The notes: generated from the letters alone by a model not told the origin. A stretch of 62,734 bases of DNA, filler included, from Candidatus Babelota bacterium (GCA_017999075.1; 8 parts of 8 records of this genome joined end to end with filler, not necessarily neighbours in it), one strand, 5' to 3'. Positions 1 through 62,734 are shown, counted from the whole stretch's first letter. Made by a program: numbers and translations.

Positions 1-268
1 AAACCTTTTTAAATTTGAAATCATTATTTTATTATATAGAAAAAAAAAAAATATTCAATATAAAAAAAATATATTTAAAAAATATTTTTTATTGAATAAT
101 AGGTATGTCAATAAAACTAAAAAAATAAATAATAAAGAATATAATCTTTTTATCAAGTTTAAAATATAATTGACAAATTAAAAAATGATTATAATATTTT
201 ATTGTTTAATATGTGATTTTTCCAAATTATTTATAATATGTAATTTTTTTAAGGAAAATGGTTGGTAG

Positions 269-1048
269 ATGGCTACAATAATTTCAATTGTGAATCAGAA
301 AGGCGGAGTTGGAAAAACTACTACAGCAGTTAATTTATCTGCGAGTTTAGCTATTTTAGGGAAAAAAGCATTACTGATAGATATTGATCCTCAAGGCAAT
401 GCTACTTCAGGGTTGGGAATCGGTAAAGAAAAACTTGTGAACAGTATTTACAATGTTTTCATAGACGATACCCCGCTTGAAAACACAATAAGAAATACAG
501 GGATTGAGAATCTTCATATGATTCCTGCAAATAATGATTTAATCGGAGCTAATATTGAGCTTCATAATATTGAAAATAAAGAGCGGATTTTACGTGATAA
601 AACGGAAAAATCAAGATATAAATATGATTATATTTTAATTGATTGCCCGCCTTCTCTTGGTTATTTGACTTTAAATGCATTAGTGGCTTCAGACTCAGTC
701 CTTATTCCTTTACAGTGCGAATTTTTTGCAATGGAAGGATTAGCGCAATTGATAAATACGTTTAATTTAGTAAAAAGCCGACTTAATAATGATTTGATAA
801 TACAAGGTATTTTATTGACTATGTTTGACAGAACAGCGCATATATCAGTTGAAGTTGAAAAAGAAGTAAGAACTCATTTTTCAGATAAAGTATTTAATAC
901 CACAATTCCGCGTGACACCAAACTCACTGAATCGCCGAGTTTCGGCAAGCCGGTTATGTTGTATGATATTATATGCAAAAGTTCTACCGCATATATGTTG
1001 TTGGGGAAGGAGGTAATATCGTTAAATGCAAAAACAGGTGTTAGGTAA
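269..1048 (+). CDS. parA: ParA/Soj chromosome partitioning ATPase
   Basis: Deviant Walker A NQKGGVGKTTT, DIDPQGN, IDCPPSLG, PLQCEFFAMEG; overlaps parB. Confidence 0.96.
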   Translation: MATIISIVNQKGGVGKTTTAVNLSASLAILGKKALLIDIDPQGNATSGLGIGKEKLVNSIYNVFIDDTPLENTIRNTGIENLHMIPANNDLIGANIELHNIENKERILRDKTEKSRYKYDYILIDCPPSLGYLTLNALVASDSVLIPLQCEFFAMEGLAQLINTFNLVKSRLNNDLIIQGILLTMFDRTAHISVEVEKEVRTHFSDKVFNTTIPRDTKLTESPSFGKPVMLYDIICKSSTAYMLLGKEVISLNAKTGVR

Positions 1049-1910
1049 AGGGCTTGATGCGCTGATACCGGAAAATACAAAAATGCCGGAGAGTCCTAAA
1101 GATAATATAGTTAAAATTATAAATATTAACAAAATTATTCCGAATATGTATCAGCCGAGAAAAACTTTTGAAGAATCAAAAATTCAGGAACTGGCAGATT
1201 CAATCAAATCAAAAGGTATATTAAATCCTATAATTGCAAGGGAAGAAGGAACTGACAGATATCAGATAATTGCGGGTGAACGCAGATGGCGCGCTGCAAA
1301 AATTGCAGGGATAGAAAATATTCCTGTTATTATTCAAAAGGTTGACAATAAAGAAATGCTTGAATTGTCGATAATCGAAAATATTCAGAGAGACGATTTG
1401 AATTCAATAGAAGAAGCAGAAGCATACCAATCTCTTCTTAAGGAGTTTAATTTAACGCACGAGGAAATTTCGCTGCGTGTAGGTAAAAGCAGAACTTCTA
1501 TAACAAACATATTGAGATTGTTGAAACTGCCTTATGAAATAAAAGACGGATTGAGAAAAAATATTATTTCAATGGGTCATGCGAGAGCAATATTAGGGTT
1601 GGATAACGAAGGAGATATGTTAAGGTTATTCAATACAATTGTTAATGACGGTATTTCTGTAAGAGAAACAGAACGGTTGGTAAAAAAATTGTTGAAACAA
1701 AACGAAGATGACGAGGAATCATCTTCAAAACCGCCATTAAAATCAAAGATTACCGTAGAGATTAGAATGATGGAAGAAGAATTGATGGAATATCTCGGGA
1801 CTAAAGTTCATATTAAAGATAAAAAACATCGTGGGAAAATTGTAATAGAATATTACAGTTTAGATGATTTTGAAAGGATACTTGATAAAATAAAAAATGA
1901 GACCAGCTAA
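1026..1910 (+). CDS. parB: ParB/Spo0J partition protein
   Basis: LGKGLDALI N-terminus, QPRK box, GERRWRA, IENIQRDDL, HTH, C-terminal GKIVIEY dimerisation motif. Confidence 0.96.
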   Translation: MQKQVLGKGLDALIPENTKMPESPKDNIVKIININKIIPNMYQPRKTFEESKIQELADSIKSKGILNPIIAREEGTDRYQIIAGERRWRAAKIAGIENIPVIIQKVDNKEMLELSIIENIQRDDLNSIEEAEAYQSLLKEFNLTHEEISLRVGKSRTSITNILRLLKLPYEIKDGLRKNIISMGHARAILGLDNEGDMLRLFNTIVNDGISVRETERLVKKLLKQNEDDEESSSKPPLKSKITVEIRMMEEELMEYLGTKVHIKDKKHRGKIVIEYYSLDDFERILDKIKNETS

Positions 1911-2985
1911 TATTTTTAACGTAATTCCAGGAGTTAAATTAGCAAGACCGGTTTATAATTCTGAAGCCAATATATTACTTAATAAAAATTCGGTTTTGTC
2001 TGAAAAATATATTGAACGTATAAAAAATATAGGCGTTAGAACTATTTTTATTGAGGATGAGATTTCAGATGGGATTTTTATCAATGATGTTATTTGTGAA
2101 GAAAACAGAGTAGAAGCTGTAAAATTTATAAGGAAGCTTTTAAAATTTTGTGAAGCTGTTAAAGAACCGCATAAAATAAAGTTGGATCTGGATAATCTTT
2201 TTGCAATTGTAAAAAAACTGGTTGATGACTTATGGTTAAATAAAAGTAAAGTTTTTACCCCGTCTATAGATGTAAAAAATGCTGAAAATTATACTGCTGC
2301 TCATTCTGTAAATACTGCAATAATATCAATGGTTATAGGCCTTGGACTTCAATGGACAAAAGAAGATATTATTGAACTTGGAATAGGCGCAATACTGCAT
2401 GATGTCGGTAAAACCAAAATTCCTAATTCTATACTTGATAAGCCTGGAAGATTAACCAATGAAGAATATGATATAATTAAAACTCATTCCGAACACGGGT
2501 ATAAAATTTTAAAAAATATTCAGAATTTATCTGAAGATATTCTTTTTGTAAGCTGGCAGCATCATGAAAAAGTAAACGGACAGGGATATCCTGAAGGTTT
2601 GACAGAAAAAGATATTCTGGAAAATGCCAAAATAGTCGCGCTTGCTGATGTATTTGACGCATTGACTTCTGACAGAGTTTATAAAAATAGAATGCCTGCT
2701 GATATGGCGATAAAAATCATACTCGGAGCTTCCGGTTCACATTTTAGTTCAATATATACCTCTGTGTTTGATAATTATGCGCAGATGTATCCTCCGGGTT
2801 CTATAGTGCAGTTAACCAATGGTATGTTAGGCATTGTTTTAAGTTATAAAAATAAAACTAATTATAAATTACGCATATTTACCGATGAAAATAAAAAAAA
2901 ACTTGATACTTTTTTAATTATGGATATGAGTAAAGAAAAAAAATTGAGAATTATTAAGACTCTTGACGATTTACACTATACTTGA
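1897..2985 (+). CDS. HD-GYP domain cyclic-dinucleotide phosphodiesterase
   Basis: HSVNTA, LHDVGK, HHEKVNGQGYP, ADVFDALTSDRVYK motifs. Confidence 0.92.
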   Translation: MRPANIFNVIPGVKLARPVYNSEANILLNKNSVLSEKYIERIKNIGVRTIFIEDEISDGIFINDVICEENRVEAVKFIRKLLKFCEAVKEPHKIKLDLDNLFAIVKKLVDDLWLNKSKVFTPSIDVKNAENYTAAHSVNTAIISMVIGLGLQWTKEDIIELGIGAILHDVGKTKIPNSILDKPGRLTNEEYDIIKTHSEHGYKILKNIQNLSEDILFVSWQHHEKVNGQGYPEGLTEKDILENAKIVALADVFDALTSDRVYKNRMPADMAIKIILGASGSHFSSIYTSVFDNYAQMYPPGSIVQLTNGMLGIVLSYKNKTNYKLRIFTDENKKKLDTFLIMDMSKEKKLRIIKTLDDLHYT

Positions 2986-3101
2986 GGCAGTAATCGGCAG
3001 CGAAAAGTATTATATAAAAATTATTGATTTTTATATTTAATTTTAGTAATATAATTTTATTCATAAAATAATAATTTAGATTTAATAAATTGGAGGCAGG
3101 G

Positions 3102-3279
3102 ATGACTTTGCTGGATAGAGTTATTTCTATTGCAAAAAAAATAAGCAATATACATATGTCGAGAACTTTTTTTCTTGTAACAGTTATAATATTAAATACT
3201 GTAATTACTAATATAATCTGGAATATTAAATCTGATAAATACAGGATTGATATTAAACAGAATTTTGCTTTGAAAAAAG
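3102..3279 (+). CDS. Membrane-anchored protein, 5' fragment truncated by contig end
   Basis: GGAGG RBS before ATG 3102; one hydrophobic segment; frame open to the gap. Confidence 0.55.
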
Positions 3280-3379
3280 NNNNNNNNNNNNNNNNNNNNN
3301 NNNNNNNNNNNNNNNNNNNNNNNTTAATTAATTAANNNNNNNNNNNNNNNNNNNNNNNNNNNNNNNNNNNNNNNNNNNN
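3280..3379. other. Artificial contig linker (same structure at 6652-6751, 22032-22131, 37404-37503, 40768-40867, 44128-44227, 59393-59492)
   Basis: N runs flanking the six-frame stop TTAATTAATTAA, exactly 100 nt each. Confidence 0.99.
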
Positions 3380-3759
3380 ATCGACAAAAAAAATAAAATT
3401 ACAATAGATAAATAATTTTTATCGATAAAAATTATACTTAAAGAAATAAATAAAAATATGGATTCAATAAAAAAAAAATAAGTATAATTATTTTTCCAGC
3501 ATATATAAGTATAAAAAGATGAAATCAGAATCAAAGGAATAGCAATAAAAAATACTGAAACAGGTCTTGATGTTTTATTATAAAAAACAGGTTGAGGTTT
3601 AATTTTATATAATTTGATTAAAAAAACCAGTATAACCGTTACAATATAAAAAGGCGCAAATTCATAATATTTATTGTAAATCCATTGTTCCCGCAGCCAT
3701 AAAAAGTTTTTATGAAAAATAAATATATAAAAAAAAATTAATAAAAAGAAAACTGGCAT
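3380..3759 (-). CDS. Integral membrane protein, truncated by contig end
   Basis: Several hydrophobic segments; ATG overlaps the upstream gene's TAA. Confidence 0.6.
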
Positions 3760-4631
3760 TATTTTTTTTTTATTATTTCAACAATTTTATTTATTAATTT
3801 TTTATCCTTCAATAGAATAATATCGCTTGGAAGTTGGGCATTTATCAATTTTTCGGATATATCCGACACTATGAAATAAAAAGGTATGTTTGAATATTTT
3901 TCAGTCTGTTTCAATGTTAAATAAACAGATAAAGCGTTAAATTCACCAAGATTGTATTCTGAAAAAATATAATCAAATTTTTTTTTTGTAAGTTCATACA
4001 AAATTTCAATAAACCCGGGAGCAAAATAAAAATCAAATAATGATTGGGTATTAAAAGACTTTGATAATGTGCTGAATATAAAATTGGTATTTCCGCAGAC
4101 AAGTATATTTTTTTTTATGACAATTTCTTCAGAATTAATTTCATTACTGTTATCAAAAATATTTTCGATTTGATTAATTAGGTTTACAAGTTTTTTTTTG
4201 TATTCAGAAGAAACATTGAATTCGGAATTTTTCAAAAAATAGTCTTTAATTACTTCTGCAAGCAAATCATTGAACAGAATACAGCTGTCAAATGTAGACT
4301 CTTTATTGCTTGATTGTATATTAAATTTATTAAGAACATAATCCAATATTTCTTCGATGCAAAAAGAAACCTCACTGATAAATTTAAATCCATAGGAGTA
4401 ACCTGTCCCTTTTATGCTGTGTGCGGTTCGGTTGCAGTCGTAAATAATATCTTTGTATTCAGAAATATCAGTTTGTTCGGAAAGAAAAAAAAGCTGTTTA
4501 TCAAGTTTTGCGGTTTTTTCTAATATATCAGATAAATAATTTTTTCTGACAGAATTAAAATATTCATAATCTTCATCTGTAAAATTAACATCGTATTTTT
4601 GTTTTAAAAATTTTTCTTTAAGCATAAGCAT
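3759..4631 (-). CDS. Hpt (histidine phosphotransfer) domain protein with degenerate C-terminal receiver domain
   Basis: AHSIKGTGYSYGF Hpt motif; C-terminal REC-like fold lacking the canonical Asp residues. Confidence 0.8.
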   Translation of the reverse strand: MLMLKEKFLKQKYDVNFTDEDYEYFNSVRKNYLSDILEKTAKLDKQLFFLSEQTDISEYKDIIYDCNRTAHSIKGTGYSYGFKFISEVSFCIEEILDYVLNKFNIQSSNKESTFDSCILFNDLLAEVIKDYFLKNSEFNVSSEYKKKLVNLINQIENIFDNSNEINSEEIVIKKNILVCGNTNFIFSTLSKSFNTQSLFDFYFAPGFIEILYELTKKKFDYIFSEYNLGEFNALSVYLTLKQTEKYSNIPFYFIVSDISEKLINAQLPSDIILLKDKKLINKIVEIIKKK

Positions 4632-4647
4632 ATAATTAGATGATAAT

Positions 4648-5013
4648 TTATAAATATTTTTTTATGCGCGCATAAAACTCGGAAGGACTGAATGGTTTGG
4701 TTATGTATTCGGTTGCTCCTGAATCATATCCTTTAATAACATCATTCTCATTACTTTTTGCTGAAAGCATGATTATAGGAGTTTTCTTGTATTTATCAAT
4801 TTCTCTTATTTTTTTTAATGCATAAATCCCGTCAAAAACAGGCATCATAATATCAAGTATTATCACATCGTATGTTTTTGAAATATCACCTATTTTTTGA
4901 AGAGCTTCCTCGCCATTTTGAACATAATCAAGAAAATGTCCTTCTTTCGAAAGTTTAAATCTTATAAGTTGTTCCACCTGTTTTTCATCGTCAGCAAGTA
5001 AAAACAGAGCCAT
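4648..5013 (-). CDS. Single-domain response regulator (CheY-like)
   Basis: LADDE, ILDIMMP, MLSA, KPFS motifs. Confidence 0.93.
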   Translation of the reverse strand: MALFLLADDEKQVEQLIRFKLSKEGHFLDYVQNGEEALQKIGDISKTYDVIILDIMMPVFDGIYALKKIREIDKYKKTPIIMLSAKSNENDVIKGYDSGATEYITKPFSPSEFYARIKKYL

Positions 5014-5052
5014 TTATTATTCTTCCTTTTTTAATAATAAACAATAAAATTT

Positions 5053-6378
5053 TTATTTTTTAATTTTGATAATTTCTTTTATTTTACTTATTACAGCATC
5101 ATTGGCTATAGGCTTTGTTAATATATTATCAACGCCGGCTTTTATAATTTTTATAACTTCGTTTTGAGTTATCTGGTCGCATACTGCAATAATATAAGTT
5201 TTTTCTAAAGAACATTTTTTTTCATGTTCACGTATAGATGCCGCTATATCAGCAAGTTCATTTATATCAAGTTCGATTATCACTGAATTAGGTTCATTTT
5301 TTATATATTGATTTATTATATCATCTTTATTTCCTGCATCTATTATATTAAAATTAAATGGAGCAAGAAAATGTTTTATTATTCTTAGGCTGTATGATTG
5401 CTGTTCGTTTAATAAAATTTTAATGTCTTTAAGTTTAATTTTTGTCTCTTCATTGCGGTTGCTTCTCCGCTCATCTATGTAATAATTGCTGCCGGTCATA
5501 GCTTTTGCTTTTTTTTTAACCATGACTGCAGTATCAGATATTTCGAATATTGAATGAAAATTATAATTAATTGAAGGAACAACGCCTATAGACAAAGATA
5601 CAAATCCGTATTTACGTTTTACTCCGTCTCTTCCAGCGGCGGTTATTCCGCCGGCTCTTATATCATTAGGCGTATAAAACTGTTTTATATTTGCATCAAA
5701 CTCTTTTATAAAATTAGCTAGCTGAGCTTCAAAATTTTCCGCATGCAGTATTAAAATAAAATCATCGCCGCCAATATGGCCTATAAAATTTTGTTTATCA
5801 GAACCGAACAATTTTTTTAAACAGTCTGCTGTATAAAGAAGAACTTTATCTCCTTTGTCAAATCCATAAAAATCATTGTAAACTTTAAAATTATCAAGAT
5901 CAATATAACAGAAATAAAATGGTTTTTTCTTTGCCAGAAGGTCGTTGGTATAGTTAGAAATCACATTATTGCCAGGTAAACCAGAAAGGGGGTTCAATGC
6001 CGATAGCTTTTTTCTTAAACTTAATGTTTGCTTTATATGAGAAAGCATAATGGAAGGCGAACAAGGTTTGATAATATAATTGTCTGCGCCGTATTCAAAA
6101 CCTTTGATTATATCCTGTTCTTTGCCTTTTCCTGAAAGGATAATAACAGGTATTGAAACAAAAGCGGCAATAGATCTGAATTTTTCAAGAAATTCATAAC
6201 CGTTCATTTCTGGCATTATAATATCAAGTATCACCAAATCAGGGATAAATGTTTCAAGCTGTATAAAAGCTTCTTTTCCATTTATAGAATGTTTTACAAC
6301 ATATTCTCCAGTGCTTAATTTATCAATAAGCATCTGAGCAATCCATTTATCATCTTCAACAATAAGTATTTTTTCCAT
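5053..6378 (-). CDS. Response regulator-diguanylate cyclase-like protein (REC-GGDEF-REC)
   Basis: N-terminal REC (VEDD, LDIIMP, KP); NPLSGLPGN, DLDNFKVYND, HIGGDDF; degenerate C-terminal REC. Confidence 0.9.
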   Translation of the reverse strand: MEKILIVEDDKWIAQMLIDKLSTGEYVVKHSINGKEAFIQLETFIPDLVILDIIMPEMNGYEFLEKFRSIAAFVSIPVIILSGKGKEQDIIKGFEYGADNYIIKPCSPSIMLSHIKQTLSLRKKLSALNPLSGLPGNNVISNYTNDLLAKKKPFYFCYIDLDNFKVYNDFYGFDKGDKVLLYTADCLKKLFGSDKQNFIGHIGGDDFILILHAENFEAQLANFIKEFDANIKQFYTPNDIRAGGITAAGRDGVKRKYGFVSLSIGVVPSINYNFHSIFEISDTAVMVKKKAKAMTGSNYYIDERRSNRNEETKIKLKDIKILLNEQQSYSLRIIKHFLAPFNFNIIDAGNKDDIINQYIKNEPNSVIIELDINELADIAASIREHEKKCSLEKTYIIAVCDQITQNEVIKIIKAGVDNILTKPIANDAVISKIKEIIKIKK

Positions 6379-6415
6379 AAAACACGATATTTATTTTATA
6401 TATATTAATTTTTTA

Positions 6416-6444
6416 ATTATATCCTTAAAAAACAAAAATGTCAA
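6416..6444 (-). promoter_or_regulatory. Consensus sigma70 promoter for the REC-GGDEF operon
   Basis: TTGACA-N17-TATAAT on the minus strand, 37 nt upstream of ATG 6378. Confidence 0.75.
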
Positions 6445-6576
6445 ATTTTTAATTAATTTTTTAATGAATCTGATATTATTGAAACCAAAAATTTTATCTT
6501 ATTTTAAAACTGATTTCCTTTAAATTCAGATTTATCCTCAGATATTGAAAATTTCTGGAAAATTAAAAATTCGTTC

Positions 6577-6605
6577 TTGACAAATCTTGAATTTTAAAAT
6601 AAAAT
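6577..6605 (+). promoter_or_regulatory. Divergent sigma70-like promoter (target beyond contig end)
   Basis: TTGACA-N17-TAAAAT. Confidence 0.5.
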
Positions 6606-6761
6606 GCAACAAAACTTACTTTAGAATTCAAAAAAAGTAGGTGGGTTTTTTNNNNNNNNNNNNNNNNNNNNNNNNNNNNNNNNNNNNNNNNNNNNTTAAT
6701 TAATTAANNNNNNNNNNNNNNNNNNNNNNNNNNNNNNNNNNNNNNNNNNNNGGAGGTTAAA

Positions 6762-8504
6762 ATGAGTATGAAATGCAGATTATTGTTTTTAATAGTATTT
6801 ATTATTTTCTGCTGCGCTATAACCATTAGCGCCGATGATATCAGCGATATAAAGGCCGATATTAAATATTTAAAGGACCAGATAGACTTTCAAAAAGCAA
6901 TGACAGACGAATTGTTAAGCGCTCAGACAGACGCCGGAGACAAATCGACTTTTAAAATGGCGGGGTTTATAGAATTTCGTTATGAAAATATGGATATAAA
7001 AAACGGAGAGTACACAACTGCTACTCCTAATGGTTCTGCAGTAGCGTATAAATTATGGAAAAGCCAGCTTCCAGGCCAGTTTTCAGTAAGAAATCTGAAT
7101 TTGTATTTTGATTATTCTTATGGCCCGAAAGTGAGAGCATTGTTAGAAGTTAAGCTTCTTCCGAACCCTACAGGTGACGATGAGTTTTTGTTAGATGCTC
7201 AGACTGTAACAAATGATGGAAACGGAAGTTTTATAAGTTTTGGATCAACATATATCGAAAGAGCTTATTTAGATTATAAAATAAGTGATTTTTTTAAAAT
7301 TCAATTCGGAAAATTTTTAACTCCGTTTGGAATATGGAATGTTGAACACGGAGCTCCTATATTGCCTTCAATCAGAGTTCCTGCCACAATATCTTACGGA
7401 TTTTTTCCAAACAATCAAATGGGTATAAATTTTCATGGGAATAAACTTCTTGGCAGCTGGGAATTCGATTATAATTTATATGTATCGAACGGAAGAGCTG
7501 TTTAGGGCATTGAAAACAATGAAAATAAAGGAATCGGAGCAGGAATTAATTTTAAAGCTCCAACAAAATTCTTGAAAAAACTTGTATTCGGCGCATCATA
7601 TTATACAGGAAAAGAAGTTCTTGAAGCACAACAGAAATATTATGCGCAGTATTATAACACTGCAGGTGAAACAGAATTATTGACATTCTATGATTCTATA
7701 CGTAATGCTGCAGATGAATATTCAGTAGCGTTTCATCTTGCAACAGGATATAAAAAACTTGAATTGAACGCTGAATATATTTTAAATAAAATTGATTATG
7801 AAAACAATGTAGGTATTGACAATTTGAATTACAGATTGTTTTACAGACCTGACAATGTTTCATTGATAGACGGAACAGCAACAACTTTAAAAACAAGTAT
7901 AAACGCTACCTATGCAGGGATGAACACAGCTAATCCTAATTTAGGAGGCTTTACTGTTGCACAATTTTTAGGCATTAATGATGCAACAACATTAGCTGCT
8001 GCAAGCGCTTTAGTAACTGCTTCAGTTTTGGATGCAACTACAAAAGCTCAACTGTTGGCAGGATTAGGTGCAGGTATGGCTACCGGAAAAACAACTTTCG
8101 GTCAATTGAGAGATTCAGTTACTCCTAAAGAAGCTACAAATTATATGGCTGCAACAGGTAATACAACAAAATATGGTTATGCTAGTCCATTGGCAACTTT
8201 AAAAGCTACACGTAAGGGTTATTATGTGATGGCAAGATATTTATTATCTTCAAAAGTATATCCTTATGTTTATTATGAAAGCGCAGATCCTGGCGATAAC
8301 GACGTATTTCCGCCAGTTAAATTATGGGTTTTTGGAATAAATTATAAACCTGTTCCTGTTGTTACATTCAAAACAGAATACAGTATTCAGAAATTCAAAA
8401 AAGAAGGTATAACTACAGGATATACTGGTACAGCGGCCACAATCGCATCGACGCGCTGCGAAGATTTTGATTATTTCCAGGTTTCAGTATCATACGCGTT
8501 TTAA
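6762..8504 (+). CDS. Outer-membrane beta-barrel porin-like protein interrupted by one in-frame TAG at 7503-7505
   Basis: ORFs 6762..7505 and 7572..8504 share a frame; intervening codons read GIENNENKGIGAGINFKAPTKF; signal peptide, coiled coil, ERAYLDY..KIQFGKFLTPFGIWN, C-terminal beta-signal VSVSYAF; GGAGG RBS. Confidence 0.85.
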
Positions 8505-8537
8505 TTTAAATTTTAAGGTAAAGGAGGTAGAATAGAT

Positions 8538-9008
8538 ATGATTAAGAAATTAGTTATAACGATGATAATAATCACAGCGTTTTGTTTTTCCGCGTTCAGC
8601 GAACCGAAACCTGACGATCTGGTATTCTTCGCAAATAAAGCGTCGGTAAAACAAACCGATTTAAGTTTGAAAGAATTAGAACAAATTTATTTAAGTAAAT
8701 TAACAGCGTGGCCTGATAAAAAAAGCGGGAGCATCACGCCTTTTAATATAGCTATGGATACTCCGGAACGCGATTCGCTTCAGAAAAGCGTTTTGAAGAT
8801 GTCTTCTGAAGACGAAAAGAAATATTGGGTTCAGAAGAGAATAGAAGGTAAGGAAAACCCTCCTGAAAGTAAAAAATCCGCTGCAATGGTTCAGATGATG
8901 GTGTCAAAAATGAACGGAGCAGTAGGATATTGTTTTTATAAAGATATTCAGGCGAGCATAAAAGACGCTATAATAATTTTAAAGATTGACGGAAAAGAAG
9001 GATTATAG
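8538..9008 (+). CDS. Small secreted periplasmic-binding-protein-like protein (phosphate ABC substrate-binding-like family)
   Basis: Signal peptide; LSLKELEQIYLSKLTAWPD and GAVGY motifs; AGGAGG RBS; lies between porin and MCP. Confidence 0.75.
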   Translation: MIKKLVITMIIITAFCFSAFSEPKPDDLVFFANKASVKQTDLSLKELEQIYLSKLTAWPDKKSGSITPFNIAMDTPERDSLQKSVLKMSSEDEKKYWVQKRIEGKENPPESKKSAAMVQMMVSKMNGAVGYCFYKDIQASIKDAIIILKIDGKEGL

Positions 9009-9014
9009 TATAAT

Positions 9015-9107
9015 ATATTTTAATGTGTGGCCGGAATATTCCGGTTACACGTTAAAATATTTATTATTTGCCGGAAGTCAAAAGAACTGGATTTCCGGCA
9101 TATAATA
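9015..9107 (+). promoter_or_regulatory. Two tandem stem-loops between the PBP-like gene and the MCP (terminator/attenuator or mRNA stabiliser)
   Basis: 9015-9060 is a near-perfect inverted repeat whose only three mismatches are G-U pairs; 9062-9107 has stem TGCCGGAAGTC/GATTTCCGGCA. Confidence 0.65.
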
Positions 9108-9207
9108 TATATAATTATGAATAACCTTAAAAAAATGATTTTGATAATCATAAATCAGTAATCAATAATTTGGGTTGAGAAAAATTATTTGTAAGGATGG
9201 TTGCATT

Positions 9208-11769
9208 ATGTCGTTGACAATTAAAAAACGGCTTGTAATATATTTTTTACTTACCGCATTAATTCCTTTAATAGCAATATTCTGGATAGGTATAAGCACA
9301 TTTCAGAGTTCAAAAGAAAAAGATATTGTTCAAAATTATGCGAATGTAGAAAAAACATTTATTGATAATATTGAGAAATCATTGTTTGAACGGATGAAAA
9401 ATATAAAATTGTGGTCGAAATTTCCTGTTATGGAAGAAGTTATTGCAATGGATTTGGATGGGAACATTTCAAAATTTATAACCCAATTTAAAAAAGACGA
9501 CATATATTTTCTTGATATGGTTGTTACTGATATGAGCGGTAAAGTTGTGGCAAGTTCAAACGGGAAATATATAAACCAATCTCTTGCGGATGAACCTGGT
9601 TTTGCCGAATCTGTTAAATCAGGTTTTATTGTTCAGGATATGAGATTCAGTAAGTTTTTTAGTTCAAATGTTATTCTTATGTTTAATCCAATAACCTCCT
9701 CAAAAAATATTTCTGAAAAATATGGAATGCTTGTAGCTGCATTTGACTGTAATACTTTAATTTTTGAACAAAACGACAAATTGAATTTGACAGGGAATCA
9801 AAGTAATGGCCAAAGCGATAAGGCATTTGTTCAATTGTTTAACTCTGAAAATTTTATAATATCATCTCCAGGATTTTTCAGGGGGAAAGATATTATTTTA
9901 AAAAATAAAAATGATGTTCCTGAAGTGGCTGAAAGATTAAAAACAGAAAATTCAGGATTAATGATGAGTAAAAATAAAATAATAGTTTATACAAAATCAG
10001 ATGGGCATAAAGCAGGTAATGATGAATTACAGTCGTTAAACTGGTATGCAGTAGCTGAAATAGATAAATCTTTGGCGTTTGCCGATATAAACAATATGAA
10101 AATATTGATGATAATATTTTTAATTGTAATATCATTGGTTGTATTTTTAATTTCATATTATGTATCTTCAAAAATTACTAAACCTATAATTAAAATAACA
10201 GATATGGGGAATAAACTTGCGAAAGGAGATTTAAACATTGATTCAAGTTCGATTCAGTGGAAAAACGATGATGAATTAGGACAATTGTCTACAGCATTCA
10301 GCAACATTGTCAGCAGCCAGAAAAAACTTGTAGAACAGGCAAACTGCATAAGCAGCGATGATTTAACAAATAAAATTCTTGATACCAAAATAGAAGGAGA
10401 TCTTGGAGAAGCGTTCAGTAAAATGACATTAAAATTAAGGGGATTAGCTGATCAGGCCCGTATAATAGCCAATGATGATTTATATAACAATCTTCTTACC
10501 ACAGACGGAACAGGTACATTAAGTAAAGCGTTTGCTGATGTTGTAATTAATTTGAGAGGACTAACCGATCAGGCTCAATTAATAGCAAATGATAAATTAA
10601 ATAATGAGGCTTTGTCAATTAAAGGAGAAGGCACTTTGAGCAGGGCATTTGCTGAAATGACTATAAATCTTAGAAAATTTGCTGAGCTTGCGAAACTTAT
10701 ATCAGACGGTAAATTAAGCAGCGACAAACTTCAGGTTGAAGATAAAGGCGTATTAAGCAATGCATTTTATGAAATGATTCTGAGTTTGAAGAAACTTTCT
10801 GAACAGGCAGGAGCCATAGCCCGCGGAGAATTGAATCACCCTGTTCTTTCAGAATCCGTAAAAGGGGAACTTGGAGATAATTTTAGAATAATGACAAATA
10901 ATCTGCGTAAATTGATATCGAACCTTGAAAATATAATAATGGAAGTGAAAAATGTTGCAGGAGTTATTGACAATGTGACTGTTGCGGTAAATACAACTTC
11001 AAATGATTTTATAAACCAGAGTAAGGATCAGGCTTTATTGACTAATGATACGGATACTGCATTGACTCAATTTTCATCTTCAGTTCAGGAAATTGCATTG
11101 AACTGCGATAAGAGTAAGCAGATTTCAAAAAATACTATTGAAGCTATAAAATCAGGAATGCAGATAATGAGTCAGGTTACACAGGAAATGGAAAATATAA
11201 ATGAAAGCATTAAGCTAACATCACATAAACTTGACGAATTGAATGACAGCAGCAGAAAAATAAGCAATATTGTAGATATAATTACAGGAATTAGCGAAAA
11301 AACTTCTTTGCTTGCTTTGAATGCTGCAATAGAAGCTGCGAGAGCTGGCGAATCAGGCCGCGGGTTTGCGGTTGTTGCTGATGAAGTAAATAAACTTGCG
11401 GAACAAACAAACAAATCTGTAAAAGAGATTTCTTTGCTTGTTGATACTATAAAAGTTCAGACAACCATGTCTGTTGAATCGATGAACAACGGAAGAACTT
11501 TGATTACAAATGGAGTTCAGCTTGTAGATAAGGCATCTTCAGCATTCAGCAATATTCACGAATCTATTGAAGAAACTAATACTTCGATCATTGAAATTTC
11601 CGATGCAGTAAAAGAACAGACAAATGTTATAGACAGTATAGTAAGAACTACGGACAAACTTAAAAATATTTCAAAACAGGTTATGGAGAAAAGCCAGGAA
11701 CTGCGGACAAAAGGCGAAACGCTTAACGATAATTCTAAGAAACTGCAGGTTTTGCTTAAAAGTAATTGA
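9208..11769 (+). CDS. Methyl-accepting chemotaxis protein (TM-dCache-like-TM-polyHAMP-MA)
   Basis: [27 protein letters not shown] hairpin; two TM helices; likely start ATG 9208 after AAGGA. Confidence 0.95.
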
Positions 11770-12470
11770 GAATAAATTTCCTTTTTGAAAAACTTGAAAA
11801 AAAATATAAATGGAGGGGTTGGTGGCCGTCAACCCCTGAAGGGAAAAAAACTCCGGAATATCACAAATCAAAAAAATATAAATATACAGATAACGAAAAA
11901 TTTGAAATTGCAGTCGGAGCGATATTAACTCAAAATACGGCCTGGACTAATGTAATAAAAGCTTTGGAAAATTTGAATTTTTTAGGCGTTAATTTGCCTG
12001 AAAAATTATTGAAAACAGAAGAAGATTTGTTGCTTAATGCAATAAAACCATCAGGATATTATAATCAAAAATTAAAAAAAATAAAATGTTTATCTGAATT
12101 TTTTATTAAAAACAGTTTTAAAACTTTGAATAAAAAAAATGCCGCAGATTTACGTTTTATGTTTCTGAATATATGGGGAATAGGCAGAGAAACTGCGGAT
12201 AGTATTATACTGTATGTTTTTAACAAACCGATTTTTGTAATAGATGCATATACCAGAAGAGTATTAAAACGAAATGGAATAATAGAAGGTAATGAAGATT
12301 ATGATGAAATCAGAGAATTGGTTGAAAATAATATTCCTCATAATGTGAATAAATATAAAAATTACCATGCTGTTATAATTGAGTTATGCAAACAATATTG
12401 TAAAACTAATCCTGACTGTAAAAATTGCATATTAAATGAATATTGTATTAAAAATATAAAAAAAATATAA
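11766..12470 (+). CDS. Endonuclease III-related HhH-GPD DNA glycosylase
   Basis: [28 protein letters not shown]-terminal Cys cluster. Confidence 0.9.
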
Positions 12471-12539
12471 AAATTGCTTGCAATTTTTTTTACTTTAACT
12501 AAAATAGATTAATTACTAAAATAAGATAAAAAAAGGACC

Positions 12540-14330
12540 TTGTCTTTCATGGATCAATCCAGTGAAATAATAAATGTTTTACTAAGTTATGAAGTAATTA
12601 ACCAAGAGCAATTGGATAGCGCAGCTGCAAAGATTGAAGAGGTTGCGGCTAAACAACAGGAACAAAATCAGGGTTTAGAAACAAGAGATCAAACTGTTTC
12701 CAGACTAAGTGTAGAAGAAGCTTTAGTTCAATTGAATTTTATAACATGGGAACATGTAGCAGCAGCTTTATCTCAAATCTCAGGAATACCATATGTTAAA
12801 CTTGAAAGTTATGAATTAAATGAAGAATTAGTGACTAAAATTCCTGAGAAATTAGCAAAACGTCATAATCTTATAGCCATTCAGCAGGATGAAGATAAAT
12901 TAGTAGTAGCTATAACCAACCCGAATAATATTGCTGCGCTTGATGATATAAGTTTGATGCTTGGATTTTATGTTGAAGCTGTAATAGCGCCTAGAGATGA
13001 AATACAATCTGCGATAGATCGTTTTTATGCAAATAAAGAAGAAGATTTTTCAAATGTATTATCATCATTAACTGAAGATGATGTAGATATGGTGGATAGC
13101 AATCTAGGCTCTTCGAATTCTGTAGATAATCCGAAAGTTGATACAAAAGCTGTTCAATGGGTTAAAATGGTTATTATGAAAGCTCTAAAAGACAGAGCGA
13201 GTGATATACATCTTGAGCCATTTCAAAAAAGTTTTAGGGTACGTCAGAGAATTGACGGTGTTTTGTTGCCTGTTACTCCACCCCCTTTAAATTTGAAAAA
13301 CAGTATAGTTTCACGTATAAAAGTAATGGCAGAATTAAATATAGCAGATACAAGACTTCCTCAAGACGGAAGTATACGTTTGAAACTTCCAGGGAAAAAT
13401 ATAGATTTACGCGTAGCATGTCTACCTACAGTTAACGGTGAAGCCGTGGTTTTAAGAGTACTTGACAAATCTTCTGTTTTATTAAGTATGAGTGATTTAG
13501 GATTATCAGAACATATAGAAAAAGCATATAGAAAATCTCTGAATATGGCTAATGGAATAATAATGATTACCGGACCTACAGGATGCGGCAAGACAACAAC
13601 ATTATATGCCGGGATGATAGAAATAAATGAACTTGAAAGTAAAGTTATAACAGTTGAAGACCCTGTTGAATACGAAATTTATGGGATGATGCAGTGTCAG
13701 GTTAATGAAAAAGTAGGGATGACATTCGGCAGCGCCTTGCGTTCAATATTGAGGCAGGACCCGGACATAATACTTATTGGAGAAATGCGCGACCCTGAAA
13801 CCGCAGGTATTGCTATAGAATCAGCACTGACAGGACATTTGGTTTTAAGCACTACTCATACTAATGAAGCGGCTGGAACAATTACCCGATTAATAGATAT
13901 GGGCTGCGAGCCTTTTTTAATAAGTTCTACTGTTCAAACTGTAATAGGGCAAAGATTGGTTAGAACAATATGTCCTAATTGCAGAGAAGAATACAAACCA
14001 GATCCTAAGTTATTTTTAAAATTAGGAAAACGGCCGGAAGAATATGGAAATGTACAGTTTTTTCACGGTCGCGGTTGTGAACAATGTGTTAAAACCGGAT
14101 ATTTTGGAAGGGTGGGTATTTTTGAAGTATTTGAAATGAGAGAAGCGTTAATAGAACTGATAGTTAAAAAAGCTCCTGCAAATATTCTCCACGCGAAATC
14201 TTTGGAACTTGGTATGGTACCGATGCGGGAAGACGGATGGCTAAAAGCTGTTGCCGGAAAAACAACACTTGAAGAAGTTACGAGAGTTGCTCCTATAGAA
14301 CCAGGGGTATCATTGCTTGATGAAATATAA
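12540..14330 (+). CDS. pilB: Type IV pilus / T2SS assembly ATPase (PilB/GspE), copy 1
   Basis: ASDIHLEP, GPTGCGKTT, TVEDPVEY, LRQDPDIILIGEMRD, GHLVLSTTHTN, two CxxC; MshEN-like N-terminus; start may be ATG 12549. Confidence 0.9.
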   Translation: MSFMDQSSEIINVLLSYEVINQEQLDSAAAKIEEVAAKQQEQNQGLETRDQTVSRLSVEEALVQLNFITWEHVAAALSQISGIPYVKLESYELNEELVTKIPEKLAKRHNLIAIQQDEDKLVVAITNPNNIAALDDISLMLGFYVEAVIAPRDEIQSAIDRFYANKEEDFSNVLSSLTEDDVDMVDSNLGSSNSVDNPKVDTKAVQWVKMVIMKALKDRASDIHLEPFQKSFRVRQRIDGVLLPVTPPPLNLKNSIVSRIKVMAELNIADTRLPQDGSIRLKLPGKNIDLRVACLPTVNGEAVVLRVLDKSSVLLSMSDLGLSEHIEKAYRKSLNMANGIIMITGPTGCGKTTTLYAGMIEINELESKVITVEDPVEYEIYGMMQCQVNEKVGMTFGSALRSILRQDPDIILIGEMRDPETAGIAIESALTGHLVLSTTHTNEAAGTITRLIDMGCEPFLISSTVQTVIGQRLVRTICPNCREEYKPDPKLFLKLGKRPEEYGNVQFFHGRGCEQCVKTGYFGRVGIFEVFEMREALIELIVKKAPANILHAKSLELGMVPMREDGWLKAVAGKTTLEEVTRVAPIEPGVSLLDEI

Positions 14331-14375
14331 ATTTTGCATAAAAAAGTGAAATTTATTTTTAAAGGTGTAAAGTAG

Positions 14376-16085
14376 ATGTTAATTAAAGATGATAAAGATT
14401 TAAGTGATATACTTGTAAGCACTGGAATTTTTACTGAAGAACAACTTCAGCAAAGTTTAGTTGACCGCCAGATAAATAATAAATCATTGTTAGACTGGAT
14501 TATTGAAAATAATATATTGACGCCTGATCAATTAAATGAAACAATAGCACAATATTTAGGTTTTGAATATGTAAAATTAAGCGAACTGAAATTAAATCAG
14601 GAAACTATAAAAAGAATAGATCCTTCAACTGCTCAGCAGTATATGGTATTTCCATTAGGGGAAGAAAACGGAATATTTAAGATTGCTATGGCAGACCCAA
14701 CTAATTTAAAATCACTTGATGATATATCAGTTATATTGAATATGCCTGTAGAAGGGGTTTTGTGCGATGATGCTGAATTGCAGGAATTTATAAATCAGAA
14801 TTACGGAGCGAGCGAAGAATCTCTTGAAGAGATGTTTGCTGGAACTGATGAACTTGAAGTATTAAAAGAAGAAGATAATATGGACCCCAATAAAGCTGAA
14901 AAGGAAGCAAACGATGCTCCAATAATTAAATATGTAAATCAAGTATTAATAAAAGCGCTGAAAGACAGGGCAAGCGATATTCATTTTGAACCTTTTGAGA
15001 AAGAATGCAGATTGCGGTACAGAATTGATGGTGAATGCAAACAGGAACCGAGTCCGCCAAAACGTCTTCAGGGAGCAATACTGTCAAGATTGAAAATTAT
15101 GTCTGGAATGGATATATCTGAACGCAGGATACCGCAGGACGGCCGTATAAAAATGAAGATGATGGGAAAAGAAATCGATTTTCGTGTTAATTCTCTTCCT
15201 TGTATTCACGGAGAAAGCGTTGTTATGCGTCTTCTTGACAAAGCGTCTGTAAGTTTAGGACTTGAACAGGTAGGATTTATTGGTGAAAATAAAAGGCAGT
15301 TTGATGATATAATAAGAAAACCTAATGGGATTCTTCTGGTTACCGGACCTACAGGAAGCGGTAAGACTACAACATTATATTCAGCATTGAATGATATTAA
15401 CAAACCAGACAGAAAATTGATGACCATAGAAAATCCTGTTGAATACATGCTTGAAGGAATAAATCAGGTTCAAGTTCAGCATGATATTCATTTTGATTTT
15501 GCATTAGGATTAAGGGCAATGCTTAGACAGGCTCCTGATGTAATTATGGTTGGAGAAATAAGAGATTTTGAAACAGCTGAAATTGCGATCAGAGCTGCTC
15601 TTACAGGTCATCTTGTTTTCAGCACTCTTCATACTAACGATGCGCCGAGTTCTATTACACGATTAATTGATATGGGTATAAACCCATTTCTTGTAGCTTC
15701 TTCGATTCAGGCAATAATGGCTCAGCGTCTTGTAAGAACGATTTGCTCTAAATGTAAAGTTGTTGATGAAAAAGTATCAGTTGAAGCATTAAAAGAAATG
15801 CAGTTTCCTGAAGATGAAATATCAAAAACAACATTTTATAAAGGCGAAGGCTGTGAAAACTGTAATTTTACAGGATATAGAGGAAGAAGCGGAGTTTTTG
15901 AACTAATGATACTTAACCAGGCATTAAAAGATCTTGTACTTGACAATGTTCCTTCACTTGTTTTAAGAAAAGCAGCTTTGAAAATGGGAATGAAAAGTTT
16001 GCGGCAGGATGGATTTGTAAAAGTTAAACTGGGAATTACAACTCCTGTAGAAGTTGCGAGAAATACATCGGCTGAAAAAGAATAA
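14376..16085 (+). CDS. pilB: Type IV pilus assembly ATPase PilB, copy 2
   Basis: [42 protein letters not shown], two CxxC. Confidence 0.92.
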   Translation: MLIKDDKDLSDILVSTGIFTEEQLQQSLVDRQINNKSLLDWIIENNILTPDQLNETIAQYLGFEYVKLSELKLNQETIKRIDPSTAQQYMVFPLGEENGIFKIAMADPTNLKSLDDISVILNMPVEGVLCDDAELQEFINQNYGASEESLEEMFAGTDELEVLKEEDNMDPNKAEKEANDAPIIKYVNQVLIKALKDRASDIHFEPFEKECRLRYRIDGECKQEPSPPKRLQGAILSRLKIMSGMDISERRIPQDGRIKMKMMGKEIDFRVNSLPCIHGESVVMRLLDKASVSLGLEQVGFIGENKRQFDDIIRKPNGILLVTGPTGSGKTTTLYSALNDINKPDRKLMTIENPVEYMLEGINQVQVQHDIHFDFALGLRAMLRQAPDVIMVGEIRDFETAEIAIRAALTGHLVFSTLHTNDAPSSITRLIDMGINPFLVASSIQAIMAQRLVRTICSKCKVVDEKVSVEALKEMQFPEDEISKTTFYKGEGCENCNFTGYRGRSGVFELMILNQALKDLVLDNVPSLVLRKAALKMGMKSLRQDGFVKVKLGITTPVEVARNTSAEKE

Positions 16086-16217
16086 AAATAAGTGTTGCTT
16101 ATTTTTTTTAATATAAGAAATTGTGAAAATATAAAAGAAAACGAAGTTTAAGTAAAACAATATTAATTTAATATAAAATATGCTGATTTAAAATATTGTT
16201 CAGGAGGAAAATCTATT

Positions 16218-17270
16218 ATGTACATGCATGACTTGATGCAGTTTGCGAATGATATGGGCGCTTCAGATATTCATATAACTCCGGGCAGGCCTCCTGTTGT
16301 TCGTATTGACGGAGGGTTGCGTGATGTTGAAGGAGCAGAAATATTGACAGGCGATGATACAGAACTTCTTGTGCGAAGCATAACTCCTGATTCTCATATA
16401 CCGATAATAGAAGAAAAGGGCGGTACAGATTTCGGTTATGCATTTAGAGATATATGCCGTTTTCGTGTGAGTATTCTTAGGACAAAAGGGAAATATGCTA
16501 TGGTATTAAGGCGTATTCCGTCAAAAATATACAGCCTTGAAGAATTGGGAGTTCCTCCGAAATTCAAAGAATTGCTTAAAAGACCAAGAGGTTTAATACT
16601 GGTTACAGGACCAACTGGAAGCGGTAAAACCACTACTTTGGCTGCAATGATAGATCATATAAATAAAGAACGTGATGCGCATATAATAACAATAGAAGAT
16701 CCTATAGAATATTATTTTCCGCACATTATGTCTATAGTAAATCAGCGTGAAGTAGGAGTCGATGTAATATCTTTTGCAGGAGCAATCCGTGGAGCTCTAC
16801 GTCAGGACCCTGATGTTATACTTGTAGGAGAAATGAGGGATTTGGAAACTATAGGAACTGCAATAACAGCAGCAGAAACAGGACATCTTGTTTTCGGAAC
16901 ACTGCATACAAACAGCGCGCCGAAAACAGTTGACCGTATAATAGATGCATTTCCAACTGATGCTCAGGAACAGATAAGATCGCAGTTGGCTTCATCTTTG
17001 ATAGCCGTTATATCTCAAACTTTAATGCCTAAAGCGCGCGGCGGCGGCCGTGTTGCAGGGTTTGAAATTATGATAGGCACTCCAGGAATCGCCAATTTGA
17101 TAAGAGAACATAAAACATATAATTTGCTGTCAGCAATACAAACAGGACAACAATTAGGAATGCAGACTCTTGACCAGCATTTATTGAATTTATATCAAAG
17201 ACGTACAATTACATATGAAATGGCTATTGAACGCGCTCAAGATATTGAAGAAATGAAGAAAAACATGTAA
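16218..17270 (+). CDS. pilT: Type IV pilus retraction ATPase PilT
   Basis: [51 protein letters not shown]. Confidence 0.96.
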
Positions 17271-17305
17271 TTAAAAAGAAAATTTTTAACTGGAGGAAAT
17301 GAATT

Positions 17306-18508
17306 ATGCCGTTATATTCCTATACAGCGTTTGACAAATCGAATAAAGAAATTAAAAATCAGATTGAAGGCGCCAATGAACAGCTCGTATCAAGAAAATT
17401 AAGGGATATGGGTTTGCGTCCAGTCGAAATTAAAATTGCAAAAGAAAAAGCCAGCGGCGGTTTTTTTAAAAGGAAAGTTAAAGAACAGGAAATAGCTACT
17501 TTTACCAGACAGATGGCTACACTTCTTGAATCAGGTATGCCGTTGTTGCGTGGTATAAATTTATTGGCCGAACAAAATGAAAATCCTACATTTAAAGAAG
17601 TATTAACTCAGATAGCAACAGATATAACTGGAGGTAAATCATTTTCTGAAGCTTTGATAGTTCATCCTAAATTGTTTGATAAATTGTATATCAATATGGT
17701 TAAAGCAGGAGAAGTTGGAGGAGTTCTTGAAACGGTTCTTGACAGATTGGCTACATTCAAAGAAAAAGATCTTGAATTAAAAATGAAAATAAAAGGAGCT
17801 TTAACATATCCTGCGATAATGGCAATAGTGGCTGTATCAGTTGTTACATTTTTATTGGTTGGAGTTTTACCTACATTTGTAAAAATGTTTCAGTCGATGA
17901 AAGTTGAGCTTCCATTACCTACAGTAGTGGTTATTAGTATAAGTAATTTTTTAAGAGATTTTTGGTATATAGCGATAGGAGCTATAGTTGCAGGAGTTGT
18001 AGCTTATAAACAATATAGAAAAACAAAAGATGGAGAATATAAAACAGATCAGTTGACTTTAAAATATCCGGTTTTCGGTAAATTGATATTAAACAGTATA
18101 ATAGCGAGATTTACAAGAACATTAGGAACACTTATACAATCAGGTGTTCCTATAATTCAGGCGCTTTCAATAGTAAGGGAAACTGTAGGCAATGAATATA
18201 TAGCATCTGCATTTGATAAAGTAATAGTTGCTATCAAAGAAGGAGAAACAATGTCTAAACCATTGCATGAAGCTCATGTGGTTCCTGCGATGGTAACTCA
18301 TATGATAGCTGTTGGAGAAGAAACAGGAGCAGTAGATCAGATGCTTGTAAAAATAGCTAATCAATACGATGTAATAGTTGATGAAACCGTTGCGGCGTTG
18401 TCGTCTATGATAGAACCATTAATGATTGTATTTTTAGGAGCAGCAGTAGGTTTAATAGTTATGGCATTGTTTTTTCCAATGTTTGGACTTGTCGATGTCG
18501 TTCATTAA
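17306..18508 (+). CDS. pilC: Type IV pilus platform protein PilC (GspF family)
   Basis: FTRQMATLLESG, KAGEVGG, GALTYP, VGEETG, MIEP. Confidence 0.95.
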   Translation: MPLYSYTAFDKSNKEIKNQIEGANEQLVSRKLRDMGLRPVEIKIAKEKASGGFFKRKVKEQEIATFTRQMATLLESGMPLLRGINLLAEQNENPTFKEVLTQIATDITGGKSFSEALIVHPKLFDKLYINMVKAGEVGGVLETVLDRLATFKEKDLELKMKIKGALTYPAIMAIVAVSVVTFLLVGVLPTFVKMFQSMKVELPLPTVVVISISNFLRDFWYIAIGAIVAGVVAYKQYRKTKDGEYKTDQLTLKYPVFGKLILNSIIARFTRTLGTLIQSGVPIIQALSIVRETVGNEYIASAFDKVIVAIKEGETMSKPLHEAHVVPAMVTHMIAVGEETGAVDQMLVKIANQYDVIVDETVAALSSMIEPLMIVFLGAAVGLIVMALFFPMFGLVDVVH

Positions 18509-18551
18509 AAAAGTGAATTATGCTTAAAAAAAAATTAGGAGGATTATTATT

Positions 18552-19961
18552 ATGCCGTCAGCAAAAGATTATAAAGTAAAAGATATGAAGTTATCTGATT
18601 GGGGCAGAAAAGAAATAGAAATCGCTGAAAAAGAGATGCCGGGATTATTATCAGTTAGAGAAAAATATCAGAAAGAAAAACCTTTGAAAGGCATTCGTAT
18701 AACAGGTTCTCTTCATATGACCATTCAAACAGCAGTATTAATTGAAACTTTAAAAGCATTGGGAGCAAATGTAAGGTGGGCATCTTGCAATATTTTTTCG
18801 ACTCAAGATCATGCGGCAGCAGCAATAGCTAAAAGCGGAACACCTGTTTTTGCATGGAAAGGCGAAACATTAGCAGAATATTGGGAATGCACATTGAAAG
18901 CTTTGAATTTTCCAGGGAAAAAAGGACCTCAACTTATAGTTGATGATGGAGGGGACGCAACTCTTATGATACATCTTGGATGTAAAGCTGAAAAAGATGC
19001 ATCAATTTTAAAAATAAATAAAGAAGATGGAGAAGACCTGGTTGAATTGAAAAAAATTTTACAGAAAACATTGAAAACGGAACCTGGTAAATGGACGAAA
19101 GTAGCAAAAGAAGTTAAAGGAGTGTCAGAAGAAACTACGACTGGAGTTCATCGTCTTTATCAGATGATGGAAAAAGGGGAATTATTATTTCCTGCTATTA
19201 ATGTAAATGATTCTGTTACGAAATCAAAATTTGACAATTTATACGGATGTCGCGAATCATTAGCTGATGGTTTGAAAAGAGCAACAGATGTAATGGTTGC
19301 TGGAAAAGTATGTGTTGTTTGCGGTTACGGAGATGTTGGCAAAGGATCAGCTCAATCGCTCAGCGGATTTGGAGCCAGGGTTATTGTTACGGAAGTTGAT
19401 CCTATATGCGCTCTTCAAGCTGCGATGGCAGGTTATGAAGTTAAAACTGTTGAAGATACTTTAGGAATAGCAGATATATATGTTACAACAACCGGGAACT
19501 GCGATGTTATAACTCTTGAACATATGATAAAAATGAAAGATCAGGCGATAGTATGCAATATAGGGCATTTTGACAATGAAATACAGGTTGAGCGGTTAAA
19601 CAAGTTTAAAGGTATTAAGAAAATTAATATCAAACCTCAAGTCGATAAATATTTGTTTCCTAAAGGAAACTGCATATATATGCTTGCAGAAGGCAGACTT
19701 GTAAATCTTGGATGCGCGACTGGACATCCGTCTTTTGTAATGTCAAACTCATTTACAAATCAGACATTAGCACAGATAGATTTATGGAAAAATAATCATA
19801 AGATAGGAGTATACACATTACCTAAAATTTTGGATGAAGAAGTAGCGAGACTGCATCTTAAAAAAATCGGAGTTAAATTAACCAAACTTTCCAAAAAACA
19901 AGCTGATTACATAGGAGTTCCTTTAAATGGCCCGTTTAAACCGGAACATTATAGGTATTAA
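18552..19961 (+). CDS. ahcY: Adenosylhomocysteinase
   Basis: [49 protein letters not shown]-terminus. Confidence 0.98.
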
Positions 19962-19973
19962 TTGAGTTTCTAT

Positions 19974-20017
19974 AAAAAATACGCCGATAAATAAAAATTA
20001 TTTCGGCGTATTTTTTT
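19974..20017 (+). terminator. Intrinsic terminator after ahcY (potentially bidirectional)
   Basis: AAAAAATACGCCGA...TCGGCGTATTTTTTT. Confidence 0.85.
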
Positions 20018-20110
20018 AACGTTGTTTTTGGTTATTTATTTCAGGAAAATTTTTTAGCTGCTTATTATCATATTGATTATCATATTAAAATATATTATGG
20101 AGCGGATTTT

Positions 20111-20695
20111 ATGGACAGTAAAAAGACTGCTAAAGATTTGATAGATTTGTTTGAAAAAACAGGAGTTTTAAAAAGAATACCGAGAATGGGCTGGAAAATG
20201 CGAGGAGTTCCTGAATGTGAAAGTGTAGCAGATCATAGTTTTAGAGTTATTGTAATAGCTATGGTTTTGGGAGACATACTTAAATCTACTCATAAAATAA
20301 ATATGGAACGTTTAATGCGTTCTGCAATTCTCCATGAATTACCTGAATCTGAATTGACTGATTTAGCTCTTGGTCCTGCGCTGTCGGTTGGAAGAGATGT
20401 TAAACATAAAGCTGAATGTACTGCTTTTAAAAAAATATTTGCGGAATTTGATTTACTTGAAGAATATTTTGAACAGTGGATTGATTTTGAAGAATGCCGT
20501 AATATTGAAGGGAAAATAGTTAAATTGGCTGACAAATTAGATATGATGATTCAGGCATATGAATATGAAAAAGTTGGAATAAGAAATCTGAATGATTTTT
20601 GGAATAATAATGAAAATTATGAAGCGTTTGAATTTCAGATTATAACTGAAGTTTATAATGAATTGAAATTAAAAAGAGAAAAATTGCATAAATAA
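20111..20695 (+). CDS. HD-domain 5'-deoxynucleotidase-like protein (YfbR/HDDC2 family)
   Basis: LKRIPRMGW, ESVADHSF, LHELPE (HD variant), ADKLDM. Confidence 0.85.
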   Translation: MDSKKTAKDLIDLFEKTGVLKRIPRMGWKMRGVPECESVADHSFRVIVIAMVLGDILKSTHKINMERLMRSAILHELPESELTDLALGPALSVGRDVKHKAECTAFKKIFAEFDLLEEYFEQWIDFEECRNIEGKIVKLADKLDMMIQAYEYEKVGIRNLNDFWNNNENYEAFEFQIITEVYNELKLKREKLHK

Positions 20696-20699
20696 AATC

Positions 20700-21377
20700 A
20701 TGAATCGAATTATTAAAATAGCTATTGACGGGCCTGCAGGTTCAGGCAAGAGCACTATTGCGAAAATAATTGCTGAACGATATAATATTTTGTACGTTGA
20801 TTCAGGGGCCATGTACAGAGCAGTAACATATAATTGTCTGAAAAATAAAATTAATTTTGATATTTCAGAAGAAATTGTTAATGTTTGTTATAGAACAGAA
20901 ATAAGTCTTGTTAAAACTGAAGAAAAATTGCTGGTGTATGTAAATGGAGAAGATGTAAGTGAACAAATAAGGACGAGAGATGTTACTAATAACGTTTTTA
21001 AAATTGCCAGAGAACCGCTTGTGAGGAAACATCTTGTAAAGTTACAACAGGATTATGCAACAACAACGTCTGTAATTATGGACGGTAGAGATATAGGTAC
21101 AGTAGTATATCCGGATGCAGATCTTAAAATTTATCTTGATGCTTCAGTTGATGAACGAACTCATCGCAGATATGAAGAATTGAAACTGAAAGGCGAAAAT
21201 GTGAATTTTGAAAAACTTAAACAGGAAGTAATAGATCGTGACAATCAGGATAAATCAAGAAAAGTAGGTCCTTTAAAGATTGCAGAAGATGCAGTTGTCC
21301 TTGACACCACAGGTTTAAATATCTTACAGGTTACAGAAAAAATAGTTGAAATTATGAAAATAAAAAAAATAATATGA
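20700..21377 (+). CDS. cmk: Cytidylate kinase
   Basis: AIDGPAGSGKST, DSGAMYR, DGRDIGTVV. Confidence 0.97.
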   Translation: MNRIIKIAIDGPAGSGKSTIAKIIAERYNILYVDSGAMYRAVTYNCLKNKINFDISEEIVNVCYRTEISLVKTEEKLLVYVNGEDVSEQIRTRDVTNNVFKIAREPLVRKHLVKLQQDYATTTSVIMDGRDIGTVVYPDADLKIYLDASVDERTHRRYEELKLKGENVNFEKLKQEVIDRDNQDKSRKVGPLKIAEDAVVLDTTGLNILQVTEKIVEIMKIKKII

Positions 21378-21491
21378 GATTTATAATTTTTGCGCTTATG
21401 CCGTTTACATTGAATATTTTAAATCCGGTTATTAAATTAATAATTCCAAAAACTGCATTAGATATTGAAAAAATTTTTGTCTTGACTTTTG

Positions 21492-21689
21492 TCAATGATT
21501 TTGCTTTTTATCAAATCTTTTTTTTACAGCATTTGTCGGATAAAGTTTAGCAAATAAATTTTGTTGCCATTTGATAAATTTACTGATACAGTTCTGGCAA
21601 ATATTAACATTACAATTATCTTCAATTTTCAATTGATGGAATTCTACATTATAATTGTCGATTGATTTTTTACATAATTCACACTTTAT
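21492..21689 (-). CDS. Unannotated 65-aa CxxC...CxxC putative zinc-binding protein with ATA start
   Basis: Reads (I/M)KCELCKKSIDNYNVEFHQLKIEDNCNVNICQNCISKFIKWQQNLFAKLYPTNAVKKRFDKKQNH*; AAGGA 8 nt upstream of ATA. Confidence 0.6.
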   Translation of the reverse strand: MKCELCKKSIDNYNVEFHQLKIEDNCNVNICQNCISKFIKWQQNLFAKLYPTNAVKKRFDKKQNH

Positions 21690-21810
21690 AAATATAATCC
21701 TTTAATTTCTTTGCTCACGAATATATTGAATTATCATTCACTCATACAAAACACCCACTATTTCACTAAAATATCCCTCTGCCCTAAACTATCTCCATAT
21801 AAAAACTAGT

Positions 21811-21945
21811 TTATTTCTGGGAACTTTTTTTAAAATTATTATAAAATGTTTTTTTTGAAATACCCAGCATTTCAGCAATTTGTGTTTGAGTTAAACCTTT
21901 ATTTAATAAATTTTTTATTTCCATGTACTCCTCCATTTTTATCAT
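21811..21945 (-). mobile_element. Truncated HTH ORF resembling the N-terminus of an IS21-family IstA transposase (remnant)
   Basis: MIKMEEYMEIKNLLNKGLTQTQIAEMLGISKKTFYNNFKKSSQK*; no DDE domain follows. Confidence 0.5.
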
Positions 21946-22288
21946 ATATGTGCCTATATTAAAATAAAATGACATATTATAATATAATAAATTTTTAACT
22001 TTAACCTTTTTTTCTGGTTATTTATTTTTTTNNNNNNNNNNNNNNNNNNNNNNNNNNNNNNNNNNNNNNNNNNNNTTAATTAATTAANNNNNNNNNNNNN
22101 NNNNNNNNNNNNNNNNNNNNNNNNNNNNNNNCGATTATTGAATTTTTAATATACATCGTTAATTTTGATTAAAAAAAATATTTAATAATAAGCATAGTAA
22201 TTTAAACCGAAAAATGCAATAAACTTTTTTTAAGTTTCCATCTCATAAAACTCAAAAAAAATATTATTTTGATATTTTAATATTTTTC

Positions 22289-22317
22289 TTGCTAATTTAA
22301 AATTTTACAATTATACT
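22289..22317 (+). promoter_or_regulatory. sigma70-like promoter of the hybrid kinase
   Basis: TTGCTA-N17-TATACT. Confidence 0.45.
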
Positions 22318-22383
22318 TATAATAGGGTTATGCTTTGAGTTCATATTCAAATTTATTATTTTAAAAATAAAAAAAGAGGATTT

Positions 22384-25350
22384 ATGAAAAAAGAATCTTC
22401 TTCAAATCAAAAAGTCATTAATTTCATTGAAAATCAGAAAGAAAATATTATTTTAAAAAATATTTTTAGGATTTCGTTATTTCAATGGATTCTGATTTTT
22501 TCTTTAATTGTAAGTTTATTTATAATTTTTATAGGCATTTACACATTGTCATCCAGCCGTGAATATATAGTTAAAGATGCAAAAATTCAAAGTGAAAATC
22601 TTGCTCATTCCATTAATAATAATATTACAAATACATTTGAACGGATTGATCATGTTTTGTTTTCAGTAATTAATGAAGTTGAAAAAAATATTAGAATTAC
22701 AGGAAAGCTTGATTTGAATTATATAAATAATGTTATTACATTTGAAAAAAAATTTATTCCTGAAGCAGTTGCTATTCGTGTAACTAACAGTCAGGGACAA
22801 CTAATTTTGGGTAATACTTCCGCAAATCAATCAACCAATTTTTCAGACCGCCTATTTTTTAGTTATCTGCGGGATCATACTGAATCAAGACTTTTCATCA
22901 CCAAACCATTTATAGGAAAAATTACAAAAAGATGGATTATAGCATTATCAAGGCGTTACAATCATAGTGACGGGAGTTTCGGAGGGATTGTGACCACAGC
23001 TCTTTACATAGAACATTTTCAAAAGTTACTTTCAGAATTTGATCCTGGAATCAGCGGAATGCTTACTTTGAGGGATTCGGAAGGCGGATTTGTAGCGAGG
23101 CATCCGAATGTCGTTAAAGGAAAAACTCTTTCAGTAGGAGATAAAACATTTTCGACTGAACTTTGGGAAATTATCAAATCCGGAGTTAGTAAAAAGACAT
23201 ATTTTGCTACTGCCCCTTTTGATGAAACATTCCGGACTTTAACATATCAGCGTATAAATGTAGCTCCGTTTTTTATAGTTGCAAGTGTAGCGGAAGAAGA
23301 TTATCTGAATAACTGGTATGCAAACAGAAAAGTTTTAATAATAATTATAGCGTCTTTTCTTATTATATTTTGGGTTTCTATTTTAATACTTAGACATTAT
23401 TGGAACGAACGTTTGAACACTGCTGCAAAACTTAGAATGACAGAAGAAAAATTATCAAACAATTTAAAATTGCTGAGTGAAATTGAAAAAATAGGACATG
23501 TCGGAGGCTGGGAGTTCAATATTGATACAATGAAACAAATATGGACTGATGAAGTTTATAAGATACATGAAATTGAACCGAATTTTGAACTTACGGTGGA
23601 TAAAGGGATCGGATTTTATTCGCCTTCTTCAAAAGCTGTCATTGAAAATGCGGTTAAACGCGCAATAGAACATTATGAACCGTTTAACGTAGAATTAGAA
23701 ATAATCACAGCTAAAGGAAATAGTAAATGGATTAATGCTATTGGAAAATCTGATATTGAAAACCGCAGGGTATATGGATTTTTTCAGGATATCACTGAAA
23801 AAAAAAGAACAGCAGAAATTATTGAAACAAGTGAAAAAAAATATAAAAATTTGTTTGCTTATATGTTAGACGGATTTGCGATTCATGAAATCATACTTGA
23901 TGATAAAAATTATCCGATTGATTATCGTTTTATTGAAGTTAATCCTGCTTTTGAAGCTTTAACAGGATTAAAAGCTAATGATATAATTGGGAAAAAAGTG
24001 ACTGAAGTTCATCCAGGAATAGAAAAATATAATCCTGATTTTATCAGAATATACGGCAATGTAGTATTAACTGGAAAACCTGCGTCATTTGAGACATATT
24101 TTGAACCGCAAAATCACTGGTATTTTATATCTGCATTCAAGACGGAAAAAAATCAATTCGCGGTTATATTTGTTGACATATCAGAACAAAAAAAATTAGA
24201 ACAACAGCTTATTTATTCGGAAAAACTTTCAGCTGTTGGTCAGCTGGCAGCGGGTATAGCGCATGAATTCAACAATATTCTTGCGATAAATAATTGTAAT
24301 GCTAAACTGTTAAGCATGCTTTGTTCTGAAATTGAAGGCAGTAAAAAAAATGAATTATTGGAATGTGTTAACACTATTATTGATTCAGGAAAATGCGGAG
24401 CTGAGATTGTGCAAAATATGATGACAATAGCAAAACCGCAGCCCCCTAAAAAAAGTTTATCTCTGATTTCAGATATTATTGATAATGCGCTCAAACTTCA
24501 AAAACAGCAGTTAGAAATTGAGAATATTAAAATTATAAAAAATTATCAGTTGAAATTAAAAGATTACTATGATGTCAGTCAGATGCAGCAAGTATTTTTA
24601 AATTTAATCATAAATGCGCGTCATGCCATGAAAAATAAAGGTTGCGGTGAAATAATGATTTCAATTGAAGAAATGGAAAACGATAAAATTATTTATTTCA
24701 GAGATAATGGTCGCGGAATGAGCAGAGATATTCAGAAAAAAATTTTCACTCCGTTTTTTACAACTAAAGGGGCATTTGCAAATAATGATTTAGGGATAAG
24801 CGGAAGCGGATTAGGATTATCGGTTTCATATCAGATAATTAAAAATCATAATGGAACGATTAGAGTTGAAAGCGAAGAAGGAAAAGGAACAACGTTTATT
24901 ATTGCGATGCCTATTGATAAGAAAATAATGAATAATGCTGAAGATAATAAGATACAAAAAAATGCTGAAATCGGCGATGTCGGGAAAAAATTAAGGATTT
25001 TGTTTGTAGATGATGAACCATTATTTTTAAAGACTGTTGAGAAATTGTTTCATAAAATAGGATATGAAAATATATATATTGCTTATTCAGGAAAGGAAGC
25101 GTTTGAAATAATTAAGAAAAACGAGCTGGATTTGGTATTTCTTGACCTGTTGTTGCCTGATATGAAAGGAGAAAAAATATACGATGAAATCCGCAAGTTA
25201 AAAAAAGATATCCCTATAATATTTATGTCAGGGCAGGTAGAATTAAATGGGGGTATTTTACAAAAAGAAAAACAAGCTTTTGCTTATATTCAGAAGCCTT
25301 TTGACATAGATAAAGTGAAAATTATTTTAGACACGCTGCCAAAAATTTAA
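22384..25350 (+). CDS. Hybrid sensor histidine kinase (Cache-like, two PAS, HisKA, HATPase, REC)
   Basis: GQLAAGIAHEFNN H-box, NLIINA, DNGRG, PFFTTK, GSGLGL, C-terminal VDDE..LDLLLP..KPF. Confidence 0.95.
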   Translation: MKKESSSNQKVINFIENQKENIILKNIFRISLFQWILIFSLIVSLFIIFIGIYTLSSSREYIVKDAKIQSENLAHSINNNITNTFERIDHVLFSVINEVEKNIRITGKLDLNYINNVITFEKKFIPEAVAIRVTNSQGQLILGNTSANQSTNFSDRLFFSYLRDHTESRLFITKPFIGKITKRWIIALSRRYNHSDGSFGGIVTTALYIEHFQKLLSEFDPGISGMLTLRDSEGGFVARHPNVVKGKTLSVGDKTFSTELWEIIKSGVSKKTYFATAPFDETFRTLTYQRINVAPFFIVASVAEEDYLNNWYANRKVLIIIIASFLIIFWVSILILRHYWNERLNTAAKLRMTEEKLSNNLKLLSEIEKIGHVGGWEFNIDTMKQIWTDEVYKIHEIEPNFELTVDKGIGFYSPSSKAVIENAVKRAIEHYEPFNVELEIITAKGNSKWINAIGKSDIENRRVYGFFQDITEKKRTAEIIETSEKKYKNLFAYMLDGFAIHEIILDDKNYPIDYRFIEVNPAFEALTGLKANDIIGKKVTEVHPGIEKYNPDFIRIYGNVVLTGKPASFETYFEPQNHWYFISAFKTEKNQFAVIFVDISEQKKLEQQLIYSEKLSAVGQLAAGIAHEFNNILAINNCNAKLLSMLCSEIEGSKKNELLECVNTIIDSGKCGAEIVQNMMTIAKPQPPKKSLSLISDIIDNALKLQKQQLEIENIKIIKNYQLKLKDYYDVSQMQQVFLNLIINARHAMKNKGCGEIMISIEEMENDKIIYFRDNGRGMSRDIQKKIFTPFFTTKGAFANNDLGISGSGLGLSVSYQIIKNHNGTIRVESEEGKGTTFIIAMPIDKKIMNNAEDNKIQKNAEIGDVGKKLRILFVDDEPLFLKTVEKLFHKIGYENIYIAYSGKEAFEIIKKNELDLVFLDLLLPDMKGEKIYDEIRKLKKDIPIIFMSGQVELNGGILQKEKQAFAYIQKPFDIDKVKIILDTLPKI

Positions 25351-25418
25351 ACCTTATTTTTCACCACTTGAGGATAAATAATTCTTAAATATATAAATAT
25401 TGCATTGGATTTATTAAT

Positions 25419-25462
25419 TTCAGTTTTTTGCCTTATTTGATTCAGGTTTTTGCCTTATTTGA
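25419..25462. repeat. 22-bp tandem direct repeat (2 copies, 1 mismatch)
   Basis: TTCAGTTTTTTGCCTTATTTGA / TTCAGGTTTTTGCCTTATTTGA. Confidence 0.85.
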
Positions 25463-25498
25463 GAAATACGTTAAAAAACACAAAAATTGACTTTAAGA

Positions 25499-25527
25499 TT
25501 GACTATAAATATAAAATATTTTATACT
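25499..25527 (+). promoter_or_regulatory. sigma70-like promoter of the giant TPR gene
   Basis: TTGACT-N17-TATACT; a second TTGACT-N17-TATAAA starts 12 nt upstream. Confidence 0.55.
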
Positions 25528-25615
25528 TACACTTTGGTAATAGTTCCTAAATTCAGTTAAAATCCGCTAAATAATTAAAAAAACGGATATATATAATATA
25601 TATTTGGAGAATATT

Positions 25616-28600
25616 ATGGGCAACTTTGTAAAAAAAATATTATTAATGTTTGTAATAATATTAATTATATTTTCTGCATCCAATCTTACTGCAGTGGATA
25701 ATTATAACAGATTGTATGATTTATATAAAAAAGGTGATTTTGTAACTTTAAAAAAAGTACTTGTAAAAGAAACAGATATAATAACCCGCGATAAAAAAAT
25801 TAATGAAAAGGTTTATACTGATATAACATTAAAATTCAATGACAGAAATTTAACTGAACATTATTTAAAATCGGCGCTGAAAAATGCCGGGAATCAAAGT
25901 TTATGGCTTAAACGGCTTGCTTTATTTTATATTGAGACAAAAAAGCACGATGAAATATATTATTTGACTTTGAATTATAAAAAAATTTCTGTTGAAGATG
26001 AGGTTGTATTATATCATTTCGGATTATCAAATGCTGAGCGAAACAAACTTGCGCAGGCAGAAGAGTTTTTTAAATCTGCAATATCATTAAATCCTTTTTA
26101 TAAAGACGCATACAGGGAACTGAGTAAAATTTATGACAAAAAAACCGACAAACAGTTTAATATAAAGTTAATTGAAAGTTATCTTCAAATTGTCGGGAAT
26201 GACTGGGATTTTTTTATTAAACTTGCCGATTTGTATTATAATACAGGTAAAGACAATGAATTTATATCTCTTCTTGACAAAATTTTTCAAATGTCAAAAG
26301 ATGAGAAATTCCGTCAAAAATATTTAAAATTAAGCATTGACCGCGCTAGAGAAAATGTCTTAAAAAGTAATTATGCGTCAGTTGAAAATTACGGACGTTT
26401 TTTTTACAAATTCTATCCAAACAGTTTTATTTCAAATTATTCAAACGGGATTTCAGCTTATTCAAAAAAGAATTATGATAATGCGATAGCATTTTTGTCG
26501 GTTGCAGTCAATCTTGATAAAACATATTCTGAAACATACAGATATCTTGGTGAATCATATTTTTATATTAATAAAAATGACAAAGCTGAAGAATGTCTTA
26601 ATACTTATATATCGAAGTTGGGAAAAACGAGAGATTTGAAAGTTGAAGATATGCTTGCAAAATTAAAGTTCAAGCTTGACAAGAAAGAGGATGCGATTCA
26701 GGGATATGAGAAAGTCGCAAAAACAGATAAAAGTTATGAGTCATTTTATAATCTTGCATTTGTTCAAGAAAAACAGGGAAATATAGAAGAAGCTATAAAA
26801 AATTACAGAAAAGTGCTTGAACTTAAACAGGATTGGGAAAGCGTGTATTACAGATTGGCAGAATTGTATTTGAAAAAATTTCAATTTGATGAAGCAGACA
26901 GATTATTGGAAAAATGTTTGAAAAAATTTCCATCCTCGTCAAAAACAGATTTATTATTCGGTAAAATTAAATTCGGGTTAAACAAACTTGATTTGTCTCA
27001 GAAATATTTTGACCGGGCTTTTTCGAGCGGTCATAAACCTGATACTGAAACAAATTTGATGCTGGGTTATATAGCATATCAATCTGGAAAACTTGAAAAA
27101 GCAGTATCTTTAATTGAAGGACAATACAATTTTGTCACGATAAAACAGGGAAGTAAAAATATAGATTTTTCAGAAGTGATAGAAGACATATACAGAAAAC
27201 TCGGATTAAAATATTTTGAAGCGTTCAAATTAGATGTTTCTCTTGAATATTTTGAAAAAGTATTGTCAATAGATAAATCTGATTTCACAGCATTGACTCA
27301 TTCCGGTAAAATTTATTTTGCTCTTGGGGATATAAATAAAACATACGTAAAATTGTGGCTTGCAGTAAAATTAAATGAAAAAGACAATAATGTCAATTTA
27401 TTATATTCAAGGGCAGCTTATTATAAAAAACAGAATACGGATTGTATATATTTTCTTAATAAAATTCTGCAAACTGATCAAAAAAATGTTGAAGTGCTGA
27501 CTTTTTTAGGAACAGTTTATGAGGAAGAGTCAGACTATACGTCTGCTTTAAAAATTTTTGAGAAACTTTCAAAAATTACTCCTAAAACAGAGTATTTTTT
27601 TAAACTTGCCGAATTATATGAAAAAACGAATCAGATAAACAAATCAATAGAATTATATGAAAAATATTCCGAACATGAAACCTCGAATATAAAAGTATTA
27701 TTAAAACTTGCAGAATATTATTATGAATCTGGAAATTTTGAGAAATCAAAAAAATATATTAAAGATATTCTTAACGGAGAACGAAAAGACGATAAGGCTT
27801 ATTACTTATCCGGTATGATAAAAAAAAAGACGGGAAATTCTAATTCTGCAATAATAGATTTTGAAAATTCAATACGGATGCAGACTAAAATACCTGAAGT
27901 TTATTTTGAATTGGCATCTTTGTATATCAGCTATCGGGAATATTCAGGCGCGTTAAACGTAATTGAGAAAGGGTTGAGAGTTTTACCGGATAATCAAAAA
28001 TTAGTAAAACAAAAAGTCAATTGCCTTCTTGATTTAGGGAGAATTGAATCAGCAGAGCAGATAGCGGTTAAATACGGTATAACAGATAATGAATTGAATT
28101 CAAAAATATTTTCATCCAAAATCGGGTCTGCAAAAAAATCTTTTATGGAAGGAAAATTTGCCGAAGCCAGAGAACAACTCCAACCATTAATGAAATTGGA
28201 TAAATTCAACCTTGAATTTTCAGAATTATACATATCTGTTTTATATAATCTTTCTGAATTTAAATCAATCAGCGAGTTTTATAATGAAATAAAAGGATCA
28301 GTTCAGATAAATGATTTGGTGAAAAAATATGTTTTAAAATCATTAATAAAATTAAAAAAATATAATGAAGCGGAACTGCTTTTCAATGAAATTAAAAATC
28401 CCCCAAAAGAAATTTTATACGATGCCTTAAATATTTTTGAATCTTTAAACAAACAGCAACGCAAAATTGAGACACTAAAGATTCTTATTTCAGAAAATGT
28501 TAAAGACATCGAACTGCATAAACAAATTATACAATATTACATATCTGAAAACAATTTGAATGAAGCAATTGAAACATTATCAAAATCATCAAAAATTTTT

Positions 28601-31600
28601 GATTTATCTCAAAAAGAATCTTCAGATTTAACATATTTATCTGCAGAAATATATTTGAAAAAAAAAGATATTTCAAATGCTGAAAAATATTATTCAATTC
28701 TTCTTGAAAACAAAAAATATAGAAGTTTATCAGCATTAAAAATAGGCAATATAAAATATTTATCAGGAGATTATAAAGAAGCGTCAAAATATTATGAAAT
28801 AACGGCATCAGATAACAATTATAGAAAAACGGTTTCAGAAGTTTTATCATACTGTTATCTTAATATAGGATTATCATTGTATAACAGTAAAAATTTTACA
28901 GAATCATTATCCAGTTTAATTAAATCATCATCATACAATTTTTCTGATTACAGGCCGTTTTATTATTGCGGGCTGATATTGCTGAACCAAAATAAAATAA
29001 AGGAATGTTTCGAATATTTTTTGAAAGCAAATTCTATCAAAGAAGGATGCATGGATGTAAATTATTATTTGGGTTCTGCATATTACGCATTAAAACAATA
29101 TGATAAATCAGAAATAGAATTTCAAAAATCGCTTAAACAAAAAGTGTTTCCTGATGTTTATATAAAACTAGGGGATATTTCAGTTTTAAAAAAAGAGTAT
29201 GAAACAGCAATTAATTATTATAGAAGCGCATTAAGTTCTGTTGCGGCTGGTGATGAAAAAAAACGGATTTTATTTGAACTTGGGAAAATATATGAAATTT
29301 TAAAAGAAACTGATAAATCTATAGAATATTATGAAAAATATTTTGCTGAAAATTCATCAGACGCAAAAATAATATTGAAACTTGCTGAATTATATAAAAT
29401 ATCTAACGAACTTACCAAATCAAAAGATTTTTATAACAGGTACCTGAAGCTTGAATCCAATCCTGAAATTTTAATTGAAACTGCTCGAATAGAAATGCAG
29501 GCAGGTGATTATAAAAATGCAGAGTATAAACTGAAATCAATGTTGAAAGGTAAATACAGGATAGAATCTTTGAAACATTTATCGGTTATATCAGCGATAA
29601 CCAACAGACATTCTGAAGCAGTAAAATATTTCAATGAAATAAAAGAATTGAAAAATTATAATGAATCAGAACTTAAACTTATAGCTAAATCAGCATTATC
29701 CGAACAATTTTATGAAACAGCAGAAAAATTATATTCGAATTTTGAAAGCGATAATAAATTAAAGCGGGAGATAGCGTTAACTAAATATAATATTGCATTG
29801 AAATTTTTCAAACTTAAAAATTATGATAAAGCAATAGCTAAAGTTATTGAATCAATAAAATTTGAAACTGCGGAACATGCTGTTTTGCTTCTTGCAAAAT
29901 CATATTATAATTCAGGAAAAATAAATGAAGCCGAACAAGTTCTTGAATTGAATCAAAATGCGAACAAAAACAAAGATTATGACTGGCTTTTGGGATTCAT
30001 TCATTACAAAAACAAAAAATATAATCGAGCCATTCCATACCTTGAAAAATTTAAAAATGATCCGCAGGTTATGCCTGCGCTTGCTGAAATTTACGGGTAT
30101 GTAAACTCAAACAAACAGCAAATAGAAATATTAACAAAACTTGCAGCTAAGAATCCTGATGACACAAGGATCGCATTTGAACTTGGGGTTTCTTTATATA
30201 ATATCGGAAACTATCAGGAATCGGAAAAATATTTAATAAAAAATTTCGGATTTATAAAACCATACAAACAGGATTTATCTGCTTATTATCTAGGCAAGAT
30301 TTATTTTGAACAGAAGAAATTCAAAGAGTGTGTTAAATATATTCAGCCGCAATATAAAAACATCGGAAATAATCTTGAAGTTAATTATATGCTTGGCGCA
30401 TCTTATTTTAGCTTGAACGATTATTCGAGTTCTCTTCAATATCTTACAAAGATAAGTGAAAAAAGCGAATATTATCAATATTCATCTGAAAAACTCGGAA
30501 TGATATATATAAAATTAGGAGAAACGGAATATCAGAAAAAGAACTATGTTTCATCGGCAAAATATTATGAGTTATCTCTGAAATTTAAACCTGTTTACGA
30601 AACTCTGATTAAACTCGGCGACATTTTTAAAATTCAGAATAATTTTAAAATTGCAGCTGAATATTATGAAAAATCGGTTAAATTCAATAATAAATCTGCA
30701 GAACCGTTTCAAAAACTTGCTGAACTTAATTTTGCGAATAAGAATGCTGAATCAGGAATAAAATATCTGGAAACCGCTTTCAAAATCGATGGAAATGTTG
30801 AAACCGCGTCAAAAATCACAGAATATTTTTTGAAACAAAAAGATTATAAAACATCGTTGTATTATCTGAAATTCGTTGAAAAAAATGATAAAACAGTTAT
30901 ATCTGAAAAATTGGGGAACTTGTATTTTGAGACAGGAGATATGGCTAATGCTGTGAAATATTATAACCAGGCATTAGATTCAGATAAAAAAAACCATTCA
31001 ATTCTTGCCAGATTATCGAAAATATATTTAATTACTAAGAATTATTCTGAAGCTGAAAAACATATTGATTCTGCAATAAAACTTGAACAATCGAATCCGG
31101 ATTATCATTTTTTAGCGGCGCAGATAAAAACAGGCTTGAATAAGTTTGATGAAGCGGCAGAACGTTTTGAAACTGCAAAAAAAAATGGAATGACAGGAGA
31201 AACTATAGAAATTTACGGAGCTGATTTGTCATACAGAAAAAATGATTTTAAGAAAAGCGTTGAATTATATAAAAAAATATTATCAACCCATCCTAATGAA
31301 AAATTATATATTTACAGAATAGGTTATTCATACATGCGGATGTCAGATTATGTTTCTGCGGAAACATATTTAAAACAGATACCGGTATTTATGGATTCAT
31401 CAAAATTATTGGCGCAATGCTATGAATATTTCGGAGATTCAAATTATTCATATTCAAAAATTGATAAAGCAATAGAATATTATAATATTTCATTAAAATA
31501 TAGTTATTCCGCAGCAGTTGAATACAAGATTGCCGATTGTTATAAAAAGAGCGGGAATGCAGAGCTGGCGCTTGAAAAGTTTAAAGTTCTTGCCGGGAAA

Positions 31601-34600
31601 AAAATATATAGTCCTGAAAAAATAAATTCCGAGATAGGATTATTGTATTTTGAAAAAAGGCAGTATGATATATCAAAATCTTATCTTGAAACAGGAGAAA
31701 AAAACGAAAAAACATTAAATGCGCTTTCTAAGATATACGATGAACTTGCAGACAGCAAAAAACGAATAGAAACCTTAATAAAACTAAGAGATAAAGTAAA
31801 AGATTCGCTGCAGTACGATATTGAAATAGCTGTATTGCAAATGAAGACAGGCGATTATGATAACGCTCTTGAATCGTTTTTAAAATTAAAAGAAATTAAA
31901 TTGACCGGTCCTCAAGAGTTACTTGTTACGATGTATTTGGCAGAAATATATTTCAATAAAAATAATTTTAAAACTGCTCTGAACTATTATTCGGCTGCAT
32001 TTGAAAAAGATTCTTCCAATAAAAAAATAATATTTGGAATTGCCAGAACTTATTATTCGTTAAACAAGTGGCAGGAAAGCATAAATTTATTCAATCAAAT
32101 TTATGCTGTAAAAGAATATAAAGAAGATGCAGGCAAGTATTTATTTTCCGCATATAAAAAAATTGCTGAAGAAAAATTCAATGCGGGGCAATACAAGGAA
32201 TCGGTAAAATATTATGATTCTGCTTATTCTTACAACCAATCGGATTGGGAATCGCTGTATAAAATAGGGGAATGCTATTACAGATTATCAGATATGGTGG
32301 ATGCAGAACAATATTTTATATTAAGCAGAAATGTGAATAAGACTAATTATAAGATATACGAATATTTATATAGAATAAACCTGACGTTAAATAAGGAATC
32401 CGAAGCTCTTTATTATTTAAAACAGGCAATTCAGTTAAAACCCGGTTTTGAATATTATTTTGAATCAGCTATGCTTAATGAAAAGAACGGGAATATAAAT
32501 GAAGCAATCGAAAACTATAATTCTGCGCTTAAATATAAAGAAGACGGAAAATTGAGAACTAAACTGTCTGAATTGTTTTTAACGCAGAAGAATTTGTCGC
32601 AAAGCATATCTCAGCTTGAACAATATTTGGAAAAAAATCCTAAAGACATTAAAACAATAAAAGATTTATTAGAAAGGTTAAACTCGGCAAAAAAATTCGA
32701 TGATATGAATAAATACATTAAAATAATGCAGTCGGTATCGCCTTCCGAAAAATCATTATTTTATTATAAAGGGATACTTGAATATTATTCCGGAAAAAAA
32801 GAAGCTGCATTCGAATTTTTTAAGAATGCGGTATCAACCGGTTATGAAAATCCGGAATTATTCGGGAAAATAGCAGAAATGTATTTTTTAAACGGGTATC
32901 TTGATTTAGCATACAAATATTATAAAACTGCATTCGGGTTATCAAGTTCAAATTTAAAGTTCGCTTATAATTCTGGAAAATGTGCATTACTGCTTGAAAA
33001 ATTCAGTGAAGCAGTTGATTATCTTACAAAATCCGAAAATTATCAGGGAAGCAAAATTATTTTATCTGAAACATACAGAGCTATTGCAAAGAAGGATATG
33101 AAAAATAAAGATTACCGTAAAGCTGTTGAGAATATAGAAAAAGCAGCTTCAGTTTACGATCATATAGTTTTGCATATTGATTTGGCTGAAATATATTATG
33201 AAACAAGAGATTACAATAAGGTAATTTCAGTGCTGGAGAACATACCTGTCGCTTCTTCAAAGGAAACAACTGATATAAACAGGATATTAGGATTGTCTTA
33301 TTATTATCTGGGTGAACTTAAAAAATCACATGATTTTTTAAAATTAAAAAAAATCGATGCAGCAACAGTTTCTGTGTTTTATAATATTAATCGTATTATA
33401 AATTTTTCTGATAATGCTGATAACGCTGATAACGCTGATAACGCTGATAATGCTGATAACGCTGATAATGTTGATAACGCTGATAACGCCGTAAACGCCG
33501 TAAACGCCGTAAACGCCGTAAACACGGAAAGTTTTTATAAAGAAATTTTAAATACAGGAATAGACACCCCTTCAATTTTATATGAAATGTCAATATTTTT
33601 TGCTGAGAAAGATAAAAAAATATCAATTGCATTGATAGAAAAAACATTATCGTCTTCTGCTATAAGCCCTGAACTTAAAGTCAAAGCTTCGCTGCATCAG
33701 GGATATTTGTTTTATTTAGACGGTAAAATAAATAAGTCTTCAGAAATATTAAATTCGGTATTAAAAAACGTTAAAACGAAATCAGATGATAATATTTTAT
33801 ATTTGGCAGCGCTTGTGACTTATAAGAATTCAGATTATAAGGATTTTTTTAAATATTATAATTCGATAAAAACTCAGGAATTTAAAAATAAACTAAAGGG
33901 ATTTGCGGAGAAAGCCTACGGAATTTACGGAGCTCAATTAATTGAATTAAAAAAAATTGATGAAGCTGTTAAAATATTTGAAGAAGCAGTATCAAGATTT
34001 CCTGATAATACAGAACATTTGATAAATCTTGCTGATTGCCGTTACATTAAATCTGATTATGCCGGAGCTTCAGAATATTATTTGAAAGCAGAGAAAAAAG
34101 ATAAGAATTCAATAAACTCGAGAAAACCACAATATATAAAATCACTGTTTGAAACAAAAAAATATGATTATGCATACAAGATTATTTCAGGTGAAAAAAT
34201 AACAGGATTTGAAATGTCAGTTATTGCCGGAGATATCTGCATTAAAACAGGCAGAGATGAAGAAGCTTCGGAATATTATTCGAAAGCATTATTATTAAAG
34301 ACTGATGTGAATCTGCTGTCGGCATTAACCGATATTTTCATAAAAACTCAAAAATATGAAAAAGCCATTAAATATTATATCATGATTGCAGATATGACTA
34401 AGGATGTTTATTTAAACTCAAAGATTGCGGAATTATTCTTGAAGATAAATGATAAACAAAATGCTCTTGAATATTTCATAAAATCAGGGATTCAGACAGA
34501 AGAGGTATATTCGAAAATTATTAAATTATCTTACGGTCTTGATAAAACAGATATTGCTTTGAATTACTTAAAACGTTTTGATCGTACGTCTAAACTCACT

Positions 34601-37403
34601 CCTGAATTACTGCTTCTTATATCAGAAATATATTATAAATCAAAAGATTTTGGTTCTTCTGAAATATATTTGAAAAAATTTCTTGAAAATGACAGGAACA
34701 ACAAAGAGGCTCTTTATAAGTATTCTGTATGTCTGATAGAGCTGAAACGTTACGAATCCGCGCTTTCGGTTTTAAACAGTCTTGGAAATTACAAAGATTC
34801 GCAGGCGAATAAAATATCCGTGTTATATATTCTTGCAGGGAAAGAATTAGCAGCAAACAAAATTGAAGAAGGGTTGAATTATTTAAAACAAAGTTATGAA
34901 TTAAAAAAGGATTTGAATATTAAACTTAAAATATGCGATACATATTTTAAATTAAAACAATATAAAAAAGTGGTTGACGAACTTGAAAAATATGATTTTT
35001 CTGATGTTTCTTCTGAATTGTCTGAAAAGTTTTATAGGATGCTGGCATACTCTTATTTTGCAGAAAAAGATTTTTTTAACGCGGAAAAATTTTTAAATAA
35101 GATATCAGAAAAAGAAAATGAAGATTATAAATATTTAATTTCAATTTATCAAAACCTTAAACAAAATGAAAAACTGAATGAAGTATATTCTCACCTGATG
35201 AAAAGCGGAGTATTGACTTCGTCAGAACAATTGGAATACGGCGAACGTGTTTTAAAAAACGGAGATGAAGAATCGGCTTTGAAAATATTTGTTGATTTGA
35301 ACGGGAAAAGAAAAGACTTGTCAGTTAATGAATTAGCAAAAATATTATTTTTTATAGGTAAAATTAATTTTTTAAAAAACAATTTCACCAGGGCATTAGA
35401 TTATTTTGAGCAAATATCAAAACAATATTCAGAGGACCTTGAGTATAATTATTATATGGCTAATATATATTACAGAACCAAAAAATATTCTGACGCAGAA
35501 AAATATTTTTCTAAAATAAAAGGAAGATACGGAGATATAACTGAGATAAATAAAATGACAGCAGATATTTATAGAACAAGAGTTGAAGAATTATTTAATC
35601 AAAATAAATTTTCTGAGGCAGAAGAATATTTGAATGGAATAATACGCATAATGCCTGATGATGAGTATACTCTTTATAATCTTGCCAAGTTAAGCATCAA
35701 GTCAGGTAAACTAAAAGTTGCTGAAGAATTGTTGAACAAAATTAAACAGGGAAGCAGTTACTACAATGATAAAGTTTTGGATTTGGCCGAAATATATTTC
35801 AGGAATAATGAATTTAAAAAGGCGTATGAATATTATTTATCTGTTAAAGATTACATTGAAATAAAAAAAAGTCAGGAACTATTTTACAATTTTGCGGAAA
35901 GCGCTTTAAAAACAGGAGATAACGTTACAGCTCTGCAATATTTGAAAAAGTCTTATGAAATTGATAATTCTGCAGAAACGGCTTTGAAAATTGGCATCAT
36001 ATACGAAAACATGAAAGATTATAAGAATTCAGTAGCATATTTTGAAAAATATCTTTCAATTAAATCTTCTGATTTAGGAGCCCAAAAAAAACTGGTTGAA
36101 TTATATTTTGCGAATAATGATTATTCAAAATCCAAGATATTAATATTGAAAATATTATCTGCTGACAAATCTTATCAGCAAGGATACTTATATTTGGGAG
36201 AAATATATCTGACAGAGGGTCAGCAGGACAAAGCTTTAAATTATTTTGTTCAGGGTCTTGAAACAGGTTATAGTTCGGATAAACTTTTTAAATATTTAGC
36301 AGGATTATATTATAAAAAAGAATTATATCATATAGCTTATAAATATTATTTAAAAGTATATGATGAATCAATTAAAGATGAAGGGTTTTTACTTGATTTT
36401 ACAGATGTATGCGTAAATCAGGGTAAATACGATATGGCTGAAAAATTATTGAACGGAGATGTTTTAAAGAAAATTGTTTCGGAAAGAAAAAATAAATTAA
36501 CGGAATCAGTTATATTCAGCAAATCATTAAGATTTTATAATGAAAACAGATTTGATCAGTCAATGGCTGAATTGAATAAACTGAAAGAAGACAGCAGAAT
36601 AAAATATTATAAAGGGAAAATTCATTATGTACAGAAAAATTTTGAAAAATCAGGATTATTTTTTTCTGAAGCAGGAGATTATCTTGACTCGAAAAAATAT
36701 GAAGGATTATCTGCATATAAATCTGGGTATCCTGACAAATCTTTAAAATTGCTTATGCAATACAAATCTGATTCTGACATACAGGAAATATTATATAATT
36801 TGACATTTACTTCGAACGAAATATCTGACACTGATAAAATTGCTATATACGGAGAAATGGAAAAAAATAAACCTGATTTTTATCAAATAAAATTTTATAT
36901 TGCAGAACTTTTTGAACGTATCAATAAAAATTCAAACGCTGTAAATTATTATGAAAAAATAATTTTAAATAGGGGACTGGTTTCATCCAAACTTTATGAA
37001 CATTCTGCATTTAATGTTGGAAAGTTATATTTTAATATTAAAGAATACGAAGAATCATCAAAATATTTTGAAATCAGCGCAGCAGGAAAAATACGTTTTG
37101 ACGAGAGCGTGTATTACTGCGGAATAAGCAATTTCAGAATCAGGCAATACGAAAAGGCAGGCCAATATCTGGAATTAGTAAAAGATAAATCCAAGGTTAA
37201 AAATGAACTTGTAGAAATTTATTCTGTGAAATTAAAAGATTTGAAAAATAATGCCGGCACTGAAATAAGGTTATTAGAAAAAATTTTAGAGTTAACACCT
37301 GACCGCGACGATTTAATTTATGATCTTGCCGTAAAATATTTTGAAACTGGAAAAATAAATGAAAGTATAACAAAATTTGAAAACATTTACAAAAAATTTC
37401 CTG
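25616..37403 (+). CDS. Giant secreted tetratricopeptide-repeat protein (at least 3,929 aa, truncated by contig end)
   Basis: GGAGA RBS, signal peptide, continuous TPR-like motifs (Y..LG..Y...G....A...Y..AL...P), no stop before the gap. Confidence 0.92.
33410..33526 (+). repeat. In-frame 9-bp tandem repeat, 13 units, encoding (DNA)n(VNA)n
   Basis: Nine GATAA(C/T)GCT-type units followed by GTAAACGCC x3 and GTAAACACG. Confidence 0.97.
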
Positions 37404-37505
37404 NNNNNNNNNNNNNNNNNNNNNNNNNNNNNNNNNNNNNNNNNNNNTTAATTAATTAANNNNNNNNNNNNNNNNNNNNNNNNNNNNNNNNNNNNNNNNN
37501 NNNTT

Positions 37506-37880
37506 CCTGCAATAAATGAATATATTAAATTATATAATAATAAAAAAATATGGAGTAAATTTAGCGGAGAAAATTTAAAAAAATCGCGTCAATTTTGTAA
37601 TGATGCATTGCTTCAGGCTGCTAAATTATTATCTGATGAAACAAATCCAAAGCCTGATTACAATCGCGCAATAGAATTATATAAAATAATTATTGATGAA
37701 TTTGCTGATTCAAATTACGGTGATTTTGCATTGTACAGCATTGTAAGCATATATTACAACCAAAATAATTGGAATAAAGTTATTGAATATGCTAAATTGA
37801 TGGAAACCAATTTTTCACAAAGCCAGTATTGGCTTGAAGTTGATTTGAAAGCAAAAAAATCAAGAAGTTTGTTAAAATAG
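37506..37880 (+). CDS. C-terminal fragment of a TPR protein (BamD/YbgF-like repeats)
   Basis: Frame open from contig start; YNRAIELYKIIIDEFADSNYGDFALY. Confidence 0.75.
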   Translation, partial: PAINEYIKLYNNKKIWSKFSGENLKKSRQFCNDALLQAAKLLSDETNPKPDYNRAIELYKIIIDEFADSNYGDFALYSIVSIYYNQNNWNKVIEYAKLMETNFSQSQYWLEVDLKAKKSRSLLK

Positions 37881-37895
37881 TTTCATAATTATTAT

Positions 37896-39329
37896 ATGAA
37901 ATCTTATCGAAGCAGCCAACTCGAGTTTTTTCAATTGTTATTGTTCAGCGCCGTTATCGTGGGAATTGTATATTATGGTAATGAGATTGAAAAAACTCAA
38001 TACGGGGAATATTACTTATATATCCTTGCCTTGTTTGCTACTATAATGGTTATAATTTCTCCTGAAAAGGGGTTATGCATATTCATTATTGTGTCAATGT
38101 TTTCTCCTGAAATTTCTTTTGGAAGAGTCGGACGCAGAAATATTGCTGTAAGATTCGATGATGTTATGGTTGTAATTTGCGTCATAATTTGGTTTGTATC
38201 CAGATTTATAAAAAAAGATGCTAAATTTTTTGTTTCAACTCCTCTTGATAAACCTATTTTTGTATTTATACTTGTCTGCGCATTGTCATCTGCACGCGGA
38301 GTTTTGATAAGACAGGTAGATAATCCTAAAGAAGCTTTTTTTTATGTATTGAAATTATTAGAATATTTTTTTGTATATTATTTAGTGGTAAATACTGTTA
38401 AAAGCAAACATGAAGTAAGAAGATATATAACAGTTTTTATAATTGTATTAGCATTTACATGCATTGACGGATTGCGTCAGATGGAAGTAGGAGTGTCGCG
38501 CGTATCAACACCATTTGAAGATACCCCTGAACCTAATACATTAGGCGGATATCTGCTGTTTATGATCGGACTGGTAGGAGCCATGGCTATAATGGGCGTA
38601 AAAATTTGGAATAAACTTTTTTTATGGATTTTGTTTCCTTTAGTTGTGTGGGTTTTTTTACATACTTTGTCGAGAGGTTCTTATCTTGGATATTTTCCTG
38701 TTTTAATAACTTTAACATTTTTGCTTCCATCACAAAAACGAATATTCGGATTGCTTATACTGATAGTAAGCATTTTATTGATTAGTTATCTTCCTGAAGG
38801 AATTAAAAGCAGGATAGAACGTACATTTCAAGGGCCTAATGAATACAGAATTCCGATAATCGCCGGTGAAGAAAAAACTGTTCGACTGGATTCGTCGTCA
38901 GGTTCAAGAATAACGAAATATGAAAGTATATTGAATTACTGGGCTGAATATCCGATATTCGGGCTTGGAATAACAGGCGCAGGCTTTGTTGACAGTTCTA
39001 TATTCAGGACTATTGGCGAATTAGGACTTTTCGGGATATTGTCTTTAGTATGGTTATTTTATACGATATTGTCTGAGACATTTAATGCTTACAAACATTC
39101 CAGGAACAGTTTAAATAAAAGTATTTGTATAGGCTATATTTGCGGCTTGATAGGATTGCTTGTGCATGCTACTACAGCAAATACATTTTTCTTAATTCGT
39201 ATTATGGGGCCGTTTTGGTTTTTAACAGGAATAATATTTATGATACCGCCATTGTATTTTGATGAAATTGCAAAACCGCATGGAGTTAATTTATTAGCTT
39301 CAGTAGAAAAAGAGAATAATTTAAAATGA
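37896..39329 (+). CDS. O-antigen ligase/polymerase-like membrane protein
   Basis: Many TM helices; EPNTLGGY, TLSRGSY, periplasmic loop with R..PIFGLG, ELGLFG. Confidence 0.85.
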   Translation: MKSYRSSQLEFFQLLLFSAVIVGIVYYGNEIEKTQYGEYYLYILALFATIMVIISPEKGLCIFIIVSMFSPEISFGRVGRRNIAVRFDDVMVVICVIIWFVSRFIKKDAKFFVSTPLDKPIFVFILVCALSSARGVLIRQVDNPKEAFFYVLKLLEYFFVYYLVVNTVKSKHEVRRYITVFIIVLAFTCIDGLRQMEVGVSRVSTPFEDTPEPNTLGGYLLFMIGLVGAMAIMGVKIWNKLFLWILFPLVVWVFLHTLSRGSYLGYFPVLITLTFLLPSQKRIFGLLILIVSILLISYLPEGIKSRIERTFQGPNEYRIPIIAGEEKTVRLDSSSGSRITKYESILNYWAEYPIFGLGITGAGFVDSSIFRTIGELGLFGILSLVWLFYTILSETFNAYKHSRNSLNKSICIGYICGLIGLLVHATTANTFFLIRIMGPFWFLTGIIFMIPPLYFDEIAKPHGVNLLASVEKENNLK

Positions 39330-39523
39330 ATGTATCAAACGTATTATTTATTGCTATATCATTGATTTTCCTTTTGTTTCTTTTTTTTAATGAACCGATT
39401 CTTGAAAATTATTTTTATCCGTATATAGAAATAGGGGGAATGTTATTCAGCAATCTTTTTCATTTAATAATAATAGTTACGATAGCTTTTGTTATATTTA
39501 ATATCTATAGAAAGTTTTTATGA
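39326..39523 (+). CDS. Small two-TM membrane protein
   Basis: ATGA overlaps at both ends; two hydrophobic helices. Confidence 0.65.
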   Translation: MNVSNVLFIAISLIFLLFLFFNEPILENYFYPYIEIGGMLFSNLFHLIIIVTIAFVIFNIYRKFL

Positions 39524-40723
39524 AAAATTTTTTTTTTTTATAAATGGCTGCTAATAGGATTATTATTAAGAATAATAATAATGCCTTTTTTTGCACATCC
39601 TGATATTTTATGGATTAATGCTGGACCGTCTCAATTATCAAATAATGTATGGAATATATATGAATATCACGGTGAACAAAGAAATATTCATTTATTCAAA
39701 TACCCTCCATTAGCATATTTTGTTCTTGGTATTAATTTTTTTGTTGTAAAACCATTGCTGCATAAAACTGATTATTTCGACAATATCAGCGATATACATT
39801 CGTATAATGAATGGTTTGAATATTCCGGCATCTTTCAATCCCTTTTCTTTTTGAAAGTAATTTTTTTATTGGCAGATGCTGGAACTGCAATTTTGTTATG
39901 TAATATTTTTAAGGAAAAATCGAAACAGATAGTAAAATATTGGGCTTTATCTCCATTTGCTGTTTATGCTATTTTTATGTATGGGCAATTTGATATTATT
40001 CCTGTTGCAATGATAATAGTTTCTTTGTATTTTTTTAAAATAGAAAAATATGAATATAGTTTTTTATTTTTGGGAATTGGCGGAATGCTGAAACATTTTC
40101 CGTTTATGATATTGCCTGTTTTGTTTATATCTGTTCCTGTAAAATTTTGGAAAAAATGTATTTTTGCATTAATTGCAATTTTGCCTTATATAATTTTATC
40201 AATCGCATACTTGAATACTAAATCATTTATAGACGATGTGATACTTAATAGTGCCGGATATTTGAGTTCGATGAAAATATTTGCTGGAGGTTATGGAATT
40301 ATTCTTATATTAAATTTTGTTTTAACGTTTTTTTTTAATTTTGACAGGTTTTATGCTTTTATAAAATTCGGATATTTAACTTTGATATGGTATTTAATTT
40401 GTTCGGAATTTCATCCTCAATTTATAATTTGGGTAATACCGTTTATTTATTTTTTAATAAATTCAAAAAACCGGAAATATTATTATTTATTAATTTTAAT
40501 GTATTTTGTATATATAAATAATTGGGGGCGTAATTCAACCTGGATATTGTTTATGCCGCTTGATTTGGAGTTGACTTTATTGCCGAGCATAAATTCGGCG
40601 ATAAGCAATTATTTTAATTATGAAATAATAGTTAAAATATCAAAATATTGCATGAATTGTTTACTTATAATATTTTTGTTTTCAAATCTACGATCGTTTA
40701 ATAAGAAAAAAGCATATGTTTAA
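39520..40723 (+). CDS. GT-C fold membrane glycosyltransferase (GT87-like), frameshifted at a T12 tract (39528-39539)
   Basis: HPD, YPPLAY, GQFD, FHPQF motifs; deleting one T joins ATG 39520 to the ORF giving MKNFFFYKWLLIGLLLRIIIMPFFAHPD. Confidence 0.8.
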
Positions 40724-40867
40724 ATATTATGTGTTAATGTCTGTTATTATTTTTTTCGGGTTTATACNNNNNNNNNNNNNNNNNNNNNNNNNNNNNNNNN
40801 NNNNNNNNNNNTTAATTAATTAANNNNNNNNNNNNNNNNNNNNNNNNNNNNNNNNNNNNNNNNNNNN

Positions 40868-42403
40868 ATGCTCAATATTTTCGGGGGATGGTTCAATGAA
40901 TTTTTCGGGTCCCTGATGATAATCTATATTACAGCAAGGTCCAATTGAAACCATATCTTTTTCCCCTTCATCTCTATCCAAGTGTTGTTTGGTTTCAAAC
41001 AAATAGGCAAAATCTCCCCTGCCGCCATCATTAAATTGCCCAATATTGTGCTCTAAAAAATAACCTTTATTTTCATAAAAATATTTAATTCTGAAATAAT
41101 ATTTTTTATATAAAAGTTTAAGATAATATTCAATTTCATGATTAGTCAGGTCAGTAAAATATTTATTATATTCAGAATGTATATGCAAATTATTCATCGA
41201 AAGTCCAAGTGTTTCCGAAAAATCTATTTTTTCAGAAAGCTGAGAAAATAATTTTGAACCGGGATACGGTGTATAAATTCCTATATCAATAGTTGTCGGT
41301 TTGATCTTGAAAAGAAATTTTAATGTTTCATTTATTGTATCTTTTGATTCGCCTGGCAGCCCTATCATAAGATGGGCATGAGTAAAAATATTTAATTTTC
41401 TTGCTGCATCAAATAAGTCTGCGGTTTCAGCGATAGTGATTTGTTTGTGTACTGAATCCAAAATTTTTTGAGAGCCAGTTTCAACTCCGACTTTAATATA
41501 ATAACATCCCGATTGTTTCATTTCTTTTAATTCACCATATGATACAGAACCGACAGCAGCATTACAAAGCCAATTAATATTGATAGATTTTTTTTTTAAC
41601 AATTCAAAAACAACTCGGTTTCTTTTATTTAAAGCAGTAAAAATTTCATCTCTAAAATATATGGTTTTAAATCCAAGTCCAGCCAAATATCTAATTTCTT
41701 CAAAAACTTTTTCAGCAGACTGATAGCGGATTTTATATCCATACATTTTCGGAGCTGTACAAAAATAACAAGTTTTAGTGCAGCCCCTTGAAGTTTCAAC
41801 TGTTGTATAAGGATATTTAAATATAAGCGGATTATAAAAATTTTTTTTCGGAATAAGAGTTCTGTCAGGAACAGGAAGAGAATCAAGATCCTGAATAAAA
41901 GGGCGATCTCCTGTATAAAAAAAATTACCATTTTTTTTATAAGCTAATCCTTTAACATTTGATATGTCATTCCCTTTTTCAAGGCAATCTACTAATTCTT
42001 TAATTATTATTTCAGGTTCATTCGTCACTGCATAATCAACAAATGAATTGCTCAATAAAGTATGTTCTGTCATAAAAGTTGGATGAGATCCAAACACAGC
42101 AATTTTGCAATCAGGTTTAATTTTTTTGAGTTGATTCATTACTTCAATATCTTCTGTAAATGTCATAGTCGAAGTTAAAATAATTATTAAATTGCTTTTT
42201 AATATTGTTTTTTTTTCGTTTCCGGAAAAGTATAAAATTTCCACAGAATGATTTTCATTTTTTAAAACAGTAGCAACTGATAACAATGTTAAAGGAGGCA
42301 CTGTCCCGCCTCCTATACGTTTACCGCTGCACCAGCATCCGTACAGCACATCACGTACAACATTATTCTCAGATGTTTCGGGAATAAGCAGGATAATATT
42401 CAT
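40868..42403 (-). CDS. Cobalamin-binding-domain radical SAM protein (no stop before the gap)
   Basis: N-terminal B12-binding-like domain, TSRGCTKTCYFC, GVETGSQ, TPYPGS. Confidence 0.9.
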
Positions 42404-42407
42404 AAAA

Positions 42408-43142
42408 TTAATTTAAAAACCTGTATTTTATCAAATACCAAATAATTTTTATTGAATGTTTCCATTGTATTTTTTTTCCTTCCTTTGAGCTCCGCGGATT
42501 ATAGGAAACAGCTAATTCTTCAATTACATATTTTTTTTTCAACAATTTTGAAGCTATTTCAGTTTCAATTTCAAATTTTTCCGAAGTCAATTTTAATGAT
42601 TTAAATATTTCAGTTTTAATCAATTTATACCCAACAAGAATATCCGTTAATTTAGATTTATATAATAAACGAGCAAGTTTATTAAGACACATATGCGCAA
42701 TAAAAATGAAGATCGCGCTAAAAAAATGATCCTGAATAAAAAAATAACTGTTTTTATCAAAAATTCTTGAACCAAAAACAGCATCAATAGAAGTATTTTC
42801 GTTAATTTTATCTATAAATCTAATTATATCCTCAGTATTTAATTCGAGGTCTGCATCTTGAACTATAGTTATGTCTCCAGTAGCCAATTCAAGACCTTTT
42901 CTAATAGCATAGCCCTTACCTCGATTGAATTCATATCTGATAATTTTATGTTTGTTTTTTAAATTCTCAATTATTAACGCAGAATCATCTGTTGAACCAT
43001 CATCAATCACTATGATTTCCTTTTCAATAGACAGTTCAATATCTTCCAATTTTTTTATAATACTTAATATAGTATTTTTTTCATTATAACATGGAATTAA
43101 AATAGAAATTTTTTTATACATAACATTAAAAACTGAAAACAA
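42408..43142 (-). CDS. Glycosyltransferase family 2 (DPM1-like)
   Basis: IPCYNE, DDGSTD, NRGKG, QDADLE, EGKKI. Confidence 0.93.
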   Translation of the reverse strand: MFSVFNVMYKKISILIPCYNEKNTILSIIKKLEDIELSIEKEIIVIDDGSTDDSALIIENLKNKHKIIRYEFNRGKGYAIRKGLELATGDITIVQDADLELNTEDIIRFIDKINENTSIDAVFGSRIFDKNSYFFIQDHFFSAIFIFIAHMCLNKLARLLYKSKLTDILVGYKLIKTEIFKSLKLTSEKFEIETEIASKLLKKKYVIEELAVSYNPRSSKEGKKIQWKHSIKIIWYLIKYRFLN

Positions 43143-43145
43143 AAA

Positions 43146-44012
43146 TTATATATTTTTTTCAAATTTAAAAATCATAATTAGTTCCTGGCGCATAAAAAAA
43201 ACAATACCCATAATGCGGATTATTAAAAAAAATATTTTTTTCAAAAAATACATATCAGGCGGCAAATGCCTTAAAAAATATATATCATAATATTTACATT
43301 TAACTAACTTAAAACCTTTATTTAAAAAAAACTGCCGTATATTGTATTTATTATATAATGTATTGTGCGATTGATTATATATATATTTAATATATTTTTT
43401 ATTTTTAGTTAAAATATAAAGAAATTTTAATAATTGATGGCATATTCCATTGTCATTAATAGTTTTAATAATAACATATCCGTCTTTTTCTAAAATATTT
43501 TTTATTACATTATTAATCATATTATCGGGATTTTCAACATGTTCGATTACATCCCACAATGTTATAACATTAAAATCAGATTTTTCCGTTTTAAATTTCA
43601 GTTCATTCAAATTTCCTACAATAAATAGGCCTTTACTATTAATTTTAGCTTTAAAAACCATATCTGCAGAAATATCTATTCCGCCTATTTTACTAACAAA
43701 CGGAGTATTCTGTATGCGTTTTAAAAATTCTCCGTTGCCGCACCCAATATCAAAAATATTTATTTTTTCTTTCTTTATTAAAGGAATCAGTGAATTAAAA
43801 ATATTATAAATATCATTGGAAATTTTATTTTCAAGCCCATCAAAATAATATCTGTAATCATGATATATATTATGGTTTAAATTTATATTTTTTTTCTCTG
43901 CAATTTTATAAACAGCAGTTTTTTTTAACCCGCATTTTTTACAATGCAAAACTGAATAAGATTCATCATTGCAATAGAAAGAAAAATTGTGGTGATGTTC
44001 AGTAAGAGGCAT
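43146..44012 (-). CDS. Class I SAM-dependent methyltransferase
   Basis: FDIGCGNG, WDVIEHV, N-terminal CxxC. Confidence 0.88.
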   Translation of the reverse strand: MPLTEHHHNFSFYCNDESYSVLHCKKCGLKKTAVYKIAEKKNINLNHNIYHDYRYYFDGLENKISNDIYNIFNSLIPLIKKEKINIFDIGCGNGEFLKRIQNTPFVSKIGGIDISADMVFKAKINSKGLFIVGNLNELKFKTEKSDFNVITLWDVIEHVENPDNMINNVIKNILEKDGYVIIKTINDNGICHQLLKFLYILTKNKKYIKYIYNQSHNTLYNKYNIRQFFLNKGFKLVKCKYYDIYFLRHLPPDMYFLKKIFFLIIRIMGIVFFMRQELIMIFKFEKNI

Positions 44013-44055
44013 AAATCGGTAATGATTAAGTAATTTTTATAATTTAAAGTTTACA

Positions 44056-44085
44056 ATTATAGCGTATTATCTTATAATTTGTCAA
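44056..44085 (-). promoter_or_regulatory. sigma70-like promoter
   Basis: TTGACA-N18-TATAAT upstream of ATG 44012. Confidence 0.5.
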
Positions 44086-44227
44086 TATTTATTTCAAAAA
44101 ATAACATTGACAAAAGACAGAATATTGNNNNNNNNNNNNNNNNNNNNNNNNNNNNNNNNNNNNNNNNNNNNTTAATTAATTAANNNNNNNNNNNNNNNNN
44201 NNNNNNNNNNNNNNNNNNNNNNNNNNN

Positions 44228-45187
44228 ATAACATCCTGATTGTTTTGCCAAATTCAATTCTTTTTCTGTAAGCGCAGCGCTTGAATGAGTCTGAAAATAC
44301 CAATTAAAATCCCATCCGAATTTTTCTTTTTGAGCAATAAGTTCAGTACAAAACAAATTTAAACGGTTTTTATTAACTGCAAACAGCTCATCCATCATAA
44401 CAAGAATATTGAATTGATATTTATCATACATATATTTTATTTCGGACATTATGTTTTCTATACTTCTTGCCCTATATTTAGAACCGTGCATATGAACACA
44501 GAAAGTGCAGCTAAAAGGACAGCTCCTCGCAGTTACTATAGTCATTATTCTCGGAGTTTTTCTGGGATATCTGTGTAAATAAAAAGCATTAAGGGAATAA
44601 TTTTCAATCATTTCGCTAATATTAAACGGCTCATAATCAGGATAAGGCAGAGCGTTAATATCAATATAATCGTAATTTTTATTCGTTAACTCCAATTTGC
44701 CATTTTGAAAAAAACCTATATTAGAAATATCCGAAAAATTCAAATCATTATTTTCAATTTTATCAGCTAATTTTACAATTGCTTCTTCTGCTTCTCCGAT
44801 TATCCCGAAATCCGGACGCAATGAATCAAGAATAAACTCTGCGTCATTGTTTACAATTCCTCCCCCTAAAACAACAGGTATATCAGGATTAATTTTTCTG
44901 ATAATAAATATTGCATCTTTAATAAATTTGTAATCTATACATAATCCGCCGATGCCTATCAATTCAGGTTGATTTTCTTCAATCGATTTTATGATTTGAT
45001 CGTTTATCATTTCAAAAGATGAATTATAGCCATAAATATTATTTAAATTCAAACCGTAAATTTTATGACCTGCATTTCTCAAAACAGAGGATATATATGC
45101 AAATCCTACGGGAAAATCATTATTAGACATTATCGAAAAATTTAAATTTGTATATGATTTAGCGGGGATTATTAATAGTATTCGCAT
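44228..45187 (-). CDS. Cobalamin-binding-domain radical SAM protein, truncated by contig end
   Basis: PVGFAYISSVL, VVLGG, GEAE, TARSCPFSCTFC. Confidence 0.9.
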
Positions 45188-45236
45188 TTTTTAATAAAAA
45201 AATTTTCATAAAATAATTAATTTTAATAATGGCAGA

Positions 45237-45971
45237 TTATATGGTTTTATACCATATTGTTGTATCCTTCATAATTTCGACGTTTTCACCGAAAATATCA
45301 TAAACAGCTTTTGATACTCCGCAGTGAATATTGGAGAATGTGTCATTTTCTAATATTTTCTCCAAATTTTGCCCTTTTACTAAATAATTAAGATCAGACC
45401 ATTTTTTTTCCATATCATGACCACATAATATTCCGCCTTTTTTAACTTTTGATTTTAAATTCAGAATATCTATTTTGCATGGTTCGTATCTATGGTCCCC
45501 ATCAATAAAAACCATATCGGCAATTCCATCTGCTAATAAATTGGAAAAAAATAGCGAATTTGATCGGATAGGTATTATATAATCTGTCAATTTATGTTCT
45601 TTTAGCGTATTAAGAAAAAAATCAAATATATCAATAGTTTCTGTTATTTTTTCATGATGTTCCACTCCCACATTTCCTTTCCAGGTATCAATACAAATCA
45701 ATTTACCATCATTTTTCTTTGCGACATTCCCGAGAACAATAGTTGATCCCAATCCAGACCATGAACCCACTTCAATTATTGTCATATTTTTTTTTGAGAT
45801 TGAATTAGACAATTTCGATAATGCCTCAGTTTCTTCAAAAGAAATTTCACTTCTTGGAACTCCTGATAAATTTTCTTTCTGATAATTTTTTTCATATTCT
45901 CTTTTTCTTAATTTTGAAAATTTTTTAGCATAATATTCAAAATTAAAAAATCGTGTTAAACTTTTCGACAT
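45237..45971 (-). CDS. Class I SAM-dependent methyltransferase (Methyltransf_24-like)
   Basis: EVGSWSG, IDTW, FIDGDHRY, GGILCGHD. Confidence 0.88.
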   Translation of the reverse strand: MSKSLTRFFNFEYYAKKFSKLRKREYEKNYQKENLSGVPRSEISFEETEALSKLSNSISKKNMTIIEVGSWSGLGSTIVLGNVAKKNDGKLICIDTWKGNVGVEHHEKITETIDIFDFFLNTLKEHKLTDYIIPIRSNSLFFSNLLADGIADMVFIDGDHRYEPCKIDILNLKSKVKKGGILCGHDMEKKWSDLNYLVKGQNLEKILENDTFSNIHCGVSKAVYDIFGENVEIMKDTTIWYKTI

Positions 45972-46054
45972 TAATTTCCTCCTAATTTTTCCCCATTATT
46001 TATATTTTATTATATAAATATATCTGATTACGGTCAAGGTGTTTATTGAATTAC

Positions 46055-47242
46055 TTACACTTTTATTTTAAATAAATCCAACACAAGTGTTTTAAAAATA
46101 TCAAAACCAGTATATCCATTTCTCAAAAGATATTTAAAAGTTTGAACCGCTAAACCTATTCTATATTTTTTTAAAGTTCTTCTTATAAATCTCGCAAAAA
46201 AAAACAATCTGCGTTTTTTAAAATAATCGCTTTCAAAAATTTCAATAGTTTTTTTTGATTGAATATTTTTTTCAAGTTTTTCAAACAAATCGATAATCAC
46301 ATTTTTTATATATATTTCGCTCTCATATTCTGTAATAGCGCGTTTATATGCATTTTCAGCTATTATTTCGCGTTTTCTATCATCTTCAAGATATTTTCTG
46401 ACTTTTTCAAGAAGTTCATCACAATCTTTAAAATAATCCACTTCGTTTCCTATTTCAAACACATATTTAAGTGTTGGAGCATATTCTGATAAACAGAACG
46501 ATTTTGTCAGAGCAATTTCAATAGGTCTTCCTTTATTCTGTTTTGCCCTGTTTATTGTTACAGGATCAAATTTTTCTATCCACGGAATAACCTGTATGGC
46601 AGTAAAATTCAAATTTATTTTTGATTTGTTGAATATTAAATTCATCTGTTCCATAGATACAGGCCCATTTTCTGAGCCTCGGCCAAACACATCAACTTTT
46701 ATACCATTTTTTTTCAAAAAATTTATATATTTCAGCCGTTCATCCCGTACTTCTCCGATAAAAGTAACGTCATATTCTTTTTTTACAGCAACAGGATGAT
46801 ATTCTTTTTTGCTGTATGAACTGAAATATAATACAGTTGGGATATCAAGTTTTTCATAATATGCTCTGCCCAAATAATCAGTAACAATTACAGCATCAGC
46901 TGTTTGCGAATAGTATTTAGTAAATGTCTGCTGCAGAAACTCTTCGTCAAAAAGCCAGAATACAATCCGGCAATTTTTCCGCAGTGAATTAAGAAACCTC
47001 GGAGAAATTTCAAAATTATTATCAAAAATAAAAATTAAAATTAAATCAATCTTATTTTGTTCAACAGTTTCAAATATTTTATTTTCTAATGAGATTGGTC
47101 CGAATTTTTTAAAATAATCCGAATAATTAATTTGGCAGGTATTATCGAAATATTTTTTTGTTTCATTTATATGAAAAAGAATATACTCAAAATCAAATTC
47201 ATATAAATAAAGACAATTTTTAAATTTGGTGTACTGTATCAT
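46055..47242 (-). CDS. CgeB-like glycosyltransferase (GT-B)
   Basis: DVTFIG, SKINLNF, KGRPIEI, REIIAENAYKR. Confidence 0.85.
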   Translation of the reverse strand: MIQYTKFKNCLYLYEFDFEYILFHINETKKYFDNTCQINYSDYFKKFGPISLENKIFETVEQNKIDLILIFIFDNNFEISPRFLNSLRKNCRIVFWLFDEEFLQQTFTKYYSQTADAVIVTDYLGRAYYEKLDIPTVLYFSSYSKKEYHPVAVKKEYDVTFIGEVRDERLKYINFLKKNGIKVDVFGRGSENGPVSMEQMNLIFNKSKINLNFTAIQVIPWIEKFDPVTINRAKQNKGRPIEIALTKSFCLSEYAPTLKYVFEIGNEVDYFKDCDELLEKVRKYLEDDRKREIIAENAYKRAITEYESEIYIKNVIIDLFEKLEKNIQSKKTIEIFESDYFKKRRLFFFARFIRRTLKKYRIGLAVQTFKYLLRNGYTGFDIFKTLVLDLFKIKV

Positions 47243-47243
47243 A

Positions 47244-47885
47244 TCAAATAAACCTTGCCGGATTACCCACTGCTTTTTTGTTGTCAGAAATATTTTTAAT
47301 TACTACTGTTCCTGCGCCTATAATACACCCTGAACCTATTGTAATGTCAGGAAGAATTACTGAGCCAATACCTATAAAAGTTTTTTCTTTTACTATTGCG
47401 CGGCCTCCTATTTTAACTCCCGGAGAAATAGTAACTCCTGTCTCTAACACAACATTATGATCTATAACAGCAGAATGATTTATTAAAACATAATCTTTTA
47501 TAACAGCGCCTGGAGCAACAACAGCATTTGCGCAAATTGATAAACCAACTCCAAGTTCAGATGTTCTTGAAACTATACTTCTGTTATCAATAATATTTAC
47601 AGGTTTGAAACCGAGTCTTATCAATTTATGAGCGCATTCTATTCTGAATGGACCATCGCCTGTCGCAATAATAAAATCAGATATATTGTTTTCTTTAAAA
47701 AAATCAAGTTTTTCAAACCCTCCCAACACAGGAATCCCATCATTTAATTTTCCGTGATAATTTTTATTATCATCTATAAATCCTGCAATTTCATAATCAT
47801 TATTGTTAAATATAGTATCTGCAACAACCCTCGGATGACCGTCCCAGCGTGCACCTACTATAAAAATTTTTTTTTTATCTTTCAT
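47244..47885 (-). CDS. NeuD/PglD-family sugar acetyltransferase
   Basis: Rossmann-like N-terminus, hexapeptide repeats, IDH, GAGTVV, VGNPAR. Confidence 0.92.
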   Translation of the reverse strand: MKDKKKIFIVGARWDGHPRVVADTIFNNNDYEIAGFIDDNKNYHGKLNDGIPVLGGFEKLDFFKENNISDFIIATGDGPFRIECAHKLIRLGFKPVNIIDNRSIVSRTSELGVGLSICANAVVAPGAVIKDYVLINHSAVIDHNVVLETGVTISPGVKIGGRAIVKEKTFIGIGSVILPDITIGSGCIIGAGTVVIKNISDNKKAVGNPARFI

Positions 47886-47903
47886 AATATTTAAATTAAA
47901 AAA

Positions 47904-48746
47904 TTAAGATTTCCTTTTTTCAAGATAATGTTTTGCAACTATATGATCGACAAATCCTATCTTAACTCCTGCCTCAGTCAATCTGCGCCACATATTTGCA
48001 TCGCCAGGTTCGTTTATCATCCACGAATACAAATTATACTTAAAAAATGATAATGCCGCATTATACATAATCGCCTGATGACATATTCTGCCCGCTTTTA
48101 ATGGGTATTCGCCAACTTTTTCCCAAACATCAGGTTTACGTTCCATCAAAGCTGCTCCATAAACAAATTCAAATTGTTCCTTTTTTGCCTTATTTAATAA
48201 AACTTCAATATGATCTGATGTGAACTCATCATCATCGTCTAAATGGCATAACCATTCGCCTTTAGACAATTCTATTCCTTTATTCATTGGTGGAATACCT
48301 GCAACACACCATCTGAAATGCATAATATCAGGATATAAATAAGCGCTGCGTTGAAGATTCAAAAAAGAAATCCGTTTGTCTCTGATTTTGTTAAGAGCCG
48401 CTTCTGTTCCGTCATCGCATCCGTCGCCTACTATAATCAATTCCCAATTTTTATATGTCTGATTCAAAACTGACGGAATGGTTCTTTCTGTTAATAACTG
48501 GCATTTATTATAAGTGGCAATTCTTATAGAAACCAGAGGTTCATCAAGTAGATAAGCATTATTATATTTTTCTGATTTTCTGATTTCTTCAATCTGATTT
48601 TTTACAAAATAGGTTTTTTCTATATTCTGATCCATCCAATATTTTATAATATGATTATGTCTGAACACATCTTCATTCAAAGGTTTAAGGTGATCCTTTA
48701 AAAAATACGCTAATAAATTGCCTATTGTTCTTCTTATAAATTTCAT
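47904..48746 (-). CDS. Glycosyltransferase family 2
   Basis: IATYN, SVLNQTY, VGDGCDD, LDDDD. Confidence 0.9.
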   Translation of the reverse strand: MKFIRRTIGNLLAYFLKDHLKPLNEDVFRHNHIIKYWMDQNIEKTYFVKNQIEEIRKSEKYNNAYLLDEPLVSIRIATYNKCQLLTERTIPSVLNQTYKNWELIIVGDGCDDGTEAALNKIRDKRISFLNLQRSAYLYPDIMHFRWCVAGIPPMNKGIELSKGEWLCHLDDDDEFTSDHIEVLLNKAKKEQFEFVYGAALMERKPDVWEKVGEYPLKAGRICHQAIMYNAALSFFKYNLYSWMINEPGDANMWRRLTEAGVKIGFVDHIVAKHYLEKRKS

Positions 48747-48750
48747 AGTC

Positions 48751-49869
48751 TTAAACTAATATCTTTCTGATTTTGCCGCAAATTAATTTTATCTGCTCAG
48801 CTTTTAAATCTCCGTACATAGGCAGACATAATATATTGTCTGCAACATAATTTGCAATCGGCAATTTTGAAGGATTAGCATTTTTGAGTTTTTTGTAAAA
48901 TTCATAATTACTGCACAATGGATAGAAATATTTTCTTGATAAAATATCATCTTTTTTTAACATATCATAAATATCATTACGCGTAATATTTTTTTTATTC
49001 TGCATTACTAAAACAGGAAAATAACTGTAATTATACGTTATATTTTCATTATTATAATCAGGTAATTTCAAACAATCTATTTTTTTTAGTTCGTCAATAT
49101 ATTTTTCGGCATTTTTTTTACGTTTATTTATTTCATTTCCTATCGAATCAAGTATTGATAACCCTATCCCGCATTGAAATTCGTTTAACTTTGCATTTGT
49201 TCCAACGCAAACTACTGATTCTTCATTGGTAATTCCAAAATTTTTAAGTTTCTCAAATTTTTCATATAAATTTTTATTTTTACAAATCAATGCCCCCCCT
49301 TCAAATGTATGAAAAATCTTTGTTGCATGAAAACTCAGCATATTCACATCTCCGAATTCAGTGATTGATTTACCGTTTATCTTTACGCCGAACGCATGCG
49401 CGGAATCATAAATTACTTTGAGATTATATTTTTTTGCAATTTCATTAATTTTTTTTAAATTACATGGTCTGCCGTAAACATGCACTGGACATATTGCAGA
49501 AGTATGTCTGGTTATATATTTTTCAATAAGATTTTCATCTATATTATAATCATCCATTTTAATATCGCAAAATACAGGCTTAAGATTTGAACGCATTATA
49601 GAATGTATGGTCGCAGGAAATGTAAATGGAGTTGTAATAACTTCTCCTTTTAATTCAAGTGCATTGTAAGCAATTTCCAAAGCAAGTGTACCGTTAGCAA
49701 ATAATGAAATATAATCAGCATTAAAAAAACTGCTCAATTTATTTGTTAAAGAATTATAATATGTTCCTTTATTTGTAAGCCACTTTGATTTCCATAAATC
49801 ATTTATTATTTTATTAACCTCTTTTTTAGACGGCAGAACCGGCTGAGTAATATATATTTTTTTATTCAT
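48751..49869 (-). CDS. DegT/DnrJ/EryC1/StrS sugar aminotransferase (VioA-like)
   Basis: NGTLAL, TTPFTF, YDSAHAFG, SFHATKIFHTFEGG, RKYFYP. Confidence 0.93.
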   Translation of the reverse strand: MNKKIYITQPVLPSKKEVNKIINDLWKSKWLTNKGTYYNSLTNKLSSFFNADYISLFANGTLALEIAYNALELKGEVITTPFTFPATIHSIMRSNLKPVFCDIKMDDYNIDENLIEKYITRHTSAICPVHVYGRPCNLKKINEIAKKYNLKVIYDSAHAFGVKINGKSITEFGDVNMLSFHATKIFHTFEGGALICKNKNLYEKFEKLKNFGITNEESVVCVGTNAKLNEFQCGIGLSILDSIGNEINKRKKNAEKYIDELKKIDCLKLPDYNNENITYNYSYFPVLVMQNKKNITRNDIYDMLKKDDILSRKYFYPLCSNYEFYKKLKNANPSKLPIANYVADNILCLPMYGDLKAEQIKLICGKIRKILV

Positions 49870-50020
49870 AAAAGTTTCCTGATAATCAAATTATAAAAAA
49901 TAATAATCAAAGATTAAAAACAACTCATATAAAATGCAATACTATTTTCATATTTGTTTATTTTTACAATTTCCGAATTACTGAATTTATCATATTCAAT
50001 TATTATATTATAGTAATAAA

Positions 50021-50899
50021 TTAAACCGATTGTCTGGCGCATATTTTTTTTAAAGCCTGAATCAATGACAGATAATAAACCCAATCAAATATTATCCATC
50101 TGGTACTCAACGATAAAATAATAAAAAAAATATGCAAATTCCACTTACTGAATTTTCTGATATTCAGCCAGAAAAAAAGAAATTTATTCCTTGTGGAAAT
50201 AATTTTCAATTTGTTCTGATTCTGTTTTTTCAAAGTCGAACTCGTCTGATGATAGACAACTGCTTTTGGTTCAAAAATTGTATCAAATCCTGATTTATTA
50301 AGTCTATAACCCAGATCAGTGTCTTCCCAGATATACGGAGAGTAAATTTCGTTATATCCTTTTAAATTCAATAAAACTGTTTTTCTTCCGAGAAAACAGC
50401 ATCCAAGGTTTGCCAGAACTTTTTTTGATGTTTTATCGGATTCATCGTACTCTGCATTTTTATATCTGAAAAATCCTCGTTTAAAATAGGGAATAATATA
50501 AGTGTTATAATGATCTATGTTATTAAAATTATCCGTATAATTTTTTATCAAACCCGCTACAGCTCCAGTTTTCTCAATTTCAAAATGAGGCATTGCATAT
50601 TTAAAAAAATCTTTATCAAAAGCAACATCACTGTTTACAATGCACAATATCTCATTTACAGCGCTGAAAATACCTGAATTGCATGCCGCTGAAAAACCTT
50701 TATTTTTAATATGTCTGATGATTTTTATTTCCGGATATGTTTGTTCTAAAAAATTCACGCTGTCATCTTTTGAGCAGTCGTCTACTATTATTATTTCATA
50801 ATTTTTATTTTCTGATAATGCTTTATATATATAAGGCAAATTTTTTTCCAATAAATTCCGGCCATTATAATTAGGGATTATTATGCTGATTGATGTCAT
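50021..50899 (-). CDS. Glycosyltransferase family 2
   Basis: IPNYNG, DDCSKD, NKGFS, NSD, WEDTDL. Confidence 0.92.
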   Translation of the reverse strand: MTSISIIIPNYNGRNLLEKNLPYIYKALSENKNYEIIIVDDCSKDDSVNFLEQTYPEIKIIRHIKNKGFSAACNSGIFSAVNEILCIVNSDVAFDKDFFKYAMPHFEIEKTGAVAGLIKNYTDNFNNIDHYNTYIIPYFKRGFFRYKNAEYDESDKTSKKVLANLGCCFLGRKTVLLNLKGYNEIYSPYIWEDTDLGYRLNKSGFDTIFEPKAVVYHQTSSTLKKQNQNKLKIISTRNKFLFFWLNIRKFSKWNLHIFFIILSLSTRWIIFDWVYYLSLIQALKKICARQSV

Positions 50900-50923
50900 A
50901 AATAAATTTTATTTTTAATTTTT

Positions 50924-51952
50924 TCAGGTTATATCAAATTTCTTTATCTTTTCCAGTTCTTCTACTGTCTTATTAAAAACAGCATCCACTGTAATTTCAG
51001 ACATGGAAAAATGAAAATGTCTTTTCGAAATATATGCAGGACTGTATCTTATAACATTAGATGCCATAAGTATTCCAAGAGTGGGAACACCATACGCAAT
51101 TGCAATGTGCCGTATTCCTGTATCATTTCCAATAAAATACAGTGATTTTCTAAGATATCCGGCAACATCTTCAAGAGGTCCGGCAATAATAATTTTATCA
51201 AGATTTCTGCAATTATTTTTAAAATCAGTTTCGATTTCTTTTTCCAGAGGACCTATTGGGATGACAATTTTAATGTCAGGATATTGGTTTATAAGTTTAT
51301 CAGCAAGTTCAGCGTAATTTTTTATAGGCCAATTTTTTGTCGGCATAGCAGAACCTATTGCAAAAGTAACAAATGGACCAGCATCTTTAATTTCATGTTC
51401 AGGCATAAAAAAATCCAATGGATCGCCATTTATCTCGAATGCTCTTAATAAATCAAGAAACGCATCAGATTCGAATTTATATCCGGAACGGTTAATGGCA
51501 GCGTCATAACAAAACCTTTCAAATCCCCTGTGGTTAAACCCGACTTTCATTGTTGCCGGAATAATTGCGGATAAAATCATACTTCTGGTTGATTCTGTAA
51601 TGTCAAATAAAAAATCCTGTTTTTCAAATTTTCTAAATTTAATAATCTGAGTTATATCTTCTTTCAACCCTTTTCTGCGAGGAATAATAATAAAATCATC
51701 TACAAGCTTTTCTGAAATCAATTTATTGGTAGAACATAAAAACGTAATCCTGGCAGAAGGAAAATATTTTCTTAATGTCCGGAAAAATGGAACCGTAAGT
51801 ATAGTGTCTCCAAGTCCGCCAAACTTGATAACACATATTTTTTTTATTTCATTCTCATTTATTATATTGAACTTCTTCCCGAAATTTTTACTTGTATAAT
51901 TACTCTTGTTATTATTATATTTTATTTGATATTTCATCTGATTCCTTATCAA
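50924..51952 (-). CDS. Glycosyltransferase family 9 (heptosyltransferase-like)
   Basis: GGLGDTIL, KNWP, GNDTGIRHIA. Confidence 0.92.
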   Translation of the reverse strand: MIRNQMKYQIKYNNNKSNYTSKNFGKKFNIINENEIKKICVIKFGGLGDTILTVPFFRTLRKYFPSARITFLCSTNKLISEKLVDDFIIIPRRKGLKEDITQIIKFRKFEKQDFLFDITESTRSMILSAIIPATMKVGFNHRGFERFCYDAAINRSGYKFESDAFLDLLRAFEINGDPLDFFMPEHEIKDAGPFVTFAIGSAMPTKNWPIKNYAELADKLINQYPDIKIVIPIGPLEKEIETDFKNNCRNLDKIIIAGPLEDVAGYLRKSLYFIGNDTGIRHIAIAYGVPTLGILMASNVIRYSPAYISKRHFHFSMSEITVDAVFNKTVEELEKIKKFDIT

Positions 51953-51956
51953 AAAA

Positions 51957-52949
51957 TTATTTATTATATGCTAAATGCTGACATTCTCTGCAAAACGGTA
52001 TAACCTTCAAATCAGATTCTAAAATTCCTTTTCTTATTTTTGAAGCATGACTTCCGTACCATAATTCTTTAAACGATTTTTCCAAAATATTTCCGAAGTT
52101 AAACTGCGAAGGAAACGGACGGGCGCAACATAATACCCAGTATCCATCCCATGTGATAAAAGGCTGTTTCCATAAAAATGAACATGGTTCTATTTTGGTT
52201 TCATTTCCCCAAATTGTTCTATCACGTTTTGTATGTCTTACTTTAACGCCGTTTTTTTCACCTATATTTATTGCTTCAAATAATTTTTTTTTAAATAATT
52301 CTTTATTTTTAATATGAAACTCTGGTTTATTCTCGTAAAACTGCTGTTCACCCAAAGTAACTTTTTTCACACCAAGTTTTGAAGCAGTCTCTACAAACTC
52401 AGGAGCCTCTTCAAAATTTTCATTCATCATCATAAAAGTTAATGTAAAATTATAATCAGGATTATATTGCCGGAAAAAACTTATGTTCTGAAAAATTTTA
52501 TCAAAAGGAATTACCGTTTTTCCAGATACTTTTCTATATGTTTCTTCTTTAACCGCATCTAAAGAAACTGTCAAATGGATATGTTTGTCAATTATTTGTT
52601 TAATATTTGTTTCATTTAACAAAGTTCCGTTTGTGGTAATAAATATTTTAACATTTTTTCTTTTTAAAAAATCAACCATTTTAAACAAGTCTTTATGTAA
52701 AAACGATTCGCCTGTACCGAATAATGAAATCGATTTTAAAAAAGGAAACTGTTCTATGATTTTTTCAAAATTTTCATAAGACATATACCCTGTCTTAAAT
52801 GAAGAACTATGCCTGTAACATTCAATACAATTTAAATTACAGGCGTTTGTAAGTTCTAACTGCAGTTTTTGAGGTTCATAATTAACCTTATCGGTTTTGC
52901 GTTTTCTCGCAACGTTAAACATCAAAGAATTATATATTTTTTTTAACAT
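51957..52949 (-). CDS. Radical SAM / SPASM-domain protein
   Basis: ELTNACNLNCIEC, GTGE, TTNG; C-terminal C..W....ITWDG...CC...C..C. Confidence 0.92.
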   Translation of the reverse strand: MLKKIYNSLMFNVARKRKTDKVNYEPQKLQLELTNACNLNCIECYRHSSSFKTGYMSYENFEKIIEQFPFLKSISLFGTGESFLHKDLFKMVDFLKRKNVKIFITTNGTLLNETNIKQIIDKHIHLTVSLDAVKEETYRKVSGKTVIPFDKIFQNISFFRQYNPDYNFTLTFMMMNENFEEAPEFVETASKLGVKKVTLGEQQFYENKPEFHIKNKELFKKKLFEAINIGEKNGVKVRHTKRDRTIWGNETKIEPCSFLWKQPFITWDGYWVLCCARPFPSQFNFGNILEKSFKELWYGSHASKIRKGILESDLKVIPFCRECQHLAYNK

Positions 52950-53063
52950 AATATTTTTATAATACTATTGTCAAATCAAATTATCAACTTTTTTTTATTT
53001 TGACTTTTTTATCAGAAAATTATATAAATTTAACTTTAATTTACAAATTTTGAAATTTAACTC

Positions 53064-54503
53064 ATGCTTTTTAATTCATTTGAATTCATTTTTATTTTTT
53101 TGCCGGTAGTTTTAACTGCATATTATCTGATTTCAAACCACCGGTCAAGGTTATGGCTGCTTTTAATATCAAGTTATTTTTTTTACGGATGGTGGAATTA
53201 TAAATTTTTGTCTCTCCTTTTATTAAGCACTTCTCTTGATTATTATTTGGGATTACTCATTTACAACACGCAATCAGAACAGAAAAGAAAAAAACTTCTA
53301 ATCTTATCTGTTATAACAAATCTGGGTATCCTTGGTTTTTTTAAATATTTTAATTTTTTCGTGGAGAATTTTTATACATTATCTTCGTTAATTAACAATG
53401 AATCATCAAGGACATTTTTTTTAGAAATTGTATTGCCTGTAGGAATATCTTTTTACACATTTCAATCAATGAGTTATACAATTGATGTGTATTATAAAAA
53501 AACTCAGCCGCACCGAGATTTTATGGCGTTCGCGAGTTATGTCGCGTTATTTCCGCAGCTTGTAGCAGGCCCAATTATCAGGCACAGCGATTTAGTTTAT
53601 CAGCTTGAAGATGCTTCCAGAGGAAAATGGAACGGTAATAACTTTGCGCGCGGATTGTTTTTTTTCGTTATCGGGTTATCAAAAAAAATTATAATCGCTG
53701 ATCATTTAGCGGGCGCTATTGATCCTGCTCTTGATAATCTTGACGCGGTTTCAACACTCGAATCATGGCTTTGCGCATTGGGATATACATTTCAGATATA
53801 CTTTGATTTTTCCGGATATTCTGATATGGCTATAGGTTTAGGATGGATGATGAATTTTCATTTTATCACTAATTTCAACTCTCCCTATAAATCAAAGTCA
53901 ATTACAGAATTCTGGCAGAGATGGCATATCAGTCTAAGCGCATGGCTTAAAGATTATCTTTATATCCCTCTTGGCGGAAACAGAAACGGATTATATAAAA
54001 CATACAGAAATTTATTCTTGACAATGCTTCTCGGCGGACTATGGCATGGAGCAAATTGGGTTTATGTAATCTGGGGCGCATATCACGGAATTTTACTTGC
54101 AATAGAACGGGCATTAGGATTTCACAAAAAAAATACAGAAATTCCGCCTACGAACAAAATTATTTTTTCTACTCTAAAAAAAAGAATCATAACATTTTTT
54201 TTAATAATAATAAGCTGGGTTTTTTTCAGATCTCCTGACATTTCATTCTCGTTTAACTGGTTTAAAAAATTATTTTCTCCTCCGTTCACATTTTCTCTTT
54301 ATCAATTTTCAAGCAGAGTCCGTGATAAATATTTTGCAGCGCTTGTTGTAAGCATACTGATATCTTTTCTTGTCAAAAACACTTCGGAACTTAATTTTGA
54401 AAATTATATGCATAAACGTTATGCTTTTTTATTAGGATTATTGTTATGTTTATGTCTTGTATTTTTCACTAAAAATTCTCCTTTTTTATATTTTCAATTT
54501 TAA
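53064..54503 (+). CDS. MBOAT family O-acyltransferase (AlgI/DltB-like)
   Basis: MLFNS, LPVGISFYTFQ, FPQLVAGPI, DFSGYSD, FWQRWHISL, GLWHGA. Confidence 0.95.
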   Translation: MLFNSFEFIFIFLPVVLTAYYLISNHRSRLWLLLISSYFFYGWWNYKFLSLLLLSTSLDYYLGLLIYNTQSEQKRKKLLILSVITNLGILGFFKYFNFFVENFYTLSSLINNESSRTFFLEIVLPVGISFYTFQSMSYTIDVYYKKTQPHRDFMAFASYVALFPQLVAGPIIRHSDLVYQLEDASRGKWNGNNFARGLFFFVIGLSKKIIIADHLAGAIDPALDNLDAVSTLESWLCALGYTFQIYFDFSGYSDMAIGLGWMMNFHFITNFNSPYKSKSITEFWQRWHISLSAWLKDYLYIPLGGNRNGLYKTYRNLFLTMLLGGLWHGANWVYVIWGAYHGILLAIERALGFHKKNTEIPPTNKIIFSTLKKRIITFFLIIISWVFFRSPDISFSFNWFKKLFSPPFTFSLYQFSSRVRDKYFAALVVSILISFLVKNTSELNFENYMHKRYAFLLGLLLCLCLVFFTKNSPFLYFQF

Positions 54504-54505
54504 TT

Positions 54506-55525
54506 ATGAATTCAAATAAATTTATACTGACTTTTTTCATAAGCTTTTTTGCGGGATTAGCAGCCGTTATTCTTTTTGTAACCTGGATTGATCCTGACAG
54601 AAACTTAAATTATCCCTGGAAAATTAATTTTATTTCAGATAGAAACGGACTTTATAAAAAATTTAATCTGTTAAAAAATCAAAACCGTTTTACAGACATA
54701 ATAATAGGTTCTTCAACATCGGAAGTTTTTATTCCTTATAATATTTCTGAAAAATTCGGAGTGTCTGCATTTTCAGCATCTTCTGCAGGAGCATCTGTTC
54801 CTGCCCGTTATATACTAATTAAAACAGCTATTGAAACACAACCAAATCTCAAAAGAATAATTTATGTGGCGGATCTTTTTGAATTTAATAATTTATTCAT
54901 TGAAAATAATTTATATTACCAAAATGAAATGATGGAATATTTACCGGATAATTTAAAAAAATTAATTGAACCCCCGAAAATTTACGATAGAATATACGAT
55001 TATATTTCACGGCTTACAATAAAAAAAGCATTCAAAACGTTTAAAGATTATCGGCAGTATAAAAAAGGAAATTATAAAAGCCATTATTTTGATGACGGTT
55101 CTACAACAGAATCTATGATTGAAATTGAAAATAAAAAAACTGAACCACTAAGCAGCAGGGTAAAAAGAATAGCAATGAATCACAAAGCATACAATGATAT
55201 AAAAAAACTTAATGAAAACACAAAAAAATTCTATTTTGAAATTGTAAATGAAATAAAAAAAAATAATAAAGAATTAATTATAATAATCCCTCCGTGGCAC
55301 CCTGAATTCCATGATTTTTTTAAAGGAAATTTTGTAAAAAATTTAATTTATAAAAAATGGGTCGAATTCATTAAATCTCTTGAAAATAATAATGTCAAAG
55401 TAATCGATTATAGCTATCCCGTATATTTAAATAAAAGTATTAATCAGGAAAATTATTATTGGAATGACGGCATTCATTTCAGTCAAAACACCGCTGAAAT
55501 AATAATTAACGAAATTTATAAATAA
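54506..55525 (+). CDS. SGNH-like partner of the MBOAT (AlgJ/DltD-like)
   Basis: N-terminal anchor, IIGSS and DGIH motifs; starts 2 nt after the MBOAT stop. Confidence 0.75.
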   Translation: MNSNKFILTFFISFFAGLAAVILFVTWIDPDRNLNYPWKINFISDRNGLYKKFNLLKNQNRFTDIIIGSSTSEVFIPYNISEKFGVSAFSASSAGASVPARYILIKTAIETQPNLKRIIYVADLFEFNNLFIENNLYYQNEMMEYLPDNLKKLIEPPKIYDRIYDYISRLTIKKAFKTFKDYRQYKKGNYKSHYFDDGSTTESMIEIENKKTEPLSSRVKRIAMNHKAYNDIKKLNENTKKFYFEIVNEIKKNNKELIIIIPPWHPEFHDFFKGNFVKNLIYKKWVEFIKSLENNNVKVIDYSYPVYLNKSINQENYYWNDGIHFSQNTAEIIINEIYK

Positions 55526-55656
55526 ATTTATGGGGTTTTGTTTTTATCTAATAATTCTTCAAATATAAGCAGATTTATAAAAGATTAAAAATGACTTTTG
55601 ACTATACGGCACTTTATAGGCCTTTAAGAACTTATCTTTAAAAGATATCATTGTTT

Positions 55657-56697
55657 TTATATTTCAATTTTAAATGCAGCCCAGCTGTAAGGTGATGCAT
55701 TGGTTTTAATATAATGCTGCTGAGCGCGCAGAAGCGCAGTTGCAGGAGAGATATCTTTTTCGGGTAAATTCAATAATGTATAAAATGTTCTTATAAGCGG
55801 TTGCGTATATTTATCGCTTATATCCCATAATGTAGAAAGCGCTGATTTGGCGCCTGCTTTTAAAAAAGCTGATGAAATAGAACTGTTTGAATTGAAGCAG
55901 TCTGAAACGCCGGATTTGCAGGTTGCCAGGACAGCAAGTTCAAGATTTTTCAAATTCATTTTTTCAATTTCAGATGTTCTTAGTTTAGCAAAATTACCGT
56001 GTTCATCCTTTAATAAAATATATGATAAATCATAGTCCTTATTATCCAAAAAAGAATGGCAGGATATATGCAGTATCGAATAAAATTTTATAATTCTTTT
56101 CAGGATATCCTTATGCGTCCATTCGGTTCGGTAAAGGTTGCCGTTAGAAAACAAATTTTTAATTTTAAAACCTTCATAATCGCTGTATTTTAATTCACTG
56201 CTGCTGTTCGTGAATATAAGCGGGCGCTTTTCTTTTTTTAGAATATAATGCTTGTTTGAAATAATTTTTAATTTAACATAATTTGATAAATAAGCAATTG
56301 TTAAACGAGGCCAGCGTCTGATAAAATATTTTCCTTCATCATCAATAAGCGCGCAGAATGGCAAATTATTTAAGATTTCACCGGTTTTGATATAAAGATA
56401 AGAATTACCGTCTATAATTGATTCAAGTGGTTTTATCAGAATATTATATACCTCATTTGAAAACCATTTAAATGTTTTTATCTGAGGGTAATTTTCTGAT
56501 GCTCCGCAGGAACAAGTATTTATTATAATTTTATTTATTGCAATAACCATTCTATTAAGTTTATCTATGGGAAGAGGAATTGTTATTTTATCATTTTTAT
56601 TTTTGGTATTATACGAAACAATTAAATTGTCATAATTTTCCTGAAAATTAAGAACAATAGTTTTTGGCGGCAGATTAGTAAAAACTGTTTCTGGCAT
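55657..56697 (-). CDS. Stand-alone CHAT (caspase-like) protease domain protein
   Basis: YNILIKPL, LNNLPFCAL, ILHISCHS (catalytic His), LAVLATCKSG (catalytic Cys), AFLKAGA..LSTLWDISD, PYSWAAF. Confidence 0.88.
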   Translation of the reverse strand: MPETVFTNLPPKTIVLNFQENYDNLIVSYNTKNKNDKITIPLPIDKLNRMVIAINKIIINTCSCGASENYPQIKTFKWFSNEVYNILIKPLESIIDGNSYLYIKTGEILNNLPFCALIDDEGKYFIRRWPRLTIAYLSNYVKLKIISNKHYILKKEKRPLIFTNSSSELKYSDYEGFKIKNLFSNGNLYRTEWTHKDILKRIIKFYSILHISCHSFLDNKDYDLSYILLKDEHGNFAKLRTSEIEKMNLKNLELAVLATCKSGVSDCFNSNSSISSAFLKAGAKSALSTLWDISDKYTQPLIRTFYTLLNLPEKDISPATALLRAQQHYIKTNASPYSWAAFKIEI

Positions 56698-56701
56698 TTT
56701 G

Positions 56702-57973
56702 TTATTCCTCTGATATATCGCAGAGTTTTTTTATATATTCAATATCAACCGAAAAATAATCAGCTATTTTTTTTTGCAAAGAACTATCCGGAATTTTAAC
56801 GCCGCTCAGAAGTTCAGCAAGTTCAAGAATGTCAATTCCGACCTTATTTGCAAATTCAGTTTTATCGATTGATTCTTTTTCTATCATAAACATAAGAAAA
56901 TATGAAAAACAAAAAAACATAAATTCTGATGACAAGCTATTTCTGCAATTTAGCAGCGCGCTTAAAACAAGCAGCAAACGCTTTTCAGCATTTTTTTCAT
57001 TTACTGATCTGTTTTTAACAAATTTAAAAGGATTTTTTGTCAAATGAATATATTTATCTAAATACTCTATAGTTTCGGCTGCAGTTAATTTTTCAGATTT
57101 TTCAGACTTGATTTTTTTCCGCAGCATACCTGAATGCATTATATGCTTCAATCCTGAATTTATATGTTCCAATATTTCGTCTTCAGAAATATTATATTTT
57201 TCAGAAATTTGGCTGTAATCGCAGAATGGTTGAAAAAAATGGTCATTAATTATGCTTTGAGTTAGCTGATCTTTTATTGAGCGGATATCTGTTTTATTTA
57301 ATGTTATGCTGATATCGGACAATGCATTTTCAAATAAATCAAAGGTATAATCTGTAAATGGTCCATAAGTTTCTATAAAAATATTTTTTATCTCATCTAT
57401 TGCGCGGGCAATATCGCTCTTTACTGTATTTAAGTTCCTGCCTGTAATTTCAGCAATCTCGCGTTCAGATAATTCCAATGAAATTCTGAGGAATAATGCA
57501 AATTTGCTGTTTTCATTTTTTATATTCCGCAACGAGTATAATAAAGTTTTTATTAAATCGCGCTTTAATATATGTGGTTCTGAAATATCTTTTTCCGGAG
57601 GCAAAATATTTTCCAAATCACGCTCGCCATAATCTTCAGAATAAAAGTCGTTAATGGAAATAAAATTAATTTTTTCTCCTTTTATCTTTTTAGTTTGACT
57701 CTTTATAAAACTTAAAATTGTATTCCTTAGTATGCAGGAAATATATGTTTCTATTTTCGCTTTTTCAGGATTATATGTAGAAAGCGATTTGAAAAATTTT
57801 ATCAGAGTTTGCTGTATTAAATCATCTTTGTCATTTTGCGCTGCAGTATATAAACTGCCGGCTATACCAAAAAAATTTTCATCAAGATAATTCAATAAAT
57901 CTTCAGCAATTGAATTTTTTAAAGATTCGGAGGGAGTTTGATTATAGCAAAATATTTGATGTGTTAAATTCAT
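56702..57973 (-). CDS. ECF-type sigma70 factor fused to an extra HTH and a C-terminal XRE HTH
   Basis: sigma2-like DDLIQQTLIKFFKSLSTYNPEKAKIETYISCILRN; sigma4-like LSEREIAEITGRNLNTVKSDIARA; XRE-like DKTEFANKVGIDILELAELLSGVKIPDSSLQKKIADYFSV. Confidence 0.8.
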   Translation of the reverse strand: MNLTHQIFCYNQTPSESLKNSIAEDLLNYLDENFFGIAGSLYTAAQNDKDDLIQQTLIKFFKSLSTYNPEKAKIETYISCILRNTILSFIKSQTKKIKGEKINFISINDFYSEDYGERDLENILPPEKDISEPHILKRDLIKTLLYSLRNIKNENSKFALFLRISLELSEREIAEITGRNLNTVKSDIARAIDEIKNIFIETYGPFTDYTFDLFENALSDISITLNKTDIRSIKDQLTQSIINDHFFQPFCDYSQISEKYNISEDEILEHINSGLKHIMHSGMLRKKIKSEKSEKLTAAETIEYLDKYIHLTKNPFKFVKNRSVNEKNAEKRLLLVLSALLNCRNSLSSEFMFFCFSYFLMFMIEKESIDKTEFANKVGIDILELAELLSGVKIPDSSLQKKIADYFSVDIEYIKKLCDISEE

Positions 57974-58028
57974 GAAAATTACAAAATATCTGTTACACTA
58001 ATGTTTTAAAACAATTTAATTTTAATAA

Positions 58029-58925
58029 TCAAAAAATATGTTTATTTTTAAAAGTTTTAGAAATTAAATTGCTTTTATATGAAGTTCCTCCTAAATAATA
58101 TGCCCCAATAGCGGTTTCAGAAATTTTATTATCAATATTCTTTGAATTATTATCAATCCAACTTTGTTGGCAGTCACCTAAAAGTAAAAGCGGTTTTGAT
58201 AATATTTCATAATTATCCAAATTGCTAATTTTTTTTAATTCATCAGATAGCAAATTTAATTTCTTTTTTATTTCAAATAATTCTTTATAATATCCCAATA
58301 ATTCCTCGGAGTATTTCTTTATAAAATTTGAATATTGCTTTAACTGAATACTAATTTCTGCATTAAATAGTCGCGCATCTCCAATTCTTTTCACTTCTAC
58401 AAATACAATTTTTTTAGATTGCGTATCGATTCTAATTAAATCTATTCTAATGGTAGAATTTTCAAAAGGATATTCAAATTCAGAGTCAATAAAATAAGGA
58501 TCGTTTTCAACAAAGGAATATTGTATTGATTTTTCTGAATCGGGTGTATTGAAAAGAGCAATTCTTTTTTTTAAAAATTTTAAATCTTCGCGAGAAAAAT
58601 TATTAAGTTCCAATATTTTACAATTTTTTTGATCAAAGGAAATTTTATCATCAGTAATTTTATAAAGTATATAAGGATTTTTTAGTTCACATTTCAAAGG
58701 AATGTACTCATAATGAATTTTTCCGTGAAATAGATTTTTTGAAAATTTTAAACTTGTAATTATTGCGCCACCTTTATAATATACATCAATAGAATTATCC
58801 TTCCTAATTTCAATAATAATTTCCTTATCATTTTTTAAGACATCCCACCAAATAGGAGGATTTTTTGCTAATTTTTCAAACAACTTATGATTTTTATCTA
58901 AAAATGAAAAATTCATAGTTTCCAT
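58029..58925 (-). CDS. Putative PD-(D/E)XK nuclease
   Basis: DSEFEY...RIDLIRID...IVFVEVKR...QLKQY; AAGGTG RBS. Confidence 0.7.
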   Translation of the reverse strand: METMNFSFLDKNHKLFEKLAKNPPIWWDVLKNDKEIIIEIRKDNSIDVYYKGGAIITSLKFSKNLFHGKIHYEYIPLKCELKNPYILYKITDDKISFDQKNCKILELNNFSREDLKFLKKRIALFNTPDSEKSIQYSFVENDPYFIDSEFEYPFENSTIRIDLIRIDTQSKKIVFVEVKRIGDARLFNAEISIQLKQYSNFIKKYSEELLGYYKELFEIKKKLNLLSDELKKISNLDNYEILSKPLLLLGDCQQSWIDNNSKNIDNKISETAIGAYYLGGTSYKSNLISKTFKNKHIF

Positions 58926-59018
58926 ATATCACCTTTTATAATTAAAATTTTAGTATACAATATAATTTTTAAAAAATTATATATATGAATATAAAAAAAC
59001 CAAATAAAATCTAATTTC

Positions 59019-59392
59019 TTAATTTTCGGCAAAAATTCCACGAAAATCAATTTCCTTAAACATATCCGGCGCGAAAGTATGCACAGGAATAAGCTGTTTG
59101 GGTTTCATAGCATTTATAAACGCGCTCAGTGTTTCCCGTGTGGCGTGGCCGCTGTGATGAATTTTCAAAATATCAATATTTTGACCAGCAAGATAATTCT
59201 TGAATTTATCAGATAAATATATATCGCACATTGAATAAATCAATCTCCGCTTTTTGCCTGACGATATTCTATTAAGTATCCAGAACTCTTTATCTTCGTG
59301 AACAATCATACAAACGTTATTGCCCATATCCCGGACTTTATCGAGTTTTATACTATTTTGAAAACATTTATTTATAAAATTATAATTATTAT
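59019..59392 (-). CDS. C-terminal part of an MBL-fold beta-CASP (RNase J-like) hydrolase, truncated by contig end
   Basis: IYSM, IHHSGHA, PKQLIPVHT; frame is open upstream of ATG 59327 up to the gap. Confidence 0.8.
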
Positions 59393-59492
59393 NNNNNNNN
59401 NNNNNNNNNNNNNNNNNNNNNNNNNNNNNNNNNNNNTTAATTAATTAANNNNNNNNNNNNNNNNNNNNNNNNNNNNNNNNNNNNNNNNNNNN

Positions 59493-62400
59493 ATCATAAA
59501 CTGAAAATATTCCTATTCCATTTGAGACAGTGATATAATTTGTTTCAGCGCCGCTTACTGCAGATGAGGGTCTGACAATCAGTATCCTGAAAGCAGTGGA
59601 ATTGTCATTTGAAATTATATTGCTGTCTTTATCAATAATTCTGCATGTAACTGAAGCAGATGTGCCTACCTGAGCAGAAACGCTCATCATCTGAATTTGT
59701 GCATAAAGCACCTGAATTTCTGAAGAACCGAAGATATTATTATTCAGCTGATCATTTACTTTTAAGATATTCAATCCTTCGTCAATGGAAAAGAAAAAAT
59801 TATTATATTCCAGAGAACCTTTATCTGTCAAGGGAACATAGCTGTAATCAGCAGGTAAATTAAAAGGTTTTTTGGCAGGCGTCTGATCAAAAAGCATAAG
59901 TCTGTTGTAATTTTCTGTTATATTAGAATCATCATTCAGCGGATTTATTGTAACGTTATTCCAAAGTTCAGATAAATAAAAAAATGTCCGGCCGACAGGA
60001 TAAGTTACATTTATTGAAAATTTTGAAGGCGTGAAGCCGCATATAGCGCTTTTTCCTGATATTACAGTATCAGGCGAATATGAGTTGTCAATTGCGTTAA
60101 TATATATTCTTCCTGACTCATTATATTTTTGAATAAATTCGATTTGTCCGGTATTTATTGATATGTTTTTGACTTCCAATCCTGAAGAATTGCTTATATC
60201 TGATAACACCGGGTCAATAAATTCAGGAGTAAATTCAAGGATGCTTTTATAATTAGATGTTATTTCAGAATTTTGCGAATAAGCGGTAACTTTCATATCA
60301 AACTCTTTTGCTGAAGTTTCGGAAACATTTGAAAGTAAAATGTCAATGTAATACGGAATAAATTGCAGCTGGGTACAGTAATCGGAAAGTAAAAAATATG
60401 AATCACATCTGCTTCTGAAAGAAATTGTTCCTGCGTCGTCATAATGAAAATATAATGTTCCAGAACCATTAGTTAGTTTTATGGAAATATTTCCTGAACT
60501 TTCGATACCTCCTTTCTGTAATTCTTTATTTTTATATACCGGATTGATGTACTGAACATCATTCTGATATATTGTTACAGTATCATTAAATGAAGAGTAT
60601 ATGCTGCCCGTCTCATCATAAACGTAAAATGATATTTTATAATCTTTTCCTGATATGTAATATGAACTGTTTTCGATTTCCATTTTTAAAATAAGCCCTG
60701 AAGTTTCAGAAAAAATCAGTAGAGAGCTAATTCCGTATATAGTTGTATCTGATGAATCAACAGCTTTAATCATTATAGAATCAGCTTCATTATAAATTGC
60801 GGAAATAGTTCCGCTTAATCCGTTAGTAATAGAAATCTGAGTCGGGACAAGAGTTCCTGAACCGTTTAAAACGTAAATATCTGCAATTCCATTATAGCTA
60901 TTTACTATTGTTCCGTCAGTATCTTTTGCAGTTATCTGATAAGTGAAAGGCAGATTTTTAATATGCGGCGCAGAAGATGTTATTTCATAATGTATTAAAT
61001 TTTGTACCACAAGCCGGGCAGAATCATTTTCTGTAATGTATCTGCCTGATGAAGTATATCCTGAAGCATTGAAAAATATTGTGTCTGCTGCGCTGTATGT
61101 ATAACCTAATATTGCTGAACCGTTATCAGTGATAGAAAACGTATATTCGGCTTTGCCTGGAACAGTATTATCAAAAGTTCCATTTCCTGATATTAATGTC
61201 CAAACTGTATTAGCAGGCAGCCCTGAAGAATAAACAGATATTGAACCTGTAAAATCAGTAACAGGTAGACCGGAAGTCGAATCAATAATTGTAATTGAAA
61301 CAGGTTCAGGAATGCTTCGCACTGCATAGCCATCATTAGAAATTAGGATATGATACTGTTCTGCATTAGTTGGGATGTAAGTTATTGAAACCCTTTTTAA
61401 ATATGGAGTCATCTTAGTGTCTGATGTTTCTAATAAAGCATGGTATTGAATACATTTTTTATTATAAAAATTAGGATTTAAAAAATTTGAATTGCCTGTA
61501 AAATAAAGCTGGGTATCAGAAATTCCCATCCATGCTGCAGAGTCTAATTCTGAAATAGTATTTGCTGTCCGCAACTGAAGTTTAATATTTGTTCCGTTTT
61601 GAAGAATTGAATCAGTAATAAGATTTGTGAAATCTACAGACTCTCCGGCATAAAATTTTGATGAATACAAATTTCCTTCAGTTAAAAAGTATGAAGTTCC
61701 TGAAACAGTATCAGCAGGAGCAGTATCATATCCCGGATACTTGAAAATATGAGGGTTATTTTGTATTTCAGCAGTCCAAAAAATATTATTTTCAAAGTCA
61801 TAACATCCGTTTTGAGAATGGTTGCCGCTTACATACTGCCATCTGTCAACAACCAGTCCGGTAGTTAATGATATGCGGATTCCTTCGGGGCTGTTGTCTT
61901 TTTCTAATATATAAACAAAATCTCCGTCTGTGTATACGCAGGATAAATCTGAAAATCCGTCTGTCAGAGGAACTGTTATTGTTCTTACATAAGAATAATC
62001 CGACATTTTAAATACTTTTATTGTAAATCCGTTGCTTCCTCCATTATTTATTGAATTCGCTATATTATAGAGATATATCATATCTGAAGTTATAAAAACT
62101 TGATCGCTGCTTCCAGAAAAAGTTAATCCTGTATTGTTTTTTATTAAACCGTCAGAAAACGTAATAAAGTCTTTTATACCTGTAATAGTTGAAATACGCT
62201 CGAGATTAGACCCATTTAAAGTATACCCGTTTAAAATATAATTGCCGGATATATATGTCATACTTTTAGATTTGTTCAGAGGAGTATCTGAAACATATCC
62301 GTAATCCTGACCTTCGACAGTAGAATTAAAGCCAGTTCCTATTTTAATCAATTTATTGTCATTTGAATTATTGTCATACCAGTTTTTAATGTATAAATAT

Positions 62401-62720
62401 TTTCCGTCAACTGCTATCATTCCAGATGCATTAATTGTGGTTTTTTCGTCTTCGCTTCCAATCACAGGAGCAGGAAAATCTGTTGTGCCATCTTCGCTGA
62501 TCCAAATAAGTTTTACTTCGTTTAATGTTATAGTATGGCAATTAGTGTCATAATAATATTTTGATGAATAATTGAGTGCAGAAGAATCCCATATTTCCTG
62601 ACCTTGTCCTTTTGACCAATCATCCTGAGAAAATGAATTTGAAAAAACAGATGTTGCTGAAAAAATAAATAGTAAAAAGACGAGTATAAAAAGTTTATTA
62701 TTAAATTGTAATAATAACAT
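59493..62720 (-). CDS. Large secreted beta-rich surface protein (propeller-like region plus tandem Ig-like domains), truncated
   Basis: Signal peptide; Ser/Thr/Asn/Gly-rich beta-strand pattern; repeated ITA.D..G....Y.G modules. Confidence 0.8.
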
Positions 62721-62734
62721 AATTTATAATATAT

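Follow-up and report, generated by a model that had tools for sequence, protein, structure and literature searches.

In a genome of a Candidatus Babelota bacterium, the gene for an ECF sigma factor with a helix-turn-helix (HTH) extension at its C-terminus is directly followed by a gene for a CHAT protease. Together, the sigma fusion and the CHAT form a rare but conserved two-gene unit. We put at about an even chance the reading that the CHAT protein controls the sigma factor after translation, the two genes making up one regulatory unit that would work as a protease-operated switch.

The sigma factor fusion and its CHAT neighbour

The window, by which we mean the whole stretch of 62,734 nucleotides that was analysed, is composed of 8 contigs with runs of N between them. 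Both genes lie within the contig at 44228..59392, and contigs from two other studies span the sigma/CHAT junction with 0 differences and reproduce the TPR-less CHAT. Because the pair is found within one contig and is bridged by these other contigs, it is not an assembly artefact. The features of the locus are listed below.

58029..58925, minus strand: 298-aa PD-(D/E)xK nuclease-fold protein, upstream neighbour (AlphaFold2, VIA-align; context only)
56702..57973, minus strand: ECF sigma fusion gene, 423 aa (ORF, Pfam, NCBIfam, family alignment, AlphaFold2)
57692..57850, minus strand: Sigma-70 region 2, residues 42-94 (Pfam PF04542, Sigma70_r2, E 1e-10)
57365..57577, minus strand: Sigma-70 region 4, residues 133-203 (Pfam PF08281, Sigma70_r4_2, at 159-192, E 3.5e-6)
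57131..57352, minus strand: third helical, sigma4-like HTH domain, residues 208-281 (AlphaFold2 pLDDT 78-95)
56924..57118, minus strand: linker, predicted disordered, residues 286-350, with the Arg322 codon AGA at 57008..57010 (AlphaFold2, alignment)
56708..56923, minus strand: C-terminal XRE-fold HTH, residues 351-422 (Foldseek, Atlas structure rows)
56698..56710, minus strand: coupling region, with GAGGA at 56706..56710, TAA at 56702..56704 and a 4-nt spacer (read directly)
55657..56697, minus strand: TPR-less CHAT protease gene, 346 aa (ORF, Pfam CHAT)
56452..56562, minus strand: CHAT residues 46-82, helical start of the CHAT module and predicted XRE contact surface (complex prediction)
56056..56058 and 55918..55920, minus strand: codons of CHAT His214 and Cys260, respectively, within 55657..56697

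The two open reading frames, their 4-nt spacing and the GAGGA motif in the last sigma codons had been given in an initial annotation of this DNA and are exact on the sequence, the junction reading GAG GAA TAA caaa ATG. The same annotation had reported that no anti-sigma gene lies nearby, and none was seen in a Pfam scan of the 6 neighbouring ORFs. A scan for consensus promoters was uninformative in this AT-rich DNA (24 promoter-like sites vs 14.7 +/- 10 in shuffles). Upstream, on the same strand and 55 nt from the sigma start, lies the gene for a 298-aa protein modelled by AlphaFold2 at pLDDT 92.5. Its residues about 127-298 match restriction-endonuclease-fold nucleases (VIA-align, Z 7.6-8.8), D162, E177 and K179 are invariant among 34 sequences, and PADLOC gives a weak PDC-S11 match. 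This neighbour was considered as an obligate third component and rejected, as its family (78 clusters) is far commoner than that of the sigma fusion and the other loci have different neighbours.

The N-terminal part of the fusion carries the two regions that define an ECF (group 4) sigma factor, sigma2 and sigma4, as had been claimed, and no region 3 match was seen. Both Pfam matches exceed their cut-offs, NCBIfam TIGR02937 reaches 59 bits (cut-off 42.9), and the region 4 domain is modelled at pLDDT 81-95. The family alignment comprises 25-29 full-length relatives of the sigma fusion. Residue D51 of region 2 is kept in 23 of 25 family sequences, and the family profile retrieves the PDB structures of RpoE, SigW and AlgU with E-values of about 1e-25.

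The C-terminal extension is less conspicuous at the sequence level. The second sigma4-like HTH proposed in the annotation is weak by sequence, with no stretch of the third domain passing in Pfam and HTH_36 at 244-272 scoring E 3.5e-3. It is nevertheless backed by the AlphaFold2 domain, by the sigma paralogue encoded in the same genome, whose third domain matches Sigma70_r4 at 231-259 (E 4e-5, 23.5 bits vs a cut-off of 24.1), and by weak TIGR02937 region-4 matches in relatives. The top Foldseek match of the fusion model is 9n9q_C, a dCas12f-associated RpoE chain from the PDB, and the match of the family profile to this chain extends through the third domain. The terminal XRE HTH is also below the Pfam cut-offs (HTH_19, PF12844, 19.3 bits vs 30.2; HTH_3, PF01381, 15.7 vs 23), and here it is the predicted fold that speaks for the claim: Foldseek aligns the domain with HigA and with the N-terminal domain of CapH over 62-68 columns (TM by target 0.72-0.82, rmsd 1.1-1.4 A), and Atlas structure rows agree on an XRE fold of the sigma C-terminus. 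The alignments behind the models are shallow, with 25 and 6 rows, and the monomer model has a pTM of 0.40. As a lead only, stand-alone proteins combining Sigma70_r4 and HTH_3 appear in the ESM Atlas with a feature match of 0.86-0.88, which is under 0.9.

The 346-aa partner matches the Pfam CHAT domain (PF12770) at residues 81-343 with an E-value of 1.8e-36, covering profile positions 5-285 of 289. It retains the His/Cys dyad, as had been noticed earlier, and all 8 aligned CHATs of this two-gene module (module CHATs) have the same H210, H214 and C260, W78 being kept in 5 of 6 aligned module CHATs as judged by eye. Insofar as sequence can tell, the invariant dyad and the near-full coverage of the profile count for catalytic competence of the window CHAT. 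This protein has no hydrophobic segment (maximum Kyte-Doolittle 19-residue mean 1.06), and module CHATs are cytoplasmic to judge from their sequences. The absence of a TPR region was also read correctly: the window CHAT begins where the CHAT module of its TPR-bearing relatives begins, and it shares 31% identity with the C-terminal module of the 900-aa paralogue. The stand-alone, TPR-less form that the annotation had described is not, however, how the family as a whole is built. The other 9 partners have 677-900 aa, with Pfam TPR matches in 7 of the 9, and the TPR-less CHAT of the window is the exception, a shortened variant of the family. With no sensor domain to receive an input signal, the window copy counts against the switch reading and may be in decay.

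An N-terminally decayed CHAT had been named in the annotation as a finding that would tell against it, and the shortened window copy touches on this point. Taken to its end, the argument would make the window pair a decaying, non-functional duplicate that has lost the TPR sensor and the sigma tail, the working pair being the one on the other contig. It would fit with the window CHAT being the sole short one among 10 partners, with a window sigma that lacks the second Arg motif and the C-terminal tail carried by most relatives, and with the full pair present in the same genome. We consider it rather improbable, however, since both ORFs are intact, translational coupling and dyad are kept, and the CHAT match extends from one end of its profile to the other. 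In addition, the TPR loss is a clean deletion that ends at a domain boundary, near-identical DNA with the same junction occurs in the contigs from two other studies, and the predicted interface described below falls within the retained parts.

Recurrence of the pair across genomes

Full-length relatives of the sigma fusion were found at 13 loci, of which 11 are assessable. A CHAT gene is the next gene downstream in 10 of these 11, so the co-occurrence of homologues on which the annotation had staked its reading is borne out. The loci are distributed among the window genome (2 loci), 4 Elusimicrobiota genomes, 2-3 other genomes and 2 metagenome contigs. In the window genome, the second pair lies on another contig and consists of the sigma paralogue and a full-length CHAT (900 aa). 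Measured between sigma stop and CHAT start, the spacing ranges from -143 to +94 nt, and the genes overlap in 6 of 10 loci. The sigma family is rare, with about 18 full-length clusters among the best 150 matches in a library of 1.84 billion representatives; full-length matches occur in 4 of 401 Elusimicrobiota genomes sampled and in 3 of 400 other genomes. Because of this rarity, a repeated CHAT neighbour is unlikely to be due to chance. The proposition that the adjacency is meaningless, two unrelated genes lying side by side, has a very low probability in our estimation. It could draw on L079, where the sigma fusion has no CHAT neighbour, but it is at odds with a downstream CHAT recurring in distant lineages with overlapping or tightly spaced genes, and with a complex prediction that is positive while its controls are clean.

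Word-based homologue searches with the sigma fusion and the CHAT returned the query only, being too insensitive for diverged, AT-rich proteins. An alignment restricted to the C-terminal part gave no matches in metagenome contigs, and a further alignment gave none in viral contigs, hence no evidence of a phage-borne module. Neither the same-genus genome G001 nor the same-family genome G002 yielded the fusion, whose distribution is patchy. Sigma and CHAT distances are correlated in a Mantel test that includes the near-identical L081/L082 pair (r 0.89, p 0.005), falling to r 0.29 (p 0.12) without L082. Co-divergence is not used as support here, because it is significant only through this close pair.

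Upstream of several sigma genes, housekeeping-like promoters were recognized by eye, such as TTGCAT-17-TATAAT (L076) and TTGATT-17-TATAAT (L005), which would fit constitutive synthesis with control after translation. No ECF-type promoter motif shared among the loci was found. Several loci have defence-type neighbours: PDC-S11 in L005 and L077, a DrmC-like PLD and PDC-S36 in L077, PD_DExK in L013, and PDC-S37/Hhe in L082. At three loci, the module adjoins dnaB and an orthologous AAA+ gene. The AAA+/DnaB neighbours (L013, L076, L078, L091) look like inherited synteny and were set aside as independent evidence. PADLOC-DB 2.0 gave no real match for the window sigma fusion or CHAT, and no system model matched; for the module CHATs of other loci it gave nothing or a weak BovA match (E about 1e-4).

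A predicted docking interface and a conserved linker arginine

Complex prediction, which had been put forward as a check, supports binding between the sigma fusion and the CHAT through the XRE domain. The ipSAE values were 0.69, 0.71 and 0.73 (median 0.71), against 0.00 for the best of 3 controls. Among solved complexes, 116 of 157 attain the ipSAE mark used, and among mismatched pairs 2 of 215 do so, counts that are rough because the alignments were our own. At least 40% of contacts are common to the runs, with a partner pLDDT of at least 78. The confident predicted interface joins sigma residues 357-392, in the XRE domain, to CHAT residues 46-82, the N-terminal helices. It occupies the HTH face of the XRE domain, which points to a docking handle more than to the DNA tether that the annotation had offered as one role of the extension. 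None of the confident contacts in the model brings Arg322 into the CHAT active site.

The linker lies between confident domains, with pLDDT below 50 at 286-296 and 303-350. The annotation had singled out its FVKNRSV stretch as a possible cleavage region, and this stretch indeed holds the sole conserved residue of an otherwise variable linker. Of the 29 aligned sequences, 25 have R in the Arg322 column (FVKNR/S), 2 have K there and the other 2 a gap, which makes R or K in all 27 that have a residue. The surrounding columns are poorly conserved (only 3-13 of 23), and T precedes the column in 15 of 27 sequences as counted by eye. The linker segment is absent from the P0010 and L076 sigma factors, and the site is therefore not universal; the L076 sigma nonetheless has a TPR-CHAT partner. 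To our knowledge, P1 specificity is not established for CHAT proteases, and Csx29 reportedly cleaves behind Met or Leu rather than Arg. For metacaspases, cleavage behind Arg or Lys is stated in a preprint (bioRxiv 10.1101/2023.06.23.546230).

In the protease-operated switch that we favour, the sigma factor would be synthesized with its ECF part (sigma2-sigma4) joined to an appendage at the C-terminus, itself composed of the sigma4-like helical domain, the disordered linker and the XRE-fold HTH. Judging from the complex model, the main role of the XRE domain would be that of a docking handle, by which the sigma is kept attached to the N-terminal helices of the CHAT module. Once active, the protease would cut the linker after the conserved basic residue, Arg322 in FVKNR/S, and the second Arg motif that stands behind the HTH in most relatives may also be cut. 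In most relatives, the activating input would probably come through the N-terminal TPR region. Cleavage would free a sigma able to redirect RNA polymerase, the nuclease genes of the surrounding defence-type islands being candidate targets. As for the TPR-less window copy, it could be constitutively competent, be regulated by other means, or rely on the second, full-length pair of this genome.

The same predicted contact between the XRE HTH and the CHAT N-terminal helices could be put to another use. The CHAT would then be a toxic or abortive-infection effector masked by the XRE domain in an antitoxin-like manner, with the sigma and HTH regions regulating the operon and the sigma not being the key substrate. 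The resemblance of the XRE domain to HigA antitoxins and to the CapH repressor agrees with such an arrangement, as do the defence-type surroundings of L005, L077, L013 and L082 and the patchy distribution, with the fusion not found in G001 and G002. We nevertheless regard it as unlikely. A complete ECF sigma with conserved core-binding positions such as D51 would be an expensive antitoxin, the single conserved linker Arg would be left unexplained, the module CHATs give no more than weak BovA in PADLOC, and the three loci beside dnaB and the orthologous AAA+ gene are not an obvious defence island.

Binding could also suffice by itself if the (TPR-)CHAT were a non-proteolytic anti-sigma that sequesters the sigma via its C-terminal handle and releases it on TPR ligand binding. 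The predicted XRE-CHAT binding is compatible with this, and so is the precedent of DdvA, an anti-sigma of the TPR-CHAT type for which mutation of the dyad made no difference from wild type in the conditions that were tried (PMC11506125). It is distinctly improbable for the present module, whose dyad is invariant in 8 of 8 CHATs, arguing for retained catalysis, and whose conserved linker Arg would again have no explanation. Besides, anti-sigma factors normally cover sigma2 or sigma4, whereas the predicted contacts here are with the XRE domain.

Relation to known protease-controlled sigma factors

As a general idea, an ECF sigma gated by a protease has precedents in Craspase, CalpL-T-S, DdvA-DdvS and the ECF54 context; of those against which it was tested, the present module belongs to none. 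The annotation had described the present architecture as unrecognized, and this part stands: no description of a fused sigma-HTH-XRE architecture with a CHAT was found in the literature searched, which took in the first part of the supplement to the ECF classification; groups treated further on in that supplement could include it.

One close counterpart is the type III-E CRISPR system Craspase (Csx29, Csx30, Csx31 and CASP-sigma), in which a TPR-CHAT protease is likewise coupled to an ECF-type sigma factor, whose release is presumed to depend on proteolysis. In this system, Csx29 is reported to cleave Csx30, and CASP-sigma is thereby freed (PMC10028731). Type III-E TPR-CHAT/Csx29 chains are the solved CHAT sequences nearest to module CHATs (E about 1e-10). 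However, no Cas7-11/gRAMP and no CRISPR context occur at any module locus examined. Csx30 is a separate protein, whereas here the putative substrate part shares one polypeptide with the sigma; Csx29 is a TPR-CHAT, whereas the window CHAT has no TPR. The C-terminal halves of the sigma fusions gave no match to Csx30, the NCBIfam models CAS_III-E_sigma and Csx29 reach 25.2 bits vs 100 and 19 vs 300, respectively, and PADLOC, including its Cas-associated models, gave no Cas match for four proteins of the window locus.

The DdvA-DdvS system of Myxococcus xanthus also pairs an ECF sigma with a TPR-CHAT in a defence setting, and a CHAT cut in a flexible linker has been proposed for it (PMC11506125). 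DdvA combines a zinc anti-sigma domain at its N-terminus with a transmembrane helix and a TPR-CHAT in the periplasm. Module CHATs have no anti-sigma domain, and it is the sigma that bears the extra domains here. The window CHAT, whose 346 aa start with the CHAT module, leaves no room for such domains and has no hydrophobic segment. In systems of type III CRISPR and CBASS, CalpL has been described as cutting the CalpS-bound CalpT, and PCaspase as cutting a putative sigma factor (bioRxiv 10.1101/2023.06.23.546230). CalpL-T-S, SAVED-CHAT, PCaspase and PCc-sigma share with the switch proposed here the principle of a signal-activated protease that cleaves an anti-sigma or sigma and reprogrammes transcription. 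CalpL and the SAVED-CHAT cascade respond to cyclic oligonucleotides via SAVED, whereas no SAVED, cyclase or Cas10 is nearby here; the sensor of the module, where present, is a TPR region, and its sigma is a fusion.

Among ECF groups, ECF54 is described as having no anti-sigma and a conserved CHAT/TPR neighbour, with proteolytic regulation proposed (PMC8999054; PMC7826278 supplement). It is confined to Actinobacteria and has a carboxypeptidase-regulatory-like protein at +1, a subtilase at +2/-1, a CHAT at +3/-2 and no described extension. The present module is set apart by its context, with the CHAT at +1, no subtilase and a 220-aa sigma extension. In ECF41, ECF42, ECF238 and others, a fused C-terminal domain replaces the anti-sigma as regulator (PMC7826278). 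The ECF extensions described are SnoaL-like, TPR, Cys-rich or transmembrane, none of them described with a CHAT partner, and an extension composed of a sigma4-like and an XRE HTH was not found in the parts of the ECF classification examined. For the dCas12f-associated sigmaE, a preprint assigns a protein-docking role to the HTH-like C-terminal domain (bioRxiv 10.1101/2025.06.10.658880).

Protease-gated sigma factors are an only recently recognized output arm of bacterial immunity. In Craspase, CalpL-T-S, PCaspase and DdvA-DdvS, the protease, the substrate and the sigma are separate, and activation proceeds via CRISPR, a cyclic nucleotide or a membrane anti-sigma. The present family places a putative substrate and a sigma in one chain beside the protease, with one conserved residue as the candidate for cleavage and an interface predicted for docking. 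A bolder version, possible though doubtful in our judgement, is that of a self-contained immune or stress module acting without CRISPR or a nucleotide second messenger, in which the cytoplasmic TPR-CHAT would sense an invader or damage cue directly, hold the sigma by its XRE handle and cut after the Arg, so that the freed sigma would activate genes for nuclease effectors in the defence island around it. If true, the module would stand to the Craspase/CASP-sigma arm as its ancestor or an analogue, in a minimal form of two genes that unites substrate and sigma in one polypeptide, and the TPR-less copy of the window would be a sensor-free variant, possibly constitutively primed or trans-activated. 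The pair offers a very small and easily tested system for the substrate choice of CHAT proteases, sensing by TPR-CHATs and the targets of such sigma factors, and it adds a sigma4-like domain with an XRE HTH to the kinds of C-terminal ECF extension. Should the module turn out to serve ordinary housekeeping regulation, it would nonetheless represent a novel way of controlling ECF factors, in phyla that have received little study.

Anatomy of the sigma fusion and its gene pair

The module consists of an ECF sigma factor with a C-terminal extension (the sigma fusion) and a CHAT protease. They are encoded by two ORFs that lie exactly at the positions, and have exactly the sizes, given in the initial annotation:

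56702..57973, minus strand: sigma fusion gene, ORF of 423 aa
55657..56697, minus strand: CHAT gene, ORF of 346 aa

The junction reads GAG GAA TAA caaa ATG, with a stop-to-start gap of 4 nt, and GAGGA thus falls within the last sigma codons. The window comprises eight MAG contigs; each of the seven joins (within 3280..59492) consists of two 44-N runs separated by 12 bases. Since it is several contigs and not one genome stretch, gene neighbourhoods cannot be read across the joins. The pair lies entirely within one contig (44228..59392), and contigs of two other studies span its junction with 0 differences, so the short CHAT form is not an assembly artefact. Another window contig carries a single ORF of 3951 aa (25604..37459, plus strand). 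Neither the sigma fusion nor the CHAT has a convincing hydrophobic segment, and both should therefore be cytoplasmic.

Pfam places Sigma70_r2 at residues 42-94 (E 1e-10) and Sigma70_r4_2 at residues 159-192 (E 3.5e-6), and TIGR02937 reaches 59 bits, above its cut-off of 42.9; judged by these profiles, the 423-aa protein is an ECF sigma factor. The AlphaFold2 model (mean pLDDT 69, pTM 0.40), for which the family alignment supplied 25 rows, contains four helical domains, all confident, and two disordered segments:

about residues 40-99: sigma2 domain
residues 96-132: disordered segment, the usual sigma2-sigma4 linker
residues 133-203: sigma4 domain
residues 208-281: third helical domain
residues 286-350: disordered linker before the C-terminal HTH
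residues 351-422: C-terminal HTH

Homology matches mark the third domain as sigma4-like: the paralogue in the second pair of this genome (L005) has a Sigma70_r4 match at 231-259 (E 4e-5), other relatives show weak region-4 matches, and the match of the family profile to the dCas12f-associated RpoE chain 9n9q_C runs on through this domain. The HTH-like C-terminal domain of that RpoE is a protein-docking domain, according to its description (bioRxiv 10.1101/2025.06.10.658880). The last domain of the fusion gives XRE-family scores under the Pfam thresholds and can be overlaid on HigA and the N-terminal domain of CapH at 1.1-1.4 A; Atlas structure rows agree with an XRE-like fold. The ESM Atlas also contains clusters of stand-alone proteins of ~200 aa that combine Sigma70_r4 and HTH_3, many of them from phage (scores 0.86-0.88, a lead only), and the C-terminal appendage (residues 200-423, window 56705..57376) may have arisen from a free-standing protein of that type.

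Distribution of the pair and the short CHAT of the window

Word-based homologue searches returned the query itself and no relatives. An exhaustive HMMER search of 1.84 billion representatives, with a profile built from the two paralogues, gave 1665 matches at E up to 0.001. The best 150 of these were mostly ordinary ECF sigmas of ~190 aa, and included about 18 full-length relatives (419-494 aa, from sigma2 through the C-terminal HTH). Full-length fusions were found in:

the window genome: a second pair on another contig (L005)
one Elusimicrobia MAG: locus L013
an Elusimicrobiota sample: 4 of 401 genomes, 6 loci
a sample across other lineages: 3 of 400 genomes
metagenome contigs: 2 loci (L081, L082)

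The distribution is patchy, since the fusion was not found in a same-genus genome (97% complete) or a same-family genome (86% complete).

Thirteen sigma fusion loci were compared, of which 11 are assessable, the contig ending beside the sigma gene in L078 and L086. A CHAT gene comes next downstream in 10 of the 11, at -143 to +94 nt from the sigma stop, and 6 of these pairs have overlapping genes. The proposed coupling of sigma and CHAT thus holds as that of a conserved module. Chance adjacency is highly improbable given this recurrence. The co-divergence of the two proteins was not significant once a near-identical pair was left out (r 0.29, p 0.12). The remaining locus, L079, has no CHAT neighbour; a complete pair occurs elsewhere in the same genome (L077), and its protease may serve the solo sigma in trans. 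This solo fusion (L079:3974-5221, contig C91 of G374) sits between MatE and HI0933-like genes. In the window genome's second pair (L005:3922-7954, contig C277 of G000), a 445-aa fusion, 31% identical, overlaps its TPR-CHAT by 8 nt.

The window CHAT is a full domain (PF12770, E 1.8e-36, profile positions 5-285 of 289), and its dyad is intact, with H210, H214 and C260 invariant across the 8 module CHATs aligned. Only this CHAT has 346 aa: the other nine partners measure 900 (L005), 677, 699, 788, 770, 749, 742, 726 and 715 aa, and seven of them have Pfam TPR matches. A stand-alone, TPR-less CHAT is thus not the design of the family. Since the very first residues of the window protein already match the CHAT-module start of the long forms, its TPR region has been removed cleanly, not broken. 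The window pair might be a decaying duplicate, having lost this region in a genome that retains a TPR-bearing pair; with a full domain and an intact dyad, this is doubtful.

Predicted docking and the linker arginine

The complex was predicted from the full sigma fusion (alignment A5) and the CHAT (alignment A6), alongside controls. It reached ipSAE values of 0.69, 0.71 and 0.73 (median 0.71), compared with 0.00 for the best of 3 controls. Among solved complexes 116 of 157 attain that mark, and among mismatched pairs 2 of 215 do, counts that are rough here because our own alignments were used. Contact agreement between runs was at least 40% and partner pLDDT at least 78. The confident interface pairs sigma residues 357-392, corresponding to XRE helices 1-3 and including the helix that normally reads DNA, with CHAT residues 46-82, the helices that start the CHAT module and carry the conserved W78. 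Sigma positions 357, 385 and 389 are within the 30 best-conserved family columns. The model supports binding of the fusion to CHAT through this predicted interface. No solved complex of this kind is known to us, and it seems unlikely that the prediction merely reproduces a deposited structure. Neither linker Arg322 nor the active site figures in the confident contacts. The CHAT could alternatively be a non-proteolytic anti-sigma; with the dyad invariant and the linker residue conserved, that reading is improbable.

When 29 family members are aligned with L-INS-i, a single column stands out as conserved in the disordered linker, which otherwise varies: it has a gap in two members and R in 25 or K in 2 of the other 27, and by eye a T precedes it in 15 of these 27. 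The window protein has R322 here, within FVKNR|S, in the stretch that the initial annotation had named as an example of where a cut might fall. Both gapped members are without the whole linker segment, and one still has a TPR-CHAT partner. A second Arg, R285, lies where the third domain ends (R in 24 of 29). In most members another Arg motif (mostly K/x-T-R) comes ~10-15 residues after the HTH and leads into an amphipathic tail; by eye in the alignment, this tail is absent from the window protein, the alignment member P0003 and the sigmas of L077 and L079. A lone conserved basic residue in a disordered linker beside a caspase-family protease has the look to be expected of a P1 site, which makes it a candidate. 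The reported P1 residues of Csx29 are Met or Leu. Metacaspases cleave behind Arg or Lys (bioRxiv 10.1101/2023.06.23.546230).

The reading we favour, at even odds, is that the module is a protease-operated sigma switch. The XRE-fold domain would dock the sigma on its CHAT, as predicted; the CHAT, activated through its TPR region in most members, would cut the linker after the conserved Arg, lifting a presumed inhibitory effect of the appendage, and the released sigma would redirect RNA polymerase to its targets. Against the switch count the failure of the model to bring Arg322 to the active site, the sensor-less window CHAT, the linker-less members, the CHAT-less L079 and the non-significant co-divergence without the near-identical pair. 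The CHAT could also be an effector with the sigma fusion as its keeper, which would leave the conserved Arg without an explanation; this is unlikely. What the initial annotation observed is confirmed, and its interpretation is supported in part: the module and the candidate site hold up well, and its TPR-less CHAT proves an exception in a TPR-CHAT family.

Gene neighbourhoods and known systems

The gene next upstream of the pair is:

58029..58925, minus strand: 298-aa protein, 55 nt upstream of the sigma gene, same strand

Its unnamed family, well populated and well conserved (78 clusters, ~33-53% identity), has no Pfam match. In structure comparison of its confident model (pLDDT 92.5), the C-terminal half has the PD-(D/E)xK nuclease fold, which dominates the match list at middling Z values (Upx 8.8, XisH-like 2okf 8.3, NucS 8.0, Shedu SduA 7.6). 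D162, E177 and K179 do not vary across 34 sequences, and there is a weak PDC-S11 match. The protein is probably an uncharacterised nuclease and possibly defence-related. A 102-aa ORF (59019..59327, minus strand) has only an RMMBL (beta-CASP C-terminal) motif and lies 65 nt from the contig end, and is thus probably the 3' portion of a gene truncated in assembly; L076 also has a complete MBL/beta-CASP gene near its module (1500-2798). Downstream of the window module are convergent envelope/glycan genes (MBOAT, SGNH-like, radical SAM, glycosyltransferases), and downstream in L080 (8850-11000) a PEGA/carboxypeptidase-regulatory-like protein, reminiscent of ECF54 neighbours.

PDC-S11 proteins occur beside the paralogous pair L005 (E 2e-26) and in L077 (E 8e-21), which also has a DrmC-like PLD nuclease and a PDC-S36/NOV_C protein; DUF6602, which matches PADLOC PD_DExK, is immediately 3' of the CHAT in L013, and L082 has a PDC-S37/Hhe helicase. 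With Fic/Doc and S-adenosylmethionine-lyase-family genes upstream beside PDC-S11, L005 looks like a defence island or mobile element. The place of DUF6602 is taken in L081 (4883-5443) and L082 (6517-7071) by a shared 184-186-aa protein, 8-14 nt past the TPR-CHAT, with no Pfam or PADLOC match and a D..EVK motif (by eye) reminiscent of PD-(D/E)xK nucleases. No module protein matches a PADLOC model, beyond weak BovA matches of some CHATs. In L013, L076, L078 and L091 the module is beside dnaB and/or an orthologous AAA+ ATPase (L013:2934-5925, L076:2901-5922, L078:4997-6472, L091:5583-7022), which looks like inherited synteny, so the association with defence is only suggestive; these neighbours could instead be a third component. 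The ATPase is of AAA_2 type (~480-565 aa, pairwise E 1e-56 to 1e-83).

Protease-controlled sigma factors are already known as a concept in four settings: Csx29/Csx30/CASP-sigma (PMC10028731); CalpL/CalpT/CalpS and SAVED-CHAT/PCaspase/PCc-sigma (bioRxiv 10.1101/2023.06.23.546230); DdvA-DdvS of Myxococcus xanthus, in which a transmembrane TPR-CHAT anti-sigma partners an ECF sigma (PMC11506125); and ECF54, for which proteolytic control was proposed from CHAT/TPR neighbours (PMC8999054; PMC7826278 supplementary). The module belongs to none of the known systems tested. Its NCBIfam type III-E scores are far under the cut-offs, it has no Cas, SAVED or cyclase context, and its proteins have no anti-sigma domain or membrane helix. 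Its gene order differs from that of ECF54, and ECF54, unlike the module sigma, is described without an extension. Full-text searches of the literature on CHAT with ECF/sigma turned up no account of a CHAT-partnered sigma2-sigma4-HTH-XRE fusion; CHAT is nowhere mentioned in the main text of the ECF reclassification, and its supplementary material was covered for the earlier groups only (PMC7826278). Tentatively, the pair may represent a self-contained caspase-to-sigma immune module, in which substrate and sigma factor would be fused in one chain.
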